Virus record (IMG/VR): IMGVR_UViG_3300033485_000001
Coordinates: 64,001 to 128,000 of that record
Source of the DNA: a virus
Length of the DNA stretch: 64,000 bases
Reading direction: 5' to 3' (one strand)
Under the pieces are notes generated by a model. That model saw only the letters and a list, made by a program, of their open reading frames with translations, was not told the DNA's origin and searched no databases. Below, in pieces: positions 1 to 64,000 of this stretch. How positions within the stretch are numbered: position 1 is the first letter of the stretch; each line of letters begins with the position of its first letter. A program made the translations under genes and the position numbers.

Positions 1-1539
1 TCGCTCCATCCCGCCGCCCGACGCGGAGATCACTTCGATCTGCGGTTGGTGGACCCGAAGGGACAGGCCCACTCCTGGGCCATCAACAAGATGCCCGAGC
101 CAGGGAGCAGCACTTATGCTGCTCAACAGCCGACCCACTCAGGCTCCTACGCCCGACGAACAGAGCCGTTCACGATCCCCCTCAACGTGTACGGCGGGAC
201 CCGTCCTGGCGCCAAGGTAGAGCCGAAGTATGTGCAGCCCGTCGAGGTCATCGCAGCGAACGACAAGCACGTCCACTTCCTGCGCCATCAAGGGCAGGAG
301 ACCGAGGAGCTGGTCCTCCGCCGAATCGCTCGAGCCGGAGACCGGACGCCCATCTGGGCGTTGCACAACTCGACCAGAACTCGATCTACCCAAGAGGGAC
401 AGCGCCTCCCCGACTCCAAACCCAAGTACCAGGAGATCCCGATCGGGTCCGTGGACCTGACCAACGACCAGCAGCTCATGACCGCCAAGCTCGACGGGGC
501 GCACACCCTCGTCGACTTCCCGAAGGCGGACCGGATGGTGCGGACGTACTCCTACCGCCCCACCCAACGGCAGAGCGGTGTGATCGAGCACACGTTCAAG
601 TTCCCCAACTTCCAGAACCTGAAGACCCCGCAGTCGCTGAAGGGCACGCTCATCCGAGCTGAGACTTGGGCCTCGGATCCGTCCGGGAAGGCCATCCCAG
701 CATCCGAGCTCGGCGGCATCCTCAACTCGAGCGTGGTCAAGGCGCGTCAGGCGCAGGAGCAGGGGATCACGCTGCGCAGGACCGGCATCGACGTGGTCAG
801 GTACAAGGGCAAGGACATCTCGAACGCGCCCTACGCCGAGAAGCTGGAGGTCCTCAAGGAGGTCCACAAGGCAACCGGAGGAGCCATCGAGCTCCCGCTG
901 GCCGCCAGGACCGCCGAAGAGAAGGCCGTGCTCATGAACGCCGTGAAGGCCGGGAAGCTGCCGGAGACGAGAGAGGGCGTGGTCCTACACGACCTGACCA
1001 GCAGCCAGCTGATGAAGGCCAAGGTTCGTCCCGACACGGACGTCTACGTCCGAGAGATCGTCACGAAGCCGTTGACGGAGGCCAAGGGTCAGGCGGCGGG
1101 CTTCAGGTACTCCCTCGAGCCCACCGGCCCCATCATCGGGCACGTTGGCACTGGGTTCTCGAATCAGCTCCGGAAGGAGATGCTACAGAACCCAGATCAG
1201 TTCGTAGGACGTGTCGCGAAGGTTCAGTCGGCAGGCCAGCACGTCAGCCGTAGCGGACAGTCTGGGGCGCTGATCGGCTCTCCTGCTTTCAAGGAGTGGC
1301 ACATCGACAAGACGCCGCCTGAGCTGATGAAGAGGGCATCCCTGGACCCCGCATTCGTGGGGGCGTACCGCATAGCTGAGGAGGAAGCGGATCCAGAGAA
1401 GATCGTGGGTAGGCTCGCGGAGACACGACAGGGCCGCGCCCTCAAGCCCGTGCTCGAGAGCGCGCCGGTCCGACCGTTCGTGTCGAAGTTGAGATCGGCG
1501 TACCGTCGTCTCATGAGGAACAAGAACAGTGCCGCTTGA
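1..1539 (+). CDS. LigD-like protein, 5'-truncated by the window: 3'-phosphoesterase (PE) domain + ATP-dependent DNA ligase + OB fold + short C-terminal extension
   Basis: Frame 1 is open from base 1 (SLHPAARRGDHFDLRLVDPKGQAHSWAINK...QPTH..SY...YGG), matching the LigD PE pattern H-x-A-x(3,4)-H-(Y/F)-D-x-R-L...SWA. Ligase motif I AKLDG, motif IV EGVV, motif V LMKAK and OB-fold VGTGFS follow. Confidence 0.85.
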   Translation, partial: SLHPAARRGDHFDLRLVDPKGQAHSWAINKMPEPGSSTYAAQQPTHSGSYARRTEPFTIPLNVYGGTRPGAKVEPKYVQPVEVIAANDKHVHFLRHQGQETEELVLRRIARAGDRTPIWALHNSTRTRSTQEGQRLPDSKPKYQEIPIGSVDLTNDQQLMTAKLDGAHTLVDFPKADRMVRTYSYRPTQRQSGVIEHTFKFPNFQNLKTPQSLKGTLIRAETWASDPSGKAIPASELGGILNSSVVKARQAQEQGITLRRTGIDVVRYKGKDISNAPYAEKLEVLKEVHKATGGAIELPLAARTAEEKAVLMNAVKAGKLPETREGVVLHDLTSSQLMKAKVRPDTDVYVREIVTKPLTEAKGQAAGFRYSLEPTGPIIGHVGTGFSNQLRKEMLQNPDQFVGRVAKVQSAGQHVSRSGQSGALIGSPAFKEWHIDKTPPELMKRASLDPAFVGAYRIAEEEADPEKIVGRLAETRQGRALKPVLESAPVRPFVSKLRSAYRRLMRNKNSAA

Positions 1540-2302
1540 TCACGAGACAGATCCGGTCCTCGACTTCATCGAGTTCGCCGATGAGCTCGACAAGGAGGCT
1601 GCCGCTGGCAGAGCCGAGAAGGACTTCCAGCTCTGGAACCAGTGGCAGCAGAACGGGAAGAAGTCGGAGGACCTCGAGCCCCTCATGAAGCAGATGGAGC
1701 CGCTGATCCGACGCGCGTCGAACGTCTACTCGGGCAAGGTCAACATCCCGAGGACGGCGGTTCATGCCGAGTTCCAGATCCAGGCGATGAACGCCTTCGA
1801 CACGTTCAACCCCAATCGGGGAGCCTCGCTCGGGACACACGTCACGTGGCAGCTCAAGAAGGGTAAGCGGTTCGTCTCCACGTACCAGAACATCGGACGG
1901 ATCCCTGAGACCAGGATCCACAACATCACGACGTTCCAGAACGCGAGAGATGAGCTTCGTGATCAGTTGATGCGAGATCCTTCGGCGCACGAGTTGGCAG
2001 ATCATCTGAAGTGGCCAGTGAATCAGGTCTCGGCGATGGAGCTCGAGCTGCGGCGTGAGGTTCCGACCTCGACGCTCCAGTCGGACATGAGTTCCATCAA
2101 GCCCTCGAGAGAGGCCGAGATCCTTCGGCTGATCCAGTACGACCTCTCCCCCGACGAGAAGGTCGTGTACGAGCACCTGCTGGGCGTGAACGGGAAGCCA
2201 CAGCTCAAGCCAGGTGAGATCGCGATGAGGCTCAACATGTCGCCGTCGAAGGTGTCCAGGATCAAGGACTCCATCGGCGCCAAGGTGAAGAAGTACTACT
2301 GA
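1529..2302 (+). CDS. Sigma70-family RNA polymerase sigma factor (FliA/SigF-like layout)
   Basis: Region 2-like AFDTFNPNRGASLGTHVTWQL, region 3-like LMRDPSAHELADHLKWP, and region 4 HTH GEIAMRLNMSPSKVSRI. Confidence 0.85.
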   Translation: MPLDHETDPVLDFIEFADELDKEAAAGRAEKDFQLWNQWQQNGKKSEDLEPLMKQMEPLIRRASNVYSGKVNIPRTAVHAEFQIQAMNAFDTFNPNRGASLGTHVTWQLKKGKRFVSTYQNIGRIPETRIHNITTFQNARDELRDQLMRDPSAHELADHLKWPVNQVSAMELELRREVPTSTLQSDMSSIKPSREAEILRLIQYDLSPDEKVVYEHLLGVNGKPQLKPGEIAMRLNMSPSKVSRIKDSIGAKVKKYY

Positions 2303-2508
2303 TGACCACACGCAAGGAAAGACTGACCGCGCTTCAGAACGCTGTCGATCGATGGGCCGACGCCGAGGAGCAGAGACTTCAGGATGAGAAGTCGTACCTG
2401 GAGTCGGTCTTCAACGGTCGAACCAACGGCGGCCAGCTGTCGCGGTACATCACGGAGGAGGCGTCGTCCTTGCTCGAGGACGAAGTGAACGCCTTCCTGG
2501 TGGAGTAG
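2302..2508 (+). CDS. Hypothetical protein, 68 aa
   Basis: TGATG coupling to the sigma gene stop; helical, phage-like codon usage. Confidence 0.7.
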   Translation: MTTRKERLTALQNAVDRWADAEEQRLQDEKSYLESVFNGRTNGGQLSRYITEEASSLLEDEVNAFLVE

Positions 2509-2511
2509 ACC

Positions 2512-2892
2512 ATGCGCGTCAAGCCCACCGAGTTTGAACGAGCCCAGCAGCAAACCCTGATCATGTTGGGCAGGCACGTGCTTCTGGGACTGCGATTCGA
2601 GAACGAGTCGCACGTAGAGCGTCAGGGACTCCGCGAACAACAGCACAGACTGATCGGTCGGGAGCAGGATGCGTGGCTGCTCAAGTTCGCCCTCATCTAC
2701 GGTATTCCGGTGACGAAGATCAAGGACTTCAAGTTCACCAAGGACGGAGAGGTCTTGGTAGGAGATGATCATGAATCCACTGCTCCCGTTTCTCATGAAC
2801 AAGCTGGCAGCGGAGAGCGCGCCGCCTCCGGTGACGAAGGCAGAGCTCAAGACGATCCAGAAAGAGATCGAGCAGAACAAGCCCAAGAGTGA
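2512..2892 (+). CDS. Hypothetical protein
   Basis: Fills the gap after 2508; its 3' part overlaps the next gene. Confidence 0.55.
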   Translation: MRVKPTEFERAQQQTLIMLGRHVLLGLRFENESHVERQGLREQQHRLIGREQDAWLLKFALIYGIPVTKIKDFKFTKDGEVLVGDDHESTAPVSHEQAGSGERAASGDEGRAQDDPERDRAEQAQE

Positions 2893-3247
2893 GGCCGAGA
2901 AGAAGATCACTGAGCTTGTAGGGAAGCCTCCCACCAGGGGGCAGCTGCTTCGGTCTGCTGCGGTTGCCAGCGGCGGTGGCGTTGCTACGCAGGTGCTGGG
3001 TCGTGTCATCAGCGGGCCTGGGAGCCACATGGGGAAACCCATGTACCCGTGGATCGGTGAGAAGGGCAAGTGGGTCGCCGAAGCCGGGAAGAAGCGATGG
3101 CTCCCCTCCGACATGAGAACTGGGAAGGCCGTCCTCAGCCCCAGGCAGTTGGCCAGGTCCATCGCGCTCAGCGCGGTGCTGACGGCGGCAGTGCCGGTGG
3201 CCAAGAGGATGTGGGACATCGACGCGGCCAAGAAGGGCAAGTTCTGA
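2765..3247 (+). CDS. Putative virion internal protein with K-x-A leader and hydrophobic Ala/Gly helices
   Basis: GGAG before the ATG; FLMNKLAAE leader; hydrophobic segments AAVASGGGVATQVLG and IALSAVLTAAVPVA. Confidence 0.7.
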   Translation: MIMNPLLPFLMNKLAAESAPPPVTKAELKTIQKEIEQNKPKSEAEKKITELVGKPPTRGQLLRSAAVASGGGVATQVLGRVISGPGSHMGKPMYPWIGEKGKWVAEAGKKRWLPSDMRTGKAVLSPRQLARSIALSAVLTAAVPVAKRMWDIDAAKKGKF

Positions 3248-3250
3248 GTC

Positions 3251-3907
3251 ATGGCCGTCGTCCCGCGCAGGAGGGAGAACTTCGCGCTGGGCGCGTGTCT
3301 CGCCACGGACAACGTCGGCGACCTCGTCTACATCAGGGACGTCTTCACTGGGACACGGTACCGCGTTGAGAGGGCGGACCCATCTGACAGCCTGAAGATG
3401 CCGGCCGTAGCAGTGATCGTGAGCAAGCAGACCCCAACTGCCTGCACGATCATGTTCTACGGCATGACGAGTCTCTACTCCGGGCTCACCCCCGGAGAAG
3501 CCTACGTCGTCGGCACGGACGGCCGCCCGGCCAAGCTGGGTGATCCGAACTACCCCGGCTCGGGCTACATCGTCCAGCAGATCGGCGTCGCCACCGACGA
3601 CGACGAGATGCTGGTCCGCCCGATGGACGCCGCTGGGGACAGCGGATCCGTCGGCAACAGGTACTACCAGCAGCCGCTGATCGCCACCGTGGATCCCAAG
3701 ATCTTCAACACCGTCCTGCCGTTCAAGCATGGTGGTGTCGAGACCGAAGTCATCCTGTACAATGGTCAGCGACTGAAGGAAGGTTCAGGTCACGACTACG
3801 TCGCCTCTGCCTCTGGAGGCTTCGGTGGTCGGTATGATACGATTACCTTGGAGTTCACTCCGAGGTTGAACTCGAACTGGTTTATAGATTACGTCCCTGA
3901 TCTGTAG
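3251..3907 (+). CDS. Putative virion structural protein (head decoration/fibre-like)
   Basis: VGDLVYI...MPAVAVIV...YSGLTPGEAYVV..DG pattern resembles capsid-cement-like beta folds; lies in the structural operon. Confidence 0.6.
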   Translation: MAVVPRRRENFALGACLATDNVGDLVYIRDVFTGTRYRVERADPSDSLKMPAVAVIVSKQTPTACTIMFYGMTSLYSGLTPGEAYVVGTDGRPAKLGDPNYPGSGYIVQQIGVATDDDEMLVRPMDAAGDSGSVGNRYYQQPLIATVDPKIFNTVLPFKHGGVETEVILYNGQRLKEGSGHDYVASASGGFGGRYDTITLEFTPRLNSNWFIDYVPDL

Positions 3908-3933
3908 GGACAAAAGGAACAGGAGATCAGGAT

Positions 3934-5889
3934 ATGGGACGCTCCCTCTTCGATCAGGACACCCAGGTTCACAGCTCACTGGACTACACGGACACCAGAG
4001 CTCCGACCGAGGCCAACTACGAGACCAACGCGACGGACCTGGAGTACGATCTGAACTCGATCAGGTCGATGCTCCACGAGCTCCGTGACGTGCGGACCAC
4101 GAACTGGTGGGCCGCACTCGCCGCACCTGGCACGTTCCCCGGAGAGGGCGCGGCAGCGCGTGGCGTCCAGGACGTCAACGAGGATCTCTACGACATCGAG
4201 AGGAAGCGCATCCTGAAGCGCCGCGCCGTGGTCGGTGCCGACATCGTCGTGCCCAGCGCGCTGAAGGCGACCGGCACCCTCACGACGGACACGAAGGCCA
4301 ACTTCACCGACGCCCAGACCTTCACGCTGAACGACGGGACCCAGGCCGCGACAGTGTTCGAGATCGACACCACGGGCGGCGGCGTTCTCCCCGGCAACAT
4401 CCAGGTCGACATCAGCGGCGACATCACAGCCGATGACGTGCGCGACACCATCATCGCGGCGATCAACGGCGTCGGCGCCGGCCTCCTCATCACGGCCACC
4501 AACGGTGGTGCCGCAACCGTCTCCCTCCAGAACAACAACAACGGCACCAGGGGCAACGTCGCGATCATCCACAACATCACTGCCCCGGCCTGGGCCGCGA
4601 GCGGGATGAGCAACGGCGCGGGCGACCTCGTCATCCTCGGCGCCGGCGAGCTGCCCGGCACCGCCTTCGCTGCCATCGGTGCCTCGACCAAGACCGGCAC
4701 CGTGGTCGCGTACAACTCCACCTTCGGAGTCGCCACGCTGGCCGAGGTCGCCGGCGGTGACGCGCTCACCCCGAAGAACCTCTGCAAGATCGCGGACGCC
4801 GCGACGGGCCAGCCCATCATCGACGGTCTCGGCAACGAGATCCACGCCCTGGCCCAGTACGAGAACAACACGGACGGATCGGCGATCACCATCAACACCC
4901 CGAACAGGATGCAGCTCGTCTTCGTCGTGCACAACCCGGCCAACGACGACCTGGTCTACGTCGATCCGCAGTACATCGGCGGGCAGACCATCGACTACAG
5001 CCCGGTCGAGCGGTACGCCTTCGAGGACATCCCGGAGCACGCCTGGCTCGGTGACGACTTCATCGACGCCGGTGCCGCTGCGACGACTCGTAAGGCGGCC
5101 TACGACAACCAGGGCATCACCCCGGTTGAGCTCGGCACGAACGCCATCCTCGACCTGAACAGCGCCGGGATCTACTGGAGCATCCGCGACCTCGCCAACG
5201 CGGACCTGTTCGTGATCACGGAGGGCAGCGGTGGAGGCAACTCCAAGATCGAGTTCGCTGCCGCCACCGACCTGTTCGACAACAACGCGATCTCGAACCT
5301 CTTCGCCGGCCCGCTGACCGTGGACGACGATGGCACCGACATCGAGATCGGTGTCACGGCGGGGCAGATCAACACGCTCGGCGCGAACAATCTGACCCTG
5401 CTCGGCGCGGGCGAGCTGTTCCTCGACGACGGGAACAGGACCGCGTCGGACTTCTCGGTCCCGCTGAAGCTGACCGAGGACGACCTGGAGTGGGACGCGC
5501 TGGAGACGACCTTCGGCGGCGAGTACTCGCTCGCCAAGATGCTGGTGATGGCCTACTCCAGCCAGACCCTGGACAGGGCGCACGCCAACGTGATCACCGC
5601 CGACATCCCGGCCAACACCGCCATCGACGGTTCGGTCGGAGCGCCCAACATCAGCGCCCAGATGCCGTCCTACAAGGGGCTCGACTTCGAGGAGAAGGTC
5701 CAGGTCTTCATCAACGGCGCGCTCCAGCGGCCCGGTGCCAACGCCGGCACCAACAACGACGTCTACCCCACCGCCGTGGCTGGGGATCAGGCCAAGGGCA
5801 TCTTCTACTCCGAGTTCGTGCTGCGCTACCGTGGCGGCGTGAACCCCGACGTGGTCCAGATGATCGTGTACGGGACGCCGACTCCGTAA
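3934..5889 (+). CDS. Large virion structural protein, 651 aa (G/T/N/D-rich beta domains)
   Basis: Long ORF with strong codon bias. It includes a sheath-insertion-like module (FTLNDG...ADDVRDTIIAAING...ITAT...TVSL). Confidence 0.75.
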   Translation: MGRSLFDQDTQVHSSLDYTDTRAPTEANYETNATDLEYDLNSIRSMLHELRDVRTTNWWAALAAPGTFPGEGAAARGVQDVNEDLYDIERKRILKRRAVVGADIVVPSALKATGTLTTDTKANFTDAQTFTLNDGTQAATVFEIDTTGGGVLPGNIQVDISGDITADDVRDTIIAAINGVGAGLLITATNGGAATVSLQNNNNGTRGNVAIIHNITAPAWAASGMSNGAGDLVILGAGELPGTAFAAIGASTKTGTVVAYNSTFGVATLAEVAGGDALTPKNLCKIADAATGQPIIDGLGNEIHALAQYENNTDGSAITINTPNRMQLVFVVHNPANDDLVYVDPQYIGGQTIDYSPVERYAFEDIPEHAWLGDDFIDAGAAATTRKAAYDNQGITPVELGTNAILDLNSAGIYWSIRDLANADLFVITEGSGGGNSKIEFAAATDLFDNNAISNLFAGPLTVDDDGTDIEIGVTAGQINTLGANNLTLLGAGELFLDDGNRTASDFSVPLKLTEDDLEWDALETTFGGEYSLAKMLVMAYSSQTLDRAHANVITADIPANTAIDGSVGAPNISAQMPSYKGLDFEEKVQVFINGALQRPGANAGTNNDVYPTAVAGDQAKGIFYSEFVLRYRGGVNPDVVQMIVYGTPTP

Positions 5890-5920
5890 CGTGATACGCT
5901 GAGCCCCCTGGAGGTTGAGG

Positions 5921-6535
5921 ATGAACCTGGAGAAGCTCAAGGTGAAGGCGGTCATGGCCGAGAGCATGGGTCGTGAGCTCGAGAAGGACGTCGAGCGGGC
6001 CAGGACCAAGTTCTTCAAGCTCCAGGGGGCCAACGAAGCTCTCGTCGCAGCCGTCAAGGTGATCACGGATCAGGTCGGATCCACCAAGGACAAGATCATC
6101 GCGGGCGAGCTCAAGATGGAGTCGAACGACGAGATCGGCTTGGCCAAGCTCGTCGTGGCCCAGCTTCAGGGTGTGGTGCGGAAGCTCCACGATATGGCAG
6201 AGCTGGCGCATACCAACTCGATCAGAGCGGACGGTGAGCGGGCCGCGTTCGAGGACTCGGTGAAGCGGCTCAAGAGCATCTTCGACGAGGAAGTGCAGAA
6301 GCTCGAGAACCTGGAGAAGCAGATCCAGGCCGGCACGGTCAAGCTCGTCGATGGCGACCTCATGTTCGTCGGTGACGGTCCGCGTCCTCCTGGGACACAT
6401 CCGGGTCCCACGCTCAAGGCGCAGCGCCAGGCCGAGGAAGCGGCCGAGGCCGAGGCCAAGAAGGGCAACGGGGTGGAGAAGAAGACCCGGCGCCGCAAGG
6501 CCAAGACCGAGGCCAGCGATGACCGGAACACCTGA
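5921..6535 (+). CDS. Coiled-coil hypothetical protein
   Basis: GGAGGT SD before ATG 5921; heptad-rich with a basic C-terminus. Confidence 0.7.
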   Translation: MNLEKLKVKAVMAESMGRELEKDVERARTKFFKLQGANEALVAAVKVITDQVGSTKDKIIAGELKMESNDEIGLAKLVVAQLQGVVRKLHDMAELAHTNSIRADGERAAFEDSVKRLKSIFDEEVQKLENLEKQIQAGTVKLVDGDLMFVGDGPRPPGTHPGPTLKAQRQAEEAAEAEAKKGNGVEKKTRRRKAKTEASDDRNT

Positions 6536-7187
6536 TGCCCACCACGGCGAACTCCTAGAAGACGAAGGCATAGTCCTAAGCCCTTCGACGGATCCCACTG
6601 TCGAAGGCGAGATCAGATTCTCCTCTGGTGTGCTGAAGGCGAAGGACGGCACCGGCGTCTTCAACCTCCGCACCGGAGGTCCGCACGCACCGACTCATCA
6701 TGAAGATGGATCGGACGAGCTGCTCGCTCAAGACCTGGGGTCTGGGGAAGCTCCAGAGGGGCAACTGCTTCAGACCGATGGCGCGGGCGGTTGGAACCTC
6801 GTCGACTACGTCCCTGGCTACCCCGCCGCGCTGGAGTACTTCAGCGACAACTCGACCTCGACCACGACGTCCAGCACGTTCCAGGTGAAGCTCACCTACA
6901 CCACGGCGAACCTGGCCCTTGGCCACTACCTCGTCTTCGCCCAGGCCGTGCTCTCAGGGTCGGCGAACAACACCGAGACGGAGGGCCAGTTCCTCGTAGG
7001 GGCGGCCGTAGTCCAGACGCTATCGGCCCGTCTCTCTAGGGTGGGCGCCGAGTTCGCCCTGTTCTCGATGTACGTGCTCGATGAGGTGTCGGGTCCGCAG
7101 ACCTTCACGATCCAGTACCGCAAGTCGGGCGGTTCAGGTTCAGCCTCCATTCGTGATGCCCGTGTGATCATGTGGAGGCTGTTCTGA
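6519..7187 (+). CDS. Tail fibre/collar-like structural protein
   Basis: Likely start ATG 6519 (MTGTPDAHHG). Contains the HAPTHHEDGSDEL fibre-type motif and a C-terminal beta-sandwich. Confidence 0.65.
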   Translation: MTGTPDAHHGELLEDEGIVLSPSTDPTVEGEIRFSSGVLKAKDGTGVFNLRTGGPHAPTHHEDGSDELLAQDLGSGEAPEGQLLQTDGAGGWNLVDYVPGYPAALEYFSDNSTSTTTSSTFQVKLTYTTANLALGHYLVFAQAVLSGSANNTETEGQFLVGAAVVQTLSARLSRVGAEFALFSMYVLDEVSGPQTFTIQYRKSGGSGSASIRDARVIMWRLF

Positions 7188-8629
7188 TGGCTGACACGAA
7201 GTACACCTACTCCGTCGCCACCGACACGGCACAGGGTGTCGTGGACCTTGGTGCGCTGGAGCACGAGGTTCAGGACAGCTCCATCTCGTCTGCGGCGTAC
7301 CTCTTCGTGTCGAACACGGAGGACGTGCTCGACATCTGGTTCGACGGAGCTCTCTCCGCTGGCGACGAGACCACCCTGGATGGGGTAGTGGCCGCTCATC
7401 TAGGGCTTCCACTCGACATAGCCACGACAGGAGGGATCATCATCGATCCCATCCCAGCCCCATCCGACCTGGCCGTGGTTCCACAGGGTACGACGGGATC
7501 CACGAGCTGGGGCTACAGCGTCACTGCCCATTCCCCCACAGGGGAGACGCTGGAGTGCGAAGAGGTTCTGATCAGCAACGGAGCAGCCACCCTCAACGGC
7601 ACGAACTACAACAGGATCACTTGGAGCAAGGTGACGGGGGCGGTGAAGTACTCCGTGTACCGCACCACCGCTGGTGGAACGCCGTCGTCGGTAGGGAAGA
7701 TCAGGACCACGACGCTGCTCCAGGTCAACGACAAGGGCTTGACCGCCTCCGGGGCTTTGCCCTCGGAGGACAAGTCCGGAGCCCTCGTCCTCGGTGGCGA
7801 GGTAGTGGCGTCGGGCGGGAAGAAGCTCGACATCCGTGAGCTGACCACGGACAACTCCACCGTCACGTCCCTCATCGCAGTCACGAGGCGCTCCAGCGAC
7901 GTGGTGGAGGCCGGCTTCGGAACGGGCCTCTACGTCAGGCTGAACGACGACGAGGACGTGCTGCGTGACGCCGGCGCGATGCACTTTCTCTGGTCCGATC
8001 CGGACTCTGCCTCTCCGGACTGCGACTTCAGGGTCATGCTCCGCGACGGCGGAGGATCGATGGAGGAGCGACTCAAGATCACGAGTGGGGGCCAGCTACA
8101 TCTGGCTGGCGTGACCGTGATCCAGATAGAGACGGCTCGGGCTAGCCTACCCATCGACGCCTGGATGAGAGGTGGCTCCGCTGCGGCAAGCTCGAACAAC
8201 GACGTGCCCAGCGTGACCTTCGCCGCTACGGCGGAGAGTCGGATGCGGTACACGCTCCGCCCCCCGCAGAACTACACCAGTGGTGATCTGACGCTTCGTG
8301 TGCTCTGCTCCTTCGCCGGGACAGCGGGGAACACGGGGGTGCGGTGGCAACTCGACTGGAGCTGCCTCAGCTCTGGGGACGCGATCCCGTCGAGCTACCA
8401 GTACTCCAGCGCGTTCACGCAGAACGAGAACGACAAGAGCAACGACACGCTCTTCGTCACAGACTTCACGATCCCGGCAGCGCAGTTCGACAAGACCAAG
8501 GATATGCTCGTGCTGTGGCTACGACGTGACGGCGATCACACAGATGATACCTGTACGCTCGTCGTCCACATCCACATGTGCGAGTTGCGATACACAGGAA
8601 GAACCATGGCCGGTCAGCCCGGTCAGTGA
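7187..8629 (+). CDS. Virion structural protein with FN3-like domain
   Basis: TGATG-coupled start at 7187. PAPSDLAV...YSVTA...ITWSKVTGAVKYSVYR is an FN3-like signature. Confidence 0.7.
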   Translation: MADTKYTYSVATDTAQGVVDLGALEHEVQDSSISSAAYLFVSNTEDVLDIWFDGALSAGDETTLDGVVAAHLGLPLDIATTGGIIIDPIPAPSDLAVVPQGTTGSTSWGYSVTAHSPTGETLECEEVLISNGAATLNGTNYNRITWSKVTGAVKYSVYRTTAGGTPSSVGKIRTTTLLQVNDKGLTASGALPSEDKSGALVLGGEVVASGGKKLDIRELTTDNSTVTSLIAVTRRSSDVVEAGFGTGLYVRLNDDEDVLRDAGAMHFLWSDPDSASPDCDFRVMLRDGGGSMEERLKITSGGQLHLAGVTVIQIETARASLPIDAWMRGGSAAASSNNDVPSVTFAATAESRMRYTLRPPQNYTSGDLTLRVLCSFAGTAGNTGVRWQLDWSCLSSGDAIPSSYQYSSAFTQNENDKSNDTLFVTDFTIPAAQFDKTKDMLVLWLRRDGDHTDDTCTLVVHIHMCELRYTGRTMAGQPGQ

Positions 8630-8658
8630 GGTGGTCCGTGGGACCAAGGAGTAGGAAG

Positions 8659-9546
8659 ATGGGAACGTTCCTTTGCGACGTCTTGACCGCGTACTCGAGC
8701 CAGGCGACCTTGATGGGATACCCGGAGCACTGCTCCGCCGATCCCGAGAAGCTCGCCGCCATCGGAAGGTCCCTCGGCCATCAGGTCAGGGTGGTTCGCC
8801 CCTCGAACGGGAACAAGGCACTCTACACGGTGAGCGAGCTGCGTCAGGAGAGCCCGGACCGCAGGCTCCGGATGTGCCTCGACGGGCGGAAGCGGCTCAG
8901 CGCGGACGGTTCCACCTTCTCCAGCGGGACCTGCGACTCGGCCTGCACGCGATCCGACCTGACCGATGCTGAGGCAGAGGCCCAGGGCGAACTCGTGGAG
9001 CGGCTCGACGAGAGCGGGATCGGGTCCGCGCTCGTTGCCCTGGCCCCGCACGGCGGTGCGATCGAGAGCTACACCGACGAGCAGGCCGAGCGCGTCCTGT
9101 CCCAGCTCGTCGCGGCAGGCAAGGCAGCGGCGTGCTGGCGCTGCAAGGGCTGGCGCGTTGGTGGTGGCTCCTACGATGCGTGGCACATCACCTCGACCGA
9201 GATCCACCCTGCGTCCTTCCCGCTCCTCGACTCGATCAAGGACAGCGGGTACGCCTACTCTGTCGCGTTCCACGGCTACGGCGAGGACAGCGTGGCGGTC
9301 GGTGGCGCGGCCCCGCTCGCGCTCAAGACCGAGATCGCTGATGCGATTCAGGCTGTGCTTGGTGGTGAGCACCTCGTCGAGGTCGTGACGAGCGGCCCCT
9401 ACGCGGGGATGGATCCGAAGAACCTGTGCAACTGGCTCGTCGCGACCGGCGCCGGGATCCAGATCGAGCAGCCGCTGGACGTGCGGTCCGCCCACTGGCA
9501 GGCGATCGCCGACGCGGTGGCGGCGGTGTTCGCGGCGAAGCTGTAG
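8659..9546 (+). CDS. Poly-gamma-glutamate hydrolase family protein (PghP/YjqB-like)
   Basis: Motifs LAPHGGAIE..TD, HITSTEI, VAFHG, G..PKNLCN and GIQIEQ; AGGA before ATG 8659. Confidence 0.8.
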   Translation: MGTFLCDVLTAYSSQATLMGYPEHCSADPEKLAAIGRSLGHQVRVVRPSNGNKALYTVSELRQESPDRRLRMCLDGRKRLSADGSTFSSGTCDSACTRSDLTDAEAEAQGELVERLDESGIGSALVALAPHGGAIESYTDEQAERVLSQLVAAGKAAACWRCKGWRVGGGSYDAWHITSTEIHPASFPLLDSIKDSGYAYSVAFHGYGEDSVAVGGAAPLALKTEIADAIQAVLGGEHLVEVVTSGPYAGMDPKNLCNWLVATGAGIQIEQPLDVRSAHWQAIADAVAAVFAAKL

Positions 9547-9577
9547 CACAACCTGGGTTGGGGGCGTGGAGAGCTCC

Positions 9578-9826
9578 ATGGACATCGAGCAGATCGTGGA
9601 AGAGTTGCGCGACATGAAGGCCACGCTCCACACGGCGGTGGAGAAGCTGGACACGCTGATCTTCAACTTCAACATGATCCACCAAGCTCAGGTGGATCAG
9701 GGCGTGGATCTCCGCGCGGTCCAGGCCCAGTGCGCACAGCGCAGTCTGCGCTGCCCCGTGTTGAAGTCATACCCGCCCCCAACCCCTACGCCTACTCCTG
9801 CAACTGGTAACGGAGGTGTGCCATGA
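9578..9826 (+). CDS. Small coiled-coil protein with Pro/Thr-rich tail
   Basis: GGAG before ATG 9578; ATGA overlap with the next gene. Confidence 0.65.
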   Translation: MDIEQIVEELRDMKATLHTAVEKLDTLIFNFNMIHQAQVDQGVDLRAVQAQCAQRSLRCPVLKSYPPPTPTPTPATGNGGVP

Positions 9827-10608
9827 CGCCTCCTCCCGGAAAGGGTTTGGACAACCCGTTCGAGACACCACTCCCTGACAGGGAGATGTACCCCGACGAC
9901 GAGGTGTCTCAGGTCAAGAGTCCCGACGATGCGTGGAAGAAGCTGGAGAAGCTGGATCGTGTCCTGAACCGCATGGTCGTTCCGATCCAGCAGATACCGG
10001 AGATTGCGGAGAAGGTGAGCGACATCGGAGAGCGCGTCACCCGAGTAGAGGAGCGCGTTGCCACCACGAAGGATCGTGTTGACGGTCTCGATCAGCAGTC
10101 ACGACGTCCGCACGATTGCTTCCAGGTCGACAACATCGAACGTGTCGAGGTGGCTGCGCTCTCGCTCCGCAAGGACGTGGAGGATGACACGAGGAAGCTG
10201 GGCCTCATCGCAGCCGACGTGGACCACATCAAGACCAACGTGAAGGCGGCGAAGGAGGTGAAGCGATCCAACCACTACTACTGGATCGGGATCGCTGCCA
10301 GCTTCCTCCTCGCTGGAGCTGGTGCAGTCTGGTACATGCGCGGCGTCAGTGCCGAGATCCAGATGGAGGCGTTGGCCCGAGACGCCCAGTTCAAACAGGT
10401 CGAGGTCGTGCTGACCAAGGTGTCACGGCAGACCGATCCCGCTCCGGTCAAGGAGCAGCTCGAACAGCTCCAGACTGCTGTAGAAGAGAACGGCGAAGCC
10501 GAACTCGAGGAGTGGTGCTCGAAGTTGCCTGAGTCCGACATGGAGAGGCTGAAGTCCTCTTTGCCGAGGAGCTCCTGGCCGAAGTGCAGTAGACTTGGGG
10601 GACCATGA
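9823..10608 (+). CDS. Coiled-coil protein with one transmembrane helix
   Basis: YYWIGIAASFLLAGAGAVWYM hydrophobic segment flanked by coiled coils. Confidence 0.7.
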   Translation: MTPPPGKGLDNPFETPLPDREMYPDDEVSQVKSPDDAWKKLEKLDRVLNRMVVPIQQIPEIAEKVSDIGERVTRVEERVATTKDRVDGLDQQSRRPHDCFQVDNIERVEVAALSLRKDVEDDTRKLGLIAADVDHIKTNVKAAKEVKRSNHYYWIGIAASFLLAGAGAVWYMRGVSAEIQMEALARDAQFKQVEVVLTKVSRQTDPAPVKEQLEQLQTAVEENGEAELEEWCSKLPESDMERLKSSLPRSSWPKCSRLGGP

Positions 10609-11138
10609 CCATTCCGGCAGCAGTTGGTGATCCAGTTCTTCTCGTCGAGGCGATGCCTGACGGCAACACCGGGGTCTACCCGCAGGCGGAGATCTACGAC
10701 GTCGGCGGGATCGTCCCTCTGGCTGTCGTGGACCTCGATCATCAGGTGAAGGGTAGATACGAGGGAAGCTGGACGCCAACATCGGTAGGCTCCTACTCGG
10801 CGCTCTTCATCGTCTACGCCGACGCGGCTCACACGGTGGAGAGCATCGTCTACACAAGAGAGGCGGAGCAGATCTTCGTCTCCGCGTCCGACGTGGACGA
10901 CCTGGCCGCCATGTTGATCCGGGTCTTGGGCCTCGTCCACGAGAACGTGTTCATCGACAACACCACCTACGATCCGAACTGCATGCTCCTCACGGCGCGG
11001 CTCAGGCTCTTCGCGACCAAGGCGGAAGCCCAGGCCGCAACCGATGGTGGAAGCGAGCCTGCGCTTCAGACCTACACGATCGACGCTTCCTACGAGGGAC
11101 CTGGTAGAATGAAGCAGTACAGGATGGTGAAGGACTGA
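10605..11138 (+). CDS. Putative virion structural protein
   Basis: ATGA-coupled; beta-rich Ig-like N-terminus (GRYEGSWTPTSVGSYSALFIVY). Confidence 0.7.
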   Translation: MTIPAAVGDPVLLVEAMPDGNTGVYPQAEIYDVGGIVPLAVVDLDHQVKGRYEGSWTPTSVGSYSALFIVYADAAHTVESIVYTREAEQIFVSASDVDDLAAMLIRVLGLVHENVFIDNTTYDPNCMLLTARLRLFATKAEAQAATDGGSEPALQTYTIDASYEGPGRMKQYRMVKD

Positions 11139-11440
11139 TGCCGACATGCGGGATGGCGATCGTAACACGGGGGATGATCTATCCGCCTTCGGAGATCTAC
11201 CCCGTCGTCTGCGACAAGCCAACCGTGCATGCCGTTGTCGAGGTGCGTCCACAGATCCGGGTCACCGTTCCTCCTGTTGCGGAAGGTCCTGCTGGCGTAC
11301 CATTGGTGCTGGCCGCCTCTGATCTCAGACCAGAGGTTGTCAAGACGAGGGGTCCAGACCTCGGCACTACCCAGGACAAGCCGACGGTGGTGTCCTCCGA
11401 TGACCTGAAGCCGCAGATCGTGGACACCGAGGAGGAGTGA
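11138..11440 (+). CDS. Hypothetical protein, 100 aa
   Basis: TGATG-coupled; internal repeat of V..DLRP/DLKP. Confidence 0.6.
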   Translation: MPTCGMAIVTRGMIYPPSEIYPVVCDKPTVHAVVEVRPQIRVTVPPVAEGPAGVPLVLAASDLRPEVVKTRGPDLGTTQDKPTVVSSDDLKPQIVDTEEE

Positions 11441-11441
11441 C

Positions 11442-12380
11442 GTGGCCGTCATCAAGCTGAAGATCTACGTTGCCAACCTCTCGAACGTCATCGGCCTGTT
11501 TGACAAGATGCAGGTCTGGCGTTCAGAGACTGGTATCCTTGGGACCTACTTTGAGATCACCGGACCTACCGCTCAGGCTGCTACGCTGCTCGGGTCTGTC
11601 GCCGGTCCGTTCACGCTGAACAGCAAGACGATCAAGCTGAAGGTGAATCAGGGATCCGAGCAGACGCTCACCATCGTCAGCGCAGACCCAATCGGCATCG
11701 ATGATCTGGTGGACTTCATCAACGGCATCCCGAGCACGGGGCTCGTGGCGTCGGAGGACGGGGGCAAGCTGCGGCTGTCGACGGTGGCGACGGGGACGGT
11801 ATCGGTAATCGAGATCACGGGTGGTACGGCGCTGACCGACCTCGGCTTCACTGCGGGGCAGATCGACAACGGCGAGGATCCAAGGATCACGCTGTCGCCG
11901 CTGTCCACGTCCTACGAGTACGACGATCAAAGCGGGGATCCGGACAACTACTACAAGGTCCGCTACTACAACAGCGGAACAGGGACCTTCTCCAGCTTCG
12001 GTGATCCCGTCAAGGGAGACATCGGGTCCATCGTGGCCCCAACCGACCTGGTCAAGGCATATGCCACGTTCGCCAAGCTCGACGGCAAGCCGGTCTCTGG
12101 TACCGCCGTGATCTTCTACAACGTCTTCATGCCACCGCTCCAGGTGGGTGACATCGGCATCATCGGACGAGAGATCCGAGTCGAGACTGATCAGGCGGGT
12201 TACCTGGAGACGATGCTGGTCAAGGGTTCGCTGGTGGACGTGATCATCTCTGGGACAGGGATCATCCGCCGCATCACGGTCCCGACCGCCGACTTCAACA
12301 TCATGTCGGCGGTGGCTGCGGCGGACGACAACTTCCAGATCCAGATCCCGGACATCCCGGCGGCGGTGAGAAGATCATGA
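11442..12380 (+). CDS. Virion structural protein (sheath-like module + prealbumin-like C-terminal domain)
   Basis: GGAGGAG SD before GTG; the C-terminal TD..GY.E..L domain is shared with 12896-13849. Confidence 0.7.
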   Translation: MAVIKLKIYVANLSNVIGLFDKMQVWRSETGILGTYFEITGPTAQAATLLGSVAGPFTLNSKTIKLKVNQGSEQTLTIVSADPIGIDDLVDFINGIPSTGLVASEDGGKLRLSTVATGTVSVIEITGGTALTDLGFTAGQIDNGEDPRITLSPLSTSYEYDDQSGDPDNYYKVRYYNSGTGTFSSFGDPVKGDIGSIVAPTDLVKAYATFAKLDGKPVSGTAVIFYNVFMPPLQVGDIGIIGREIRVETDQAGYLETMLVKGSLVDVIISGTGIIRRITVPTADFNIMSAVAAADDNFQIQIPDIPAAVRRS

Positions 12381-12577
12381 GGAACTACGACAAAAAACCA
12401 AACCGCTGCGCGTGTCGGGATTGGGCCTATACACATCAGCACGTGTACGTGTCTGGTTTGCACCACCCTTCGTGCCCCATGGGGCACAACATCATGAGAT
12501 GTGAGTGTCAGCTCTGCAAGGAGCTGCGAGGGGAGGGGCGACGTGGAACAGCTGTGCTGGCCGGGCGGAGGGTGTGA
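12377..12577 (+). CDS. Small Cys/His-rich protein, 66 aa
   Basis: Translationally coupled at both ends (ATGA at 12377, TGATG at 12575); CAC...H.H...HH..C..GH...CEC..C. Confidence 0.5.
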   Translation: MRNYDKKPNRCACRDWAYTHQHVYVSGLHHPSCPMGHNIMRCECQLCKELRGEGRRGTAVLAGRRV

Positions 12578-12894
12578 TGCCAGCTCTGACGGGAATCCCG
12601 ATCGCAGCCCTGTTTGCCATGGCGCGGCAGATCTCTCGGCGGGAGAAGATCGACGAGTACCGGCACGCCACCTCGGAGACAGAGAATCGTCGGAACGTAG
12701 AGCACGAGGAGCGTGCGCGAGAGGTGGGTCTCGAAAGGATGCGTTCGATCTCCAGCGCGCAACTGATGTCCCAGATCACGGGGGACGGCCTTCCTCCAGG
12801 AATTGTCGTACCTCGAGGGGCTGGAGTCCCAAAGCCATTCGTGACACCATTCGTTCCACAGCTCGTGGCATCTCCAGGGGCATGGCGGAAGTGA
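12577..12894 (+). CDS. Hypothetical protein
   Basis: GGAGGG SD before ATG 12577 (MPALTGIPIAALFAM). Confidence 0.6.
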   Translation: MPALTGIPIAALFAMARQISRREKIDEYRHATSETENRRNVEHEERAREVGLERMRSISSAQLMSQITGDGLPPGIVVPRGAGVPKPFVTPFVPQLVASPGAWRK

Positions 12895-12895
12895 A

Positions 12896-13849
12896 ATGGC
12901 AGCACCAGAGACAGTTCGTGTCTATGCGAAGGACGAGAACGACGATCCGCTCGTTGGCGTGCTCGTCAGGTTCTTCGATGACGCCGAGGTCTTCGTCACG
13001 CAGCAGCTCACTGCCCTCGTAGGCGCAGAAGCCTATGCCGAGGTCACGCTCGACGGGGACACGGTTCCCATCGACTACACGATCCGGTTGCAGAAGACGG
13101 GGGTCTCGTTCGACGGAACGCTCGGGGACGACAGCAAGACGCCGCAGTCGATCAGCGTCTACTCTCCGGCCTCACTGTCGCCCACCGGAACGAACAACTT
13201 CGAGGTGCAGGGGCAGACCTACACGCGGCCAGCAGCGTCCGACCCACGCCTGTGCAGGTGCTCCGGCTACTTCGTGGACTACAGGGGGCAGCCGCTCAAG
13301 AACCTCGAGATGCACTTCATCGCGCCGTGCTTCAACACGAACCAGCCTCCGTGGAACCCGCTGATTGTGGACGAGAAGGCTGTTCTCAGCACGAAGATCT
13401 ACGCCAAGACGGACTCGCGCGGGTACATGGAGATCGACCTGTTCAGGACTGGTCTGTACCAGGTCATGGTCAGGGGCATCGAGACATCGAACAGGCTCGT
13501 GACGGTTCCCGACGCGCCGTCCGTGAACCTGGTGGATCTCCTCTTCCCGGTGGTGGGTGAGGTGACCTTCAGCTCCAATCCGGTTGCCGTCCCGCTCAAC
13601 GACTACGTCGATCTCGATGTTACCGTGGTGGCGACGGACGGTCAGGTACTGGTGCTCTCCAACAACGACGTCATCTTCGAGAGCCAGAATCTCGGAGTTG
13701 CCATCGTTCAGATCGTGGAAAATAAGCTCAGGGTCATGGGATCCGGTGTTGGTTCCACGACCATCACAGCTCGGAGAGCGGACACGAGTACGGTCACCAT
13801 CCCAACAGAGCCAGTGATCTACACGCCACTCTCCGTAACGGTGTCGTGA
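12896..13849 (+). CDS. Virion structural protein with prealbumin-like and C-terminal Ig-like (Big_2-type) domains
   Basis: C-terminal VIFESQNLGVAIV...GSGVGSTTITA is Ig-like; the middle domain is paralogous to 11442-12380. Confidence 0.7.
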   Translation: MAAPETVRVYAKDENDDPLVGVLVRFFDDAEVFVTQQLTALVGAEAYAEVTLDGDTVPIDYTIRLQKTGVSFDGTLGDDSKTPQSISVYSPASLSPTGTNNFEVQGQTYTRPAASDPRLCRCSGYFVDYRGQPLKNLEMHFIAPCFNTNQPPWNPLIVDEKAVLSTKIYAKTDSRGYMEIDLFRTGLYQVMVRGIETSNRLVTVPDAPSVNLVDLLFPVVGEVTFSSNPVAVPLNDYVDLDVTVVATDGQVLVLSNNDVIFESQNLGVAIVQIVENKLRVMGSGVGSTTITARRADTSTVTIPTEPVIYTPLSVTVS

Positions 13850-14232
13850 TCTTGGATCGTAACGAGGAGTATCTGAGGAGGCTCGCCGAGCACGAGGCGT
13901 TCAAGAGCCTCTGTCGCAGCCTCATCGTTCGAGCCCTCCGAGACTATGTCACCTACAAGACTGCCAGAAAGCCTGGAGAGCGCAGGCTGTACGCCGAAGC
14001 AACCGAGTGGATCTTCGACGGCCACAGCGTCGATGTTCCGGCGAGCACTGATCCGATCCACCTGGGCAGTCGCGGGGACATCCAGATGGAGCTCCTTGAG
14101 CTCGACCGACTCATGAGCTTCGATTCCATTTGTGCTATCCTCGGGTGGGATGCGGACATGGTGCGAAGACGAGCGAAGGTGCTTACCCAAGCAGATCTTG
14201 ATCGCATCGGGCCGAATCTCATGGATCTGTGA
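13846..14232 (+). CDS. Hypothetical protein
   Basis: GTGA overlap coupling at both ends. Confidence 0.65.
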   Translation: MILDRNEEYLRRLAEHEAFKSLCRSLIVRALRDYVTYKTARKPGERRLYAEATEWIFDGHSVDVPASTDPIHLGSRGDIQMELLELDRLMSFDSICAILGWDADMVRRRAKVLTQADLDRIGPNLMDL

Positions 14233-17200
14233 GCGTGGGCTACTCGAGTGATGAGAGAGACGCAGCGGTCTCGAGGTTGGTTCAGGGTACCCTGTCCTTC
14301 CCGGTGGATCGGCTCGGCGTCAGGAATCAGGCCACCCCCTTCGAGGAGGTGAGGGAGCTGGCGAACTCCGCCCTCCTCTACGATCCAGACGCCGTCTTCT
14401 TCATCATCTACCAGGCGGCCAAGGCGCTAGGAAACACGGTGAGAGCGGAGGTGCAGCTCTGCGACGACCTCCTCGACGCTGTGGACGATCTGGCAATGCC
14501 GGACAAGCCTATCGAGGACGTGTCCTCGCTCTCCGACGCGGCCACGTCCCTGACCATCATGCAGGGGGCGCTGGCGCGCAGGGGTGTGGTCGGGGCCTCG
14601 GAGTACAACAGGTACAACGCGGCGATCAGTCGTGCCACGAAAGAGATCGGTAGGACGGCACGGATGACCTACGTCCCACGAGGCGGCACTCAGGTCATCA
14701 AGGACGTGGTCCGCAGCAGCTCGGAGGCGAAGGTCGAGGTGCTGTCCCTCTTCAAGAGCCTGAAGACCGAGCACGATGAGCTGCTTGCACGCATCGGGTA
14801 CATCCTCGCGTCCTACGACCAGTTCGTCGCTGCCAACCTCTCGGGCATCGTTGGCCAGCGTCAGCTTTCTCGGGCTGCGTCCGAGATGAAGGCGCTGCAC
14901 GGAGATCTGGATCCCAAGACCCCGATGGAGCGGACGGCTACAGCGCGGGCTTCGCTGCTCCAGGTCCTCGCCAACAAGAGCGTGGTCAAGTCGCTGAAGA
15001 CCAGGGTTCTGCCGGGAGACGCTCGAGTGGAGCAGGAGTCGGGTGCCACACCGCAGTACCGCATCTCCCCGGCTGGGACGGGGACGCCGGCGGATGTTGA
15101 AGGCACCATCAGCGCACCATGGGCGATCCAGGCTGGCCACAGCGACCGTCTCCGGGGAAACTACAACGGGACCGTCGTGGACGTGGACCTGGTGGATGGG
15201 TCCGACTCGGGAATCTCTGGGATTCAGCAGGCTCATGTAGACGGCTTCGAGATCGGAGACTTTGCTGTCCACGCCGACATCCCCACACCCTACGATCTCG
15301 TTTCGGATGTGGAGCCATTCACAATCCCACCGAACCCTTACACGCCGGGATTTGGCTTGTTCCAGATCGAGATGGATGGGGACATCTACGAGTGCCAGAT
15401 CGTGGTGGGTGGGGGATCCCGTACCGCAGCAGAGGTGTGCGCGGACCTGTCCAACCCGGCGAGGTGGTTTGCTCCGCTGGGGAAACCACCACTGAACTTC
15501 ACGGCCACGAACCTGATTACCATCGCATACGTGAATGGATCACCGCCATCTTCGTACCCAGAGCGGTACATGCGCGTGGTGAAAGGGTACTTGGCGATTA
15601 CAGATCTGTGGGACTGGTACGTGGACGTCCCTGGCGTCGGGCTCGTGGCTGGAGAGAAATCGTTTGGTTGGAACGCCAACAACGAGTTGTGGATCCATCC
15701 GAACGACTACGACGACTTCGTCTCGAGTCCCATCGTCGCGACGCTTCCAGACGGGGACTTCCCGGACTTCTTGATCACACCAGCGCAGGTGAAGGCTGCC
15801 ATCGACGCGGCAGCAACGGCCTCCTCAGAGGAGTTCGAGGGAGTCACCATCACCGACGCCGCTGGAACTCGGATTGGTGTGGCCTCGACCTGGAGCAGGA
15901 ACGTGAACGGCTCCGTCGTGGACGGCGGCGAGGGCTCCGCCATCACCATCAGGAGCGATGGGCTGAGAACGAGCGGCAGCAGAACAGGTCTCGGCACGCC
16001 CAGCTTCCTCGGCATGAGGACCTTGGGGTTTTCGGACGGGCAGGAGTCCGTCGAGGGTGACATCAGCGGCCAGACCGTTGTGAAGACCCTGAACCAGAAC
16101 GCGGGTTTCGGGGCACAGGCAAAAGCATCTCTGATCAAGCGTTCCTACTTCGAGAGTACGGAGGGCATCTGGAGTGCGGGTGGCACGCTTCTGAAGCTCC
16201 AGGACGCTGATCCAACAGTAGATTGGCCACCTGCATCACAGCTGAAGGTGACCATCAAGGCAGGAGGCAACCGAGGCGTCTACGGCGTCACCGGCTACGG
16301 GTGGACGAACCTCGGAGGTTTCGACTACCTGTACCTCAGCTTGGACCGAAGGATGCGGTCTGAGGAGCCAACGACGTATCAGCACTTCGAGGTCTACTCG
16401 GAGTTCATCAGGCTCGAGTCGTTGGTGGACACGACGGTCAGCAGGATCACTCTCAGCGACCCGACCACCATCCCAGCGACCACGGTGAGGAAGGTGTTGG
16501 GGCTGTCCTCCGCTCCCCACTACGGGTCCGTCGCGAAGATGCTCGTAGAGTGGAACGAGCCGGGCATCGGATGGAAGCCCTACGATGCCCGCTCCAGGAA
16601 GATCAAGATTGGGGACAAGGTGGTCAAGAGCGACGGCTCCGTCTACGCGACGGTCTCGTCCGTATCCGAGTTGGAGAGCGGGCTCGTCGGTGTGGATCCG
16701 GAAGTGATCAACTGGATCTCGCTCGGTGCGTTCTCGATCGAGTCGGCGGACTACCTTGCGTACAAGACCTTCATCGAGGCTCTCCAGGTCTGGTGGCGTG
16801 CGTTCGCCTACCAGGAAGACCTCGACTCCCTGGACCGTGTGATCAATACGATTCTGCGCAGCCATCCAAACAAGGACCGCGTGGATTCGGTCTACAACGC
16901 CGTCTCGGACCTTCGAGATGAGCTCACCGGAACAGGTTCGCTGGAGGAACTGATCCAGGCGTTCTCAGTCCGGACGGTCCAGTCGGCAAGTACGGCGGCG
17001 AGAGCACTCGAGGATCGAGGGCTGGATAGGGCTCGGGAGCTGCTGCTTCAGGGTCGCTTCGAGGAGTTCTTCGCGACGACATCGAGGACAGCGAGTCATG
17101 GAGGGGCGTTCCTCGACGCGGCTGCGAAGGCTGTGGTGCAGGACCTGAACGAGGCCAACCCAGCGAAGGCGCGCTTCAGCGCCGTGTACCGTCGGCAGGT

Positions 17201-17324
17201 CGGGGACTGGAGAGAGGATGTGGATCCGACGTCCGACTTCACTGGTACCGAGGAGGAGCTTCCCGACGAGGAGCTCGAGGAGTACTGGCCTGGCATAGAC
17301 GAGGACGTGCAGGGTGAGCACTGA
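14229..17324 (+). CDS. Large virion/baseplate-associated protein, 1031 aa
   Basis: Helical N- and C-terminal regions enclose beta-rich modules; lies directly upstream of baseplate genes. Confidence 0.75.
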   Translation: MSVGYSSDERDAAVSRLVQGTLSFPVDRLGVRNQATPFEEVRELANSALLYDPDAVFFIIYQAAKALGNTVRAEVQLCDDLLDAVDDLAMPDKPIEDVSSLSDAATSLTIMQGALARRGVVGASEYNRYNAAISRATKEIGRTARMTYVPRGGTQVIKDVVRSSSEAKVEVLSLFKSLKTEHDELLARIGYILASYDQFVAANLSGIVGQRQLSRAASEMKALHGDLDPKTPMERTATARASLLQVLANKSVVKSLKTRVLPGDARVEQESGATPQYRISPAGTGTPADVEGTISAPWAIQAGHSDRLRGNYNGTVVDVDLVDGSDSGISGIQQAHVDGFEIGDFAVHADIPTPYDLVSDVEPFTIPPNPYTPGFGLFQIEMDGDIYECQIVVGGGSRTAAEVCADLSNPARWFAPLGKPPLNFTATNLITIAYVNGSPPSSYPERYMRVVKGYLAITDLWDWYVDVPGVGLVAGEKSFGWNANNELWIHPNDYDDFVSSPIVATLPDGDFPDFLITPAQVKAAIDAAATASSEEFEGVTITDAAGTRIGVASTWSRNVNGSVVDGGEGSAITIRSDGLRTSGSRTGLGTPSFLGMRTLGFSDGQESVEGDISGQTVVKTLNQNAGFGAQAKASLIKRSYFESTEGIWSAGGTLLKLQDADPTVDWPPASQLKVTIKAGGNRGVYGVTGYGWTNLGGFDYLYLSLDRRMRSEEPTTYQHFEVYSEFIRLESLVDTTVSRITLSDPTTIPATTVRKVLGLSSAPHYGSVAKMLVEWNEPGIGWKPYDARSRKIKIGDKVVKSDGSVYATVSSVSELESGLVGVDPEVINWISLGAFSIESADYLAYKTFIEALQVWWRAFAYQEDLDSLDRVINTILRSHPNKDRVDSVYNAVSDLRDELTGTGSLEELIQAFSVRTVQSASTAARALEDRGLDRARELLLQGRFEEFFATTSRTASHGGAFLDAAAKAVVQDLNEANPAKARFSAVYRRQVGDWREDVDPTSDFTGTEEELPDEELEEYWPGIDEDVQGEH

Positions 17325-17670
17325 GCAGGAACAGCGGGATCAAACCGCAGTAGACGAGATCCGGAAGGCCCTCGCGGACGGGTTCGCCCACGTGCGCGGA
17401 GCGGAGGTTCGCGATGGCATCGCTGCGCTCACGTTCGACGAGATGCTTGCGCGTTCCATCCAGGAGATCGACACTGATGAGACGGACATCCGGGTGTCGA
17501 AGCTCTCCGCCGTACGGGCGGTGAGGCAGGGTGTGAGGGACGCCGTGGCGCAGGCTGCTCGGATGCCTCCGGAGATGTTCGTGCTGAACAACACGAGCGA
17601 GGCAACGAACACGAACGAGGACGGATCCGAACCGGAGCCCACGGACGAGGAGGGCACTACCAGTGGTTGA
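17314..17670 (+). CDS. Hypothetical protein
   Basis: Overlap-coupled ORF with an acidic C-terminus. Confidence 0.65.
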   Translation: MSTEQEQRDQTAVDEIRKALADGFAHVRGAEVRDGIAALTFDEMLARSIQEIDTDETDIRVSKLSAVRAVRQGVRDAVAQAARMPPEMFVLNNTSEATNTNEDGSEPEPTDEEGTTSG

Positions 17671-18316
17671 TCTTCAGGTCATCGAGATGCGGGACATCCT
17701 GAAAGTGACCGGAGTCACCTTCGTCCCGGACTTCACCCCTCCGACACTCCTCGTGAAGGGCCAGGACTTCAACAACGCCTTCGAGGTCTACATCAACGAG
17801 TCCAAGTCGCCCAGCGTCGTCATCTCGAACAGCCAGCAACTGCTGGCCCAGGTTCCTGAGTCGGAGACGGACGCTCCTATCAGGTCCATCGTGGTCGTCA
17901 GCTCGAGGCTCATGAAGATCGAGCGCAGCAAGGTCATGTTCCGACTGGGGGACAGCCCGAAGTCGGTGGACGGGTTCGAGCGGCTCATCCAGACCTTTCT
18001 GAAGATCATGCTCCAGTCCACGAACACGGACATCTTCTCTCCGAAGCTCGGCGGCAACCTCCTCAGCGCAGTAGGTAAGCTGATCAGCAACCCGTCCAGC
18101 CAGACGCTCACTACGGACTTCACCCTGGCCGTTACACGAGCCAGGCAGCAAATCATGGCTCTCCAGGTAGGAGATCCGACTCTCAACCTCAACGAACGGC
18201 TCGCCTTCGCGAAGGTGCTCGAGGTGAAGTTCGTGCCGAGCGAGCTCGCGCTACTCGGTAGGGTCCATCTCGGCAACCAGGCGGGACGTCAATCCGCTGT
18301 CGGCTTGGGGCTGTAA
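17663..18316 (+). CDS. Baseplate wedge gp25/gpW-like protein with N-terminal Ig/IPT-like domain
   Basis: RLIQTFLKIML...DIFSPKLGGNL resembles the gp25 L.Q.I..IL.T..G...P.FG..L pattern; precedes a baseplate J-like gene. Confidence 0.6.
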   Translation: MVDLQVIEMRDILKVTGVTFVPDFTPPTLLVKGQDFNNAFEVYINESKSPSVVISNSQQLLAQVPESETDAPIRSIVVVSSRLMKIERSKVMFRLGDSPKSVDGFERLIQTFLKIMLQSTNTDIFSPKLGGNLLSAVGKLISNPSSQTLTTDFTLAVTRARQQIMALQVGDPTLNLNERLAFAKVLEVKFVPSELALLGRVHLGNQAGRQSAVGLGL

Positions 18317-18317
18317 C

Positions 18318-21300
18318 ATGGCGATCACAGACTGGACACTGTTCATCCAGGAGCGGCTGCGGGCGTACCAGCCCGACATCAACCTCAACACGGGATCTCC
18401 CGCGACCGTCCAGGTCGTCAACCCCATCGTCAACCGGATGGCTCCGGATCCCGTCGAGACGAAGCTGCTCACCTTCATCATGACGCGGTTGCAGCAAGAG
18501 CACCCCATGCTCTACGCTCGAGAGGGGTCCACGATCATGGACCTCCTCGTGAAGCCCAACCTCGTCTTGCTCGAGCCGCTGCGACGAGAGATCACGAGCG
18601 TCAAGAACCAGCTCACCCTCCTCTACCCAGAGCAGCTCACGTCTGACGAGGCAGACGCCCTGGTGGCCAACTTCTTCATCACGAGGAAGCTCGGGGACTA
18701 CGCCAGGGTGAAGGTTCGGCTGTACTTCCAGAACCCTGTCTCGGTGAACATCGGGACCGCCAACGTGGCCTTCACGGCGCGCGGACTGCGCTACCTGCCG
18801 ATCAGGGCGCAGAGCATCACGGCGGAGGGGATGCTGACCAACTGGGACGGCAACCTCTACTACTTCGACGTGAGCTACGTCGCCGAGCGCGCCGGCACGC
18901 TCTACAACATCGCGGCCAGCGAGATCATCGGCGTCACAGGTATCTCCGCAGCGACCAGGGCGACCAACCTGACGAAGGCCAGCCCAGGCTCAGACGAGGA
19001 GACCACGAGCCAGCTTGTCTCTCGCGCTGAGAGGTCGCTCGGCGAGAGGTCGTTGACCACGGTGCCCGGCATCGTCTTCCAGCTCTTCGATCAGTTTCCG
19101 GCGCTGACCATCCTCCAGATCATCGGGTACAACGATCCCGAAATGATGCGGGATGTGATCACAGGTGGAAATCTCGGCGAAGTCGTGCTGTTCGGACCCG
19201 GCGGGTTCACGGTGGACGACGGCGACGGAGACGGGTACACCTGGCTGTTCTCCGACTCCACCACGAGCTTCACGACCGCGTTCGGTCCGGTTGGTACGGA
19301 CATCTCCGACTACGCCCTGACGGCGTGGTACCTGGACGGCGCCGTCCTCACGCCGCACGACTTCAAGTTGAGCGAGGTCCTCGGAGCCACGCAGGTCAGC
19401 ATCGACCCGGAGCTGGAGGGATCCGACAGGCTCCCGGACGGGCTGACCAACGTCATCTGGACGATCAGGAAGCGAGCTCTCCTGACCCTCTCCGGCATCC
19501 CAGGCGGGATCATCTTCCCGACCCTGATGGGCGGTGAGGTAGAGATCGAAGACGGAGTGATCCACGTCGGGGGCTGCACGGACTTCTACATTCGTGGCGG
19601 CGACATCGAGGACAAGTCCCTGGCGGTCGAACTCGTATCCGACCAGGATGTCGTGGCTCGGCGAGAAGACGCCCAGACGACGAATGGTTCTCCAGTCGTG
19701 ATCCTCAACGATCTGAGCGCAGAAGAGTTCAACGACATCGTGGAAGGCGACACGAGCCTCTACCTCGAGGAGGGCTCGGACCAAGGCGCGTACAGGATCA
19801 TTCAGAAGTTCCCGGTCGGGCCTCCCTATGCCGTCCGCCTCAGCGCAGACATGACGGCAACGGCCACGGACATCTCGTTCAACCTCGTGGACGACGTGGA
19901 CGTGGATCTTCTCGATCCGAAGGACATCCGATTCGTGGGCACGGACCTGCGGACCGTGGCCGGCTCCCCCATCATCGACACGGTCAGCGGGACACCAGAC
20001 TTCGTCGGTGTCGGAGTTACCGATCAGGACATCGTGGAGATCCTCAACGGATCCGATGAGGGAGAGTACTCGATCGCTGCCGGAGGCGTGGCCGCAGGAC
20101 AGATCACCCTCGCCTCCGCCATGAGCGTGACGGGCTCTCCGCTCCAGTACAGAATCTTCCATCGACAGGACGGCATCGAGCTTCCGCTTCTCAGGATCAA
20201 GTCTGTGGAGCGGTTGGACAGCGGACTCGAGCCCACCGGGGAGCTCGTCCCCTACAAGCATCCGGTGGACATCCAGTCCCGCAGCTTCCAGAACCCAGGT
20301 CGAGAGGCGAAGGTCGGCACCGGCATCGACGTGACCGAGGGGTCGTACCTGCGGGCGACAGCGGGGTCCAAGCTCCTGACCGCAATGGACATCACCGGGG
20401 GTGCGACTGGCATCGACTTCTGGGCTTTGGGTCTGCGGCCCGGAGACCTCATCAACATCAACAGCACCGACAACCAGGGCTACTACACGGCGGAGCTGGT
20501 GGGTACTGGGGGCGGGCTCGCTGCGGATCAGATCCAGGTCTCCAAGGCCATGCGCTGGAGCACCGCGATCGGCCAGGATATGCAGTACGAGGCGGGTGGG
20601 CCGTCCTACGGATCCTTCCGTCTCTACTTCCTCGATCCCACCTCCTTCGCAGCCACCTACGAGAACACGATCTTCTCCGTGACGGTGAACGGCGTCACCA
20701 GGCGCTTCCGTCCAGATCCGGATGTGGACAACCAGTACCTGCCGACGGACGTCACGATCCCGACTGTGGCCATGACGGCTACGTCGGACGTCGTGTCTCC
20801 CTACGATGTCGGCGGCACGGCGTCCATCGACCTGAGCGCCCACCTGGTCCGTCAGGGTGACCTCGTAGAGATCACCTACGCGCCCATCATCGGCTCGGCG
20901 GATCTCACCTCGGTCAGCCTCAACCTGGACGGCCTGCGCCTCAAGATCGACGTTGGCTTCGGGACCGAGACGGTCTACTTCTCCGGCACCTCCCTCGGGG
21001 TGGATGAGATCGTCTCCCAGATGAACGCCCAGCTTTCCAGGGAGGTCGCAGCGAAGTACACGTCGCCAACCGCCACGGATCACATCATGCTCCGGGCGGA
21101 CATCCCGATCTCGCTCATCTCGGACGGCGCAGTGGCGGATGCCACGCTGCTCGTGTTCGGGACGAACCGCCCGTTGTACATGTGGCCGGCGTTGGCCGGC
21201 AGCTTCGTCGGGGTCACGACGCAGAACGACGCCCCGGACAAAGGGATCTATGCGGCGCAGTCCATCGGAGCGTATCCGCCTGGGAGCGTGACGCTGACCG

Positions 21301-22103
21301 AGGTCGACGGGAGTGCTTGGGCAGCCTCCTTCACGATCCACGAGAGCCGTGGGCCGTACATCCACATCAGCCGCAGCGGGGTTCAGCGGATCAGCTCCAC
21401 GGCCATGTCGGCGCAGATCGACGACTTGGGGTTCTACTACTTCGACGTGGAGTGCGTCAGCGAAGGTTTCGGCACGCCGTGGAACATCTCCGCTGATCAG
21501 CAGGCTACGGCTGAGGGGTACTCCTCCGATGGGTGGGAGGTCACCGTCGAGGACGAGAACCTCTCCTACTCGATGGCCGAGCATCCCTGGTTGCACATCA
21601 GCCCTCGCATCCTCGTGGTCGGCAACGAGGACGACGAGACGAACAAGGTCGAGCTGGTCGGCAGCAACGTGCAGATCGTGTACGAGCGGGACCCGCTCGT
21701 GCAAGACGTCCACACCTACGTCACGGATGCGCAGACCAGAGTGGTCTGTCAGAGCCCGCTGGCCAGGTCGCTCTTCCCGAAGTTCATCAGGACAGCGATC
21801 ACGTATCGTGGCGGCGGAGAGGTTCGGGATGTCAGGGTCGACATCACAGCTCACATCGAGTCGGTTCTCCCAGAGCAGATGCTCGAGGCATCCGACATAA
21901 CGAAGATCATCACTGACACCGGATCCTCTTACGTGCAGCTCCCTATCACAATGGTGGGCATCGGGCACAACGCGGACAGGACGATCTCGGTGGAAAGGGA
22001 CCAGGATGCCATCTCGTCAGGGCGCCTCTCGGCACTGCTGCCGGATGACAACGAAGAGACAGCGGATGGGGCGAGCTACATCAGCCTGACCAGGATCATC
22101 TAG
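18318..22103 (+). CDS. Baseplate J-like (gp6/gp47-type wedge) protein, 1261 aa
   Basis: N-terminal EGSTIMDLLVKP...LD..ANFFITRK.G, VAERAGTLYNI and GSDEET..QL..R...SL..R..TT.G are baseplate J hallmarks. Confidence 0.75.
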   Translation: MAITDWTLFIQERLRAYQPDINLNTGSPATVQVVNPIVNRMAPDPVETKLLTFIMTRLQQEHPMLYAREGSTIMDLLVKPNLVLLEPLRREITSVKNQLTLLYPEQLTSDEADALVANFFITRKLGDYARVKVRLYFQNPVSVNIGTANVAFTARGLRYLPIRAQSITAEGMLTNWDGNLYYFDVSYVAERAGTLYNIAASEIIGVTGISAATRATNLTKASPGSDEETTSQLVSRAERSLGERSLTTVPGIVFQLFDQFPALTILQIIGYNDPEMMRDVITGGNLGEVVLFGPGGFTVDDGDGDGYTWLFSDSTTSFTTAFGPVGTDISDYALTAWYLDGAVLTPHDFKLSEVLGATQVSIDPELEGSDRLPDGLTNVIWTIRKRALLTLSGIPGGIIFPTLMGGEVEIEDGVIHVGGCTDFYIRGGDIEDKSLAVELVSDQDVVARREDAQTTNGSPVVILNDLSAEEFNDIVEGDTSLYLEEGSDQGAYRIIQKFPVGPPYAVRLSADMTATATDISFNLVDDVDVDLLDPKDIRFVGTDLRTVAGSPIIDTVSGTPDFVGVGVTDQDIVEILNGSDEGEYSIAAGGVAAGQITLASAMSVTGSPLQYRIFHRQDGIELPLLRIKSVERLDSGLEPTGELVPYKHPVDIQSRSFQNPGREAKVGTGIDVTEGSYLRATAGSKLLTAMDITGGATGIDFWALGLRPGDLININSTDNQGYYTAELVGTGGGLAADQIQVSKAMRWSTAIGQDMQYEAGGPSYGSFRLYFLDPTSFAATYENTIFSVTVNGVTRRFRPDPDVDNQYLPTDVTIPTVAMTATSDVVSPYDVGGTASIDLSAHLVRQGDLVEITYAPIIGSADLTSVSLNLDGLRLKIDVGFGTETVYFSGTSLGVDEIVSQMNAQLSREVAAKYTSPTATDHIMLRADIPISLISDGAVADATLLVFGTNRPLYMWPALAGSFVGVTTQNDAPDKGIYAAQSIGAYPPGSVTLTEVDGSAWAASFTIHESRGPYIHISRSGVQRISSTAMSAQIDDLGFYYFDVECVSEGFGTPWNISADQQATAEGYSSDGWEVTVEDENLSYSMAEHPWLHISPRILVVGNEDDETNKVELVGSNVQIVYERDPLVQDVHTYVTDAQTRVVCQSPLARSLFPKFIRTAITYRGGGEVRDVRVDITAHIESVLPEQMLEASDITKIITDTGSSYVQLPITMVGIGHNADRTISVERDQDAISSGRLSALLPDDNEETADGASYISLTRII

Positions 22104-22426
22104 CGAATGATGGGGATCCTTGGTTCGATTCGTGCGAGGTTCCCCATCTCGAGGAGCAGACCTGAGAATGGATCGAACAGGCAGCGGCAGTCGACGCAGC
22201 GGCACAGGCACTTCGGAATCGGCCTCGAGCTGTTGGAGATGACGCTGCCGTCCTCGCACAGCTCCAGGTCGTTGTCCAGGTCTCGCTCCTTGACGGTCGT
22301 GCCCCCACAACGAGGGCACGATGCGTCGTTGTAGATCTTCTGGTCCGCTTCGACGAGGGGAGTCAGAAGGTCAACCTCGTCGGCGAGGATGGCCTTGAGC
22401 AGTTTGGGGTCCATCTCCTTGAACAT
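22100..22426 (-). CDS. Zinc-ribbon protein, lone antisense gene in the structural operon
   Basis: CPRC...CLCRCVDCRC; ATG at 22426; convergent stop overlap with the baseplate J gene. Confidence 0.7.
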   Translation of the reverse strand: MFKEMDPKLLKAILADEVDLLTPLVEADQKIYNDASCPRCGGTTVKERDLDNDLELCEDGSVISNSSRPIPKCLCRCVDCRCLFDPFSGLLLEMGNLARIEPRIPIIR

Positions 22427-22434
22427 CAAGGTCT

Positions 22435-22442
22435 AGTATACT
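22435..22442. promoter_or_regulatory. Palindromic AGTATACT giving a TATACT -10-like hexamer on both strands between divergent genes
   Basis: AT-rich palindrome in a 40-bp divergent intergenic gap of a GC-rich genome. Confidence 0.45.
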
Positions 22443-22467
22443 GGGGGGAAGGCGCGGGTAACAGAGG

Positions 22468-25400
22468 ATGACAACCCCGAGTGCGATCTACGGAAACTTC
22501 CAGTACGGCCAGAGCTACTACGGCTACCTCGCCGGGTTTCCTGTGTCCGACGACTTCAGGATCTTCGACTTCTGCTACCCTGTCGACGCGGTCATGGGGC
22601 TTCTGTTCGCGTACCCGGAGGTCTCGGCACCACGGTTCGGACTGCCCTGGAACTGGTTCGATCCGTCCTACAACTTCTGCATGTTCAGCGACGACGGAGC
22701 CGAGTCGGGCTTCCGCATCGACCTGTCCGTGCCGCAGCCGTACTGCACGATCCAGTTCTCGATCGAGCCGGTGAGCCTCCCGCAGAACTTCTCGGACCTG
22801 GCCAACAGCTGCGTCTTCGTTGGCGTCTTCAACCAGTTCGGAAAGATGGGCGGCCTCCTCGTCTCGGAGAACGAGGGGCTCGCCCTTGCGCAGAGCGGCG
22901 TCGGACCCTACATCGTCCTCCCCGACTCAGCGGATATCTTCGACGAGGGAGACGGCCCATACGTTTTCAGGTTCACGATCAACGAGTCCACAGGTAAGGG
23001 GAACCTCTACGTCACCAGGAAGGACGTCCTCACTGCAACAGGCGTTCACCAGCTCCGCTACACCTTCTCGCTGCTCGCGTGTCCTGCGGGCGAGACGGAC
23101 AACTTCCGGGTCGAGGTTCGCGGGACAGCTTCTGATCCAACCGAGATCCACCTCGGCTGTATCCGGATGGACGACCGGGAGAAGATTCCAAACCAGCGAC
23201 CTGTGGCTGTGCCGGGACCTGACAAGACACAGATCGTCGGAAACTACGTCGCCTTCGATGGTAGGGAGAGCTACGATCCCGAGGGTCAGCCCTTGAAGTT
23301 TTGGTGGAGCCTCGTCGAGGTTCCCGATGGATCGGCGTACAGGGCTCGGGTCGCGGGAGACACGCCAGCGGATCCGACTGGGTACACGAACGTCGTGCTC
23401 TGCCCGTCTGGTCCACCACCTGTCCCGTTCACCGACATCCTCGAGGGGGACATCTTCGTGAACGAGGATGGGTTCTCCACGATCATGTACGTCGCGTCCG
23501 ACGGGAGCTACTTCGTGCTCGCGGACGATCTCCTCAACGCCGGCACAACGGTCGAAGGCTACGTCGCGAAGCAGATCGTGTGGGGAGGAACACGTCGCCC
23601 CACCACGGTGCAGGACGTCCTCGACGTTGAGAACACGCCGCCACTGCTTCCGGCAGACGGGGATACGTACCTGGTCGACACGGCTCCGGTCGGTTTGTGG
23701 GCCGGTCAGGCTGGGTACCTGGCGACCTGGAGCTCGTCGGGAGGGGTGTGGTTGTTCAGCCTCCCGGCCTTCGACACGATCATCTACGCGATCGGGAAGT
23801 TCGAGTGCTTCCGGCACGCCGGCGCTGGCATCTGGTATGAGGCAGCGCCGAAGGGGTGGGAGCTGGATCACTGGGAGGGAAGGACAGACCAGATCGGCGT
23901 GATGCTCGTGGACACCCTCCGCCTCTTCGTCGTGGAGCTGCTCGTCAACGACGGTGAGCTGGACAGCCTCCCAGCGGAGGTCCTCTGCAACTCCTACGAG
24001 ACCAACGTCCAGCTTGGGCTCACTCCAGACCTGAGCTTCATCTGGAACTACATCTCGGACTTCTGGAAGATCGTGGAGGGTCGGGAGAAGGCGGAGACCG
24101 TGTGGTCTGGACTGGCTCAGGTCTACACCGATCTGCTCATGCGCCTGTGGCAGTACGACTACGCGAAGAGCATCCTGGACATCCAGCGCCTCTTCCAGGT
24201 TCGCTGGATCGACTACAGCCTGGTGTACGAGGAGCCCAACTACGACGAGCTGCCGGCGACCATTGAGAGCTCGGTGGACGCCTCCGGCTTTTCCGTGGCC
24301 CCCGGCGTGACGGAGCGGGCCTTCGATCTCGGGGCGGTCGTCGCAGACGTAAGCGATCTGAACTACCTCGTTCTCGACAGCATACCCTACAAGGTCATTC
24401 GAGTGGAGCAGGGAGCCACGACCGTGGTCATCACGTCGGATCCCATGCCGCACGACGATGCGATCGCTGTGTGGGTGACACCGCCGGAGTCGCAAGTCCC
24501 GCCTCTCGCGCCGTCAGATGGGGACGCCTACATGGTGGGGATTGGCGGGACAGATGCCTGGGTGGGGCGCGACGGCGAGATCGCAACGTGGAACGAGGAC
24601 GACAGCCTCTGGGACTTCAGCGAGTCCGTGCGCCCGAAGGCGTGGATGATCCGCGCCAGCGTGGTCTCGCGGTTCAGCAACTTCTCCGATCTGCGGGTGT
24701 CTCCCGGCGACACGGCCACCTTCGAGGTTCGCCTCGATGGCGATGTGACGGACGTGACGTGCTACGTCTACGCCGTTCGCGGCAGTGCGATGATCTTCGA
24801 CCAGACGAACATCTTGGCTTACCTCGCCGACGACTCGTACACGGTCAGGTTCAAGAGCGTTCTGCGTCAGTCGGAGATGCAGGTCAACGACCTGGTGAAG
24901 ACCATCCCGAGGTTGCAAGACACCATCGCCATCATCAGGGTCCCCGGAGCCAGCGCGCCGCTGCTCGAGTACAGGGACTTCCGAGTCGAAAAGATCACCA
25001 CCATCGAGGATCGTGAGGTCAACACGATCCAGTTCGACAACTTGTGGTTCCCGTTCGACCTTCGGGGGTTCGCGGGGTACACGACCGCACCCGATCACCA
25101 CTACTTCTACGACAACACCGTCGACTTCGAGGCGACGTTCGGTGCTGGAGCAGACCTGCGCGACTACGTCATCGAGATCGACGGTGGGAGCGTACATCGA
25201 CTCTGGTCGGTCGTCGGCCCGACACAGGTGCAGCTCTACGACCCAGAGCTGCTGCTCGGGCTCTCCGGGAAGAAGTGGTGGATCCGTCGTCGGGAGGTGC
25301 CACCCGCGACGCTGTGGGCAGAGATCACCTTCCTCGACAACAGCTCGCTCATCGAGGCCAACTTCGGCCGGCTGGTCGGACTTGGCATCGACAAGTTGGA

Positions 25401-27078
25401 GGAGAGGACGTACAACCCGCTCGACTACCTGTCGGCGGTTCAGGGCCTGTGGTACTTCAAGTGGCACGGGCGGACCCCGTACAACATCCGGGTCGGGTCG
25501 CAGATCATCCTCGGACTCCCCTTCTCGGAGAAGGCCGGAACGGTCGTGGACATCCAGGACCCGTTCGACGCCACACGTACCAGGATCCTCGTGCAGGACA
25601 GCGACAGCGAATTCGTCGTCAGGTCGTACTACCTCCCGACCGTGGTGGGTATCGAGACCAATCCGGAGACAGGGTTGGCCTATGCGCCCGGCGATTCTGT
25701 CTCCAGGTTCGCTCCGCTTTCCAAGGGTGTCGACGTCGTCGACTACATCAGCGATCCAGACTGGTTCGGACCCTTTGTAGGATCCGAGGACTTCCACGAG
25801 GTGCAGAAGGTTCACACCTTCGGCGTGTTGGTCGAGGCCGATGCGTACAGCTTGACCAACCTCATGTTCCTGATCGACTACATCAGGGGCTCGTGGGAAC
25901 GAGACGTGGTCCAGAACAAGCCTCCGTACACCTGGCCTCTCTTCGCTGTGATCAAGCGCATTCACGATACCGTGGACGTGGCGGACCCGCTCCAGTTCGG
26001 GCCGTTGCCCCCGCCCTCTCCCTACGTCTACCCGCTCGACTGGCCGCCGTTCCCTGTCATGTCGACGTGGGACGACTCGCCCTACGAGGTGACTCGGGTA
26101 TCAGGAGCTCTCTACGGCGCCGACAAGAAGTTCACGGTGCCGCCGTTGCTTCCTGCGGACACCCCGCACAAGACCCGGTACGAGGTCATCGCCCCGGCGA
26201 CCGGGGTCTTCGTGGGACAAGAGGGGAATATCGCTATCTGGAACGCCGACACGGACACGTGGTCGTTCCATCCGGCGATCCCAGGCGAGCCGCAACGGAC
26301 CGAGTTCGGCGGGCTGCATCTGTCGGACACGCCGGCCAAGGTCCCGGATGGCTGGCAGGGTGCGTGGTCCACAGGAGAGCCCGGAACGCACTACCCGACT
26401 CGCGCCGAGGGCACCTTCAAGGTCGACGAGCGCAACGAGAAGGGGCACATCATACATCATGTGGACGAGCCTCTGTTGGCTACCACGCGGCTCCTTGACG
26501 GTGATATGGAGGATGGGATCAATCCAGGGATCGGCAGGCCGTGGAAGGTTTTCGGTACGCCCTCGATCTGTGCGAAGGTGACCGTGGCAGGTGGCCACCC
26601 CGTTCACGCTGGAACGTACAGCACCAGGATCAAGTCCACAGATCCCTACGAGGGGATCTACCAGAGCTTCGTGTTGTCGGCGCCGGGCGTGGTACCAACC
26701 GGGTTCCAGATCGGGGCACGAGGTTGGCTCTATGTGGTAGACGGGTGCGCCCTCATTCGACTCTTGGATCAAGATGGTGTCACCGTCCTGGCGGAGCAGA
26801 AGAGGAACTTCCCGTCCATGCAGTGGATCCAGTTCACGGTGCACGCCTGGGAGGTTGGAGACGGGAGCCCGCTGCTTCCTGTTCCGCCGCAACTCCGAAT
26901 CCTCACCGGCCCGGCCGGCGGCGAGTTCTACGTGGACGACGTGGTCGCGTACCACACGATCATGCCGTGGAGCCAGTGGGGTGCGGATCGTTCCATCATG
27001 GGCAGGACTGGTGGGTACACTTTCGGTGGATCACCAGACGAGTTCTGGGCGTTCAAGATGTACAGTCCGCTTCCGTAG
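22468..27078 (+). CDS. Large baseplate wedge/tail protein, 1536 aa, with PKD/REJ-like domain, three DUF2793-like repeats and a C-terminal CBM-like domain
   Basis: PVAVPGPDK...FDGRESYDPEGQPLKFWW (PKD-like); three PP..P.DGD.Y.V...W.G..G..A.W repeats; IRVGSQIILGLP wedge-like segment; GDMEDG...YVDDV CBM-like segment. Confidence 0.75.
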   Translation: MTTPSAIYGNFQYGQSYYGYLAGFPVSDDFRIFDFCYPVDAVMGLLFAYPEVSAPRFGLPWNWFDPSYNFCMFSDDGAESGFRIDLSVPQPYCTIQFSIEPVSLPQNFSDLANSCVFVGVFNQFGKMGGLLVSENEGLALAQSGVGPYIVLPDSADIFDEGDGPYVFRFTINESTGKGNLYVTRKDVLTATGVHQLRYTFSLLACPAGETDNFRVEVRGTASDPTEIHLGCIRMDDREKIPNQRPVAVPGPDKTQIVGNYVAFDGRESYDPEGQPLKFWWSLVEVPDGSAYRARVAGDTPADPTGYTNVVLCPSGPPPVPFTDILEGDIFVNEDGFSTIMYVASDGSYFVLADDLLNAGTTVEGYVAKQIVWGGTRRPTTVQDVLDVENTPPLLPADGDTYLVDTAPVGLWAGQAGYLATWSSSGGVWLFSLPAFDTIIYAIGKFECFRHAGAGIWYEAAPKGWELDHWEGRTDQIGVMLVDTLRLFVVELLVNDGELDSLPAEVLCNSYETNVQLGLTPDLSFIWNYISDFWKIVEGREKAETVWSGLAQVYTDLLMRLWQYDYAKSILDIQRLFQVRWIDYSLVYEEPNYDELPATIESSVDASGFSVAPGVTERAFDLGAVVADVSDLNYLVLDSIPYKVIRVEQGATTVVITSDPMPHDDAIAVWVTPPESQVPPLAPSDGDAYMVGIGGTDAWVGRDGEIATWNEDDSLWDFSESVRPKAWMIRASVVSRFSNFSDLRVSPGDTATFEVRLDGDVTDVTCYVYAVRGSAMIFDQTNILAYLADDSYTVRFKSVLRQSEMQVNDLVKTIPRLQDTIAIIRVPGASAPLLEYRDFRVEKITTIEDREVNTIQFDNLWFPFDLRGFAGYTTAPDHHYFYDNTVDFEATFGAGADLRDYVIEIDGGSVHRLWSVVGPTQVQLYDPELLLGLSGKKWWIRRREVPPATLWAEITFLDNSSLIEANFGRLVGLGIDKLEERTYNPLDYLSAVQGLWYFKWHGRTPYNIRVGSQIILGLPFSEKAGTVVDIQDPFDATRTRILVQDSDSEFVVRSYYLPTVVGIETNPETGLAYAPGDSVSRFAPLSKGVDVVDYISDPDWFGPFVGSEDFHEVQKVHTFGVLVEADAYSLTNLMFLIDYIRGSWERDVVQNKPPYTWPLFAVIKRIHDTVDVADPLQFGPLPPPSPYVYPLDWPPFPVMSTWDDSPYEVTRVSGALYGADKKFTVPPLLPADTPHKTRYEVIAPATGVFVGQEGNIAIWNADTDTWSFHPAIPGEPQRTEFGGLHLSDTPAKVPDGWQGAWSTGEPGTHYPTRAEGTFKVDERNEKGHIIHHVDEPLLATTRLLDGDMEDGINPGIGRPWKVFGTPSICAKVTVAGGHPVHAGTYSTRIKSTDPYEGIYQSFVLSAPGVVPTGFQIGARGWLYVVDGCALIRLLDQDGVTVLAEQKRNFPSMQWIQFTVHAWEVGDGSPLLPVPPQLRILTGPAGGEFYVDDVVAYHTIMPWSQWGADRSIMGRTGGYTFGGSPDEFWAFKMYSPLP

Positions 27079-27087
27079 GAGGTCTGG

Positions 27088-27429
27088 GTGTTCTATCCAA
27101 AGATAGATCGGCAGAACATGGCATTCGTCCCGCCACGCACCATCGACGAGCCGCTGTTCCCTGTCGATGCGGGCAGCGTCGAGGACGACACGATGATGCT
27201 GTCGGGTCCGGCGCCAGCTCCGCCCCCAGGTCCCCCCTTCGGTGTGACACCGTGGAGCGGGCCGTACGGTCACCCGGTGACCGAGTGGACGACAACCAAC
27301 GGATACCCAGCGGTCGGCTATGGCGGAGCTCCGGGTTACACTGTCAACCCCCCAAGGTCGTGGAAGGTTGATGTCCAACTGCCCGACGGCTGGTATACTC
27401 GGATCTCAAGAAGGGACAAGTACTCGTGA
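27088..27429 (+). CDS. Pro/Gly-rich hypothetical virion protein
   Basis: GGAGGT SD; GTGA coupling to the next gene. Confidence 0.6.
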   Translation: MFYPKIDRQNMAFVPPRTIDEPLFPVDAGSVEDDTMMLSGPAPAPPPGPPFGVTPWSGPYGHPVTEWTTTNGYPAVGYGGAPGYTVNPPRSWKVDVQLPDGWYTRISRRDKYS

Positions 27430-28208
27430 AGAAGCGACGAGCGACCTTCAAGGACGACATCCGCGTCAAGGACGACTTCACCATCAGGATGAGGCGTCCG
27501 GGTGGCGGGGATGATCAATGGCGAAGTGGAGGAGGCGGCTCCCCACCGATCAAGCTGATCTCGAACGTCCACCTTGCCCTACGCGATCCCAAGAGCAAGC
27601 GCGTAGTGGAGAAGCGGGATAGCCACAACATCTTCCTCAACTACGGCCGGGACTGGCTGTCGCAGCTGATCGGGCTGAACACAGGCGGTACCTTCTTCCG
27701 AAGCGACCGTGTCAAGTACATGGCCTTTGGCATCGGGGGGACGTCGCAGCAGATTGCGGGAGCCACGATCAGAGGGGCCACTCCGGGGAGCCCCTACGCC
27801 TACCCAGGCTATCCCAACGACTGGGTAGGCGGGGCAGGTTCCGGGGAGCCGTCGCAGTCGGATGTGGACCCGACCATCACGGCGCTCGAGTGGCCCGTGG
27901 AGGTCACGGTCGGTGACTACTACGACCTGATCAGTCAGCCCAACACATTCCCCGGTACCACAGGCGTCATCCGATTCACAGCCGTTCTCGGTCTCCTCGA
28001 GGTGAGCTTCGGAGCCCACCCGAGCGTGCCGTTGTCGGAGATCGGTCTCTTCACGCAGGGTCATCCGCTGCCTCTGGATGAGACAGTACCCCCGGTATCT
28101 GGGGAGCCGCCGGCCGATAAGTTCATGATCGCGTACAACACCTTCGACACGCTTTCCAAGACGACCGCCTTCGTGCTCGAGGTCGACTGGGAGCTGCGGT
28201 TCTCATAG
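27426..28208 (+). CDS. Tail fibre/baseplate attachment protein (tail-collar DUF3751-like)
   Basis: HNIFLNYGRDWL..LI, YMAFGIGG, LSEIGLF, and a terminal FDTLSKTTAFVLEVDWELRF typical of this fold. Confidence 0.7.
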   Translation: MKKRRATFKDDIRVKDDFTIRMRRPGGGDDQWRSGGGGSPPIKLISNVHLALRDPKSKRVVEKRDSHNIFLNYGRDWLSQLIGLNTGGTFFRSDRVKYMAFGIGGTSQQIAGATIRGATPGSPYAYPGYPNDWVGGAGSGEPSQSDVDPTITALEWPVEVTVGDYYDLISQPNTFPGTTGVIRFTAVLGLLEVSFGAHPSVPLSEIGLFTQGHPLPLDETVPPVSGEPPADKFMIAYNTFDTLSKTTAFVLEVDWELRFS

Positions 28209-28221
28209 GGAGGAACGAAGC

Positions 28222-30909
28222 ATGCCTCTTCCGCACAGCATCAACATCACCAGTGGCGGCACTGGTCTTGACGTCGGTGAGATGTTCTACGGCTGCCAGC
28301 GCGACGCTGTTGATGGCCCTCCCGGTTCTGGATCACGCGGGCTCTCTCCCGGCGAGGATGCGCTCTCCAAGAACTTCAACCGCTCCGCCTTCGCGCTCGC
28401 CGAGAACGACGAGTACCTTGGCGACATCATCGCCAAGAAGGCGTTCGCCGTTGCGGAGGTCGGCGCCCTGGCTGCGTTCACAGGCAACCAGATCTCCATC
28501 GATCCGACAGGTGGAATGGCGGGTGACATCAACTTCACCGGCACGGTCTACATGGGAGACCTCGGCTGGCCCAACGATCAGGAGAGCCGCGACACCCTGT
28601 TCCAGGTCCTCGACGAGAACTACAACGAGGTGCTCGTCGACGGCGTGGAGGTGAAGGTCACCGGCTTCACGGGCGGCCATGTGGTCGGCGAAGGCTTCGT
28701 GGCGGTCATGTTCTCCCTCGGTCTCAACAAGACCCTGCCGAGCGGGGACTACCGGATCGGATACAGCAGGGGCACCACCTTCGAGGATATGCCGGCCTAC
28801 GCGATGATCAGGGCGGACATCCGTGGTCTGCACGAGGCTCCGGGAGAGGCGGCCAGGCCGTCCATCTACGTCCTCGATCCTTCGGCTGCGCCCACGCGGC
28901 TTGCGGACTTCTGGGGTCCGACGTGTCTCCAGGATGCCTTGGACGCGATCGGACACGGAGACATCACTCTCTTCCTGCGTTCAGGAGCGTACACCGTCCA
29001 CGCCCACGGGCTGGTCGGCACCGAGCTCACCATCAGCTACGACCGGGTCACGCTCGTGGGTGAGGGTCGGGGTGGTGTGGACCTACAGCTCCGGCCAGGT
29101 CACGATTTGAACGTCACCGGAGACCACCTCTCACTTCAAAAGGTGAAGGTCACAGGAGATGTTGGTGGTGGTGCGGTCCTCAACTACACCGACTACGCCC
29201 CGTCGATGATCGACGTGGACCTGGTCGATCTCAAGCTCGTGATGGACATGACAGGTCCCGGTAACCTGGACGCCTACCTCTGCAACGTCAAGCAGTCGGG
29301 ATCCCAGTCCAGAGGGGCCTACTTCCATCACATCAACTCGGGTGGCATCGTCGCGATCGACTGCACCTTCACGTCCTACATCACGGGCCACAACGCATTG
29401 GAGCTCTACAACATCCAGGCCACCAGCGACTTCACGAACTGTTACATCGTCGAGGCCGGCGCGATCCCAGTGATCGCTGATGGCTTGTCGATCAGGGATT
29501 GCATCTGGACGCGCTTCTCCAACTGCTACATCGGGACCTTGGGGGACGGCGTCGCACTGCGGTACGGGGATGGGCTCGCGACCCACCTGCTGGTTTGGGT
29601 CGACTTCGACAACTGTGAGTTCGCTGCATACACGGGCGTGGTCGCAACCGGCGACGGCACGCCCCAGAATGTCAGGATGCGCTTCGGGAACTGCAAGTTC
29701 AGGAGCGTGGAGGCTGTTACCCGGTACAACGGGAAGATGTGCGACTTCTCGGCGATCGAGTATGAGGGGGCGGCGGGGGTCCAGCCCGCAGAGCGCGGGA
29801 TCACCCTGGACAACTGCACGTTCTACGACAGAGCCTGCAAGATGCTGGACGATGCTGGGGCGGCTGCCGGCCCAGCGATCCTGTTCAGGAACTGCCGTGG
29901 CCTCGGGATTGCGGTGGACCGTACCCAGGCGGTCGACTTCCGATGCAATGGCCCGCTCATCGAGATGCACCTGTCGGAGATCGACACTCTCGACGTGCAG
30001 GAGGACTACACCAACCTTCAGGCTGTGGAGTTCGGCGGCACAGGAAGGATCGCAATCCTCGAGGGTTCGACGCTGCGGAACGTGACGGTGTCCAAGCTGC
30101 GGGGGTTGTGGACCTACCCGCTGTTTTACTTGCGGGGCGCGTACAGGACGACTCCCAATCTGGGTGCCCGAGCTGTTCTCGATACGGCTGTGGTATCTAT
30201 CCTGACGGGTCAGACCTGGTATCAGCCGGGCCTGAGCGACAACGGCCTGGTCGCCCTGCTGGCTGAGAACGCTCGGGTCGAGCACGTGAACGTGCCCGAA
30301 GATGTGGCGCTCAGCGCGGCATCCTCGACGCAGGCTTTGATCAACGTCGAGGGTGATCACTGCGAGGTCGTGGACAACGATCTGCGTCCGGCTTCCGGGA
30401 GGCTCCTCTACCACATCAGGGTGCGAGGGAACGAGAACATGAATGTCCGCGTCATGCGGAATACGATCATCTGGGTCGATGCTGGGTGGGCCAGGGGAGG
30501 AACTGCGGCGATCTACGTCACTGGTAGGGGAGGTGGCTACTCCAGGCACGGGCTGATCCGTGAGAACTTCATCTTCTACTTCACCGACATGTCTCGGGAC
30601 GCGGATCTCCCCGCGCAGACCCACAAGGTCATCTACCTGGACCTGAAGGCGGTCTGCTGGATCGTCGCCGATAACAACATCATCACATGCTGTCAGGGCG
30701 GCGCGGGCGGCGAATTCGTAATCGTGATCCAGGAGCCGGCCTACGGGACCAACCTCGTCCCCGGCGGCGGGAACAACTGCGTGGGGAACACGATCAAGGA
30801 TATCGTCAACCTGAACACGCCGGACATCGGCGACTGCAACCCGGCAGGTTCGATTCCGGTCATTACTGCGGGTGACCCGACCAACACCCTCATCAGAGGA
30901 GGCGTATGA
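28222..30909 (+). CDS. Tail spike / receptor-binding protein with right-handed beta-helix (pectin-lyase-like)
   Basis: LQDALDAIG...LFLRSGAY...VTLVGEG beta-helix cap; repeated F.NC.F/I and I..N.I coils. Confidence 0.75.
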   Translation: MPLPHSINITSGGTGLDVGEMFYGCQRDAVDGPPGSGSRGLSPGEDALSKNFNRSAFALAENDEYLGDIIAKKAFAVAEVGALAAFTGNQISIDPTGGMAGDINFTGTVYMGDLGWPNDQESRDTLFQVLDENYNEVLVDGVEVKVTGFTGGHVVGEGFVAVMFSLGLNKTLPSGDYRIGYSRGTTFEDMPAYAMIRADIRGLHEAPGEAARPSIYVLDPSAAPTRLADFWGPTCLQDALDAIGHGDITLFLRSGAYTVHAHGLVGTELTISYDRVTLVGEGRGGVDLQLRPGHDLNVTGDHLSLQKVKVTGDVGGGAVLNYTDYAPSMIDVDLVDLKLVMDMTGPGNLDAYLCNVKQSGSQSRGAYFHHINSGGIVAIDCTFTSYITGHNALELYNIQATSDFTNCYIVEAGAIPVIADGLSIRDCIWTRFSNCYIGTLGDGVALRYGDGLATHLLVWVDFDNCEFAAYTGVVATGDGTPQNVRMRFGNCKFRSVEAVTRYNGKMCDFSAIEYEGAAGVQPAERGITLDNCTFYDRACKMLDDAGAAAGPAILFRNCRGLGIAVDRTQAVDFRCNGPLIEMHLSEIDTLDVQEDYTNLQAVEFGGTGRIAILEGSTLRNVTVSKLRGLWTYPLFYLRGAYRTTPNLGARAVLDTAVVSILTGQTWYQPGLSDNGLVALLAENARVEHVNVPEDVALSAASSTQALINVEGDHCEVVDNDLRPASGRLLYHIRVRGNENMNVRVMRNTIIWVDAGWARGGTAAIYVTGRGGGYSRHGLIRENFIFYFTDMSRDADLPAQTHKVIYLDLKAVCWIVADNNIITCCQGGAGGEFVIVIQEPAYGTNLVPGGGNNCVGNTIKDIVNLNTPDIGDCNPAGSIPVITAGDPTNTLIRGGV

Positions 30910-31310
30910 TGGATCAGCTTCTCGACATCGTCCTCTCCGTTGCCTTCGTTGGCATCGCGGTCATCATCGCCCTGCTGATGCTCCTGTTCAACAAGGTGGG
31001 GGCGTGGCTCTGGTCCATGAAGAAGCCGTGGATCAGAAAGGTCATGAAGGCACTGCACGTCGCTACCCCCGTGCTGCCCAGCATCTGGGGTGCTGCGCTC
31101 GGAGCCATCCCGTGGTGGCCGGTGCCAGAACCCTTCGCCGACCTGGATCCAACGAAGAAGCTCTGGCTCATGATCGTGCTGGGTCTCATCGCCGGTTCGG
31201 TGTGGGAGCGTGTCTGGAAGACATTCAAGCAGGGTCTCGAGACAAGAGGTATCAAGATCGATCTCGACGAGACTCCGACCAGTCAGACCGGAAAGAAGCC
31301 AGAGGAGTGA
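30906..31310 (+). CDS. Holin-like membrane protein
   Basis: Two to three hydrophobic helices and a charged C-terminus; follows the tail genes. Confidence 0.55.
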   Translation: MMDQLLDIVLSVAFVGIAVIIALLMLLFNKVGAWLWSMKKPWIRKVMKALHVATPVLPSIWGAALGAIPWWPVPEPFADLDPTKKLWLMIVLGLIAGSVWERVWKTFKQGLETRGIKIDLDETPTSQTGKKPEE

Positions 31311-31311
31311 C

Positions 31312-31647
31312 GTGATCATCTTCCTCAAGAAGGCGTGGGCCTGGATCAAGAAGTACTGGAAGTGGATCCTGTTCCCTGTCGGCATCCTGGTCGCTATCAT
31401 TGGATATGTGGCTGGGAGGTCGGCGCGGAAGACGGTTCCCCCTGCGCCTCCGGACCTCGGGAAGGCCGGCGAGGATGCTCTGAAGGACACCATCGCCGCC
31501 AACGAGGAGCGTGATAGGAAGCTCGAGGAGCTCAGGCAGAAGCATCAGGCGCGGCTTGAGTCTCTCAGTGCGGAGCAGCAGAAGGAGCTCGACGAGCTCC
31601 AGGACAAGCCTCTGGAGGAGGTGGTGTCGTGGTTCAACAGGATCTGA
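31312..31647 (+). CDS. N-terminally anchored coiled-coil protein (i-spanin-like)
   Basis: GAGGAG SD before GTG 31312; WKWILFPVGILVAIIGYVAG TM segment followed by a coiled coil. Confidence 0.6.
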   Translation: MIIFLKKAWAWIKKYWKWILFPVGILVAIIGYVAGRSARKTVPPAPPDLGKAGEDALKDTIAANEERDRKLEELRQKHQARLESLSAEQQKELDELQDKPLEEVVSWFNRI

Positions 31648-32078
31648 TCAGTTTCATCTCGTTCAGCGACGAGCTTCAGAAGATCGCGATGACCCTTCCT
31701 GGATCCCTGGCCGGAGCCGGAGCTGGAGCACTTCTCGGCGCAGGCATCGGAGCAGCCACGGCTGGGAAGGATGCTCGCAGCCACGGCGCTCTCCGAGGGG
31801 CCTTCTTCGGTGCGTCCACAGGCGCCCTGTCGGCAGGTCTGAAGTCCGCTCGGATCAGGGCGGCTCTGGCGCAGAGGGGCATCCACGCCGACACCCTCAA
31901 GCAGGTCATGAAGAGCCCGGCCACGAAGAAGGCTGTGGTGGACGAGCTCAAGCGCATCGGTCACGAGGGCGGGCTCTCCGCCGGTCTCGGTCTGGGTCTC
32001 AGCAGTGCCATCGGTGGCATGATGGGTCGTGAGGCCGGCCGGAAGGAGAAGCAGCTCAGGCAGCTGGGGTCGTCGTGA
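31629..32078 (+). CDS. Glycine-zipper protein with FSDELQKIA leader
   Basis: GAGAGALLGAGIGAA and GLGLGLSSAIGG glycine zippers. Confidence 0.7.
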   Translation: MVQQDLISFISFSDELQKIAMTLPGSLAGAGAGALLGAGIGAATAGKDARSHGALRGAFFGASTGALSAGLKSARIRAALAQRGIHADTLKQVMKSPATKKAVVDELKRIGHEGGLSAGLGLGLSSAIGGMMGREAGRKEKQLRQLGSS

Positions 32079-32599
32079 GGACCCTCCTCTTCCTGATCGT
32101 GCTCTTGGTGCCATCTATGGCACTCGGCCAGGTGATCTGCGGACCGCAGGACTACACCAGTCAGGAACAACCGAACTTCGAGTGCCAGAGCCCCGGCGAA
32201 GCAGAGATGGTTCCTGACCTGCACCCGCCAGCGGCGATCCCAGTTCGCCCCGGCACGCCCGTGACGCCGGCGTGGGAGGGGGCCTTGGTTCATCGGGACC
32301 GCTTGGTGGAGCTCGGGCTGCGTGTACATGCGCTCCGTCGACTCAGGTGGGCCGACACCCTGCGTCTCGCTGCCGAGTACGCCGTCAACCTCGAGCACGT
32401 TCAGGAGCTCGGACAGGTTCAGCTCGAGCACATGACTGCACAGCGGGACGCCTACCGTGAACGATGGCAGGCTGCTGAGGAGCGAGCATCCCGTTCCGAG
32501 AGGTGGTGGCACAGCCCTGCCCTCTGGGTTGGGGTTGGCATCGTCGTGGCAGGTTGTCTGGTAGCCCTCACAGCGTATGGGCTGTCTGCGGTGGACTGA
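32075..32599 (+). CDS. Secreted/membrane protein with signal peptide and C-terminal TM (possible lysis accessory)
   Basis: MRTLLFLIVLLVPSMALG signal-like N-terminus, a coiled coil, and LWVGVGIVVAGCLVAL TM segment. Confidence 0.65.
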   Translation: MRTLLFLIVLLVPSMALGQVICGPQDYTSQEQPNFECQSPGEAEMVPDLHPPAAIPVRPGTPVTPAWEGALVHRDRLVELGLRVHALRRLRWADTLRLAAEYAVNLEHVQELGQVQLEHMTAQRDAYRERWQAAEERASRSERWWHSPALWVGVGIVVAGCLVALTAYGLSAVD

Positions 32600-33228
32600 T
32601 GATCAACTTCGCTGCATTCGCCGACGAGTTCCAGAAGATTGGGGCGACAATACGTCCTCCAGAGACCTCCAGCCTCCCCAGCTTTCAGCGTCGGATCAAG
32701 CCGGGCGACATCCTGTTGACCTCCTTCGACAGGGCCGAGCCGCAGCTCAAGATGGAGCTCACGCTGCCGGAGCGAGTCTTCCGCTCGCTCTCGAGGAAGA
32801 TCCAGGGTGAGACGGAGCACTCGGCCATCTACATCGGGAAGGGGCAGGTCATCGAGACGGCCCCCAGGACCGGCGCCGTGGTCAAGCCTCTCACGAACAT
32901 GATCGGTGGGCAGGGTGGCATCATAGCCGTTCGGCCAACCGTGGAGGAGGACGAGCGCCGTCGGGCCGTGCAGAGAGCCAGGGAGCTGCTTGGGACCAGG
33001 TACAGCATTCCCAGGCTTGCGCGAGCAGGTCTCGCGAACTACATCCGACTCCGTCCCGAGAGGGTCAGCGACAGGTCCAAGCACGAGTACATCTGCTCCA
33101 CCCTCGTTGGGGACGCCTACCACGATGTCCAGTTCAACGAGCGCAAGCCCTACGACGCGCTCATGCCCGCTGACTTCTTCAGGTCCGACAAGACCGAGAC
33201 CGTGGCGAAGCTGCGTCCAGCAGCATGA
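32599..33228 (+). CDS. Circularly permuted NlpC/P60 (YiiX/YebB-like, peptidase C92) enzyme with FADEFQKIG leader
   Basis: PGDILL...EHSAIYIG.GQVIE (His first), Y at GTRYS, and YICSTLV (Cys last); TGATG-coupled start at 32599. Confidence 0.8.
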   Translation: MINFAAFADEFQKIGATIRPPETSSLPSFQRRIKPGDILLTSFDRAEPQLKMELTLPERVFRSLSRKIQGETEHSAIYIGKGQVIETAPRTGAVVKPLTNMIGGQGGIIAVRPTVEEDERRRAVQRARELLGTRYSIPRLARAGLANYIRLRPERVSDRSKHEYICSTLVGDAYHDVQFNERKPYDALMPADFFRSDKTETVAKLRPAA

Positions 33229-33234
33229 TCACAT

Positions 33235-33309
33235 AAAAAAGAGGCTCCAGAGACCTGCTGACGCCAGACGGCGGGGGGAACCGTCTGCGTCAGCATGATC
33301 TCCGGAGCC
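33235..33309 (-). terminator. Very long hairpin (28 bp, 2 G-U pairs, 2 bulges, 9-nt loop) followed by U6 on the minus strand
   Basis: Arms are 33243-33271 and 33281-33309; A6 at 33235-33240 on plus; the wobble pairs form only on the minus strand. Confidence 0.75.
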
Positions 33310-33350
33310 AAGCCCGAAGGAGAGAAAGGAGTAACCTCCTCCGTCTCACT
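33235..33350 (-). ncRNA. Candidate ~115-nt small RNA (two hairpins + U-tract)
   Basis: TATAAG at 33359-33354 immediately upstream; hairpin 33320-33347 plus the long terminal hairpin; no plausible ORF ends before the terminator. Confidence 0.5.
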
Positions 33351-33353
33351 TCT

Positions 33354-33359
33354 CTTATA
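33354..33359 (-). promoter_or_regulatory. TATAAG -10-like element
   Basis: The same hexamer precedes minus-strand units at 50293 and 56475. Confidence 0.5.
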
Positions 33360-33370
33360 CCATGATGTGG

Positions 33371-33580
33371 CTAGTAGTTCACGATCTCCTTAGCTGCTTT
33401 TATGATCACGGCCCTGGCGTGTTCCAACGATGTGACGTTGTCCATGCTCAGGCCGAGCGATGCCGCAAGTTCCTTGATCTCGTTGAGGGACATCCTCCTG
33501 AGATCCTCGTCAGTCAGCTTGATGCAAGGATCCCCGTTCTTGAACCGCCGGGCGGTCCCGCCACCCGACGTCTGACCCCC
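33371..33580 (-). other. In-frame 69-codon extension after the UGA of 33581-34366 (readthrough candidate), HeH/Rho-N-like
   Basis: Reads GGQTSGGGTARRFKNGDPCIKLTDEDLRRMSLNEIKELAASLGLSMDNVTSLEHARAVIIKAAKEIVNY*; same frame as the upstream gene, with no well-spaced start of its own. Confidence 0.6.
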
Positions 33581-34366
33581 TCAGTCCTCCTTCGGCGTCT
33601 TGCCGAGGGCCTTGTTGGCGATCTCCTCGGCCTTGGCGATCACGTCCCCGAATCCGGGCTTCAGGGGCTGCGCCGCGCCGAGCTTCCAGATCCTCGCGAA
33701 GGCGAACTTCACGATCTCCGCGAAGACGGTGTGCCTCTCGACGAACTTGTCGACCACGTCGCGGAGCTCCACCACCGCCTCGATGGTGGAGACGGTGAGG
33801 TCCAGCAGCTTGTCGACCTTGGCCTCGAGGGCGGAGACGTCCGAGGTGGACTCCTCCGTCCTCTTGGCCTTCCGCTCCGCCTTGCGAGGCGGGTCGGCCT
33901 CGTGGTTCTCGACGCCCTCGTCGTCACCGTGGGGTCCGTCCTCGTCGTCGCCGCTGTCTTCGTCGTTGGCCTTGGACTCCTCCTTGACCTCGTCGTTGTC
34001 GTCGTCGTCGTCGAAGGCGCTCGAGTAGGGGTCGTCATCGTCGTCCTTGCTGACGTTGCCGCCCTTGTCCTCCTTGGGCTTGGAGTCGCGCTTGGCGTTC
34101 CGCTTGGGCTCCTCCTTGGGCTCCTCCTTCTTGGAGGTGGATCCGGTGGGGGCCTTGCCGGCGGACTTCTCGAGTCCGGGGAGGTCGATGGCACCCTCGT
34201 CGTACTTGGTCAAGATGATCTCGACCATCTTGTCTTCGCCCTCGACCTCGGCCTCACGGACCTCCTGCGGCGTGCAGCCGGCCTCGTGCATGACCCGGCG
34301 GAGCCGGTACTTGGCCATCTTCAGGGCCGCCTGCTTGAACGCTTCACGCTCTTCGTTCTTTCCCAT
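33581..34366 (-). CDS. Acidic low-complexity protein, 261 aa
   Basis: GGAG before the ATG; central D/E/K-rich disordered region and a helical C-terminus. Confidence 0.8.
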   Translation of the reverse strand: MGKNEEREAFKQAALKMAKYRLRRVMHEAGCTPQEVREAEVEGEDKMVEIILTKYDEGAIDLPGLEKSAGKAPTGSTSKKEEPKEEPKRNAKRDSKPKEDKGGNVSKDDDDDPYSSAFDDDDDNDEVKEESKANDEDSGDDEDGPHGDDEGVENHEADPPRKAERKAKRTEESTSDVSALEAKVDKLLDLTVSTIEAVVELRDVVDKFVERHTVFAEIVKFAFARIWKLGAAQPLKPGFGDVIAKAEEIANKALGKTPKED

Positions 34367-34367
34367 C

Positions 34368-34748
34368 TCAGTCTCCTTCCAGCCTGGCTCTGTTCGCCAT
34401 GTAGCACATCAGCACCTCTGCATCGTGGTGCCGGAAACAGTCTCTGTGGCAGTGTGCAAGTAGCTGATCACGAATCTTGTGCAGGTTCTTCTCGAGGAAG
34501 GTCACGAGCCTTCTCCTCGCGGGGTCCACTGGATGCACAACCTTCTGGACCTCTCCTCGTTCAATGATCATCGCCAGGATCTTCCGTGGCATACCGCGAT
34601 GCGCTCGAGTTCCCATCAGGTTGAGGATCTCCACCATCTCGGTGGCGTTCATCGCTCTGAGGTCATTCGGGTCGATGCTGATTCCCTTCTCGCGGATCTC
34701 CTTGTCCCAGTCGACCTCGCTCCAGTGCCACTTCTTCTTCAGCCCCAT
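34368..34748 (-). CDS. Hypothetical protein with C-terminal Cys/His cluster
   Basis: HC.RDC..HH....C motif; operon-coupled. Confidence 0.7.
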   Translation of the reverse strand: MGLKKKWHWSEVDWDKEIREKGISIDPNDLRAMNATEMVEILNLMGTRAHRGMPRKILAMIIERGEVQKVVHPVDPARRRLVTFLEKNLHKIRDQLLAHCHRDCFRHHDAEVLMCYMANRARLEGD

Positions 34749-35275
34749 AGGACCCTCTCAACGGCGGCTTCTACCTCCTCTTCGATCGAGAGGAGTTCGT
34801 CGTCGTCCAGCTCGTAGATCTTGACTTCGACCCTTGGGTCGTCAGAGTCGGCGCGCTTGAACTTGATCACAGGGTGGATGTGGCTGTCGTCCACCCCGAT
34901 TGCTGCCATGATCGAATCCGTAAGTAGCTTGCTTCGGTTCGAGGTGTCTACCTTCTTGTACCGAGATTCAGCCTTACCTGTCGCCCACCCCTTGTTCACG
35001 ATGTCCTCGAAGAACACCTTGGCGAAGAACAGGTAGGGCACGTCCTTCTTGAACTCGACCTGGTTGAGGAGGGCGAGCTCGGCGATGGCGAAGGCTGCCG
35101 AACGCTGGTACGCCTTCGCCTCGTCCGTCATCTTGCGGACGTGCTGCTTGAACCCGCCCTTGCCCTTGATCGTCACGTTGAAGTAGATGTTGTTGTCCGT
35201 CGGTGGAAGGGTGAGGACGACCTCCAGGTACGCCTTCCCGTTTCGAGAACCAAGCCGGTCCATCGGGACGGTCAT
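34739..35275 (-). CDS. rusA: RusA-family Holliday junction resolvase
   Basis: LPPTDNNIY N-terminus and KVDTSNRSKLLTDSI...DDSHI (D.xN..K...D......DD). Confidence 0.8.
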   Translation of the reverse strand: MTVPMDRLGSRNGKAYLEVVLTLPPTDNNIYFNVTIKGKGGFKQHVRKMTDEAKAYQRSAAFAIAELALLNQVEFKKDVPYLFFAKVFFEDIVNKGWATGKAESRYKKVDTSNRSKLLTDSIMAAIGVDDSHIHPVIKFKRADSDDPRVEVKIYELDDDELLSIEEEVEAAVERVLWG

Positions 35276-35901
35276 GAATCGTCTCCGGTGAAGGGAGGTT
35301 CCTTGCCGGGACGGTCGCTCCCGAAGGCGCGGTCCATCTTCCCCTTGATCCTGTTCACGTTGTGATCACGGCGATACTGGTCCCATTCTCGGGTCCTGAA
35401 CTCGACGTCCCTGGACAAGATCTTGTCGCACTTGTCGAGGGTGTCGCACCGGGCTTCGAGGAAGTCGGCGACCCCCTCCCACTCCAGTCGCTTGGCGTTC
35501 AACCGCTTGAACTCCACGTTGGTCCCGGCTTTGGCCTTCCGCTCTTCAGCGGTGCCCTTGGCCTGGCGATATGCGACGTTCCTGACGTGCTTCGCCTCTT
35601 CAGAGTAGGCTTCTGCCGTGACCCGCGCGATGGCCCGCATCTCGATGGCGTAGGAGTAGACCGAGATGATCTCTCCTCGCTTGTCCGTGACCTCCTTGTT
35701 GGAGATCTCGGAGGGACTCTCCGGCATCTCCGGGAGGAGGGATCTTCCCTTCTTCCTCGGCATGGGCGCCGGCTCGAACCCCATCTTCTGGAGACGGGTC
35801 AGCACCTTCTGCCGCACAGTCGAGTAGTCCTTGAGATCCTCGGCGACGCCAAGAACCTCCTCGCTCAGATCGAGCTTCGCTGCTTTTCGTCCTTCTGTCA
35901 T
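35272..35901 (-). CDS. Helical protein, possible UvsY-like recombination mediator
   Basis: Long amphipathic helices, and position among recombination genes. The family call is inference. Confidence 0.55.
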   Translation of the reverse strand: MTEGRKAAKLDLSEEVLGVAEDLKDYSTVRQKVLTRLQKMGFEPAPMPRKKGRSLLPEMPESPSEISNKEVTDKRGEIISVYSYAIEMRAIARVTAEAYSEEAKHVRNVAYRQAKGTAEERKAKAGTNVEFKRLNAKRLEWEGVADFLEARCDTLDKCDKILSRDVEFRTREWDQYRRDHNVNRIKGKMDRAFGSDRPGKEPPFTGDDS

Positions 35902-35902
35902 G

Positions 35903-36736
35903 TCACAGCCTCGGTTCTCGTTTCCTCCGCTTCTCCGATGTGATCGGGGGCTCGCACTTGTCCAGGTACGGACACCCGTAGCAGTGCCTCCCCACGGTCT
36001 TCTGCGGCTCTCGCATCTCGTCTGCGATGGCGATGATACCTCGGAGCCGCTTCCCCAGGGGACTCCACGTCTTGGTATCGAACAGTACGGGGATCGACTT
36101 GAAGACCGAGTTGTCCTTGTTCACGTAGAAGACGAACGTCACAGGGATGTCCCCGGTGACCATGTAGGCGTGCATCTGCTTCTCGTAGTCGGTGCCAACG
36201 CTCTCGCGGAGCGCCGAGAAGCCGCCACTGTTGATCGACTTCCAGTCCACCAGGGCACGCAGCGACAGCCGCACCCCACCAACCTCGAGCTCTCGCTCGA
36301 ACACGCCGTCCGTGTTGCCGCACAGCTGGTAGGCGTCCGCTACCCGGCTCGTCTTCCAGAGCGCCACCTCGTCGTTGTAGACGAAGCCCCTGTCGATCGC
36401 CAGGGTGTGCATGTAGTAGTTCATCATCAGGTGGACGGCGGTACCCATGTCGAAGACCGCCTGCTGCGGCTGCTTCTTCTTGTTCTCCTGCTCACCGACG
36501 AGCTGGAGGAAGAGGTACATGTCGCACGAGTGCTTCAGCGACGAGGGGTGGAACCGGGCTTGATTCCGATCCTTGTTCCAGGTGTAGGTCGAGGTGAACT
36601 GCATCCCCTTGACCGCAACCGTCTTGGCCCACTCCATCATCTCGCCGGCGAAGTCCCACTCTCGGAGGAGCTTTCGGACGTAGGGGCGTCCGAGCTTGTC
36701 CAGATCTTCGATGGTTCGCAGTTCAACCCTTTCCAC
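35903..36736 (-). CDS. Cas4-like PD-(D/E)XK exonuclease
   Basis: FHPSS...C, GTAVH, GNTDG, DWKS, Q...Y, and C-terminal C..C.Y...C (Fe-S-type Cys arrangement). Confidence 0.8.
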   Translation of the reverse strand: MERVELRTIEDLDKLGRPYVRKLLREWDFAGEMMEWAKTVAVKGMQFTSTYTWNKDRNQARFHPSSLKHSCDMYLFLQLVGEQENKKKQPQQAVFDMGTAVHLMMNYYMHTLAIDRGFVYNDEVALWKTSRVADAYQLCGNTDGVFERELEVGGVRLSLRALVDWKSINSGGFSALRESVGTDYEKQMHAYMVTGDIPVTFVFYVNKDNSVFKSIPVLFDTKTWSPLGKRLRGIIAIADEMREPQKTVGRHCYGCPYLDKCEPPITSEKRRKREPRL

Positions 36737-37259
36737 AGATCACCTCCACGAAGTCGTCCCACATCATCACGGCCATGTTGATCTTGCTCTTGAGCAGTCC
36801 GATGCGAAGCACAGGCCGCCTTCCGGTTCTGGTTGCCTCGGACAGCGCCTTGGTCATGATCGATGACGACAGCTTGAAGAAGGTGCCACCCGTGAACTTG
36901 TCGTCCACCATCCAGTCATCGTTCCGGGCATCGCCCTTGGAGATCCCCGACCCGGAGGCGGGGGTGGTCCTGCCACCGATGTCCTCGGCGCACTCCTGTT
37001 CCCGTCTCCGAGCGGTCTTGTTGATCGCCCGTCGCGGCCCCTTGGTGTCCATCACGTCGGACAGCTTGAGCTTGATCATGGGGGCCACGTCGCCACAGAG
37101 GCAGCTGATGCACAGCTCTTCGCTGACCACGCGACCAGCAGAGCCCTGCGTCACCGAGACGGCAAGCTCGAAGAGCTCCTTGTCCTTGAGGCACTTCGGG
37201 CAGATGCCGTACCCGTGCTGGCTGTTGAGCGTGGCGGCGGCTACAGTTTGTGGAGGCAT
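36723..37259 (-). CDS. Zinc-finger + Hjc-like PD-(D/E)XK endonuclease/resolvase
   Basis: CPKC...CISC, then REQECAEDIGGRTTPASGS...KGD...DDKFT. Confidence 0.65.
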   Translation of the reverse strand: MPPQTVAAATLNSQHGYGICPKCLKDKELFELAVSVTQGSAGRVVSEELCISCLCGDVAPMIKLKLSDVMDTKGPRRAINKTARRREQECAEDIGGRTTPASGSGISKGDARNDDWMVDDKFTGGTFFKLSSSIMTKALSEATRTGRRPVLRIGLLKSKINMAVMMWDDFVEVICGKG

Positions 37260-38494
37260 GACACCCCTGCCGATTCCAGGCACGTGTAGTACATCGTCTG
37301 GAACAGATCGTCGTTGCCGTAGACCTCCTTGATCAGAGCAGAGCCCTTCTCTCCCCAAGGGAGACCGTCGATGACGACCTCCCCGTCTGGCTTCACCAGA
37401 TCCCTGCCCGTGCCCTGGCGTATCAGGAGGCCCATCGTGTCAGCCGTGCTCACGACGTCCTGGTAGACGTCGAAGCCGTGCTTGAAGTAGTAGGCCACCT
37501 CGCCCTTGCCGCCCTCGTGGCAGCCGGCCTTGCCCTTCACCACCTCGTACTTCACCCACTTCCCCTCGAGCGGCTTGCCCGAGTCCGCAGGGATGCGCTG
37601 GCCCTTCATGAGGGTCACGTCCAGGAGCTTGCCGTGCTTGATGGCATGGGGACCTCCGACGGTCCACTCCCGGTCGAAGGCGCTCCTCCGGTTGCGGTTG
37701 GCGCGTACTTGGTTGATCAGGATGAGGCTCGTCATGTTCATGGAGCCCCGAGACGGATTGCCGAAGTGGTGCCAGCACATGCGCTGGAACTCGGACAAGA
37801 GGAAGGCCGACGCAGACTGCTTCGGCTCCTCGTCCATGTCCGTGTCGACTCGGTACTTGCTGACCACCGAGGCGATGGAGTCGAGGACGATCACCTGACA
37901 CCTGTTGTCGGCCACCAGATCCAAGAGGGCCTGGAGCCGGCGTTCGGTGTTCCCCTCGTCGCCGATGAGGAACTCCCCGAGGCTGACTCGCCTCCGTGCA
38001 ATCTGATCATCGGTCAGGGGGTTCATCCCCCTCTTGATGCGCTCCAGGTTCTCGAACTGGATGTCCAGGTCCGACGACGGGACCATCACGCCGTTGATGC
38101 GGGCGTGGACCTTGTCGTAGGGGACCTCGAGCCAGATCCACGCGATGCACGCCTCGTCCCCGTACAGGCGTTGCGTCTGGGCGATGACCATGTTGGACAG
38201 CGCGTTCTTCCCCACGCCGTCCGGTGCGGCGATCTGCGTGATACCGCCGGCTGGGACGCCGCCTCCCGTAACACAGTCGATGGAGGCGATTCCGAAAGGA
38301 CGGCGAAGCAGGAACGGATTGCTGGCCTCGGAGGCCCGCTTCAGGACGGTCTTCTTCGCCTGCTTGTTCACCAGGCTGATCATGTCGTCCAGGCTGGTGC
38401 CGTCCTCGATGTTGAACGTGTTGAGGTTGAACTCGTCCTCGTCCTCGGTCTTCGCCTTGCGGTTCGTCTCCTTCTTGGCCTTCCTACTTGCCAC
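37241..38494 (-). CDS. recA: RecA/UvsX-like recombinase
   Basis: GGVPAGGITQIAAPDGVGKN (Walker A variant), IVLDSIAS (Walker B), ILINQVR, VGGPHAIKH; likely GTG start at 38494. Confidence 0.85.
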   Translation of the reverse strand: MASRKAKKETNRKAKTEDEDEFNLNTFNIEDGTSLDDMISLVNKQAKKTVLKRASEASNPFLLRRPFGIASIDCVTGGGVPAGGITQIAAPDGVGKNALSNMVIAQTQRLYGDEACIAWIWLEVPYDKVHARINGVMVPSSDLDIQFENLERIKRGMNPLTDDQIARRRVSLGEFLIGDEGNTERRLQALLDLVADNRCQVIVLDSIASVVSKYRVDTDMDEEPKQSASAFLLSEFQRMCWHHFGNPSRGSMNMTSLILINQVRANRNRRSAFDREWTVGGPHAIKHGKLLDVTLMKGQRIPADSGKPLEGKWVKYEVVKGKAGCHEGGKGEVAYYFKHGFDVYQDVVSTADTMGLLIRQGTGRDLVKPDGEVVIDGLPWGEKGSALIKEVYGNDDLFQTMYYTCLESAGVSCLHKL

Positions 38495-38963
38495 CGTCGG
38501 GCTCCCTCTTCTCGAAGGGCTCGCTTCCGTGCTGCGGGCAGACAGGGGGCTTGCCCTGGAGCTCGGCACCGCACTTCGGACATCGGCCCGACACGGAGGC
38601 TTCCTTCACCTTCGGATCCTTCTTCTCCTGCTCGTAGCCGTACTTCTCCATGCTGGTCCTCCTCTTCAACGTGTCGGCCAGGGCCTTCTTCCATGCCCCG
38701 CTGGCCTTGAACATGATCCGGATGTAGGGCTTGGACATCTTCGTCCTCGCCCCCTTCGCGCTGTAGGCCAGATGCGGAGCCCGCATCATGGGGTAGAGCG
38801 TGGCGAACTTCTTGATCCTCACATCCTCGCCCTGCAACGTGGCGGCGATGATGGTGGTGAAGACCTCGTCTACAACACGCCGCACGCCGTTCATACCGAA
38901 CCGGGTCCGGTAGTACTGCGGCAGCGCGTTGTAGACTTCCTGGATCAACTCAGACCTCGTCAT
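38484..38963 (-). CDS. HU/IHF-like DNA-binding protein with C-terminal zinc ribbon
   Basis: MTRSELIQEV...GEDVRIKKFATL...IMFKAS..WK is HU-like, followed by CPKC...CPQH; TGATG-coupled to the polymerase. Confidence 0.75.
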   Translation of the reverse strand: MTRSELIQEVYNALPQYYRTRFGMNGVRRVVDEVFTTIIAATLQGEDVRIKKFATLYPMMRAPHLAYSAKGARTKMSKPYIRIMFKASGAWKKALADTLKRRTSMEKYGYEQEKKDPKVKEASVSGRCPKCGAELQGKPPVCPQHGSEPFEKREPDGGK

Positions 38964-40996
38964 CAGCCCTTCGCCGTCACCCAGTTGTCTCCAGATCCGG
39001 GCGCTGCCTTCAGTGGGACCCGGAGTCGGATGCCTGGGTTCTGCATGTGGTACTGAATGATCTTCTTGGCCTCTTCGACGTGCTCCTCTGGGCACTCGAA
39101 GACGATCTCGTCGTGGATCTGAAGGAGCATGTCGCAACCCATCTCTCGGAGGCGGGGGTCCTGCTCGCAGCGAATCATGGCCAGCATGACCACGTCCGCC
39201 GCAGTGCCCTGAATGATCGTGTTGACCGACTGCCTGTCCCCGTCTCGGGAGAGCTTGCACTCGGCGCACCAGCACAGGTCTCGACTCTCCTTGCGGGCCT
39301 CCCACCTGTGGTACTCCTGGTCCTCCCAGTCCATGATGTCCAGCAGCCATCGGCGTCGGCCAAGGTAGGACTCGACGAACTTCGTGTCGGCCACCTTCCG
39401 GTACGTGCCGAAGATGAACTCCTGGGCGCCTGGAATCTTCTCGAAGTACCTATCGATCAGCTCCTGGGCCTTCTCCTTGGCAGCCCACTTGACCTTCTTC
39501 TCGTCCCAGTCGGGATGCTCTTCTGCAATCTGATCCGGGAAGCCTAGCTCCCTCGCCACGCTGTTCGCGGCCTTGCCGTAGTTCATGCCGAACCCAATGA
39601 CCTTGACGAAGTTTCGGAGCTCGCGCAGTCGCTTGGCACGAGGGGAGTGGTCGTCCTTGTCCTTCTTGGCGGCGGCAACGTCGGCGTAGGGTTCGCCCCA
39701 CACCAGCTCCACGTTGGACGTGTGGATGTCCCTGCCCGCCAGGATATTCGCGATCATTCCCTGGTCCTTGGAGAAGTGGGCCAGTAGGAACATCTCGAGC
39801 TGGTCGTAGTCGGAGACGATCAGCTTCTTGCCGGGGCTTGCGATGAACGACGTGCGGATGTCGAAGTCGTCCCTCGGCCGAGGCTGGTTCTGGAGGTTGG
39901 GGTCTCGAGACGACAGCCTCGAAGTGTCGGCGACGTGCTGGGTGAACGTCGTGTGGATGCGGTCCTTCGCATCCTTACGGATCAGCAACCCATCGACGTA
40001 AGTGCCCAGGAGCTTCTTCAGCTCACGGTGCTTCAGGATCAGCCCAGCTTCCTCGATACCCTCGCCGGCGTAGTGACGCAGCACGTGGACGTCGACGGAT
40101 GCCTGGCGCTCGCCGGAGGATCCGCCGCTGGTGAACTTCAACGGCTGCAACCCCAGCTTCTTGAACAGGAGGTCCGCGAGCTGCGGGTTCGAGTTGGGGT
40201 TCACCATCGTCCCGGCGAGCTTGTTCAGCTTCTTCTCGATGAGCTTGATCTCCTCTACGATCTTGGGACGCATGTCCTTGAGGTATGCGACGTCCAGCCG
40301 TGTACCACGGCGCTCCATGTTGTAGAGCACTCGGGTGAACGGAACCTCGCACCACAGGAACACATCGAAGAGCGTGTACCCGTCCCAGGTCCTGGTCGTC
40401 TCGAGCTGTTCCCTCAGCGCATGGAACAGCCGAAGCACCGCCCACGCATCCATGCTGGCGTAGTCGACCACACGATCTGGGTCCGTGTCGTAAACCTCCG
40501 TGAGGATCTCGTACATCTCCTTCTTCGGAGGCTTGCGTGGCTTCCCCTTCTTGTCCTTCGGGTAGAAGGTCTCGGCGAAGGAAGCCATCCTCTCCCCGAA
40601 CTCGCGGGAGTAGGCGGACTTCAGATCGTGTGGTCGACCAGGATCGACAAGCCTGTCCATGGTCAGCGTGCACATCAGGTCGCCGGCCAACGGATACCCG
40701 CTGTTCGCGAGGACGTTGGCGTCGTACTTGATCTGCGAACCAACCCAGGACATCCTTGGGTCGCTGAGCACCGGACGGAAGTCCTCCAGCGTCTTCGACT
40801 CGAGGAAGTAGCGGTCGTCTCCTGTGGAGAGAGACCAGAAGACCACGGTGGCCCGATTGATGTCGAGCCCCGTGGTCTCTGTGTCGATAGCCAGCAGGTC
40901 GAAGTGGGTGAGCTTCTCCTTCAGCAGACTGATCGCTGCCGGAGTGGTGACGCGGATCGGGTCCGGTCTATCCAAGCTCCACCCATATCGACGCAT
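38963..40996 (-). CDS. polA: Family A DNA polymerase with 3'-5' exonuclease, no 5' nuclease domain
   Basis: Exo I DTETTG, Exo II KYDA, Exo III YASMDA; polymerase motifs SDYDQLE, KVIGFGMNYG, QIHDE; LSSRDPNLQN. Confidence 0.95.
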   Translation of the reverse strand: MRRYGWSLDRPDPIRVTTPAAISLLKEKLTHFDLLAIDTETTGLDINRATVVFWSLSTGDDRYFLESKTLEDFRPVLSDPRMSWVGSQIKYDANVLANSGYPLAGDLMCTLTMDRLVDPGRPHDLKSAYSREFGERMASFAETFYPKDKKGKPRKPPKKEMYEILTEVYDTDPDRVVDYASMDAWAVLRLFHALREQLETTRTWDGYTLFDVFLWCEVPFTRVLYNMERRGTRLDVAYLKDMRPKIVEEIKLIEKKLNKLAGTMVNPNSNPQLADLLFKKLGLQPLKFTSGGSSGERQASVDVHVLRHYAGEGIEEAGLILKHRELKKLLGTYVDGLLIRKDAKDRIHTTFTQHVADTSRLSSRDPNLQNQPRPRDDFDIRTSFIASPGKKLIVSDYDQLEMFLLAHFSKDQGMIANILAGRDIHTSNVELVWGEPYADVAAAKKDKDDHSPRAKRLRELRNFVKVIGFGMNYGKAANSVARELGFPDQIAEEHPDWDEKKVKWAAKEKAQELIDRYFEKIPGAQEFIFGTYRKVADTKFVESYLGRRRWLLDIMDWEDQEYHRWEARKESRDLCWCAECKLSRDGDRQSVNTIIQGTAADVVMLAMIRCEQDPRLREMGCDMLLQIHDEIVFECPEEHVEEAKKIIQYHMQNPGIRLRVPLKAAPGSGDNWVTAKG

Positions 40997-40999
40997 GAT

Positions 41000-42133
41000 C
41001 TACTCCTCGTCCTCGTCCTCCCAGGCGCTCGAACCGGAGCGGGGGCTGCCCTTTCCGTCGTCCGAGCCGCGCTTGCTCTCCTCCTCGACGGCGCTCTCAC
41101 GGAGCTCCTCGGGGATCTTGAGCTTGTAGATCTTCGCCTGATCCTTGAGGGTCAGGTTGGGGAAGACCTTGTCCAGGCTGACGGGATTCATGACCCCCTC
41201 GATCTTCTTCCACTCCTCGTCGGTCACGGCCTTGAAGCGCCGGACCTGGAGGGAGGTGTTCGTCCCCTCGCCCGACTTGTAGAGCTCCATCTTCACGTCC
41301 CAGAGCTTGAGGGGCTCGGCCTTGTTGCACTGGTTGCACTCGTTGACGGCCTGCATGTAGCCCTCGAACCCGCACCCGCCGCACTTGTGCATCTCCATGC
41401 GGATGTCCTCGAGCTCCTCCTCGTTGGCCGGGTGCTGCTCCAGGTCGCGGTAGCATTCCCCGCACTTCGGGCACTCGTAGGCCGGGACGCTGATCTCGCC
41501 GCCGCACTTGCAGCTGGTGGAGAGCGTGTAGTCCGCGAAGTCCACCAGCTGCTCCGTGAAGCTCGGGCCGACGGGCCAGTAGACCCGGCGCCCGAACCGC
41601 TTCTCGATCCCCTTGTCGCAGTGCTTGCACCCGCGACCCTCGCACTGGACCGGGTCCTTGTAGAAGTCCCCGGTCTTGTCGTTCTTCCGGTCGGAGTCCA
41701 CCAGGTGGAACTCCGCCATCAGGACGCCGTTGAAGACGTGGAGCTTCTTCGCCCACGCCATCCCCTTGTCCTTGCCCTTGCTGGCCTGGTAGCAGCCCAG
41801 GCACGGCTTCTTGCCGATGTCCACGATCAGGTTGCCATCGGTGTCCCTGATGTCCATGAGACCGGCCGAGCAGCGCCCGAAGCTGTTGGAGGACTTGTGG
41901 TAGTGCCTCATGACGAGGCCGTAGGGCGACTCGAACTTCCGGCTTCCCTTCCCGTCCTCGTTCGCGATCGGGGTCACGTACTCGGCCTTGAAGAGCACGA
42001 TGGGCGTGATCTTCCCCGCCGATCCCTCCTGCGGAGCGTACCTGTCGCTGAACGACCCGCCGCCACCACCCGTGTACTTCTTGTTCTTGACCGTGTTTCG
42101 CATCATGCGAGTGACGTCGCGTTCCTCATCCAT
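41000..42133 (-). CDS. Putative single-stranded DNA-binding protein (gp32-like) with multiple Cys pairs
   Basis: Lies between primase and polymerase; terminal OB-like KSGEGTNTSLQV; acidic C-tail WEDEDEE; several CxxC pairs. Confidence 0.55.
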   Translation of the reverse strand: MDEERDVTRMMRNTVKNKKYTGGGGGSFSDRYAPQEGSAGKITPIVLFKAEYVTPIANEDGKGSRKFESPYGLVMRHYHKSSNSFGRCSAGLMDIRDTDGNLIVDIGKKPCLGCYQASKGKDKGMAWAKKLHVFNGVLMAEFHLVDSDRKNDKTGDFYKDPVQCEGRGCKHCDKGIEKRFGRRVYWPVGPSFTEQLVDFADYTLSTSCKCGGEISVPAYECPKCGECYRDLEQHPANEEELEDIRMEMHKCGGCGFEGYMQAVNECNQCNKAEPLKLWDVKMELYKSGEGTNTSLQVRRFKAVTDEEWKKIEGVMNPVSLDKVFPNLTLKDQAKIYKLKIPEELRESAVEEESKRGSDDGKGSPRSGSSAWEDEDEE

Positions 42134-43152
42134 CTCTCGAACCTCTTTCTGTCGTTGTAGGTATCTCGCAAACCGAGTCCGTTCAGATCATCGGGCTGCT
42201 GCGCCCAAGCCGGCAACGCCCAGACCTTGACGTTCACCACGGTCCGGGACAACCACTTGCCGATGCTCTTCATTCCCTTGATCCCAGCGAAGTCATTGTC
42301 GTAGAAGAGCACGACTCCGCTGCCTGACATGCGACAGATCAGATCGTACTGTTCCTGCGACATCGACGACCCCATCGTGGCCACCGTGTTCCAGTAGCCG
42401 TGCTGCAACAGCCAGATGCAGCCCTTGAATCCCTCCACCACGATCACCGGCTCGTCGGATGTCTCCAGGAGCTGATAGACGCGGTGCGCGTTCCACAGAT
42501 ACTTGTGACTTTTGATCTCATAGGTAGGGAAGAGATCGTCGAAGCCTGGACCGAAGTCGCTGCCGACGAGCCCTTTGTCCGTTTTCCTCCGTCCCCTGTA
42601 CACCAGGTACCGGGGTTGCACATCGTGGAGAGTAGATCGGCCTGATACCCCTACCAGGTTCCCGTAGACGTCCCTGATGGGGAAGGTGATTCGATCTTTC
42701 TCCCTGTCATACCCGATCTCTAGTTCTCGGAGCAGCTTCGGGTCGAAGCCTTGTTCCACAAGTCCGTCCGGGCGCCAGTCGTAGACGCCCAACACCGACT
42801 CTGGGATGGTGACTTCGGCCAGAAAAGGATCGCTCCCAATGAACCTGCGTCGCTTCTTCTGCTGTTCACGTCGCTGTCTCTTCTGGATCAGGGGTGCTGC
42901 CGGGCCGATCAACTGGTCGACCCGGCTACGGGACACCCCTAGTCCACGAAGCAGTGTAGCCAAGTTCCCACTGCGATTGCAACCATGACATTTCCACAGC
43001 CCGTTGTTGATGTTGATGGCGAAGGACGGGCTGTGATCGTTGTGGTCTGGGAACGGGCACCTTGCAGAGAGATTGGAGGATCCGCTGAGCTTGGGCCGAT
43101 CCAGATACGGACTGACGATGTCCGCGATCGGCCCGAGGTTACCAGTCGTCAT
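42103..43152 (-). CDS. dnaG: DnaG-type primase
   Basis: CHC2 zinc finger CPFPDH.D..PSF...WKCHGC; TOPRIM VVEGFKG, ATMG, YDNDFAG. Confidence 0.9.
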   Translation of the reverse strand: MTTGNLGPIADIVSPYLDRPKLSGSSNLSARCPFPDHNDHSPSFAININNGLWKCHGCNRSGNLATLLRGLGVSRSRVDQLIGPAAPLIQKRQRREQQKKRRRFIGSDPFLAEVTIPESVLGVYDWRPDGLVEQGFDPKLLRELEIGYDREKDRITFPIRDVYGNLVGVSGRSTLHDVQPRYLVYRGRRKTDKGLVGSDFGPGFDDLFPTYEIKSHKYLWNAHRVYQLLETSDEPVIVVEGFKGCIWLLQHGYWNTVATMGSSMSQEQYDLICRMSGSGVVLFYDNDFAGIKGMKSIGKWLSRTVVNVKVWALPAWAQQPDDLNGLGLRDTYNDRKRFERWMRNATSLA

Positions 43153-44692
43153 TCGGATTGTCTCCGAAGTTGACCATGTCGGCGTCGACGGTATCTTGAT
43201 CGTAGGTGTAGCTGCCCGGTGCCTTCACCGGGTGCTTCTCGTCGTCGTCCACCTTGGCCTTGCGCCTACCGCCGCCCTTCTTCTTGGCCTTCTTCTTGAC
43301 ATCGGCCTGTCGGGTGTTGTCCCCGTCCAAAGACCTCTTCGTCTGATCTTCGCTCTGAGCATGACGAGCCTGCTCTACTTCCGACATCTTCTTGCCAACG
43401 TCGGAGAGCCAACAGCTGAAGGACCAGGACGTGCATGGGGAGACGTTGAGCACCATGCCGCCAGGGCGGATCTCTCGAGCTCCAGCTATCATGGCGTCGA
43501 GGTTCACCGTCCCGTTGGCGAAGGTGACACCCTTCTTGATCCTGATGATCATGTCGGCTTCCTGGCCGGCGGCGTCCGCGTAGGCGATGTCCTCCAGGTG
43601 CTCCTCATCGTCTCCGCCATCTTCATCGTCGCCCTTCTTCCTGGTGCGCTGCGTGACCCCGATGACCGGAACGTCGAGCTGCTGCGTCAGGTGCTTCAGG
43701 TCTTGGATGATGGCGTACTGGTCCTGCCACTTCATTGATCGTTTGCCAGACCGATCGTTCTTCATTCGGTAGAACGAGTCGACGATGATCAGGTCGGGCT
43801 TGAACGCTTCGGCCTTGGAAAGGATGTGCGAGACACCCCCGCCGAGCATGTCGTCCTTGTCGGACGTGAACATGACCGATGGGCTGTGTCCGTTGATCAG
43901 GGCTCTCGCCTCCTCTTCCTTGAGGTTGCGGAGGGTGGAGAAGTAGATCACCTTCTCCTCGGGTGTGAGCTGTCCCTTCTTCAGCCGCTCGTAGTCGACC
44001 TCCGCGATGCAGCACGCGACACGCTTCCGGAACTGTGCGGGCGGCATCTCGCAGCTGTACACCAGCACACGCCGGGACGCGAAGGCGTAGGCGTGCGTCA
44101 GGATCTTGGTGACGAACCAGGACTTCATGCTCTTGGGCCGGCCGAAGACGATGATGTAGTCCTGCTGCTGGATGCCGCCGGTCTCCTCGTTCAACCTGTC
44201 CCACGGCCACGGGATGCCGGACATCGCCCCCGAGGTCTCTTGGTTCTCGTACTCCTGGATCAAATCCTCTGCACCATCGGCCAGGATGAGGTCCCGACTG
44301 GTGGTGACCATGGTCTGAATGGTATTGATCTTGGCTCTCAGGTGAGCGAGTGCATCGAAGGGCGACTGCGTGTCGATGAGATCTGTGGCCTCCTCACACG
44401 CTTCCCTCAGCTCACGTGACATCGTCTTCTTGCGGACTTCTTCGCAGAGCTCCGAGAGCGTCTCGGTGATGTTCTCCGGCAGCTTGGTCGGCCTATGATC
44501 GTAGACTACTCGCCTGGTTGGCACGCGGCCGTAGTGAGCTGGGTTGTGGTAGTGGTCCTTGATGAACTTGAAGATCTCTTTCGCCTCGGTGTTCGAGAAC
44601 ATGACCTGGGAGATGTTGCTCCGGAGGACACTCCTCAAATCTCCAGTGGCGATGATCTTCGCAACCAGACGGAGTTCAGCGTCGAGGGACAT
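43139..44692 (-). CDS. dnaB: DnaB-like replicative helicase
   Basis: IPWPWDRLNEETGG, Walker A variant GRPKSMKS, YSCEM, IIVDSFY, IGVTQ, DAAGQEAD. Confidence 0.85.
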   Translation of the reverse strand: MSLDAELRLVAKIIATGDLRSVLRSNISQVMFSNTEAKEIFKFIKDHYHNPAHYGRVPTRRVVYDHRPTKLPENITETLSELCEEVRKKTMSRELREACEEATDLIDTQSPFDALAHLRAKINTIQTMVTTSRDLILADGAEDLIQEYENQETSGAMSGIPWPWDRLNEETGGIQQQDYIIVFGRPKSMKSWFVTKILTHAYAFASRRVLVYSCEMPPAQFRKRVACCIAEVDYERLKKGQLTPEEKVIYFSTLRNLKEEEARALINGHSPSVMFTSDKDDMLGGGVSHILSKAEAFKPDLIIVDSFYRMKNDRSGKRSMKWQDQYAIIQDLKHLTQQLDVPVIGVTQRTRKKGDDEDGGDDEEHLEDIAYADAAGQEADMIIRIKKGVTFANGTVNLDAMIAGAREIRPGGMVLNVSPCTSWSFSCWLSDVGKKMSEVEQARHAQSEDQTKRSLDGDNTRQADVKKKAKKKGGGRRKAKVDDDEKHPVKAPGSYTYDQDTVDADMVNFGDNPNDDW

Positions 44693-44995
44693 TTACAGCT
44701 CCTCATGCCATCGGATGTGACCCTTGTTGAAGGTTCGATCCTTGCCGCCCTCCATCCGCAGCTTCACGCGGAACTTGCTGATCCCGACGACCATGCCCTC
44801 GTAGCATTGACCATCGTCCATGCAGATTCTGATCGACTTGTTGGATATCTCCAGGTCTCCGACTTCGGATGCGGCGTCGACCTGCTGCTCAAGGCGCGTG
44901 ACCTTCTTCTTGAGCTCCTTGAGCTTCTCGTCGTGGTTGTTCAGGCGTGCTCCCACGCCCAGACTACCCTGCGCAGTCTCCTTGCGTTCTTCCAT
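44693..44995 (-). CDS. Coiled-coil + Hfq/Sm-like domain protein
   Basis: IRICMDDGQCYEGMVVGISKFRVKL...TFNKGHI aligns with Hfq [25 protein letters not shown]...MVYKHAI; GGAGGT SD. Confidence 0.6.
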   Translation of the reverse strand: MEERKETAQGSLGVGARLNNHDEKLKELKKKVTRLEQQVDAASEVGDLEISNKSIRICMDDGQCYEGMVVGISKFRVKLRMEGGKDRTFNKGHIRWHEEL

Positions 44996-45053
44996 GGAAC
45001 TCTTCACCTCCCGGAACTTCCCATGCTATTGCAGTCAGGTGGACCGTCACAAG

Positions 45054-45087
45054 CCACCAGGGGTGGTGGTTGAGCCCCCCGCTCAAC
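45054..45087. other. Two abutting hairpins with GGGG and CCCC loops
   Basis: CCACCA-GGGG-TGGTGG (45054-45069) and GGTTGAGC-CCCC-GCTCAACC (45068-45087). Confidence 0.6.
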
Positions 45088-45107
45088 CGCACCCGTTGTG
45101 GTCGGCG

Positions 45108-46265
45108 TCAGGCTCTCCTGATCGCGTCGAAGATGTACTTGCCAGCGAGCTTCTCCAGCTCGAGCTGACGGTCCCTGTCCGACCGCATCACCATGGCGAC
45201 TCGGGAGATGGACTGCGCGATGCCGAAGGCGTTGTCTGGATCGCCCTCCTGATGCCACGCCTTCTCCGCAGCCTCCAGGATCGCCTTGGGCTGACCCTTG
45301 AGGTAGTTCTTCAGGTGCTCGAGCGGCTCCGGCACGACGACCTCGTGCAGGCGGGTGGCCTCGCTGATGAGCCTGTTCTTCCGCTCCGGGAGCTGCCGGA
45401 ACATGCTCCCGATCATCGCGTCCAGATCCTCGTTGTCGATGGACCTGTGCGTCCGGTAGAGCAGCGGTCCGTCTTCCACCCCGACGATCATGCCGTTGGC
45501 GCAGACGAACTTCACGAACCAGGGGGCGCCCATGAAGGCGCCGCCGCCGACCTCGCTGTTCTTGAACCTGATGCCGAAGTAGTAGTTGTCGCCCTCCGCC
45601 ATCGGCATCTTGCCGGCGCGGATCGCGTCGAACGGCTCGTTGTACGTGAGGAAGTAGTGGGAGGCGTTCGGCTTGAAGGAGACCATCTTGAAGTGCATCT
45701 CGCCCAGATCGGAGCCGATGCTCTCCTGCATCCTCTCGAAGATGCGGGCGTCCCTGATCTCGCTGTACTTCGGGCTGACGAAGGCCCGGAGCACGCCGTT
45801 GGATCCAGCCACTTGGGGCTCCTCGCTCGTATCGAACGACCGAGCGATGATCTTCTGGACGAGGGGTTCCTCCCTCGACCGGAGGTGATCCATGACCGCG
45901 CGCTGGATCTGGTCGGTGGGCGTGGAGGCGAAGAACTTGTCCCACTTCACGCCCAGCTCGGACCCCAGCTGCTTGCGGGACCACTCGTTCATCTCGAGCA
46001 GCCCGAAGGGCGGGATGAACACCGAGCCGGCGCTCATGAAGCGCATCTTGCTCAGCTCGATGACATCGGGGCCTGGGTCGTCCATGTCCACCGGGATGCC
46101 CCTCGCCCTGGCGCTCACGTTGTCGGGAGCCAGCTTCAGGCTCTCCCGGTGTTGCACGATCGCGTGGACTTCCTCAAAGGGCTTCTGGCTCATCTTCTGG
46201 ACTTCCCAGTCCAGAGCCACCGAGGCCCGCCGGGACGTCGATCGGGTATTCTCTTCCGTCTCCAT
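45108..46265 (-). CDS. DUF932-like protein
   Basis: NEWSRKQLGSELG...LRAFVSPKYSEI.D...FKNSEVG.GAF...VCANGMI. Confidence 0.65.
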   Translation of the reverse strand: METEENTRSTSRRASVALDWEVQKMSQKPFEEVHAIVQHRESLKLAPDNVSARARGIPVDMDDPGPDVIELSKMRFMSAGSVFIPPFGLLEMNEWSRKQLGSELGVKWDKFFASTPTDQIQRAVMDHLRSREEPLVQKIIARSFDTSEEPQVAGSNGVLRAFVSPKYSEIRDARIFERMQESIGSDLGEMHFKMVSFKPNASHYFLTYNEPFDAIRAGKMPMAEGDNYYFGIRFKNSEVGGGAFMGAPWFVKFVCANGMIVGVEDGPLLYRTHRSIDNEDLDAMIGSMFRQLPERKNRLISEATRLHEVVVPEPLEHLKNYLKGQPKAILEAAEKAWHQEGDPDNAFGIAQSISRVAMVMRSDRDRQLELEKLAGKYIFDAIRRA

Positions 46266-46527
46266 CTGCGCTCTTCCTCTCGTTGATGAAGTAGACCTGC
46301 AATAGGTGATCTTCGATTGCGCTGTGCAGCTCCCCTGCCAGCTTTCGGACGTTGTCCGGCCACGTGGCGGCCAGAGTCTCCCTCCCCATGAGAACAGGGG
46401 ATTCGTCCTTCTCTTTGTGCAACAGGGCGATGTGGACGGCGATCATGCTGTCCGGCCACGTGCCCTCGATGGAGATCTTCACCGCTGAGACGGCATTGAT
46501 CCTGGAGCTCGAGGATGCGGTCTTCAT
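46174..46527 (-). CDS. Hypothetical protein
   Basis: AAGGAG SD before ATG 46527; ATGA overlap with the upstream gene. Confidence 0.55.
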   Translation of the reverse strand: MKTASSSSRINAVSAVKISIEGTWPDSMIAVHIALLHKEKDESPVLMGRETLAATWPDNVRKLAGELHSAIEDHLLQVYFINERKSADGDGREYPIDVPAGLGGSGLGSPEDEPEAL

Positions 46528-46868
46528 TCTCGCTCCTTGACCAGCTCTGTGAGGAGAACCTTCATCTTGGGCTCGTACTTCCTGATGGCCATCTTGGCGA
46601 TCTTCTGGCAGACAACGAGCGCGTTGGCGATGCTCGCGTCGTCCTGGTTGCATCTGATCCGCACACCAGCGGTGGTGCCCAGGGTGATGGCGTTGAAGTC
46701 GCCACCCTTGATCACCATGGAGAACTCCCTCCACGCCTCAGCATTCCCGTCCCCGAGCAGCAGCTCCGTGGGGACGATCTTCGTTGTGGTTGGCACGTAG
46801 ATCCTCCTGTCCTCGTCCTTGTCGTACACCCACAGCTCGAAGGTCAGAATCGCGTCTGCCTTCTGCAT
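46524..46868 (-). CDS. Hypothetical protein
   Basis: Operon-coupled ORF. Confidence 0.7.
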   Translation of the reverse strand: MQKADAILTFELWVYDKDEDRRIYVPTTTKIVPTELLLGDGNAEAWREFSMVIKGGDFNAITLGTTAGVRIRCNQDDASIANALVVCQKIAKMAIRKYEPKMKVLLTELVKERE

Positions 46869-46871
46869 GTC

Positions 46872-47300
46872 TCACCCGAGCTGGAAGGACTTCGGACGGT
46901 GGTCCACGCGAGGGCTCTCCTTCACGTCGAGGACGGCTCTGTCCGCGATCCTTCCGTTGATGAGCCCGAGCTTCTGGAGCGAGTCGAACTCCTTGGAGAC
47001 GACCTTGTACTCGACCCTGACGAGGCGGTCCCTCGTCACGGGGTCGTGCTTGAACGCCTCGTACAGGTACGCCCCGTCGAACTCCCGCTTGGGAACGATC
47101 GTGACCGTCATGCCGGCGGCGCCGATGCGGGTCTCCCTGACCGCGATCTCCAGCTCCTGAAGCACAGCCTCCCGCAGGGTGGCCAGCTTCCGCAGCTCGT
47201 CGAGGACGTCGGCGTTCTGCTCCTCGAAGTTGCGCAGCTCGTCGTTGGCCTTCTCGTACTTCTTCTCCAGCCTGCGTACACGTTTCTCTGCGTCGTTCAT
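46872..47300 (-). CDS. Coiled-coil phage protein
   Basis: TGATG coupling with the UDG stop. Confidence 0.7.
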   Translation of the reverse strand: MNDAEKRVRRLEKKYEKANDELRNFEEQNADVLDELRKLATLREAVLQELEIAVRETRIGAAGMTVTIVPKREFDGAYLYEAFKHDPVTRDRLVRVEYKVVSKEFDSLQKLGLINGRIADRAVLDVKESPRVDHRPKSFQLG

Positions 47301-47950
47301 CACCACTCTCCTTTGCCGTCGTAGAGTCTTCGTAACTGATCAACAATCCTTCGTGCCAGCTTCAGGTCCTCCCAGAAGTCCGTGACCAGCGATCCCGGTC
47401 TGACCTTCGGGTTCCTCAGCAGCGCCGCAGGGTGGTACGTCGGGATGACGGGGTAGCTGACGTACTTGTAGAACCCAGGCACCTTGGCGAAGAACATCTC
47501 GCCTCGCACCCCCTTCATCGCCGAGTTGACCCCGGTCAGCCCGTACAAGGCCGTGGCGCCGAGGGCGACGATGAGGAGTGGATCCACTCGGTAGATGACC
47601 TCCTTGATTCGGCTGCTGCACGCAGCGATCTCCTGCCTGGACGGCTTTCGGATCACCGCGTTTCCTTCCTCCTCCCTGTGGGGGAAGCAGGCCACGATGT
47701 TGTCGATGAACAGGTCCTCCCTGTTCCAGCCCAGCCGCTCCTCCAGGAACTCCGTCAGCAGCTTCCCAGATCTGCCGATGAACGGATACCCGATCTTATC
47801 TTCGTCAGGCCCAGGTCCCTCTCCGACGAACATGACCTCCGCGTTCGGATTGCCCACGCCGAGGACGACGTAGCTTCGATCCTTGCAGAGTCCACATCGC
47901 TGGCACGTGAGCCATTGGAGAGAGAACGCGAGCGGCTTCTCGGCTCTCAT
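47300..47950 (-). CDS. Family 4 uracil-DNA glycosylase (Fe-S type)
   Basis: CQRCGLC...[19 protein letters not shown]...NIVACFP...C...YHPA. Confidence 0.9.
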
Positions 47951-48480
47951 TTGATCAGCTTGCCCCCGCTCTTGAGCGCCTGGAGGAGGTCGGGGCCGGT
48001 GCCGAGCCCGAGCTTCTTGGCAGATTCCTCCATGCGCTTGAGATCAGCAGGGGACGCCTTGGAGATGTTCGCCTTCTCCATGGCGTGCTGCGCCTTGGCC
48101 GCTTCGAGCTCCTGCATGAACTCGGAGTACGTGCGGTGGAACTCGCTCTGCGACTCCTCGCCCTGCGCCGCCGGGAAGAAGTACCACTTCGGCATGACGA
48201 CCATCTTGCGGATGGGCTCGAGGACGCACCAGGCGATGGTCCCGAGGGCCGGGACGTGCATCGGACCCTGCGGTCCCATGACCGGCTGCTTCCCGATCGG
48301 GAAGCAGTCGAAGATGTTCGTCATCTTCCCGTTGAGCACTCGTTCCTCGAACGCCTCGATGATGTAGCTGTCGTCGAGATCGGGAGGGATCTCGACGCCC
48401 GGCTTGTCCAGCCGTCCCAGGAACGTGTGGTCACCACCCGCGTTGAAGACGATCAGTACGGGCTTCTGCTCCTCCATCAT
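47947..48480 (-). CDS. Hypothetical protein
   Basis: ATGA coupling at both ends. Confidence 0.7.
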   Translation of the reverse strand: MMEEQKPVLIVFNAGGDHTFLGRLDKPGVEIPPDLDDSYIIEAFEERVLNGKMTNIFDCFPIGKQPVMGPQGPMHVPALGTIAWCVLEPIRKMVVMPKWYFFPAAQGEESQSEFHRTYSEFMQELEAAKAQHAMEKANISKASPADLKRMEESAKKLGLGTGPDLLQALKSGGKLIK

Positions 48481-49844
48481 TGCACCTCTACCTTCATGCC
48501 CCACTTCCTGAAGTGGTTCATCAGCTTGTACCCCATGTTCCTCATCGGGGTTACGTTGACGTGCCAGATCACGATGACCTTCGTCTTCTTCTTCCCCGCC
48601 AGGAATCGTTGGATGCGACCCATCGACTGCTGGAGGATGTTCTTGCTGCTGAACTCCGTGAGAATGATCAGCGCGTCCAGCTTCTGCTTGTTGAGCGCCT
48701 CCTGCGCCATCGTGATGGTGGCGAAGGTCAGGCGGCTGTTCTTGAGGATGCTCAACCTCTTCTTCGGCGGCACATCCTGGTGAAGGACGCCCGAGTCTGG
48801 GTAGAGCTCGTGGAGGAGCTGGGCGTGATCCTTGGACATCGTGATCGCCAGGATGTCACGGTCTCGCTTCAGCCCCTCGTCAATGATCTCTCGTGCGAAC
48901 GCGATCTCCTCTGGCCTCATGCCGACGTGGCTGGCCAGTCGGTGGATGTGGATCTCCCCAGTCCTGTCTGTGCAGGCCCGGTACGTAGCAGGATCGGCGA
49001 AGTCCGGTGTGGTGGTGGACTTGAGGAACGTCACGGTGGGGATCACATCCTGATTCAGGTTCTTGTGGACGACCTTGCCGACGTGCCAGAGGTAGAGCAG
49101 CTCTCCGCCGTCGTCACGTTCGACTGTCGCTGTGGCCCCGAACCGCGCGCCGTAGAACATGTCGGCGGTCTTGGAGAACTCGTCTGCGGAGAGGTGGTGG
49201 ATCTCGTCCCACACAATCGTCCCGAACCAGGACGTCATCTCGGGTGGTACCAGATCGGCGTACATGGCCAACGTCTTCAGGCTGGCCAGGGCGATCGGGC
49301 ATCTCCAGTTCCACTTCGACGGGTGTCCCTGGATCCACCCCAGCTCCCCAGGTACCACCAGGAAGCGATTGATCTCCTGGATCCACTGCTGGAGGATGTG
49401 GGTCTTGTCGTTGATGATCAGGGCCGGCACGCCTCGGTGAGCGATGTGATGCAGCGCGATGACGGTCTTGCCCTTGCCGCAGGCCAAGTTCAGGATGCCG
49501 CTGTCGGCGACAACCATGGCGTCGAAGGCTCGTTGCTGCTCGTCCTTGTCAGGCTGGACGTGGTCCAGCGTGACCTTGCTGTGGAACCTCACCGGCTCGT
49601 AGCTGGAGGGGGTGAGGTCCACAACCGGGTACGGCAGGTCTTCGATCCTGATCTTCTCGCGTGGCACACCGAGGTGGTGTGGCGCGTCCCTCCAGAGGGT
49701 CATGAAGACAACATCGTCCTTGACCCTGACAGGAACGGTCAGGCTGTTCTTGATCACCTCTACGGAGATCCTCTTCTTGGGCAACCACAGCCAGGTGTCG
49801 CGGTAGCCGATGTCGGGGTCCCTGATTGGCAGTGTGTAGATCAT
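48477..49844 (-). CDS. Superfamily 2 helicase (DEAH-type, UvsW/XPB-like)
   Basis: Q motif DEQQRAF, Walker A ACGKGKT, DEIHH, ATATVERDDG, QQSMGRIQR. Confidence 0.9.
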   Translation of the reverse strand: MIYTLPIRDPDIGYRDTWLWLPKKRISVEVIKNSLTVPVRVKDDVVFMTLWRDAPHHLGVPREKIRIEDLPYPVVDLTPSSYEPVRFHSKVTLDHVQPDKDEQQRAFDAMVVADSGILNLACGKGKTVIALHHIAHRGVPALIINDKTHILQQWIQEINRFLVVPGELGWIQGHPSKWNWRCPIALASLKTLAMYADLVPPEMTSWFGTIVWDEIHHLSADEFSKTADMFYGARFGATATVERDDGGELLYLWHVGKVVHKNLNQDVIPTVTFLKSTTTPDFADPATYRACTDRTGEIHIHRLASHVGMRPEEIAFAREIIDEGLKRDRDILAITMSKDHAQLLHELYPDSGVLHQDVPPKKRLSILKNSRLTFATITMAQEALNKQKLDALIILTEFSSKNILQQSMGRIQRFLAGKKKTKVIVIWHVNVTPMRNMGYKLMNHFRKWGMKVEVQ

Positions 49845-49871
49845 GGCGTGGACCTAAGATGCTAACACGGA

Positions 49872-50231
49872 TCAGGGGAACTTCCACCGGCTGAAGAAGA
49901 CTGCAAACTGGATTCCTGTTTCCTTCAAGCATCCAGCGGCAATGTTCTTCCCCAGCCGGGAGATTGCGCTCTCACCCTCCTTCGGGAGCACGTGCTCGTC
50001 AGGGGGGAGGTGGACGGTCAGCGATGATGACGTCCTGGTCTCACCCTGAGACCTGGACGAAGGCGAGGAGTGAACCATCACGTTCCCCCCACCGCCGCCA
50101 CCGCTCCTCTTGATCTTGTCTTCCTGGGCCTGGCAACACATGGCCTCGCAGGTGCATACGTCGCACTCCGGATCTCCTGAATCCCACCGCGTGAAGCAGT
50201 CGGGGACATGCGTCCCCTTGTAATACGGCAA
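49872..50231 (-). CDS. Small Cys-rich protein, first gene of the replication operon
   Basis: CF..W......C..C.C...C; GGAGG SD. Confidence 0.7.
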   Translation of the reverse strand: MPYYKGTHVPDCFTRWDSGDPECDVCTCEAMCCQAQEDKIKRSGGGGGGNVMVHSSPSSRSQGETRTSSSLTVHLPPDEHVLPKEGESAISRLGKNIAAGCLKETGIQFAVFFSRWKFP

Positions 50232-50287
50232 CTCTGTCCTCCTTGATCTTCGGCGTACACGCCTAGTTTGCGCGCTCGGTCAAGACC

Positions 50288-50303
50288 CTTATAGCTCGGA
50301 TCT
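50288..50303 (-). promoter_or_regulatory. AGATCCGAGC-TATAAG promoter motif upstream of the replication operon
   Basis: 14/16 identical to the motif at 56470-56485; 57 bp before the first minus-strand start. Confidence 0.6.
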
Positions 50304-50383
50304 CCCCATCTTTGCCTTGACGTTTGGTGGTGGTAGACTGGAGACCAGAGTTCGATACTGACAGGGCGCGTGGAGGCTGGCAC

Positions 50384-51589
50384 ATGATCGGAACCCCAGG
50401 GGCCGTGTTCGATCCCTACGACGACGAATTCGAGTCCCTTCAACAGATGCTTCAGGGGCGCGAGATCCCTGAGTTCATCAAGACGGCCTCGATCCTCGAT
50501 CGGGAAGACCTTCAGCGGCTGCCGGACCATGCCTTCGCCATGGTCGTGATCGGTGACGGCTACCAGATGCGGAAGTACGCCTGCATCGATCCGGCGCACG
50601 TCACGGTCAACGTGATGTACTTCCTCGAGCACGCCGACGAGCTGCCGGAGGCGGCGAAGGAGAAGGTCGCGCACAACCTCCTCCGGGCCTGCAACCACTT
50701 CGGCATCACGCCTCCGGCTCCGCTGACCAAGATGGCCGCCGGCAGGAAGGTCCTCATCAAGACCGACGGCACCAACATCACGGTGAAGAGGGAGAAGACC
50801 GGCGAGCTCAGCGGCTCTCCGGTGATGCCGCTCTCGGCCAGGCCGTCCCTCGCCAAGCTGTCGTCCGTGATCAGTGACCCCTACGTCGAGCCAGGTCCCC
50901 CGAGCCGGCGGCAGTTCGACCCCGGCCCGAGCGTCCTGGACGACGAGCTTCCGCTGGCCAGCTACGGCCAGGTGAAGGAGGCCATGACCTTCTTCCACGC
51001 CTTCAACGGCGACATGCACCCGCGACAGCGTCACGAGATGTGCGTCAAGATCGCGTCGAGGGCTGACGCTCTCGGCATCCCAGTGGACGACGTCATCAGG
51101 AAGTACGGGTCCCGCACCTTCGAGACCAGCGTCTTCCTGAAGGCGGCGGCGCTCACCAGGAAGCAGATCTGGGCGGAGATGCAGAACGGCGAGGCTCCGC
51201 ACCTGCTCGAGCAGATCATGGAGAAGCAGGCGAGCGCGCAGCTCTCTCCGGACGTGTTCGCCGAGGCCCTGGCAGAGCTGGACATCATGACCGGGATCGA
51301 CAGGTACTGGGACTCCACGGTTCCCGATCCGTGGTTCTCCACCTACGGTCAGCAGAAGCTGGCCGAGGACAAGCAGTGGCGCTGGGCCAACGGGACGGAG
51401 TACCTCACCGAGACGCAGCTCATGAAGATGGTGGGCAGCCAGCGCGGACGGGATGCGGTGACCAGCACCTTCGACGAGAAGCTGGCCGATGGCCTGAAGA
51501 AGAACCCGACCGTGGTCTTCGACTCCCTCCCCATGGACACGAAGAGGACCATCGCCAGGATCGCACAACAACTCGAAGCAGGGCTATAA
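50384..51589 (+). CDS. Putative head assembly/core protein with several K-x-A sites
   Basis: GGAGG SD before ATG 50384; IKTAS, TKMAA, EKQAS and QKLAE motifs; lies in the head module upstream of the portal. Confidence 0.7.
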   Translation: MIGTPGAVFDPYDDEFESLQQMLQGREIPEFIKTASILDREDLQRLPDHAFAMVVIGDGYQMRKYACIDPAHVTVNVMYFLEHADELPEAAKEKVAHNLLRACNHFGITPPAPLTKMAAGRKVLIKTDGTNITVKREKTGELSGSPVMPLSARPSLAKLSSVISDPYVEPGPPSRRQFDPGPSVLDDELPLASYGQVKEAMTFFHAFNGDMHPRQRHEMCVKIASRADALGIPVDDVIRKYGSRTFETSVFLKAAALTRKQIWAEMQNGEAPHLLEQIMEKQASAQLSPDVFAEALAELDIMTGIDRYWDSTVPDPWFSTYGQQKLAEDKQWRWANGTEYLTETQLMKMVGSQRGRDAVTSTFDEKLADGLKKNPTVVFDSLPMDTKRTIARIAQQLEAGL

Positions 51590-51595
51590 TAGCCC
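51581..51595 (+). promoter_or_regulatory. GGGCTA-TAA-TAGCCC palindrome containing TATAAT
   Basis: Overlaps the stop of the preceding gene, about 40 bp upstream of 51631. Confidence 0.35.
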
Positions 51596-51630
51596 GCCCC
51601 CTAGAGGAAAGGGGATAGGAGGAGACGGTT

Positions 51631-52365
51631 ATGAGCAAGGCACTTTCCGGCATGAACCCCAAGAAGCCCCATCTTCTGAACGCGGGCGGGCTCGCAGGCG
51701 AGATCAGGGATCTCCGTTCCGATGTCGACTCGGCACTCGAGAACCTCGAGGAGCGCGACTCGTCCCTGAACTTCCCGGAGCTGGACTGGGTGGACGGCGC
51801 CGTGACGGCGGCGGCGGGAGACGTGATCCTGATGGGTCGCAACTTCCTCCAGGGCCAGACCTTCGCGTCGCTGACCAAGTTCACCGGCGTGGATCAGCTC
51901 GTCTTCACGGCGCTCAAGCCCGGCCTGGACGGCAACGCCCTGACCATCGCGCTCGTGCACAGCCTCGGACTCCCCGCCGTGACCGTGGGCAAGGTGGGCA
52001 ACGCGATCACCATCACCGCCGACCTCGGAACTCACACGGGGACCGAGATCGCGACGGCTGTCAACGCCAACGCGGCGGCCACGGATGGCTACCTGCGCTG
52101 CGTCGGCGGTGCCGGCACGGCGCAGACCGCCTTCACCGCAACCCCGCTTGCGGGCGGCACGGGCAGCGGCGACTTCAAGGTCTACGTGGGCGGACAGCTC
52201 TGCCTCCCCGGCAACGATCCGGCTGCGGGCACAGCAGCGATCACCGCCACGTCAGCCAGGATGACGCACCCGACGGTCACTGGCGCGGCGGCCGGCGACA
52301 TGGCGCAGATCACGCTGAGGTCGGACAACGTCCTCGCCCAGCCGATCAGCGCGGTGCTGTCGTAG
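51631..52365 (+). CDS. Virion structural protein (sheath-like beta module)
   Basis: LVFTALKPGLDGNALTI...GTEIATAVNA...TPLAGG. Confidence 0.7.
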   Translation: MSKALSGMNPKKPHLLNAGGLAGEIRDLRSDVDSALENLEERDSSLNFPELDWVDGAVTAAAGDVILMGRNFLQGQTFASLTKFTGVDQLVFTALKPGLDGNALTIALVHSLGLPAVTVGKVGNAITITADLGTHTGTEIATAVNANAAATDGYLRCVGGAGTAQTAFTATPLAGGTGSGDFKVYVGGQLCLPGNDPAAGTAAITATSARMTHPTVTGAAAGDMAQITLRSDNVLAQPISAVLS

Positions 52366-52377
52366 CGGTGAAGCTCG

Positions 52378-53298
52378 GTGAACGGTCATGAGGACAGGTT
52401 CATCGAGAGGTTGCAGAAGGTAGCGGCACCTCCGGAGCCGCCGCCGCCACAAGAGGAGGACGACCAGTCCCCTGCCTCCGTGGAAGCGGTGCCGGCTCCG
52501 GAGGAAGCTGCTCCTCCTGCTGAGAAGCCGAGCTTCGTCCCGATCGGACCGAAGAACGTCTTCGGTCATCACGACGCTCACCCTCTACTTCTCGATGCCC
52601 TGCTGCTCCAGAAGTACGGCCCGCTGTGGCTGGACTGGGAGCCAGAGACGATCTGGTCGGAGATCGACGACGACTTCGGCCAGGCAGTCAGCGTTCACAA
52701 CAGGAACAAGATCCAGGCCGTGAGGCTTTGCCATCTGGTGGACACCCCGTGGACCAGCTGGGAGGTGTTCGTAGTTGTGGCCCAGGCGTTCAACAACAAC
52801 GTCCCCAACTTCCGAACCCTCCAGCGTCCGACGGTTGCGCAGATCCTGAATGCGGTAAGCATCATGGACAAGATCAAGTCGGAGGACGAGGTCAAGTTCT
52901 CCGAGGAGGTCATGAAGTTCATCGCTGCTTGCTTCCTCGATGAGGGGGTGGTGTACCTGCCCCCTCCAGTGGATGAAGCCCAGCATTGGGCATCTCGACC
53001 GAGGTATCGCTGTTCCAAGTGTGGTAAGATCGACAGCGACGACGACAACGACATCTGCGACAACTGCGGGGTGTCGGACGAGTATCTCGTCAGGGAGATG
53101 GAAAGGGACTACAGATCCATCAAGAAGAGGTACGATGAGTGCGTGGCCGCCGGTCCGAAGCGAGACGAGCTCGGGGACGATACACCCGAGGACGTTCAGA
53201 CGGCCAAGCTCCTGGTCGCTGACGAGTACGTCAAGGAGCGTCGCCGGCAGCTCGAGGAGCAGACGAGGATACTGAGGGATGTCCGATCACACCTATGA
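52378..53298 (+). CDS. Conserved-looking head-module protein with K-x-A leader and zinc ribbon
   Basis: FIERLQKVAA leader, Pro-rich linker, WLDWEPETIW, CSKC...CDNC. Confidence 0.75.
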   Translation: MNGHEDRFIERLQKVAAPPEPPPPQEEDDQSPASVEAVPAPEEAAPPAEKPSFVPIGPKNVFGHHDAHPLLLDALLLQKYGPLWLDWEPETIWSEIDDDFGQAVSVHNRNKIQAVRLCHLVDTPWTSWEVFVVVAQAFNNNVPNFRTLQRPTVAQILNAVSIMDKIKSEDEVKFSEEVMKFIAACFLDEGVVYLPPPVDEAQHWASRPRYRCSKCGKIDSDDDNDICDNCGVSDEYLVREMERDYRSIKKRYDECVAAGPKRDELGDDTPEDVQTAKLLVADEYVKERRRQLEEQTRILRDVRSHL

Positions 53299-54223
53299 CA
53301 TGATCCTGTCCGACGCGATGCTCCGCGAGTTCTACATGCTCGAGAAGCAGGCAGCCACTGCGTGGACCGGACGACTTGTGGGAGCTGGTATCGGCGCCCT
53401 TGGCGGTGGTCTGGCTGGTCGCTACACAGCCCCGGAGGAACAGAAGAACCTCGGCACCGTCCGTGGTGCGATCCTCGGCGGCATAGGCGGACTTGGCGCC
53501 GGGCAGTTCGCGACCAAGGCAGGGCGCACGGAGGCACTCCAGTTCGGGCAGCGTCAGCTCCACGGAGCGACCGGCTACATGCCTGGTCGGGGTCTCTTCG
53601 GTCGTGGGGCTGAGGGGAAGCAGCTCACCGGATCCGATCGTATCAAGGCCCTTGAGGACATGGGCTTCAAGTTCGGCAAGGGCAAGGACATGAAGTCGGC
53701 CCTGAAGGAGTCCGAGAAGGAAGTCGCCGAGGGTGTGATCAGCGGGATCATGCCGAAGGGGGTCCAGAAGTTCTGGGCCAAGCGGCATGCGGCAGCGGAG
53801 CTGGCGAGGAGACAGGTAGCCGAGGCTGGGATGACCTCGCTGCCTGGCCTCGCCAAGGGCTACGTGGGTCGGGGACTACCCGTGGCGGGCAAGGTCATGA
53901 CGCCATGGCAGGCCGCGAAGACCAACCTGAAAGCTCCCGGTATCGCGATGGGTGTAGGCGTCCCCGCGCTCATGTCGGCGCAGTCCCTCGCCGAGTACGG
54001 ACAGACGGGTGACACGGGACAGCTTGCGGGATCACTCGCTGGAAACGTCGCATTGGGAGCGGGAGGGGCGTTGCCCATAACCGCCGCGATGGGACTGGGA
54101 TCAGCCGTTGGACGTGCTGGGACGCTGGTTGCTCGAGGGGCAACACGAGCGCGAGACGCGCTGGTGAACCGCCCCGTTGCGCAGCCTGTCGAACAGCCGG
54201 TTGGGCAAGTGGCTCCGCGTTGA
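53279..54223 (+). CDS. Glycine-zipper putative ejection/internal virion protein
   Basis: LEKQAA leader; GAGIGALGGGLAG and GAILGGIGGLGAG zippers. Confidence 0.7.
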   Translation: MSDHTYDMILSDAMLREFYMLEKQAATAWTGRLVGAGIGALGGGLAGRYTAPEEQKNLGTVRGAILGGIGGLGAGQFATKAGRTEALQFGQRQLHGATGYMPGRGLFGRGAEGKQLTGSDRIKALEDMGFKFGKGKDMKSALKESEKEVAEGVISGIMPKGVQKFWAKRHAAAELARRQVAEAGMTSLPGLAKGYVGRGLPVAGKVMTPWQAAKTNLKAPGIAMGVGVPALMSAQSLAEYGQTGDTGQLAGSLAGNVALGAGGALPITAAMGLGSAVGRAGTLVARGATRARDALVNRPVAQPVEQPVGQVAPR

Positions 54224-54231
54224 GGTGATCC

Positions 54232-56136
54232 ATGTTCGATTTCGGCTACGGCGGCACCAGTCACTTCCAACCCACGCACACCTACGGTCGCGTGAGAGGG
54301 CAGGCGGTCACGCAGGGCGTGGCCTACCCGTCCCCGTTCTTCGATCTGGCGCACACCTACCTCCCGCCGACGGTCAAGCAGATGTTCAAGTGGTGCAGGT
54401 ACTACTACCTCACCCAGCCGCTCATCGCTGCCGTCGTGAACAAGATGGCGGAGTATCCGATCACGGACCTCGTGATCGACACGGACAACAAGGGTCTCCG
54501 CAACTTGTGGGAGAGGTTCTTCGAGGCGGACATCCAGCTCCGTCCGAGGTTGATCGACATCGGCCTGTACTACATGTGCTACGGCAACGCGCTCGCGTCG
54601 CTCATGCACCCGTTCGTGAAGTGGCTGAAGTGCAAGTACTGCGGCCACTCGGTCATGGCGAAGAAGGCCATGTACAGGTTCCGCACCTACGAGTTCCACA
54701 TGACCTGCGACAAGTGCAACCAGACAGGTCACGCTCTTGTGGAGGATCAGTACCTCCAGACCTCGGGAGGCACCCGCATCATCCTGTGGAACCCCGAAGA
54801 CATCGACATCGTCTTCAACCCGATCACGCAAGAAACGATGTACTTCTACAGCCTCCCCATCCAGACGCTCAACGACATGGCGGTGGGACGGCGGGAGGTC
54901 ATCGAGCAGCTGCCGCAGGTCTTCATCGACGCTGCGAAGAAGCGCAAGTCGATCACGCTCAACAAGGACAACCTCTTCCACATCAAGAGGCCATCCGTCC
55001 TCTCGGGTCCAAGGGACACCGGCTGGGGTACCCCGCTGGTGCTCCCCGTCCTGAAGGACGTCTTCTACCTCCAGATCATGAAGAAGGCACAGGAGGCCAT
55101 CCTCCTCGAGAGGATCGTGCCCCTGACCGTCATCTTCCCGCAGCAGGCGAGCGGGACCGCAGATCCGTACACGAGCGTCAACCTGATCGACTGGAAGGAT
55201 CACATCGCGCAGGAGATTCAGAGGTGGAGGCTGGACAGGAACTACATCCCCATCCTGCCTCTCCCGATCGGGAATCAGGTCATCGGCGGCGACGGACGAG
55301 CTCTGCTCATGTCGCAGGAGATCAAGCTCTGGAGCGACCAGATCGTAGCTGGCATGGGGGTCCCCAACGAGTTCATCTACGGCGGCCTCCAGTGGTCCGG
55401 CTCGAACGTGTCGTTGAGGATGCTCGAGAACCAGTTCATGAGGTATCTGTCCGGACTCCTCCTCTTCATCAAGGACTTCTTGATCAAGGGTATGGCCGCC
55501 CACATGGGGTGGCCCACCGTAGGAGTCAGGTTCAAGCCATTCAAGATGGCTGATGATCTCCAGAGGAAGGCGTTCCTCTTCCAGCTCAACCAGGCCGGCA
55601 AGGTCAGCGACACGACGCTGATCAACGATGCCGACCTGAACCCGGATGAGGAGAACGATCTCCTGCGGAAGGAGACGAAGGCCCGACTCGAATCGGTGAA
55701 GGCACAGCAGATCGCGGAAGCTGAGATCGCCGGCGAGGCTGGTATCGTCCAAGCCAAGTATCAGGCGAAGGCTCAGACGATCATGTCGCAGGAACAGCAA
55801 CAGGCGGCTGCCGGATCTCAGGGCACTGCCCCTGGAGAACCCAGCGAAGAGGTGGGGTCTCAGGCAACGCCACCTCCGGCTGGTGCTCAGCAGGGTCCGA
55901 TGGGACAGCCTCAGCAGGATCCCATGCAGCAGATCGTTCAGCGCCTCCGGGCTCTGAGTCCGGAGGCCCAGCGTACCGTGCTAATGAGGATCGAGCAGAG
56001 CAACCCGGAGCTGGCGAACCAGCTTCGGGCGCAGTTCAAGGAGGGTGGTGGTGTCGATGCCTCGCCGAACTCGGCAGGCAAGCCGCTCCCAACCCAGCTA
56101 CCCCCTCGTAGGGGAACCGAATCAGCGATGATCTAA
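54232..56136 (+). CDS. Portal protein with zinc-ribbon insertion and Q/P-rich C-terminal tail
   Basis: PLIAAVVNKMAEYP, GWGTPLVLPVLKDVFYLQIMKKAQEAI, IVAGMGVPNEFIYGG; size and head-module context. Confidence 0.7.
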   Translation: MFDFGYGGTSHFQPTHTYGRVRGQAVTQGVAYPSPFFDLAHTYLPPTVKQMFKWCRYYYLTQPLIAAVVNKMAEYPITDLVIDTDNKGLRNLWERFFEADIQLRPRLIDIGLYYMCYGNALASLMHPFVKWLKCKYCGHSVMAKKAMYRFRTYEFHMTCDKCNQTGHALVEDQYLQTSGGTRIILWNPEDIDIVFNPITQETMYFYSLPIQTLNDMAVGRREVIEQLPQVFIDAAKKRKSITLNKDNLFHIKRPSVLSGPRDTGWGTPLVLPVLKDVFYLQIMKKAQEAILLERIVPLTVIFPQQASGTADPYTSVNLIDWKDHIAQEIQRWRLDRNYIPILPLPIGNQVIGGDGRALLMSQEIKLWSDQIVAGMGVPNEFIYGGLQWSGSNVSLRMLENQFMRYLSGLLLFIKDFLIKGMAAHMGWPTVGVRFKPFKMADDLQRKAFLFQLNQAGKVSDTTLINDADLNPDEENDLLRKETKARLESVKAQQIAEAEIAGEAGIVQAKYQAKAQTIMSQEQQQAAAGSQGTAPGEPSEEVGSQATPPPAGAQQGPMGQPQQDPMQQIVQRLRALSPEAQRTVLMRIEQSNPELANQLRAQFKEGGGVDASPNSAGKPLPTQLPPRRGTESAMI

Positions 56137-56171
56137 AAAGGGGAGGCGTCTCAGATGTTGAGACGCCTCCC
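56135..56171 (-). terminator. Intrinsic terminator, 13-bp perfect stem + U5 on the minus strand (possibly bidirectional)
   Basis: GGGAGGCGTCTCA-GATGT-TGAGACGCCTCCC preceded by AAAAAG on plus. Confidence 0.85.
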
Positions 56172-56201
56172 TTCACTTTCCACAGCCATCGACTCCGGAC
56201 G

Positions 56202-56297
56202 CTACTCGTCGTCGTCGGAATCGATCAGCCACTCCTCCGTGCTTCCTGTGACCACTGCGACGTACGCAGACAGGAACGCCAGGAGGAAAAGTCTCAT
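56202..56297 (-). CDS. 31-aa peptide MRLFLLAFLSAYVAVVTGSTEEWLIDSDDDE (hydrophobic N-terminus, acidic C-terminus)
   Basis: AAAGGAGGT SD; lies between promoter and terminator. Confidence 0.65.
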   Translation of the reverse strand: MRLFLLAFLSAYVAVVTGSTEEWLIDSDDDE

Positions 56298-56331
56298 CCA
56301 ACCTCCTTTCCGTCAGACGACACGGTACCCA

Positions 56332-56427
56332 TCAGTCGGCCTCGTAGTCGCCGAGGAGATCGTCCTCGACCTCCGACTCGAAGTCCGCGAGCTCGCTGTC
56401 CTCCACCACGTCTTCCGGATCCACCAT
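56332..56427 (-). CDS. 31-aa highly acidic peptide MVDPEDVVEDSELADFESEVEDDLLGDYEAD
   Basis: AGGAGGT SD; 15/31 residues D/E and no K/R; codons match the host-like GC3 bias. Confidence 0.7.
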   Translation of the reverse strand: MVDPEDVVEDSELADFESEVEDDLLGDYEAD

Positions 56428-56469
56428 GCACCTCCTGAGCTAGGGTAAGAGTTTTCCCTACTCAATGAT

Positions 56470-56485
56470 CTTATATCTGGGATCT
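56470..56485 (-). promoter_or_regulatory. AGATCCCAGA-TATAAG promoter motif for the antisense mini-operon
   Basis: Near-identical to 50288-50303; 43 bp upstream of the first sORF. Confidence 0.6.
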
Positions 56486-56581
56486 TGTCGTCCTTGCACG
56501 CGATTGGTAGAGTGAATGAAGCTCATGTTGACCCCCTAGAGGACTGTGATCCTCGATGATCGGGGGTTGCGGAGGCAGCAA

Positions 56582-59500
56582 GTGGCGAGACTTGACCCGG
56601 CCGAGGGGTTCGAGATCCTCAAGAGTCATGTGAAGGACGCGATCTCCAGCTCGTTCCCACAGGAAGGAGCCAAGAACGTCCTCAAGCTCGAGAGCCTGGA
56701 CATCCCCGACAAGCTGAGCGTCAGCAACGTCGGAGAGCAGAAGGCCGCCAAGATGAACGGGCGCACCTGGGGCGTTCCCGTTCACGCGACGCTGGTGCTC
56801 GAAGACAAGAAGACAGGCAAGGTCCTTGACCGAAGCAAGATCAAGATCGCCACGCTGCCCAAGGTGACCAACCGCTACTCCTACATCGTGGAGGGGTCGG
56901 AGTACCAGGTCGACAACCAGTGGCGGCTCAAGCCGGGCGTCTACACGAAGGTCCAGCAGAACGGTGAGCTGGATTCCTTCTTCAACATTCAGGGGCAGCC
57001 GCTGCATCTCGGCTTCGACCCGAAGGAGCGGTCCTTCGTGATGAAGCACGGAGGAGCGCAGCCCCCGCTGTACCCGATCATGCGGGCTCTTGGTCACAGC
57101 GACGGTGACCTCGAGAAGGCGTGGGGCAAGGACATCCTCAACGCCAACATGACCGACAGCCGGGGGAAGGTGCTGAAGGTCGACAAGCACGCCATCGCCT
57201 TCGCGAAGCGCCTGGTGCCAGAGGAGGAGATCACAACCCTCGAGAAGGCGTCGGAGGTCATCAAGCAGAAGTTCGCCGAGTCGCGTCTGCACCCTGACGT
57301 AACGAGCCGCACGCTGGGCAAGGCCATCGACAAGATCACACCAGAGGCGATGCTGCGCTCGTCTCAGCGCCTTCTCGGCGTGGCTCGTGGGACCGAGAAG
57401 CCTGACGTCCGGGACTCACTCATGTTCAAGGAGTTCCTCAGCACCGAGGACTTCATTGGGGAGCGGATCAAGCAGAGCAGCCCGGTCATCCAGCGTCGCA
57501 TCGGGAACAACATCGACAGGCGGGACAAGATCCGTGACATCGTGGGCATGGATGTCTTCCAGCGACCCGTCAAGGAGTTCTTCTCCAAGGTGTCCCTGGC
57601 CTCGACCCCAGAGCAGACCAACCCCCTCAAGATGATCTCGGGTCAGCTTCGTACAACGATCGCTGGGGAGGGTGGCGTCAAGGACGCGAACAGGATCACA
57701 GAGGATGCGAAGCTGGTGGACCCAAGCCACTTCGGCGTTCTCGATCCACTGCACACACCGGAGAGCGTGAAGACCGGCGTGAACCTCCAGCTCGCCCTGG
57801 GGACCAGGAAGGTGGGGACTCGCGTAGAGATCCCGCTCATCCACGCCAGGACCGGGAAGGTGACCTACCTGGATCCTGGGAAGATCAACGACGCCATGGT
57901 GGCGCTTCCCGATTCGGTGAAACGGGTGAACGGGAAGTTCTCTCCGAAGGAAGGATCCACGGTCCTGGTGAGCGGTCCTGGAAACGAGCTGATGCGCGTT
58001 CCCATGAAGGATGTCGAGTACGTCGTGCCGCGCTCGAGCCAGATGTTCTCGATCGCCACGAACATGGTCCCCTTCATCTCCAGCGATTCGCCGAACCGAG
58101 CAACCATGGCCGGCAGGCACATGGAGCAGGCCATCCCGCTCGTGAACCCAGAGGCCCCGCTGGTGCAGTCTGTCCTCGGCAAGAAGAGCTTCGACGAGCT
58201 CGTTGGTTCCTACGCCTCCCATGCGGCGCCGGCGGACGGGACCGTCCTGCGTGTCGAGAAGGACGCCATCCACATCAAGGGCTCCGACAAGAAGACCCAC
58301 ATCGTCCACACCTACGATCACTACCCGACCAACGACAAGAAGGGGATGATCCACAGCAACTCACTCGTGAAGGCCGGCGACAAGGTCACGAAGGGTCAGG
58401 TCGTAGCCGACACCAACTTCACCAAGAACGGCGTCTACGCCCCAGGCAAGAACCTCCAGGTCGCCTACATGCCGTGGCGGGGGTACAACTTCGAGGACGG
58501 CGTGGTGATCAGTGAGACTGCTGCGCAGAAGCTCACGAGCGAGCACCTCCACAAGAAGGGCCTGTCCACGAAGGAGGCGCAGCTTCTGGGGACGAAGAAG
58601 TACCAGGCGTACTACCAGGACCGTCTCAACAAGGAGCAGGCCGCCAAGCTGGATCCTGACGGAGTGGTCAAGCCTGGGATGAGGGTGAAGCCAGGAGACA
58701 CGCTGATCGCAGCTCTGGCGGAGCAGCAGCTCACCACCGAGGAGCAGAAGCTGAAGCTCTTGCACAAGAGCTTGGTGAGGCCGTTCAAGGACAAGGCAAT
58801 CACATGGGACGAGGACGTGGAGGGGGAGGTCATCGAGGTCAACAAGAGGGGGACCAGGGTCGACGTCCACGTCAAGACGGCGGAGCCGATGGACGTGGGG
58901 GACAAGCTGGTGGGTCGTCACGGAAACAAAGGAATCGTGACGATGATCCTACCAGACCACGAGATGCCGAAGACGAAGGACGGGAAACCGATCGAGGTGA
59001 TCATGAACCCCATCGGGACCCCCGGCCGTATGAACATTGGACAGGTCCTCGAGACGGCTGCCGCAAAGATCGCGCAGAAGACTGGTCAGCCCTTCAAGGT
59101 CACCAACTTCGAGGTGGAGAACAACCTCGAGTTCGTCGAGAACGAGCTCAAGAAGCACGGGCTGACCGACAAGGAATCGATCATCGATCCGAAGACGGGC
59201 AGGGAGATCCCGAACATCCAGGTTGGCCCGCAGTACATCCTGAAGATGGAACACCAGGTCGGGAAGAAGATGGCTGCCCGATCACGGGATTCTTACGACC
59301 GCAACCTGGTGCCGAAGGGTGGCGGTCCACACGGAGCTCAGGCCCTCGGCTCGCTCGGCATCTACTCCATGCTGGCCCACGGTGCCAAGGCCAACATCCG
59401 GGAGATGCAGACCTACAAGAGCGACAAGTCGCAGGGTGGTGACAACGACGAGCTCTGGAGTGCGCTCCAGGCTGGTGAGATGCTGCCCCCGCCCAGGACC

Positions 59501-62500
59501 ACCTTCGCCTACAACAAGTTCAACTCCTACCTGAAGGCGCTCGGAGTGAACACTGAGAAGGACGGCAACAGCCTGAACCTCGTGCCGCTCACGGACAAGG
59601 ACGTCCTCTCGATGTCCAACGGCGAGCTCAAGGACGCGGGCCGCGTCGTGAAGATGAGGACGCTCCAGCCGGAGAAGAACGGCCTCTTCGATCCGAAGAT
59701 CACAGGCGGGCATGACGGGACCAACTGGTCCCACATCAAGCTCACCTCACCCATGCCGAACCCCCTGTTCGAGAAAGCCATCATGAGCGTGGCTGGGATC
59801 CGTGGTCCGCAGTTCGACAAGATCATAGGTGGCACGGCGGGTGTGACGAAGGACGGCGCCATCGTCGAGCAGACGGGTGTGAAGGGGGCGACCTACGGAC
59901 CCGCAGCGATCGATCACTTGCTGGCGAAGGTGGACATCAAGAAGGACCTCGCGGTGGAGGAGGCACGGATCCAAGGGCTCAAGGGCCAGCTTCAGAACGA
60001 GTCGAGGCGCAAGATCAAGTACCTCCGTGCGTTGGACAAGCTGGGCATGAAGCCGACTGACGCCTACATGATGAAGCACGTTCCGATCCTGCCTCCGAAC
60101 ATGCGGCCCATCGCCGTGCTCGATGACGGGAGCCTCCAGACCGATGACCTGAACGAGATCTACAAGCAGCTCGCGATCGTCAACAAGAAGCACGGCGAGT
60201 TTCCGGCCAACGCGCCGCAGTCGCTCAAGGCCCCGCTCCAGGAGGACATCTACGATCACCTGAAGTCCCTCACTGGGCTCGGTGGCACCCTCAACAGGAA
60301 GCACCCTGGCATCCTCGACGTCCTCTCAGGACGTGAGGGACCGAAGACCAGCTTCGCACAGGACGTTCTGATCAAGCGCAAGCAGGACCTCACCATGAGG
60401 TCCACCATCGTCCCGGAGCCGTCCCTCTCGCTGGACGAGGCGGAGATCCCGAGGAAGGCTGCGAAGGAGATGTACAAGCCCTTCCTGGTCCGGGAGCTGC
60501 GCCGCACAGCCGGAGTCACCCCGCTTGCCGCCAAGAAGATGATCGACGAGGACGACCCGCTCGCGAACAAGGCGCTGGATCGTGTGGTTCAGGAGCGCCC
60601 TGTGCTGCTGAAGCGCGACCCGGTCCTCCACAAGTACGGCATCCAGGCGTTCAAGCCACGGCTCGTCGAGGGGAAGGCCATCAAGATCCACCCCCTCGTG
60701 TGCTCCGGCTTCAACGCCGACTTCGATGGCGACACCATGAGCGCCTACGTTCCGATCACGGCGGAGGCCGTGAAGGAGGCGGAGCAGATGTTCCCCTCGC
60801 GGAACCTCTTCTCCCCGGCCACTGGATCCGTCATGTACACCCCCGGCCACGAAGCGCAGGTCGGCCTGTTCATGATGGCCGACGCTGGGAAGTGGACTGG
60901 TCAGCGGTTCAAGAGTCAGGCCGAGCTCGAGAGCGCGGTGAGAGCCGGGAAGGCGACTCAGAACGACGTGGTCATGGTGGGGAACGTCAAGACCACGCTC
61001 GGGAGATTGCAGATCAACAGCCACCTCCCAAAGGATCTCCAGGGAGGGAAACTCCTCACCGATCTGAACTACAGGTTCACGAAGAAGGAACAGGAGAAGC
61101 TCTTCAACGGCATGGTCAAGGTCGACCGCGCCGCGTATCCGTCTTCGATCAACAAGCTGAAGGACCTCGGGAACGAGGCAGCCACGATGGGCAGCTTCAG
61201 CTTCGGCCTCGGAGACTTCAAGGTCCACAAGGACATCCGTGATCCAATCCTGCGAAGCGCGGAGGCAAAGGCGGCCAAGCTGGACCTGTCCAAGAAGGAT
61301 CAGCTCAACAAGTTCATCGACATCTACGAGGGCGCGACCAACGAGATCGATGAGAAGCTGAAGCAGCGCATCGCCGACCCCAAGTTCCAGACCAACCTCG
61401 TCAAGCTCGAGGTGGCAGCTGGGATCAAGGGAAGGGGTCTGCGGCAGCTCACGGCAGCCCCAGTTCTCTTCGTAGACGGCAAGGGCGAGGTGGTCACCAG
61501 CCCCGTGAAGAAGTCCTACGCAGAGGGCCTCTCGTCAGGGGACTACTGGGCGGCGACCAGCGGCGGCAGGAAGGGTGCGATCCAGAAGGTCCAGTCGGTC
61601 AGTGAGCCGGGCTACCTGACGAAGCAGATGGCCAACAGCACCCTCGACATGCTCGTGGCCGCCAACGACTGCGGCACCAGCCGAGGCGTGAACCTGCACG
61701 TGGACGAGCCTGATGTGATCGGCAGGTACACCGTCGCGGACCTGAAGCTCCAGAAGGGAATCATCCCGGCGAACACCCTCGTCACGCCGGAGATCCTGAG
61801 CCGTATCAAGAACGCCAAGATCGACAAGGTCGTGGTCCGATCTCCGATGCGCTGTGTCCACGGTAAGGGTGTCTGTGCGAAGTGCATGGGGCTCAACGAG
61901 AACGGGAAGCTCAACGATCTGGGAACCAACGTGGGCATCCTGGCCACCCAGTCCATCGGCGAGCGCGGCACGCAGCTTGCCATGAAGGCGTTCCACTCAG
62001 GCGGCGTCTACGAGGGCAGGGAAGCAGCCACGAAGTCCATTGCAGCGGGTGGCCTCGACCGAGCCGGCAACATCCTGAACCTCCCGCAGAAGCTCAAGGG
62101 ATCAGCGATCCTCTCGACCACTGTCGGTCGGGTGAACAAGATCGAGAAGGATCCCGCCGGCGGTGTTCGAGTCTCCATCGGGGACAAGGAGCACTACGTC
62201 CCCGCCGACCGAGCGATGCTCGACAAGGTTCGCGTGGGGTACCAGGTCAAGAAGGGCGATCCGATTACCAACGGCCCCGTCAACCCACACGAGCTGCTCC
62301 CGCTCACCAACATGAGCAAGGTGCAGGGTCACCTGGCGGGGGAACTCCATTCCATCTACGGGCAGTACGGCATCAAGCGGAGGCACTCCGAGCTCATGGT
62401 GCGGGCGCTCTCGAACGTGACCAAGGTCGAGAACCCCGGCGGCAACCCAGACCTCCTGCCCGGAGACTTCACGAGCACGAGTCAGGTCTACGAGTGGAAC

Positions 62501-62743
62501 AAGCAGAACCCGAAGACCAAGCCCGTGGTTCACACCCCAGTTCTGCGCGGTGTGAAGACGATCCCCCTCGACATCCAAGAGGACTGGATGGCTCGATTGA
62601 ACCACGAGCACTTGAAGAGTACGCTTGTGGAGGCGGCACAGCAGGGATGGCAAAGCAACCTCCACGGCATGCACCCGATCCCGCCCCTCATGCATGGGGC
62701 CGAGTTCGGAAAGGGTACCAAGGACAAGCCCTGGGCCTACTGA
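56582..62743 (+). CDS. rpoBC: Single-chain fused beta-beta' (RpoB-RpoC-like) multisubunit-type RNA polymerase, about 2050 aa
   Basis: Beta motifs HFG..DP..TPES, YMPWRGYNFEDG, GDKLVGRHGNKG, MNPIGTPGRMNIGQ. Beta' motifs VPILPPNMRP, LLKRDPVLH, NADFDGD (60713-60733), GGRKG bridge helix, QSIGERGTQL..KAFHSGG. No stop between them; GGAGG SD before GTG 56582. Confidence 0.95.
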   Translation: MARLDPAEGFEILKSHVKDAISSSFPQEGAKNVLKLESLDIPDKLSVSNVGEQKAAKMNGRTWGVPVHATLVLEDKKTGKVLDRSKIKIATLPKVTNRYSYIVEGSEYQVDNQWRLKPGVYTKVQQNGELDSFFNIQGQPLHLGFDPKERSFVMKHGGAQPPLYPIMRALGHSDGDLEKAWGKDILNANMTDSRGKVLKVDKHAIAFAKRLVPEEEITTLEKASEVIKQKFAESRLHPDVTSRTLGKAIDKITPEAMLRSSQRLLGVARGTEKPDVRDSLMFKEFLSTEDFIGERIKQSSPVIQRRIGNNIDRRDKIRDIVGMDVFQRPVKEFFSKVSLASTPEQTNPLKMISGQLRTTIAGEGGVKDANRITEDAKLVDPSHFGVLDPLHTPESVKTGVNLQLALGTRKVGTRVEIPLIHARTGKVTYLDPGKINDAMVALPDSVKRVNGKFSPKEGSTVLVSGPGNELMRVPMKDVEYVVPRSSQMFSIATNMVPFISSDSPNRATMAGRHMEQAIPLVNPEAPLVQSVLGKKSFDELVGSYASHAAPADGTVLRVEKDAIHIKGSDKKTHIVHTYDHYPTNDKKGMIHSNSLVKAGDKVTKGQVVADTNFTKNGVYAPGKNLQVAYMPWRGYNFEDGVVISETAAQKLTSEHLHKKGLSTKEAQLLGTKKYQAYYQDRLNKEQAAKLDPDGVVKPGMRVKPGDTLIAALAEQQLTTEEQKLKLLHKSLVRPFKDKAITWDEDVEGEVIEVNKRGTRVDVHVKTAEPMDVGDKLVGRHGNKGIVTMILPDHEMPKTKDGKPIEVIMNPIGTPGRMNIGQVLETAAAKIAQKTGQPFKVTNFEVENNLEFVENELKKHGLTDKESIIDPKTGREIPNIQVGPQYILKMEHQVGKKMAARSRDSYDRNLVPKGGGPHGAQALGSLGIYSMLAHGAKANIREMQTYKSDKSQGGDNDELWSALQAGEMLPPPRTTFAYNKFNSYLKALGVNTEKDGNSLNLVPLTDKDVLSMSNGELKDAGRVVKMRTLQPEKNGLFDPKITGGHDGTNWSHIKLTSPMPNPLFEKAIMSVAGIRGPQFDKIIGGTAGVTKDGAIVEQTGVKGATYGPAAIDHLLAKVDIKKDLAVEEARIQGLKGQLQNESRRKIKYLRALDKLGMKPTDAYMMKHVPILPPNMRPIAVLDDGSLQTDDLNEIYKQLAIVNKKHGEFPANAPQSLKAPLQEDIYDHLKSLTGLGGTLNRKHPGILDVLSGREGPKTSFAQDVLIKRKQDLTMRSTIVPEPSLSLDEAEIPRKAAKEMYKPFLVRELRRTAGVTPLAAKKMIDEDDPLANKALDRVVQERPVLLKRDPVLHKYGIQAFKPRLVEGKAIKIHPLVCSGFNADFDGDTMSAYVPITAEAVKEAEQMFPSRNLFSPATGSVMYTPGHEAQVGLFMMADAGKWTGQRFKSQAELESAVRAGKATQNDVVMVGNVKTTLGRLQINSHLPKDLQGGKLLTDLNYRFTKKEQEKLFNGMVKVDRAAYPSSINKLKDLGNEAATMGSFSFGLGDFKVHKDIRDPILRSAEAKAAKLDLSKKDQLNKFIDIYEGATNEIDEKLKQRIADPKFQTNLVKLEVAAGIKGRGLRQLTAAPVLFVDGKGEVVTSPVKKSYAEGLSSGDYWAATSGGRKGAIQKVQSVSEPGYLTKQMANSTLDMLVAANDCGTSRGVNLHVDEPDVIGRYTVADLKLQKGIIPANTLVTPEILSRIKNAKIDKVVVRSPMRCVHGKGVCAKCMGLNENGKLNDLGTNVGILATQSIGERGTQLAMKAFHSGGVYEGREAATKSIAAGGLDRAGNILNLPQKLKGSAILSTTVGRVNKIEKDPAGGVRVSIGDKEHYVPADRAMLDKVRVGYQVKKGDPITNGPVNPHELLPLTNMSKVQGHLAGELHSIYGQYGIKRRHSELMVRALSNVTKVENPGGNPDLLPGDFTSTSQVYEWNKQNPKTKPVVHTPVLRGVKTIPLDIQEDWMARLNHEHLKSTLVEAAQQGWQSNLHGMHPIPPLMHGAEFGKGTKDKPWAY

Positions 62744-62752
62744 GGTAAGATC

Positions 62753-63139
62753 ATGATGAGCGAGATCGACGAGGTCAGGTACGGTGCCTTCTTTGACGAG
62801 CTGGGTCAGATCGAGAAGGCGGGCATCCTCACGAAGTTCGCGGCTGGGCCTGGGTTCTTCGGCCAGCTCTGGCGGGGCGGAAAGCAGCTGCTCACCCAAC
62901 CGACCCACGCCATCAAGGGGATTCAGAAGGCATACGGTCGGGGCTCGCTGCTCCAGGAAGCTACTGGAGGGGGCAGGCTTCGGCAGTTCGGCGGTGGCCT
63001 CAAGGAGGTGTGGAAGACACCGCAGGGCAAGGCCGCCATCGTCGGAGGTCTCGGAGTCGCCGGCGGTCTGACTGGGGCCGGGTACATGGCCGGCAGAGGC
63101 GGCGGTGGCCAGCAGAGCCAGAACGTCTACGTGAGGTAG
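62753..63139 (+). CDS. Gly-rich membrane-active putative virion protein with FFDEL...K-x-A leader
   Basis: AFFDELGQIEKAG..TKFAAG; C-terminal AAIVGGLGVAGGLTGAGYMAG. Confidence 0.7.
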   Translation: MMSEIDEVRYGAFFDELGQIEKAGILTKFAAGPGFFGQLWRGGKQLLTQPTHAIKGIQKAYGRGSLLQEATGGGRLRQFGGGLKEVWKTPQGKAAIVGGLGVAGGLTGAGYMAGRGGGGQQSQNVYVR

Positions 63140-63142
63140 CGC

Positions 63143-64000
63143 GTGGCGCGATCACATCGCAACTCGATGGTCCAGCGGGGCGTGAACCCCGTACTGATCG
63201 AAGATGGCCGGATCATCAACGTCGACATGGCCCACTGGACCGTCGACGTCAGAACCATGCACTCGCAACGGCAGCTCCTCGACATGCAGGTCGGAGCGCC
63301 CTACCTGCACTTCACGGCAGGCGAGGGCATCTACGCGATGCCCGAGGTTGGCGCCAAGGTCAAGACGTGCAGCCCCAGCGACGGATCACCGTTCATCCTC
63401 TGCTTCATCACAGCCTTCGAGCGCGAGGGACAGCCTGCGTCCGACGAGGGACAGACCACGACACGTCCCACGACGGAGACCTCGAGCGAGGAGGGCGACG
63501 CCCCGTCCGAGGTGACGTTCCGTGCTGGCCGCCCGAAGCTCCAGCAGGGCGACATCATGATGCGCTGCCGAGACGGGAACCAGATCTGGCTCCATCGTGG
63601 CGGCGTCGTCGAGATCGGAGCTACCTGGATCGCCAAGCGTTACTACATCCCGCTCCTCAACACGGTCCGGGACATCGCCGAGAATTGGGAGGCGCTGACC
63701 ATCGCTGGAGACATGATGTGGCACGTCGAGCGCGCCGACTCGAGTCAGTCCAGCGAGTCACGTCAGGACGAGGCGACCTTCACCCTCATGGCGAAGAACT
63801 TCGCCCAGGATCAGTACGCCACCATCCTCGTCCGCGCTGGTCACGTCGATGACACAGGGCGGTTCAGAATGATCGTGGCCCCCAACCTCATCGACACCAG
63901 GACCGGGGAGGTTCGCGGTGAGGCGGTCTACACGATGGACATCGATGAGGAGGGCAACGTCGACATCACCGTGAAGAAGGATGTCACGATCACCATCGAG
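63143..64000 (+). CDS. Baseplate spike/hub (gp5/gpV-like OB fold), 3'-truncated by the window
   Basis: Open from GTG 63143 to the window end: GRIINVDMAHWTVDV...GEGIYAMPEVGAKV..C.PSDG.PFILCFI. Absent from the ORF track because it has no stop. Confidence 0.7.
   Translation, partial: MARSHRNSMVQRGVNPVLIEDGRIINVDMAHWTVDVRTMHSQRQLLDMQVGAPYLHFTAGEGIYAMPEVGAKVKTCSPSDGSPFILCFITAFEREGQPASDEGQTTTRPTTETSSEEGDAPSEVTFRAGRPKLQQGDIMMRCRDGNQIWLHRGGVVEIGATWIAKRYYIPLLNTVRDIAENWEALTIAGDMMWHVERADSSQSSESRQDEATFTLMAKNFAQDQYATILVRAGHVDDTGRFRMIVAPNLIDTRTGEVRGEAVYTMDIDEEGNVDITVKKDVTITIE

Follow-up and report, generated by a model that had tools for sequence, protein, structure and literature searches.

A candidate small RNA unit with a predicted promoter and terminator at a convergent operon junction of an uncultured phage

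The convergent junction and its genes

The stretch of DNA analysed here (the window; 64,000 nucleotides) corresponds to bases 64001-128000 of a 178,539-bp virus record that has 62% G+C and is rated complete. On the plus strand of the window, virion genes reach position 33228, the last of them being a Peptidase_C92-like gene (32503-33228), and on the minus strand a block of replication and recombination genes runs from about 50000 down to 33371 and includes genes for a DnaB-like helicase, primase, DNA polymerase I, a RecA-like protein and RusA, followed by small ORFs. The 142-nt convergent gap between the stop codon of the Peptidase_C92-like gene at 33228 and that of the last minus-strand small ORF at 33371 holds the RNA unit that is the subject of this paper, and its features, together with those of the small ORF, are as follows.

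33371-33493, minus strand: upstream small ORF, 40 aa as called, with its frame open further upstream; it precedes the unit in every case
33377-33382, minus strand: -35-like element GTGAAC, 17 nt upstream of TATAAG and within the last codons of the small ORF (I-V-N-Y)
33353-33362, minus strand: promoter core TGGTATAAGA, of the extended -10 type TG-n-TATAAG, with TATAAG at 33359-33354
33347, minus strand: predicted transcription start (G), 7 nt past the -10 hexamer and the first base of hairpin 1
33315-33347, minus strand: hairpin 1 region, with two alternative folds, proximal and distal
33323-33334, minus strand: conserved motif UUACUCCUUUCU, which resembles the 3' tail of 16S rRNA (..CACCUCCUUUCU)
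33243-33309, minus strand: hairpin 2, 29 bp with two 1-nt bulges by RNAfold, at once the terminator stem and a conserved long helix
33272-33280, minus strand: apical loop of hairpin 2, UUCCCCCCG, with a C-run, as read from the sequence
33235-33240, minus strand: U6 tract of the intrinsic terminator, with CUC between hairpin 2 and U6

By eye, the product of the 40-aa ORF is HeH/Rho-N-like. The only ORF that crosses the unit itself is one of 53 aa with a TTG start (33311-33150), which is antisense to it and extends into the neighbouring gene. The SD-like run inside the unit has no start codon at a usable distance behind it, and the length of the loop varies by 1 nt both between variants that are 98% identical and between clades, so the unit appears to be without protein-coding capacity.

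Two further genes of the phage code for transcription proteins, a beta-beta' fusion RNA polymerase (56546-62743) and a protein resembling a sigma factor (1529-2302). Cultured phages in INPHARED gave no DNA match and no protein match for the neighbouring gene, and the phage DNA polymerase is at most 30% identical to cultured-phage proteins in that collection. No close relative was found by searching IMG/VR with the flanking proteins, an exact-pattern search of IMG/VR returned only the record of one distant relative (L003, described below) or nothing, and a pattern scan of metagenomes returned nothing. Homologs of the 40-aa ORF are present on public contigs, at 98, 78, 73 and 70% identity (L006-L009) and at 55-58% (L010-L013), and a further relative of 174 kb (L015) was reached through a large tail-fibre-like gene. 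The unit follows the same small ORF in 10 loci (the window, L006-L013 and L015), and the related phages that carry it are uncultured and come from wetland and freshwater.

Across these relatives the order of parts is TGGTATAAGA, four variable bases, TGA, a purine-rich arm, (T/C)TACTCCTTTC, a pyrimidine-rich arm, the long hairpin and a T-rich run, with TAATCCTTTC standing in place of (T/C)TACTCCTTTC in L015; the convergent gap measures 141-146 nt in the complete copies. A covariance model (R1) trained on six of the copies gives the full-length ones 51-126 bits; it detects a single copy in this genome and has no match in three more distant genome fragments (G001-G003).

A conserved promoter motif ahead of a variable slot

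The hexamer TATAAG that the initial annotation had read on the minus strand is present at 33359-33354 and belongs to a promoter motif that recurs throughout the genome. Its extended form, TGGTATAAGA, is invariant in 12 loci (the window, L006-L013, L015, L018 and L019), and the 8-10 nt that separate it from the preceding stop codon vary among loci. TATAAGA is found at 18 places in the genome, where about 5 copies would be expected by our own estimate from base composition, and these sites have in common the context [T/G]G[G/A]TATAAGAtc..TG and an A-rich patch around -20. When TATAAG[A/G] is considered, 25 sites are found, most of which are followed by a ribosome-binding site and an ORF 27-80 nt downstream, so the motif behaves as a promoter; it also precedes most early-type genes of the phage. 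The hexamer of the unit ends in G; the usual -10 hexamer ends in T.

At the distance at which GTGAAC lies from the hexamer, the Class-1 promoters of the phage have GTGAAA or an A-rich element, and the conservation of GTGAAC itself is not separable from coding constraint on the small ORF. A TG at +11/+12, counted from the first T of TATAAG, is conserved in the phage promoters and in all homologs of the candidate RNA (TATAAGA-N4-TGA). The start is placed at G33347 because of the fit to the phage motif, the GTGAAC 17 nt upstream and this conserved TG.

Additional information comes from more distant relatives in which the same site holds something else. More distant homologs of the small ORF were collected by a profile search, a further contig (L017) stops before the junction, and L002-L004 were recognized as distant relatives through the DNA polymerase, L003 alone among them reaching the site. 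In L019, TGGTATAAGA lies 11 nt past the stop codon and precedes an 81-aa ORF with its ribosome-binding site, behind which lies a plain terminator. In L018 it heads an ORF-poor stretch of about 320 nt that folds better than shuffled sequences (z -4.4) and ends in a hairpin and T4; a 98-aa ATG open frame spans most of this stretch, has no ribosome-binding site in front, is not called as a gene and does not look protein-like. L003 has a weaker CATAAGA at the head of an SD-like stretch (CATAAGAGgtttGAGGCGGAGG) and a tRNA-like element, without the long hairpin, and the more distant relative L016 lacks a promoter here, a plain 12-bp terminator being all that the site holds, which suggests that the minimal function of the site is termination. 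Seen across these four loci, the pattern argues that the promoter is real and that the small RNA unit is a clade-specific elaboration of an operon terminator. It also points to a cargo slot behind one conserved promoter, filled by a small RNA, an ORF, a longer ORF-poor stretch or nothing, in which units are gained and swapped.

Hairpin 2 and the predicted intrinsic terminator

The minus strand of the unit (151 nt) folds at -77.9 kcal/mol by RNAfold (z = -8.07), a stability reached by none of 200 shuffles, and the plus strand, at -64.3 kcal/mol (z -5.2), is less stable and lacks a T-run past the hairpin. Hairpin 2 alone is predicted at -53.5 kcal/mol in the sense orientation, with 3 G-U pairs, and at -43.6 in the antisense orientation, with none, so the argument of the initial annotation that the G-U pairs are valid only on the minus strand, which folds the better of the two, holds. 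The long stem, the loop UUCCCCCCG and the U6 that it had described are likewise all present, RNAfold counting 29 pairs where 28 bp had been claimed.

Genome-wide, 12 sites combine a hairpin with a T-run at a dG below -15, and the unit is by a wide margin the strongest hairpin followed by a run of T5 or longer (-54.8; the next, at -49.9, has a 13-bp stem). As in an intrinsic terminator, a GC-rich hairpin is followed by a U-tract at the end of a transcription unit, and T-rich runs lie 3' of hairpin 2 in all complete homologs. In a contig that is 98% identical, hairpin 2 differs by the swap of a bulged base (33264 G>A, minus strand) and by a loop that is one C shorter, and homology to the window breaks at 33224, just past the U-tract, which suggests that unit and minus-strand block travel together. 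In another variant, at 84-91% identity, TGGTATAAGA is retained and the hairpin 2 region has diverged without changing its length.

The C-rich loop to which the initial annotation had drawn attention is found in most relatives: the window, L006, L007, L009 and L010-13 all retain a run of 5-7 C despite rewritten stems, which argues for selection on the loop. It is absent in L015, where the loop reads UUCCAUGCC, and is therefore not essential to the family.

Covariation and strand

Pairing in hairpin 2 is kept in the relatives while the sequence changes. In an alignment guided by the covariance model, and hence fitted to it, which covers 7 distinct sequences from about 4 clades, 88% of cells pair, and both sides have changed in 15 of 35 pairs, compared with 7.8±1.7 in column shuffles (none of 500 reached 15) and 2-6 when the partners are shifted. 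Taken by itself, the lower helix of hairpin 2 has both-side changes in 11 of its 15 pairs and 92% of cells paired, and a six-sequence alignment holds 13 compensatory pairs; the contig of L008 ends inside hairpin 2, and this copy was excluded from the pair counts. A stem of 26-30 bp is thus maintained by covariation, in agreement with the earlier remark that it is longer than a terminator needs.

Oppositions of G with U outnumber those of A with C by 28 to 5 (15:4 for hairpin 2, 13:1 for hairpin 1), an excess that speaks for a minus-strand RNA and against a DNA palindrome. The sense fold is better by 9-14 kcal/mol in three sequences, and in L009, L010 and L012 both strands fold equally well. 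What had been proposed from the letters of one genome, a structured element on the minus strand between a promoter-like site and a terminator, is accordingly conserved and is not a chance hairpin, given the z of -8.07 and the covariation, and we regard it as very probable that it is a real RNA structure under selection on that strand.

Hairpin 1 and a motif resembling the 16S rRNA tail

The initial annotation had read hairpin 1 as GAGACGGAGGAG-GUUA-CUCCUUUCUCUC (33347-33320, minus strand). The sequence and this proximal form, in which GGAGGAG pairs with CUCCUUU under a GUUA loop, are present and are favoured in the window (-20.2 kcal/mol, against -12.3 for a distal fold that pairs CGGAGGAGG with UCUCCUUCG around an 11-nt loop), but the proximal form is the best fold only in the clade of the window (the window, L006 and L007), and its helix shows 0 compensatory pairs. 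The distal fold, which places the conserved motif in the loop, is best in L008, L009, L010, L012 and L015. Distal-type arms in L008, L009, L010-13 and L015 read GGAG-AGGGGU/ACCCU-C-CUCC, UCAGGGG/CCCCUGA and GGAGGAG/CUCUUCC and enclose loops of 8-16 nt; the distal fold was judged by single-sequence folds, the alignments being out of register for a column-based pair count.

The best conserved part of the RNA is UA(C/A)UCCUUUCU, which is kept in all 10 copies while its flanks change. The sequence TACTCCTTTC is identical in 9 loci, and L015 has UAAUCCUUUCU, with one change. By chance, the 11-mer would be expected 0.03 times in this genome. The motif is predicted to be unpaired in L009, L010, L012 and L015 and partly so in L008 (its first seven bases), and to be paired in the window, L006 and L007, with a probability of being unpaired of about 0-0.1 in the window.

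A free 3' tail of 16S rRNA ends in ..CACCUCCUUUCU (PMC5427494), and the motif agrees with its last 8 nt, UCCUUUCU, and with UCACCUCCUUUCU at 11 of 13 positions; being nearly the 16S 3' tail, it is complementary to strong Shine-Dalgarno sites such as AGAAAGGAGG, and the ribosome-binding sites of the phage include AGAAAGGAGG ahead of several genes. A second CUCCUUUCU after a TATAAG promoter (genome position 45243, minus strand) was considered as a second small RNA and rejected; the site falls within the 5' leader of an ORF for a membrane protein.

Possible targets and a possible protein partner

Pairing of the C-rich loop with TGGGGGGAA at 22442-22450, which had been suggested as a specific target, is at chance level. 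The site lies 18 nt before the start of a gene for a 1536-aa protein, and GGGGGGAA occurs 6 times in the genome. In L015 the leader of the large gene keeps TTGGGGGAAGG though the loop of the candidate RNA has no C-run. Because 9-nt matches are expected by chance and because L015 has the G-run without the C-run, the proposed pairing finds no support, and the G-run more likely belongs to the promoter or start region of the 1536-aa gene itself. Likewise, a complementarity scan of the phage genome gave 10-14-nt matches at about the chance number, and GAAAGGAG sites are generic ribosome-binding sites, SD-like targets being too generic for one of them to be named.

A possible protein partner of the candidate RNA, proposed by association, is encoded within the minus-strand block.

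44693-44995, minus strand: 100-aa protein with an Hfq/Sm-like C-terminal domain

AlphaFold2 models the C-terminal domain of this protein with a pLDDT of 84-91 and five strands, in agreement with an Sm-like fold, and the top Foldseek matches in the PDB are Hfq proteins from several bacteria and from M. jannaschii (TM(target) 0.6-0.77, rmsd about 2.5 A over 55 residues, probability 1.00). By sequence, no Hfq or LSM family was matched in Pfam (E up to 1) and no Hfq chain in a PDB search (E up to 10). A homolog of this protein is encoded on the 46.9-kb contig that carries the L009 copy of the unit.

A proposed function and its alternatives

A separate, promoter-driven small RNA is probably made from this site, the transcript being predicted from sequence; the sequencing runs listed for this DNA are DNA runs, with no RNA run among them, and the contigs aligned to it gave variants only. 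With slightly less assurance, we favour the reading that the unit is a self-contained phage small RNA gene of about 113 nt on the minus strand, from 33347 to about 33235, and that it occupies a variable cargo slot behind the minus-strand replication and recombination operon. The structure beyond chance, its conservation and covariation, the strand bias, the promoter motif, the lack of coding capacity and the seed-like motif speak for this reading; the plain terminator of L016, the pairing of the motif in the window, the loss of the C-run in L015, the chance-level complementarity scan and the G at the end of the -10 hexamer speak against it. Transcription would begin at G33347 from TGGTATAAGA, probably read by host polymerase or by the phage beta-beta' RNA polymerase with its sigma factor, and would end at U6. 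The RNA would carry UUACUCCUUUCU in its 5' stem-loop and have the 29-bp hairpin 2 and U6 as its 3' end, and hairpin 2 may also terminate the upstream operon and shield it against the converging late operon.

How such an RNA would act is more tentative. It is possible, if on balance doubtful, that it works through its pyrimidine-rich loops, which would base-pair with Shine-Dalgarno regions: purine-rich stretches (AGAAAGGAG, GGGGG) in mRNAs of the phage or the host could be bound by the 16S-tail-like loop in hairpin 1 and, in most relatives, also by the C-run loop in hairpin 2, and the pairing would block or tune translation, perhaps with the Hfq-like phage protein binding the U tail and assisting. 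In the clade of the window the motif is mostly masked by the SD-like GGAGGAG, so it would need to be opened or would represent a weaker or regulated version. A bolder proposal, which we consider quite improbable, is that the RNA mimics the free 16S rRNA 3' tail within a hairpin loop and serves as a sponge or general competitor for strong SD sites, or as a decoy for some factor acting on the 16S tail. If this were true, translation would be reprogrammed during infection, and the masked form in the clade of the window would be a switchable version.

Several other explanations can account for part of these observations. The site might be only the intrinsic terminator or structured 3' end of the minus-strand operon, perhaps a bidirectional barrier, with the promoter-like motif inactive and no separate RNA made. 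A hairpin and U6 located 10-130 nt past the last stop codon of an operon are what this predicts, the corresponding site of L016 carries a simple terminator, and one strong site at the point of convergence makes sense in a genome with as few as 12 such hairpin and T-run sites. A terminator, however, needs neither an invariant TGGTATAAGA nor an invariant 11-nt motif, a covarying stem of 26-30 bp or a C-run kept across clades, and in L019 the same promoter motif heads an ORF at the homologous site, so we judge this explanation unlikely. The inverted repeat could instead function as DNA, as a cruciform or a recombination or packaging signal, since it is long, lies at a module boundary, adjoins a break in homology in the 98% variant and folds equally well on both strands in L009, L010 and L012. 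The ratio of 28 G-U to 5 A-C oppositions, the sense advantage of 9-14 kcal/mol in three sequences, the asymmetric bulges and the placement of T-run and promoter on one strand only make this extremely improbable.

Two further explanations accept the RNA and assign it another role. A cis-antisense RNA of the lambda OOP type would pair with read-through transcripts of the converging late operon, and RNase III would cut the duplex and set the 3' end or stability of the late mRNA. The convergent layout suits this, and in the absence of a plus-strand T-run late transcripts could enter the unit and would be fully complementary to it, but there is no coding overlap (the U-tract ends at 33235, 6 nt short of the stop codon of the converging gene, which ends at 33228), the plus-side neighbour differs among relatives, with homology breaking at 33224, and the conserved loop motif and C-run are single-stranded features for which full antisense pairing has no need; we hold it to be very improbable. 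We give equally little credence to a protein-binding or decoy RNA that, without pairing to mRNA, titrates a factor for the 16S rRNA 3' end or for dsRNA, such as a ribosome-associated protein, an RNase or a defence nuclease. The match of the motif to the last 8 nt of the 16S tail and the long, near-perfect stem whose length is kept would both fit such a role, but the motif is masked in the clade of the window, and resemblance to the anti-SD sequence is equally expected of a seed that targets SD regions.

If the favoured reading of a small RNA gene is right, its value lies in a promoter-to-terminator unit with comparative support in a phage family that has its own transcription machinery and an Hfq-like protein. 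To our knowledge, the small RNA repertoire of lytic and large phages is still little mapped, and for uncultured environmental phages hardly any example is known.

Comparison with known systems

The unit resembles a Rho-independent terminator in its GC-rich hairpin, in a U6 that follows within 2-3 nt and in its position directly past the last gene of an operon. Unlike an ordinary terminator, it has a covarying stem of 26-30 bp, a conserved loop composition, a promoter about 14 nt past the stop codon and an invariant motif in hairpin 1. Another precedent is the lambda OOP RNA, a short antisense RNA made at a convergent junction. Like OOP, the unit would produce an RNA that runs from promoter to terminator where two transcription units converge; unlike OOP, it stays clear of the coding sequence of the converging gene, and what is conserved in it are loops and not an antisense stretch.

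The 6C sRNA of Actinobacteria, whose C-rich loops bind mRNA targets (PMC6486639), offers a parallel for the proposed loop-mRNA pairing, as do other sRNAs in which a C-rich loop binds G-rich or SD regions. Both RNAs present C-rich single strands on stem-loops in a high-GC context, but 6C has C-rich loops on at least two stem-loops, whereas the phage unit has a single C-run loop, on hairpin 2, which is lacking in L015, and the loop of its hairpin 1 is CU-rich (UCCUUUCU); moreover, the unit is phage-borne and not chromosomal. A known family was likewise sought in Rfam, where none matched: the whole window contains no family at gathering score, and at E up to 10 the copies in the window and in L010 give only generic miRNA-hairpin matches far below threshold, 6C not being among them.

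The closest likeness in kind may be to phage-encoded trans-acting small RNAs, which have been reviewed (PMC12197685) and for which an example from lambda is available (bioRxiv 10.1101/2024.10.31.621285). As with these, a short non-coding unit lies between a promoter and an intrinsic terminator, the promoter and the transcript being predicted in the present case, and would be expected to act post-transcriptionally on mRNAs of the host or the phage. The unit is unlike the described phage small RNAs in that it has no sequence or Rfam relationship to them, in its unusually long 29-bp terminator stem and its 16S-tail-like motif, and in that the phage which carries it, uncultured and of 178 kb, encodes an RNA polymerase and a sigma factor of its own. 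It is in this sense, and without a match in Rfam, that we consider it a candidate for a new family among the phage-encoded small RNAs; confirmation of the transcript and of its action on Shine-Dalgarno sites would establish that family and provide a handle on how such phages steer translation.

Small ORF and the slot in related phages

Directly upstream of the sRNA unit, a candidate ~113-nt minus-strand RNA with a promoter, two hairpins and U6, lies a 40-aa small ORF. The site 3' of its stop, here called the slot, has other contents in two related phage contigs, L003 and L018.

Window 33371-33610, minus strand: frame of the small ORF, open upstream as far as the UGA stop of a 261-aa gene
L003 17621-17687, plus strand: tRNA-like element in the slot matching that of the sRNA unit
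L018 1266-1612, plus strand: promoter motif 3' of the small ORF, heading a ~320-nt ORF-poor stretch (z, the folding energy relative to shuffled sequences, -4.4)

Ahead of the ATG of the small ORF, GDPCIKLTDEDLR(R/K)M is kept in L015, a related contig which also has the sRNA unit, with mostly synonymous changes, and an AGGAGG immediately adjoins this ATG. Together with the open upstream frame, these features suggest that the protein may have a different start or may be a product of stop-codon read-through.

With the Rfam tRNA model, whose gathering score is 29, the element in L003, a distant relative, reached 42 bits; its anticodon arm is shortened, and ARAGORN called no tRNA in it. The L018 stretch includes GCUCCUUUCAC, ends in a hairpin and T4, and is mostly covered by a 98-aa open frame that has no ribosome-binding site; as read from its sequence, it may be a longer non-coding RNA that is distinct from the sRNA unit.

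Promoters and transcription machinery

Promoter motifs like that of the sRNA unit also head other units, and the window encodes predicted transcription proteins.

Genome (full record) 53735-53806, minus strand, ~10.2 kb ahead of the window start: GGGTATAAGA, then ~60 nt that include a hairpin and T6
Window 56139-56475, minus strand: promoter motif AGATATAAGA at 56475, then a 5' hairpin, an RBS and a 31-aa ORF
Window 56546-62743, plus strand: one 2065-aa ORF with both beta and beta' RNA polymerase domains
Window 1529-2302, plus strand: 257-aa protein with a Sigma-70 region 3 match (E 1.9e-9)
Window 22100-22470: short minus-strand ORF among plus-strand virion genes

The unit at genome 53735-53806, near which no ORF was found, is a predicted second short promoter-to-terminator unit, and the one with the 31-aa ORF closes with a clean 13-bp terminator (T5 at 56139). 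The 2065-aa product, which has Rpb2 domains 3 and 6 in its beta part and Rpb1 domains 1, 2 and 5 in its beta' part, is by its predicted domains a fused and size-reduced phage multisubunit RNA polymerase. The Sigma-70-like protein, which has a helix-turn-helix at its C-terminal end, is a candidate reader of TGnTATAAG promoters.

After the short minus-strand ORF, a conserved TAGTATACT-G-run stretch immediately precedes the 1536-aa DUF2793 gene, as it also does in L015, and is likely to be this gene's own promoter or start region.

Predicted Hfq-like protein

Window 44693-44995, minus strand: 100-aa protein with a coiled-coil N-terminus

The C-terminal domain of this protein is predicted to adopt an Hfq/Sm-like fold, with Hfq as the top Foldseek matches; a sequence-profile search with the protein gave no Hfq or LSM match. 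It is conserved in relatives (60-79% identity).

A wider phage family

Public contigs that encode homologs of the 1536-aa tail-fibre-like protein are 167-186 kb in length and come from several sources. Therefore, a family of similar-sized uncultured phages exists, in which the sRNA unit could be sought.

Follow-up and report, generated by a model that had tools for sequence, protein, structure and literature searches.

Organization of the unit between the portal and RNA polymerase genes

The DNA analyzed here, hereafter called the window, is a stretch of 64,000 nucleotides (positions 64,001 to 128,000 of IMG/VR record IMGVR_UViG_3300033485_000001) from the genome of an uncultured phage of ~178 kb (178.5 kb). 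In the gap between the portal gene and the RNA polymerase gene, the minus strand of 56135–56475 carries a promoter-like element, two ORFs of 31 codons each led by a Shine-Dalgarno (SD) sequence, and a hairpin terminator. The two ORFs are referred to as pepA and pepB. The portal gene (54232–56136, plus strand) is convergent with this unit, and its product was 28% identical (E = 2e-82) to the portal protein Gp204 of Salmonella phage Arash, while its PHROG portal matches were weak. On the other side, the gene of a single-chain (fused) beta-beta' RNA polymerase of 2065 aa (56546–62743, plus strand) is divergent from the unit; the Pfam domains Rpb2_6, Rpb2_3, Rpb1_1, Rpb1_2 and Rpb1_5 were all matched in this one ORF. 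The true start of the polymerase gene is probably the GTG at 56582, since the arrangement GGAGG-n6-GTG at this place is kept in the relative L002. The block CTTGCA-n9-TAGAGTGAA, which is conserved upstream of the polymerase gene, was considered as a repeated late promoter and rejected because it occurs only once in the genome.

The first gene, pepA (56427–56332, minus strand), is preceded by the SD sequence AGGAGG at 56436–56431. The spacer is 3 nt to the ATG and 6 nt to the GTG of the second codon, and translation may start at this GTG because the distance from AGGAGG to the ATG is short. The 31 residues of the product include 15 D/E and no K, R or H, just as the first-pass annotation had described. 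Residues 11–30 form a predicted amphipathic helix with the core ADFESEVEDDLLGD, for which the AF2 pLDDT was about 81–85. By composition and AF2 model, pepA is thus an acidic single helix, which agrees with the soluble polyanion that had been proposed as one of the two products.

The second gene, pepB (56297–56202, minus strand), has the SD sequence AAAGGAGG at 56310–56302, with a spacer of 4 nt to the ATG. Its 31-aa product has a hydrophobic N-terminus (hydropathy maximum 2.4 in a 15-residue window) and an acidic tail (GSTEEWL and then D/E). AF2 predicted a single helix over residues 2–30, with pLDDT of 86–91 across the first 20 residues. With one spanning hydrophobic helix and fewer residues than the ~50 that bound the class, pepB has the features of a single-pass membrane microprotein, and the earlier proposal of a membrane-anchored second product agrees with both the hydropathy and the model.

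The unit ends with an intrinsic (Rho-independent) terminator at 56171–56135, in which a GC-rich hairpin stands directly before a T-run. The stem is a perfect one of 13 bp (56171–56141, 9 GC pairs) with a 5-nt loop, followed by C and TTTTT at 56140–56135, so that the predicted perfect terminator with its U-tract was indeed present. The fold has an energy of −27.4 kcal/mol (z = −6.5), and none of 200 shuffled sequences was as stable. The T-run, which lies on the minus strand in every relative examined, shares bases with the stop codon of the portal gene converging on the unit. L002, L055, L057 and L005 have hairpins at the same place that are equally stable and have quite different stems, and five relatives in all have a hairpin equivalent in structure; judged from these hairpins, the terminator is kept as a structure and not as a sequence. 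Near the 5' end of the transcript, at 56465–56435, a possible weak stem-loop was found. L002 and L055 have hairpins there too, the stems of all three differing in sequence, and none is significant by itself (z about −1 to −2), so this stem-loop is regarded only as a lead.

Read from these elements, the minus strand of 56135–56475 is an autonomous transcription unit in which a phage-specific promoter of TATAAG type and an intrinsic terminator enclose two genes, each with its own ribosome-binding site, and each part of the self-contained unit described by the first-pass annotation was recovered at its position. The same annotation held that the pair had been missed by the ORF track. This is true for length cut-offs only: the ESM Atlas contains pepA letter for letter, and in public gene calls the homologues of pepA are called while those of pepB are not.

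The promoter motif and its family

The promoter-like element TATAAGATCATTGAG (56475–56461, minus strand) consists of a TATAAG core at 56475–56470 followed by ATCATTGAG down to 56461, and belongs to the ATC subclass of a repeated family of intergenic TATAAG elements. Identical or near-identical copies are present at intergenic places of the 178.5-kb genome, where 20 of the 26 TATAAG hexamers fall within the non-coding 9% of the sequence (binomial P = 3e-16). The subclasses of the family in this genome include TATAAGATC and TATAAGGG. Upstream of pepA, the promoter 15-mer is identical in L002 and L055, and elements of TATAAG or GATAAG type were found in 16 of 26 relatives. A consensus scan of 53000–58000 gave no sigma-70-type promoter (−35/−10 with a 16–18 nt spacer). 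The pepA-pepB element, a −10-like TATAAG with conserved downstream bases and no −35, is accordingly not of the sigma-70 type, and a search of the phage genome for the Pfam domain Sigma70_r2 gave no match.

The genes that follow the subclasses differ. The ATC subclass was followed by genes lacking a Pfam match in all ten cases sampled, and the GG subclass heads DNA-metabolism genes. The earlier claim that the unit shares the promoter of the replication operon did not hold, as only the TATAAG core and some flanking bases match and the replication operon has another subclass. An early-type promoter for pepA-pepB is plausible, the evidence being its subclass and the unannotated genes of the same class.

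Coding evidence for pepA and pepB

Both ORFs were evaluated by codon usage. The codon log-odds score of pepA (0.64 per codon) was higher than those of all 257 out-of-frame ORFs of 25–40 aa in the same genome, and that of pepB (0.30 per codon) was in the top 4.7% of the null sORFs; both scores lie within the range of 31-codon windows of true genes. A crude gene caller based on codon scores selected both pepA and pepB. A 97-aa ORF on the plus strand (56155–56448) was passed over by this gene map, which chose the two minus-strand sORFs.

Three relatives (L002, L004 and L055, with portal proteins 78–89% identical) keep both ORFs, with peptides 39–66% identical and pN < pS. For pepA, pN was lower than pS against both L002 and L055, and the pepB ORF was 50–66% identical in these two relatives with a pN/pS of about 0.4–0.5. 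Given the gene-like codon usage, and a frame and peptide motif kept in diverged relatives, we consider it very likely that pepA and pepB are both real genes.

It could be argued instead that the ORFs are untranslated and that the region is a bidirectional terminator with a regulatory spacer, or an antisense RNA, between the portal and polymerase genes. The hairpin also stands behind the end of the portal ORF and could serve the plus strand. This explanation has a very low probability in view of the gene-like codon scores, the strong SD sites before both ORFs, their maintenance with pN < pS despite heavy sequence divergence, peptide-level motifs kept in more than 50 loci and 29 database representatives, and the strand of the T-run in all relatives examined.

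Two unannotated microprotein families

No entry of Pfam, PHROG, NCBIfam, PDB or Rfam (the last searched at E ≤ 1) matches either product, and by these profile searches pepA and pepB are two unannotated microprotein families. For pepA, neither the window peptide nor its longer homologues matched Pfam, PHROG, NCBIfam or PDB; the PDB profile search gave no match, and a feature search of the ESM Atlas gave no usable one. The pepA family has the pattern [ST]Gxx[FY]Exx[VIM][DE]x[LM][FY]G, which corresponds to one amphipathic helix and is usually followed by a poly-D/E tail. The acidic tail is absent in some homologues, and the conserved part is the amphipathic helix. When a profile was built from distant homologues only, the pepA frame ranked first among 4582 six-frame pieces of the genome (E = 1.1). 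Among 1.84 billion representative proteins the family had 29 stand-alone members of 35–62 aa at E ≤ 0.001, with no fusions, and in a set of 5.8 billion proteins there were 19 members at E ≤ 0.01, all of them unnamed and without Pfam match.

For pepB and its longer homologues, nothing below noise was found in Pfam, PHROG and NCBIfam, and the PDB profile search gave only chance-level transmembrane matches (TIM17 and a MurE-like protein, E ≥ 0.04). Most relatives have a GxxxG followed by W, and the pepB of the window subclade was not recovered by a profile built from this distant GxxxG-W set. The window pepB appears linked to the distant set by position, order, length, the membrane helix and a remnant G-x(3-4)-W, and it could also represent replacement by an analogue. 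The pepB tail is acidic in the window and basic in many relatives, and this change of charge from lineage to lineage makes a single fixed topology, or a constant contact between pepA and pepB, less likely. For the same family, an acidic and secreted product, as first described, is not a general trait: the tail is basic or amphipathic in most relatives, and a conserved cleavage site is lacking.

A secreted signalling propeptide of the arbitrium type was also considered for pepB and rejected, as no conserved cleavage site, mature peptide or receptor was found; the part behind the hydrophobic helix varies and is often basic, the only neighbors of the unit are the portal and polymerase genes, and no receptor gene is adjacent.

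Conservation and synteny in uncultured phages

The two ORFs recur at the same position in relatives whose polymerases are 35–88% identical to that of the window, and the order of an acidic ORF and then a membrane ORF was also seen in loci with 35–66% polymerase identity. Six-frame translations of all fetched loci (~140) were searched with profiles of pepA and pepB, which matched in 53 and 57 loci, respectively. Every match whose position could be checked lay immediately upstream of the polymerase gene, on the opposite (minus) strand, and the few remaining matches were in loci that do not reach this gene. Among the 87 loci with at least 450 nt upstream, both profiles matched in 40, pepA only in 8 and pepB only in 12 (60/87 in total), and several of the other 27 have visibly divergent versions of the pair. 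In 45 of 83 loci of relatives, a membrane sORF lies no more than 450 nt upstream of the polymerase gene; among pieces of antisense sequence taken as controls, the count was 38 of 379 (Fisher P = 1e-17). A pepA homologue retrieved as an independent database match (P0003) is likewise divergent from a gene of a fused polymerase (2129 aa) on a 203-kb contig, with an uncalled pepB homologue of 33 aa directly after it. The conservation of the sORFs and of their locus in related phages, which had been named as a check, was thus found. The spacing of pepA and pepB is −4 or −1 nt in many loci, and since an ATGA overlap of the two is common, their joint translation is probable.

The leftward operon is longer in distant relatives, where the pair is followed by genes for a DUF2201 protein, an AAA+ ATPase of the MoxR type and two proteins of ~200 aa. 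Homologues of these four were not found in the window's genome, which keeps the pair alone, and pepA-pepB is the sole part of the leftward operon that is constant across lineages. By its synteny, the window unit is the minimal version of a pair that a large clade of uncultured phages, of ~150–200 kb and with a single-chain beta-beta' RNA polymerase, retains just upstream of the polymerase gene and divergent from it. Among cultured phages, a DNA search gave only a 4% match, to the Arash polymerase, and the searches yielded no cultured phage of the window's subclade. Neither profile matched in the genomes of the distant cultured relatives Salmonella phage Arash and Vibrio phage D69, in which a plus-strand ORF of ~92 aa instead separates the portal gene from that of the polymerase. 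Not every phage with such a polymerase therefore needs the pair.

Because of the deep syntenic conservation next to the polymerase gene, pepA-pepB seems to be part of the phage core and not an exchangeable anti-defence gene. The early anti-defence or host-takeover cassette that was first suggested would have pepA as a free polyanionic DNA mimic blocking a restriction enzyme, a CRISPR effector or the host RNA polymerase, and pepB as a small membrane effector such as an inhibitor of cell division or of a transporter. The extreme acidity of pepA would fit, and so would a promoter subclass common to small operons without Pfam matches, typical of early genes; phage early genes are also known to encode small single-pass proteins that block machines of the host membrane. 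However, counter-defence genes usually turn over fast in variable regions, whereas the pair is deeply conserved and holds its place by the polymerase gene down to ~35% identity. What is conserved in pepA is the amphipathic helix and not the tail, a single helix of 31 aa lacks the folded scaffold of Ocr, ArdA and Arn, and no anti-restriction Pfam family was matched. No positive evidence for an Ocr-like mimic was obtained, and we regard such a cassette as rather improbable.

Proposed role of the pair

The best overall explanation, to which we assign a probability of about 0.6, is a conserved two-gene unit that would be expressed early, act at the membrane and have a core role. The pair would be made early, from a promoter subclass common to other small operons of unknown function, and both products would act as a unit at the cytoplasmic membrane. 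In this mechanism pepB would be the membrane anchor, and pepA an acidic helix that may fill a groove, basic or hydrophobic, in a partner protein. The pair would be inherited as core equipment tied to the polymerase gene, and for this reason the partner would be sought in the phage's own infection programme or in a universal host target, not in a strain-specific defence system. That pepA and pepB work as a pair at the membrane has about even odds, and any specific target is doubtful.

The polymerase itself is one candidate target. The pair may be accessory factors of the phage RNA polymerase, with the helix of pepA docking on the enzyme, its acidic tail lying in the nucleic-acid channel, and pepB tethering or releasing this assembly at the membrane for the control of timing, recycling or packaging. 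The linkage is to the polymerase gene and not to the portal gene, as the pair stays divergent from the former where the portal gene lies elsewhere. In portal-centred loci that stop short of the polymerase gene no portal-placed copy was seen, and the three profile matches there (L003, L007 and L010) are all near the end of the locus. Apart from the pair, no part of the leftward operon is retained in all lineages, and in pepA an amphipathic helix is joined to a poly-D/E tail. RNA polymerases are known to be bound by acidic proteins of phages, for example by SPO1 Gp44 (PMC8208478), and the polymerase homologue of Arash, Gp206, is virion-borne, with the most spectra of any protein in purified virions (PMC10585845). 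On the other hand, gene linkage in phages often reflects an inherited module order and not function, Arash and D69 have a related polymerase and no detectable pair, and the acidic tail is absent in some pepA homologues. A role as polymerase factors is unlikely on balance, and so is its narrower form, in which pepA and pepB would be dedicated and hitherto unrecognized accessory microproteins of a single-chain, probably virion-borne polymerase, with pepA as channel plug and pepB as membrane tether jointly timing the activity or packaging of incoming or newly made enzyme; we hold the latter to be quite unlikely.

A role in lysis was weighed as well, in which pepB would be a membrane-damaging small toxin or a holin-like, lysis-timing peptide, and pepA its coupled leader or neutralizer, following the logic of mok/hok or of an antiholin. 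The short, hydrophobic pepB with its GxxxG, its overlap with the upstream ORF on which its translation may depend, and the unit's own promoter and terminator are compatible with this role. It is nevertheless very improbable, as pepA has a conserved peptide motif and a family of its own and is therefore more than a coupling ORF, any recognizable lysis genes are far from the unit, a lysis factor would not be expected behind an early-type promoter, and neither an antisense-RNA signal nor an Rfam match was found.

The conserved early unit acting at the membrane, our preferred explanation, concerns two genes that are too short for normal gene calling and that are, by the evidence above, real, ancient and fixed beside this phage lineage's most unusual gene, that of a bacterial-type RNA polymerase in a single chain. 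The two microprotein families and the promoter motif can be used for annotating hundreds of uncultured phage genomes of 150–200 kb. If the pair acts on the polymerase, it would give a very small and tractable handle on the regulation of such an enzyme; if it acts on the host, it would be a compact two-part effector. In either case the pair is cheap to synthesize and to test. The present evidence amounts to a solid gain in annotation, with no mechanistic surprise.

Comparison with known systems

Like the acidic DNA-mimic phage proteins T7 Ocr, T4 Arn and SPO1 Gp44, pepA is rich in D/E and has no basic residues, and its early expression is plausible. In Gp44 a flexible acidic segment can engage the beta and beta' subunits of RNA polymerase (PMC8208478). 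These proteins are folded or multi-domain and have about 90–240 aa, whereas pepA has 31 aa and one predicted helix. Its conserved element is an amphipathic motif and not an array of charges, with the tail missing in part of the family, and no sequence or profile similarity of pepA to Ocr, Arn or Gp44 was found. It belongs to none of the Ocr, ArdA and Arn families and does not have a folded, B-DNA-like acidic scaffold.

Polyanionic regions are also found in RNA polymerases, namely in the C-terminal tail of the Gram-positive delta subunit and in region 1.1 of sigma-70. By analogy, pepA may be seen as a docking element with a D/E-rich tail, possibly a nucleic-acid mimic, whose gene is tightly linked to that of a polymerase. 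Unlike them, it is a separate microprotein paired with a membrane peptide that has no counterpart there, and there is no homology.

AcrZ, MgtR, MgrB and SidA are single-pass regulatory microproteins of bacteria. Like these, pepB is shorter than 50 aa and escapes standard gene callers; its single membrane helix has an interfacial Trp and a face of GxxxG or small-xxx-small type. It differs in being encoded by a phage and always placed after the gene of an acidic partner, and it has no sequence similarity to them.

In its layout the unit resembles the morons of lambdoid phages, which are autonomous promoter-gene-terminator units inside late operons and are typically patchy, recently acquired and often of odd composition. 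The pepA-pepB unit likewise has its own promoter-like element and intrinsic terminator, is wedged between genes of the virion block, and is read independently of the flanking genes and in the opposite direction. In contrast to morons, it has the codon usage of its own genome and is not sporadic: the profile searches gave it in 60 of 87 loci, to which visual inspection adds others. It is kept at one position across a deep clade and stands at the head of a longer operon in distant relatives.

Organization of the minus-strand unit and its neighbors

All the elements listed by the first-pass annotation, which had described an antisense mini-operon at 56135-56485, were found on the minus strand. 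The promoter-like element TATAAGATCATTGAG (56475-56461, -) precedes pepA (31 codons, 56427-56332, -), which has AGGAGG 3 nt ahead and encodes a peptide with 15 D/E and zero basic residues. This gene is followed by pepB (31 codons, 56297-56202, -), which has AAAGGAGG 4 nt ahead and whose product has a hydrophobic N-terminus and an acidic C-terminus. A perfect 13-bp terminator hairpin (56171-56141, -; -27.4 kcal/mol, z = -6.5) comes after pepB, and next to it is CTTTTT, a T-run which overlaps the portal stop codon. The unit with its two microprotein genes is autonomous.

The record (178.5 kb, G+C ~62%), of which the window covers bases 64001-128000, carries a portal gene on one side of this unit (634 aa, 54232-56136, +), the product of which shares 28% identity (E = 2e-82) with portal Gp204 of Salmonella phage Arash. 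Portal residues ~128-171 (54610-54745) form an insertion of the pattern Cys-x2-Cys ... Cys-x2-Cys, which matches a PHROG zinc finger weakly (phrog_1257, E = 0.011), and the C-terminal third is of low complexity and rich in Q/P/G/A. On the other side lies an RNA polymerase ORF (2065 aa, 56546-62743, +), in which beta and beta' are fused because Rpb2 and Rpb1 domains occur within a single chain. Translation probably begins at the GTG at 56582 rather than at the first in-frame GTG at 56546, since GGAGG-n6-GTG is conserved in the relative L002. The Arash homologue Gp206 gave the most spectra of all proteins in purified virions (PMC10585845), so by analogy this single-chain polymerase type is probably carried in the phage particle. 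Upstream of the polymerase gene, a CTTGCA-n9-TAGAGTGAA block (56490-56515, +) is conserved in L002 (~6300-6330) and has no second copy in the genome; it may be a control element of the polymerase gene, overlapping the region upstream of the pepA promoter.

Coding evidence for pepA and pepB

A codon log-odds score was trained on 67 long genes of the same genome, and 257 ORFs of 25-40 aa lying out of frame inside long genes were used as the null set. pepA scored 0.64 per codon, higher than all 257 null ORFs, and pepB scored 0.30, within the top 4.7%; the median for 31-codon windows of real genes was 0.42. Both were picked by a greedy gene map based on this score, which left out a 97-aa plus-strand ORF across the region. 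By tblastn, both peptides were matched at the corresponding position of relatives with 89% portal identity. Despite heavy divergence of the DNA at the pair (peptide identity 39-66%), these close relatives keep the reading frames, the Shine-Dalgarno sites, the promoter 15-mer and the terminator hairpin, and pN was below pS in 6 of 6 pairwise comparisons. pepA and pepB are real, conserved microprotein genes.

The TATAAG promoter family

The 178.5-kb genome has 26 TATAAG hexamers, all in promoter-like contexts and 20 of them within its 9% non-coding part (P = 3e-16); those in the window are at 33354-33359, 50288-50293 and 56470-56475, all on the minus strand. They fall into two subclasses. In one, which includes the pepA site, ATC follows, and the full 15-mer is found in several copies; such sites precede small operons, and all 10 genes sampled behind them had no Pfam match. 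In the other, GG follows, usually with GATC ahead (GATCnnGnTATAAG+GG), and these sites head DNA metabolism genes, namely an AAA ATPase, a DNA ligase and the helicase/UDG replication operon. The proposal that the unit shares the promoter of the replication operon therefore reduces to a shared TATAAG core. GATC, a possible methylation site, is found within both subclasses.

No -35 element was found at the pepA promoter, where a sigma-70 scan was empty, and Pfam Sigma70_r2 identified no phage sigma factor. The conserved bases downstream of TATAAG point to a factor or enzyme specific to the phage that recognizes these sites. A TATAAG or GATAAG-type element is present ahead of pepA in 16 of 26 relatives, and in some with a very close element the pepA mRNA may be leaderless. 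A further short motif, TCTTAG, lies a little way ahead of several TATAAG sites and is repeated immediately before Shine-Dalgarno sequences downstream of them (genome positions 17690-17760, 38290-38345 and 53806-53830, outside the window; loci L136-L138).

Conservation of the pair across relatives

About 130 loci were collected by searching viral contigs with the portal and metagenome contigs with the polymerase. In loci with only 35-66% polymerase identity, reading upstream from the polymerase gene on the divergent strand, a small acidic ORF comes first and a small membrane ORF second. Of 83 distinct loci, 45 had a membrane-type sORF on the divergent strand no more than 450 nt away, against 38 of 379 control pieces taken antisense to the polymerase gene (Fisher P = 1e-17). 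Translational coupling of the two ORFs is suggested by their overlap, of 4 nt or 1 nt, in many loci.

Alignment profiles of both peptides were run against six-frame translations of every locus, giving matches in 53 loci for pepA and 57 for pepB. Wherever the locus offered a polymerase gene for comparison, the match had the expected position and orientation; the 4 left over (1 pepA, 3 pepB) were near the ends of loci not reaching that gene, and none was placed elsewhere. Among the 87 loci with enough upstream sequence, 40 had both genes, 8 pepA alone, 12 pepB alone and 27 neither, and several of these 27 carry recognizably divergent versions, some without the acidic tail. The pair tracks the polymerase gene, not the portal gene. 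Profile searches of the genomes of two cultured distant relatives, Arash and Vibrio phage D69, detected no copy of pepA or pepB; a plus-strand ORF of ~92 aa occupies that spot instead. The pair is a core feature of a deep phage clade with the single-chain polymerase.

In distant relatives the leftward operon, with the pair at its head, runs past pepB into genes for two ~200-aa proteins (one of ~204 aa, one Cys-rich and acidic of ~200 aa), a MoxR-type AAA+ ATPase (AAA_3/AAA_5) and a DUF2201 protein (L089:1-2140, -; L142:5260-9190, +). A 161-aa ORF, which by eye looks like an HNH homing endonuclease, is inserted directly after pepB in L089. None of the post-pepB operon genes was found in the genome holding the window, which kept the pair with a terminator of its own.

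Peptide families and predicted structures

Alignment of the acidic peptides shows a common core, [ST]Gxx[FY]Exx[VIM][DE]x[LM][FY]G, with a run of D/E after it; in the window the core is ADFESEVEDDLLGD. Most pepB-type peptides have in common a hydrophobic stretch bearing GxxxG, with W after it. With profiles built from distant members only, the pepA frame of the window ranked first among 4582 six-frame pieces of the genome, at an E-value of only 1.1, and pepB was not recovered; its family membership is based on position, order, size, a membrane helix and a G-x(3-4)-W remnant. In L056 (2062-2290, -), a pepB homologue with the motif GDWLFEGEE has no ATG, GTG or TTG after the preceding stop and overlaps the pepA stop as CTGA, which may reflect a CTG start, reinitiation or decay.

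No match for the pair was found in Pfam, PHROGs, NCBIfam, PDB or Rfam. When 1.84 billion representative proteins were searched exhaustively by HMM, 29 pepA relatives were recovered at E <= 0.001, each of 35-62 aa and with no fusions, and a set of 5.8 billion proteins gave 19 matches, all unnamed and without Pfam domains. The gene for one of the 19, P0003, lies on a 203-kb contig, divergent from that for a 2129-aa fused polymerase; the public gene call there has the 50-aa pepA homologue and misses a pepB homologue of 33 aa (L142:5162-5263, +), which fits the gap exactly. Automatic annotation of this clade probably omits pepB systematically.

AF2 modeled pepA as a single helix (residues 11-30) with a hydrophobic stripe and an otherwise acidic surface, and pepB as one long helix; on these models pepA is an acidic amphipathic helix and pepB a membrane helix.

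Possible function

The earlier interpretation held as far as a self-contained two-gene unit with one acidic and one membrane product is concerned, and judging from the gene arrangement the two microproteins are probably co-translated. Its Ocr-like anti-defence part was not supported: both features examined, profile similarity and a folded mimic scaffold, were lacking, and such a role fits poorly with the fixed, deep synteny. Mimicry of the anti-defence style could still be the mode of action of the acidic tail. The pair would be expressed early and pepA and pepB would act jointly at the membrane; their target would be either a component of the phage's programme, with the polymerase as one possibility, or a universal host function. 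As phage microproteins encoded in a self-contained unit, pepA and pepB belong to a kind already known.

What the first reader, a model, noticed from the sequence alone, without database searches (positions are those of the whole stretch)
56582..62743. Single-polypeptide, size-reduced beta-beta' RNA polymerase plus cognate sigma
Seen: all catalytic beta and beta' motifs in one ~2050-aa ORF. The junction is near 59555-59590 (FNSYLKALGVNT-EKDGNSLNLVP-LTDKDVLSMSNGEL). It is much shorter than the ~2750 aa of E. coli beta + beta', and no alpha or omega gene lies in this window. Known: phages with bacterial-like multisubunit RNAPs have been reported from metagenomes, and natural rpoBC fusions exist in Helicobacter and Wolbachia; phiKZ-type enzymes are instead split. 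Inference: a minimal, possibly alpha-independent two-barrel RNAP that, with the sigma and TATAAG promoters, forms an autonomous transcription system.
Basis: partly seen in the sequence, partly recalled or inferred. Interest (0 to 1): 0.8.

Follow-up and report, generated by a model that had tools for sequence, protein, structure and literature searches.

The report
Single-chain bacterial-type phage RNA polymerase
An uncultured 178-kb phage encodes both large subunits of a bacterial-type RNA polymerase as one 2,053-residue protein between its portal and tail-spike genes; it has its own sigma factor and belongs to a large, barely described phage family whose cultured relative appears to carry the enzyme in the virus particle.

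Summary
Window 56582-62743 (+) is one open frame of 2,053 aa with a complete beta module, then a complete beta' module, joined at residues ~990-995 (59555).

The fusion is not an assembly artefact. The junction is matched in one stretch in each of the 150 best cluster representatives, and 67 IMG/VR loci carry relatives, most spanning residues 1-2053.

In quick trees, both halves fall outside all sampled bacteria. They group with Salmonella phage Arash and Vibrio phage D69, where beta is fused to only the N-terminal half of beta'.

"Size-reduced" is overstated. Most of the shortfall against E. coli is the absence of E. coli-type insertions. Losses specific to the family are the beta' zinc-binding domain, the beta' C-terminal tail and the GEME motif of beta.

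No alpha or omega gene was found in the genome. A sigma-70-family gene lies at 1529-2302. A GGTATAAGATC promoter-like motif is strongly intergenic, but it does not drive the polymerase gene.

The gene lies in the virion module, and Arash virion proteomics detected polymerase and sigma, so virion delivery is my leading, unproven reading.

This scan noted the same family on other genomes. I found no paper describing it.

The parts
56582..62743 (+). Fused beta-beta' RNA polymerase gene (2,053 aa plus stop)
   Evidence: Open frame. Pfam Rpb2 then Rpb1 domains. Bacterial beta' 2.5e-115 and beta 2.2e-87 in the PDB sequence search. AlphaFold2 models with TM 0.85 (beta' half) and 0.71 (beta half) to bacterial subunits.
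56582..59554 (+). Beta module (residues 1-991)
   Evidence: Aligns at residues 55-977 to residues 70-1040 of a 1,100-aa cyanobacterial beta. K775, K783, R816 and E638/D639 correspond to E. coli K1065, K1073, R1106 and E813/D814. The flap-tip helix is present. The GGQRFGEME motif is replaced by HGAQALGSLG.
59546..59590 (+). Beta/beta' junction, modelled as an ordered beta-hairpin (residues 989-1002)
   Evidence: E. coli mapping. DSSP strands 989-994 and 997-1002 with block pLDDT 86-94. Invariant G988, G995, N996, L1000 and P1002 in 21 fused homologues. The junction is matched in one stretch in most of the 150 best representatives.
59555..62740 (+). Beta' module (residues 992-2053)
   Evidence: NADFDGD at residues 1378-1384 (DNA 60713-60733). 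Bridge helix, trigger loop and second zinc site C1697/C1758/C1765/C1768 are conserved. Model pLDDT 85.5, TM 0.85 to a 1,199-aa bacterial-type beta' (PDB 9a4w_B, an integrative RPOA-RPOC model).
59705..59725 (+). Site of the deleted beta' zinc-binding domain (after residue ~1045)
   Evidence: E. coli beta' 67-98, with C70/C72/C85/C88, has no counterpart in any of 28 family members. The four Cys are present in 12 of 12 sampled bacteria.
61016..61033 (+). Position equivalent to the gene split in Arash and Vibrio D69 (residues ~1479-1484); continuous here
   Evidence: Arash gp206 maps to residues 31-1479 and gp216 to residues 1484-2057. The same place separates the cyanobacterial rpoC1 and rpoC2 model matches.
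56571..56575 (+). Shine-Dalgarno GGAGG, 6 nt before GTG 56582
   Evidence: Read from the sequence. Conserved in L009 and L010.
56485..56513 (+). Sigma70-like promoter candidate TTGTCG-N17-TAGAGT, with TGG just before the -10 element
   Evidence: Read from the sequence. The -35, TG and -10 elements are conserved in relatives L008, L009, L010 and L057. It is one of only two full matches to this pattern in 74 upstream regions. Function not shown.
1529..2302 (+). Sigma-70-family factor gene (257 aa), the presumed partner
   Evidence: 30% identical to Arash gp10 sigma, 4.9e-26. Pfam Sigma70_r3 1.9e-9. Residues 81-176 align to sigma70 residues 407-500. NCBIfam whole-length sigma matches are all below cut-off. 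Homologue present in 4 of 5 near-complete relatives. N-terminal FADELDKEA tag.
54232..56136 (+). Portal gene (context)
   Evidence: 28% identical to Arash portal gp204, 1.9e-80. Found upstream of the polymerase gene in 58 of 68 related loci.
63143..64000 (+). T4 gp5-like tail-spike gene (context; runs past the window end to 64336)
   Evidence: Pfam Gp5_C 5.4e-6 and Gp5_trimer_C. PHROG baseplate hub / tail lysozyme. Found downstream in 59 of 68 loci.

Best explanation
This is an active, bacterial-type, two-barrel RNA polymerase in which beta and beta' are one chain.

Shown or modelled:
- The C-terminal strand of beta runs straight into the N-terminal strand of beta' and is modelled as an ordered hairpin.
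- The catalytic centre, bridge helix, trigger loop, flap tip and clamp helices are kept.
- The beta' zinc-binding domain and the beta' C-terminal tail are lost.

Inferred:
- The enzyme pairs with the phage's own sigma-70-family factor (window 1529-2302). Together they transcribe phage genes independently of host polymerase, probably from the GGTATAAGATC sites. These look like extended -10 elements with G at the -7 position.
- The gene lies between the portal and tail-spike genes throughout the family. The Arash homologues and sigma are abundant in purified virions. The enzyme is therefore probably packaged with sigma and delivered with the DNA to start early transcription.
- It probably needs neither alpha nor omega and is probably insensitive to rifampicin.
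For: Fusion real and conserved.

Bacterial-type fold and sequence.

Catalytic residues invariant.

Junction modelled as an ordered hairpin.

Only multisubunit-type polymerase detected in the genome. No T7-like match, though the control was uninformative.

No alpha or omega found.

Sigma homologue with regions 2-3-4, co-occurring in 4 of 5 near-complete relatives.

Motif: TATAAG/CTTATA occurs 26 times, 19 of them in the 9.6% of the genome that is intergenic. In 20 of 26 cases a same-strand gene follows, often with an SD and start 25-50 nt downstream. The 11-mer occurs 9 times here and 13 times in relative G003, against 0-1 for the reversed control.

Virion context: portal upstream in 58 and gp5-like spike downstream in 59 of 68 loci.

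Arash virion mass spectrometry: Gp206 had the most spectra (3,516), Gp216 had 1,210, and sigma Gp10 had 100% coverage (PMC10585845).

Sigma carries the N-terminal F-x-D-E-L-x-K-x-A tag, which occurs in six other proteins, at the N-terminus in four of them.

Rifampicin pocket: H526 to G, S531 to T, D516 to E or variable, I572 to N/T, R687 to E, family-wide.
Against: No experiment exists for this phage. Virion packaging rests on a 33%-identical relative, and the Arash authors themselves allow carry-over of an abundant protein.

The polymerase has no capsid-targeting tag.

Its gene has a conserved sigma70-like promoter candidate. That fits a T7-like scheme in which host polymerase first makes the phage enzyme.

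Absence of alpha and omega genes does not exclude use of host alpha.

Nothing links the TATAAG sites to this enzyme apart from their non-host-like -7 G and lineage-specific conservation. The motif is nearly absent in the more distant relatives G001, G002 and G004.
Confidence: 0.6

Rival explanations
1. Non-virion, T7-like scheme. Host sigma70 polymerase transcribes the phage polymerase and sigma genes early. The phage holoenzyme then takes over middle and late transcription from TATAAG sites. The location among virion genes would be historical, and the Arash virion signal would be carry-over.
For: A conserved sigma70-like site, TTGTCG-N17-TAGAGT with TGn, lies ~70 nt upstream of the gene and is nearly unique in the genome. 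The polymerase has no capsid tag. The Arash authors mention possible contamination by abundant proteins. Other phage bacterial-type polymerases sit in replication modules (Carin-5, RHph_TM30).
Against: Portal-polymerase-spike synteny is conserved down to ~40% identity. Gp206 is the single most detected virion protein in Arash, and sigma was also detected. Sigma carries the shared N-terminal tag. TATAAG sites precede small, early-looking genes, and host sigma70 would be expected to read a -10 element with G at -7 poorly (inference from established -10 recognition).
Confidence: 0.3
2. The single-chain core still assembles on host alpha dimer (and perhaps omega), so it is a hybrid enzyme and not autonomous.
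For: Helicobacter and Wolbachia beta-beta' fusions are not known to dispense with alpha (my recollection of the literature, not checked here). Most of the bacterial architecture is retained.
Against: Family members occur with very different hosts and GC contents: Salmonella and Vibrio isolates, and contigs binned with cyanobacterial and Bacteroidales MAGs. That would require binding divergent alphas. The beta' C-terminal tail is missing. From memory of E. coli polymerase structures, this tail is part of the omega-binding region, which was not checked here. PhiKZ- and AR9-type phage polymerases work without alpha or omega (PMC7598289, from its abstract, plus general knowledge).
Confidence: 0.25
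3. Cellular rpoB-rpoC from a contaminating bacterium, or two genes merged by a sequencing or assembly error.
For: None beyond general similarity to bacterial polymerase.
Against: Identity to bacterial rpoB-rpoC is only 27-31%. Both halves lie outside all sampled bacteria with 100% SH-aLRT support. The same fused frame occurs in 67 IMG/VR loci and in each of the 150 best 50%-identity cluster representatives, from JGI, ENA, Logan and NCBI. The neighbours are phage portal and spike genes.
Confidence: 0.01

Closest known systems
RNA polymerase of Salmonella phage Arash (Gp206 + Gp216, with sigma Gp10; PMC10585845) and of Vibrio phages D69/D148/D181
   Same: Same clade in both trees. 31-34% identity over the whole length. 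Same beta-to-beta' junction fusion. Portal, small gap, then polymerase in the same order. Homologous sigma. Similar genome size (181-187 kb).
   Different: In those phages beta' is cut at the equivalent of residue ~1480 into a separate gene. The two genes are 9 genes apart in Arash. In D181/D148 a homing endonuclease is annotated under the match. Here the chain is continuous. The Arash paper annotates Gp206 simply as 'beta' and does not discuss the fusion.
mReC, the multisubunit-RNAP-encoding Caudovirales (Weinheimer & Aylward 2020, PMC7481178), and isolates with separate genes (Cobetia phage Carin-5, Rhizobium phage RHph_TM30, Vibrio phage 1.031.O)
   Same: Phage-encoded, bacterial-like beta and beta' that branch outside Bacteria. 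Small subunits (about 1,000 and 890 aa in the paper's table; 928 and 1,085 aa in Carin-5). A sigma gene lies next to the polymerase genes in Carin-5.
   Different: Beta and beta' are separate genes, placed among replication genes. The supplementary table rows I saw list two gene ids per contig, and none of the six ~2,050-aa lengths I searched appeared as a protein length. No true mReC sequence was in my trees, so the relationship is open.
Natural rpoBC fusions of Helicobacter and Wolbachia (NCBIfam NF007172, NF011417)
   Same: Beta followed by beta' in one polypeptide, joined at the natural termini. NF007172 is the best NCBIfam match.
   Different: Score 598 bits against a cut-off of 5,372. 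Those are ~2,840-2,890-aa cellular enzymes inside Bacteria. This one is 2,053 aa, lacks the zinc-binding domain and branches outside the sampled bacteria.
Virion RNA polymerases of crAss-like phage phi14:2 (gp66), phiKZ/AR9 jumbo phages and N4
   Same: The proposed role is the same: a polymerase carried in the particle for early transcription. gp66 is also a single chain of ~2,180 aa (figure recalled, not checked here) with two barrels.
   Different: The crAss enzyme is reported as highly divergent, with cellular homology not easily identified (PMC7481178). PhiKZ/AR9 enzymes are split into 4-5 subunits, and no sigma factor is found in those phages (PMC7824862). N4 uses a T7-like enzyme. This enzyme matches bacterial beta' at 1e-115 and has a sigma-70-family partner.

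Membership tests
Bacterial-type multisubunit RNA polymerase large subunits (beta/beta') | Beta' NADFDGD magnesium site, bridge helix, trigger loop | tested here: met
   D1380/D1382/D1384, M1801 and H1805 are aligned and invariant or nearly so in 28 family members.
Bacterial-type multisubunit RNA polymerase large subunits (beta/beta') | Beta active-site lysines and acidic pair | tested here: met
   K775, K783, R816 and E638/D639 correspond to E. coli K1065, K1073, R1106 and E813/D814.
Bacterial-type multisubunit RNA polymerase large subunits (beta/beta') | Overall fold of both subunits | tested here: met
   Beta' half: TMq 0.85 to 9a4w_B and 0.84 to the S. aureus chain. Beta half: TMq 0.69-0.72 to bacterial beta chains.
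Bacterial-type multisubunit RNA polymerase large subunits (beta/beta') | Beta' N-terminal four-Cys zinc-binding domain | tested here: not met
   32 aa are deleted in all 28 family members. All four Cys are present in 12 of 12 bacteria.
Bacterial-type multisubunit RNA polymerase large subunits (beta/beta') | Beta GGQRFGEME motif | tested here: not met
   Replaced by HGAQALGSLG-like sequence in the family. Conserved, with at most one conservative substitution (GGQ[RK][FL]GEME), in all 13 bacterial sequences aligned.
Bacterial-type multisubunit RNA polymerase large subunits (beta/beta') | Curated NCBIfam equivalog scores for rpoB and rpoC | tested here: not met
   rpoC TIGR02386: 529 bits against a cut-off of 963.5. 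rpoB NF001616: 403 against 896.
Helicobacter/Wolbachia rpoBC fusion | Beta then beta' in one chain | tested here: met
Helicobacter/Wolbachia rpoBC fusion | Equivalog score and placement within Bacteria | tested here: not met
   598 bits against a cut-off of 5,372. Outside all sampled bacteria. No Helicobacter or Wolbachia sequence was in the trees.
Arash-like phage polymerase | Monophyly with Arash/D69 and shared junction fusion | tested here: met
   100% SH-aLRT clade in both trees. gp206 spans the junction.
Arash-like phage polymerase | Beta' C-terminal half as a separate gene | tested here: not met
   The chain is continuous here.
Arash-like phage polymerase | Polymerase and sigma present in virions | not testable with these tools
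   Known only for Arash by mass spectrometry.
mReC (PMC7481178) | Separate beta and beta' genes, each at least 800 aa | tested here: not met
   A single gene here. The supplementary table lists two gene ids per contig in the rows seen.
mReC (PMC7481178) | Membership of their clade in a polymerase tree | not tested
   No mReC sequence was available to me. Rhizobium TM30 and Vibrio 1.031.O beta' attach between bacteria and this clade on long branches.
PhiKZ/AR9-type jumbo-phage polymerases | Beta and beta' split into 4-5 polypeptides, no sigma | tested here: not met
   One chain. A sigma gene is present.
Sigma-70 family (for the partner at 1529-2302) | Regions 2, 3 and 4 | tested here: inconclusive
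   Region 3 passes the Pfam cut-off (37.9 against 25.3 bits). Residues 81-176 align to sigma70 residues 407-500, regions 2.2-3.1. There is a C-terminal helix-turn-helix at residues 218-245, and whole-length NCBIfam matches are all below cut-off. Pfam region 2 was not detected.

The most novel reading that the evidence does not exclude
The enzyme would be a self-sufficient two-protein holoenzyme: a single-chain core plus a capsid-tagged sigma. It would need no alpha or omega, would be packaged in the virion and injected, and would read its own TGGTATAAG-type promoters. That would make it, to my knowledge, the first sigma-dependent, bacterial-type virion RNA polymerase, and a compact orthogonal transcription system found across a very large phage family.
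Probability: 0.35. Interest if true: 0.8.

Novelty: new variant of a known kind. Interest (0 to 1): 0.62.

Why it matters
Phage polymerases of the cellular type are known in three forms: split enzymes without sigma (phiKZ, AR9), an extremely diverged single chain (crAss), and separate beta and beta' genes (mReC).

This family combines three things. It is a clearly bacterial-type enzyme in one chain, it has a sigma-70-family partner, and it sits in the virion module.

If it works without alpha and omega, it gives a natural two-gene, probably rifampicin-insensitive, orthogonal transcription system. It would also be a tractable model for three questions:
- what alpha, omega and the beta' zinc domain contribute to the bacterial enzyme;
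- how a ~230-kDa sigma-dependent polymerase could be delivered through a tail;
- when such enzymes were acquired by phages.

The family is large, with 355 cluster representatives at E <= 1e-30 for the junction alone, and it has cultured members. The questions can therefore be tested now.

Tried and rejected
- **Assembly artefact or cellular contamination:** rejected.
- **"Minimal" enzyme:** rejected as stated. Mapping to E. coli shows the missing ~655 aa are mostly betaSI1, betaSI2, beta 1128-1181 and beta'SI3.
- **TATAAG promoter driving the polymerase gene:** rejected. The only copy nearby points the other way, towards a small acidic ORF.
- **A general TGGTA core shared by all phage promoters:** rejected. 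TGGTA is 13% intergenic against a 9.6% background.
- **Capsid-targeting tag on the polymerase itself:** not found.
- **The + strand 97-aa ORF at 56155-56448 as the counterpart of Arash gp205:** probably not a gene. It was not picked by the GC3-based gene calling, has no family match, and is overlapped by a conserved minus-strand unit.
- **Neighbouring 689-aa gene as a homologue of the Arash virion helicase gp217:** no similarity.
- **Second polymerase in the genome:** none of the multisubunit type. No T7-like match, but that control was uninformative.
- **Literature searches for a description of the fused family:** nothing beyond the Arash annotation.
- **Whether the Arash-type split is ancestral or derived:** not resolved. 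The beta' tree puts Arash/D69 as sister to the fused group. The beta tree nests them weakly, at 22% support.


Full report
**Observation**

The window is bases 64001-128000 of a 178,539-bp IMG/VR virus record that CheckV rates complete. Its GC content is 62%.

One frame is open from 56546 to 62743. The start is GTG 56582. GGAGG lies 6 nt upstream, and the identical 2,053-aa protein is on record from independent assemblies.

Pfam finds beta domains (Rpb2_3, Rpb2_6) at residues 344-906 and beta' domains (Rpb1_1, Rpb1_2, Rpb1_5) at residues 1147-1947. The best PHROG families are two separate ~1,200-aa families of 'unknown function'.

When E. coli rpoB and rpoC are added to my alignments, beta residue 1340 meets phage residue ~994 and beta' residue 14 meets phage residue ~992.

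**Is the fusion real?**

- The best 120 clusters in the 5.8-billion-protein collection are all at least 2,036 aa and carry both Rpb2 and Rpb1 domains. They are 46-100% identical and lie on contigs up to 198 kb. Many are 2,400-3,600 aa because of intein or homing-endonuclease domains.
- An IMG/VR scan gave 67 loci. Most match residues 1-2053 in one ~6.2-kb stretch at 40-86% identity.
- A 201-aa query spanning only the junction found 355 representatives of 50%-identity clusters at E <= 1e-30. Most of the 150 listed match in a single stretch across the junction.
- In 21 fused homologues the junction is as conserved as the rest of the protein: G988, G995, N996, L1000, P1002 and D1005 are invariant.
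- The AlphaFold2 model of residues 960-2053 has pLDDT 85.5 and pTM 0.78. It folds residues 989-994 and 997-1002 as two adjacent strands with block pLDDT 86-94. The join is therefore modelled as an ordered hairpin, not a floppy tether.

From my recollection of bacterial polymerase structures and of the engineered E. coli beta::beta' fusion (not checked here), the two termini lie side by side in the clamp. That would explain why the fusion is tolerated.

**What kind of polymerase?**

By sequence, the nearest solved structures are bacterial beta' (C. difficile, 2.5e-115) and beta (cyanobacterial, 2.2e-87, aligned nearly end to end). The models superpose on bacterial subunits with TM 0.85 for the beta' half and about 0.7 for the beta half, which carried an extra 115 residues.

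Conserved:
- all catalytic and mobile elements;
- the second zinc site;
- the flap-tip helix;
- the clamp helices, about 8 residues shorter.

Bacterial rpoB-rpoC loci are only 27-31% identical.

I built quick IQ-TREE trees (LG+C20 PMSF, SH-aLRT support only). In the beta' tree, 37 bacteria from six or more phyla form one side of a fully supported branch. The 12 fused sequences plus Arash and D69 form a 100% clade on the other side, and two other phage beta' sequences attach in between on long branches. The beta tree gives the same split, 26 bacteria against 14 phage sequences.

Limits of the trees:
- they are unrooted;
- the bacteria were the 80 best matches rather than a balanced sample;
- no archaea, mReC, Helicobacter or Wolbachia sequences were included.

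What is shown is only that the clade is not nested in any sampled bacterial group.

**Is it size-reduced?**

Only modestly. Segments of at least 8 aa that are absent relative to E. coli:
- beta 1-26;
- beta 230-349 (betaSI1);
- beta 935-1047 (betaSI2);
- beta 1128-1181;
- beta' 67-98;
- beta' 553-569;
- beta' 945-1126 (beta'SI3);
- the beta' tail after ~1366.

The large ones are lineage-specific insertions that many bacteria also lack. Each module is about 10% shorter than the smallest solved bacterial subunits (1,100-aa beta, 1,161-aa beta').

Losses specific to the family:
- The four-Cys zinc-binding domain of beta' is absent in 28 of 28 family members and present in 12 of 12 bacteria.
- The beta' C-terminal tail is missing.
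- The GGQRFGEME motif of beta is replaced.

The rifampicin pocket differs at the classical positions, including H526 to G and S531 to T. Resistance is therefore likely, but this is an inference.

**Partners**

No alpha (PF01000, PF01193) and no credible omega (PF01192) match occurs in six frames of the whole genome, while all 14 control genomes rang. A very diverged alpha, or use of host alpha, cannot be excluded.

The sigma lies at window 1529-2302. The evidence for it:
- It is 30% identical to Arash gp10.
- It passes Pfam Sigma70_r3.
- It aligns to sigma70 regions 2.2-3.1.
- It has a C-terminal helix-turn-helix.
- It is conserved in 4 of 5 near-complete relatives.

**Promoters**

TATAAG and its complement occur 26 times, 19 of them in the 9.6% of the genome that is intergenic. 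When oriented, the consensus is (C/T)TGGTATAAGATC. A same-strand gene follows in 20 of 26 cases, often with an SD and a start codon 25-50 nt later. The downstream genes are mostly small ORFs at genome positions 10-54 kb and 160-176 kb.

The motif resembles an extended -10 element (TGnTATAAT) with G at -7. Bacterial sigma70 would be expected to read that base poorly (inference from established -10 recognition).

The 11-mer is also frequent in relative G003, at 13 copies against 1 for the reversed control. It is nearly absent in three more distant relatives.

It does not drive the polymerase gene. The copy at 56467-56475 points leftwards to a 31-aa acidic ORF. A separate site, TTGTCG-N17-TAGAGT with TGG before the -10, lies at 56485-56513 facing the polymerase gene. 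It is conserved in four relatives and is nearly unique in the genome.

**Context and mechanism**

The gene lies between the portal gene (1.9e-80 to the Arash portal) and a T4 gp5-like spike gene. This order holds in 58-59 of 68 related loci.

In Arash, the homologue Gp206 gave the most spectra of any protein in purified virions. Gp216 and sigma Gp10 were also detected. The authors note that carry-over of abundant proteins is possible (PMC10585845).

Here the sigma carries the N-terminal F-x-D-E-L-x-K-x-A tag, which occurs in six other proteins, at the N-terminus in four of them. The polymerase does not carry it. I confirmed only that the motif is present.

My leading reading, at about 0.55-0.6, is a virion-delivered holoenzyme that starts early transcription. 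The main rival, at about 0.3, is a T7-like scheme in which host polymerase first makes the phage enzyme from the sigma70-like site.

**Comparison and novelty**

- **Nearest relatives.** The Arash and Vibrio D69/D148/D181 enzymes are closest. In them beta is fused only to the N-terminal half of beta', and the C-terminal half is a separate gene. The cut is at the place where cyanobacteria split rpoC1 and rpoC2.
- **mReC.** mReC phages and isolates such as Carin-5 have separate genes in replication modules.
- **Cellular fusions.** Helicobacter-type fusions are cellular, and this protein scores far below their model cut-off.
- **Literature.** I found no paper describing this fused family, although databases hold hundreds of members.
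- **Earlier notes.** This scan noted the same family on other genomes and reached similar readings. I do not count that as independent evidence.

Noticed in passing
window 56141-56478 (-): A self-contained minus-strand unit lies in the gap between the portal and polymerase genes. It has a TATAAGATC promoter-like site (56467-56475), an SD, a 31-aa ORF at 56332-56427 that is 47% Asp/Glu, and a 13-bp hairpin followed by a T-run (56171-56141). Relatives L009, L008, L057 and L013 have the same arrangement, with acidic peptides of 39-51 aa. It may be an early small acidic protein such as a DNA mimic or a polymerase or sigma inhibitor.
   Followed up: partly
relatives P0008-P0125; Vibrio phages D181/D148: Many family members carry intein or homing-endonuclease domains (PF14528, PF14890, PF05204, PF03161) inside the polymerase gene, giving proteins of 2,400-4,739 aa. 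In D181/D148 a homing endonuclease is annotated under the match that spans the two polymerase genes. Mobile-element insertion may have produced the Arash-type split.
   Followed up: no
whole genome G000; relatives G001-G004: The 11-mer GGTATAAGATC (up to 1 mismatch) occurs 9 times here and 13 times in G003 (polymerase 49% identical), but 0-2 times in G001, G002 and G004 (~41-43% identical). The promoter-like motif is specific to one lineage within the family.
   Followed up: partly
L075 and L076 (genome contigs): Two family members sit on 162-kb and 204-kb contigs binned into a Leptolyngbyaceae MAG and a Bacteroidales MAG. These are probably phage genomes swept into bins. At best they are weak host hints.
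   Followed up: no
window 56155-56448 (+): This 97-aa ORF occupies the place of Arash gp205. It was not picked by the GC3-based gene calling, has no family match, and overlaps the conserved minus-strand acidic-peptide unit. It is probably not a gene.
   Followed up: partly
window 61016-61033 (+), residues ~1479-1484: The place where Arash and D69 cut beta' into two genes coincides with the boundary between the cyanobacterial rpoC1 (gamma) and rpoC2 model matches.
   Followed up: partly
window 1529-2302 and genome genes g106, g139, g140, g164-g166: Seven proteins, including the sigma, match F-x-D-E-[LFM]-x-K-x-[AG], most near the N-terminus. The polymerase has no such motif, even with a loose pattern.
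   Followed up: partly
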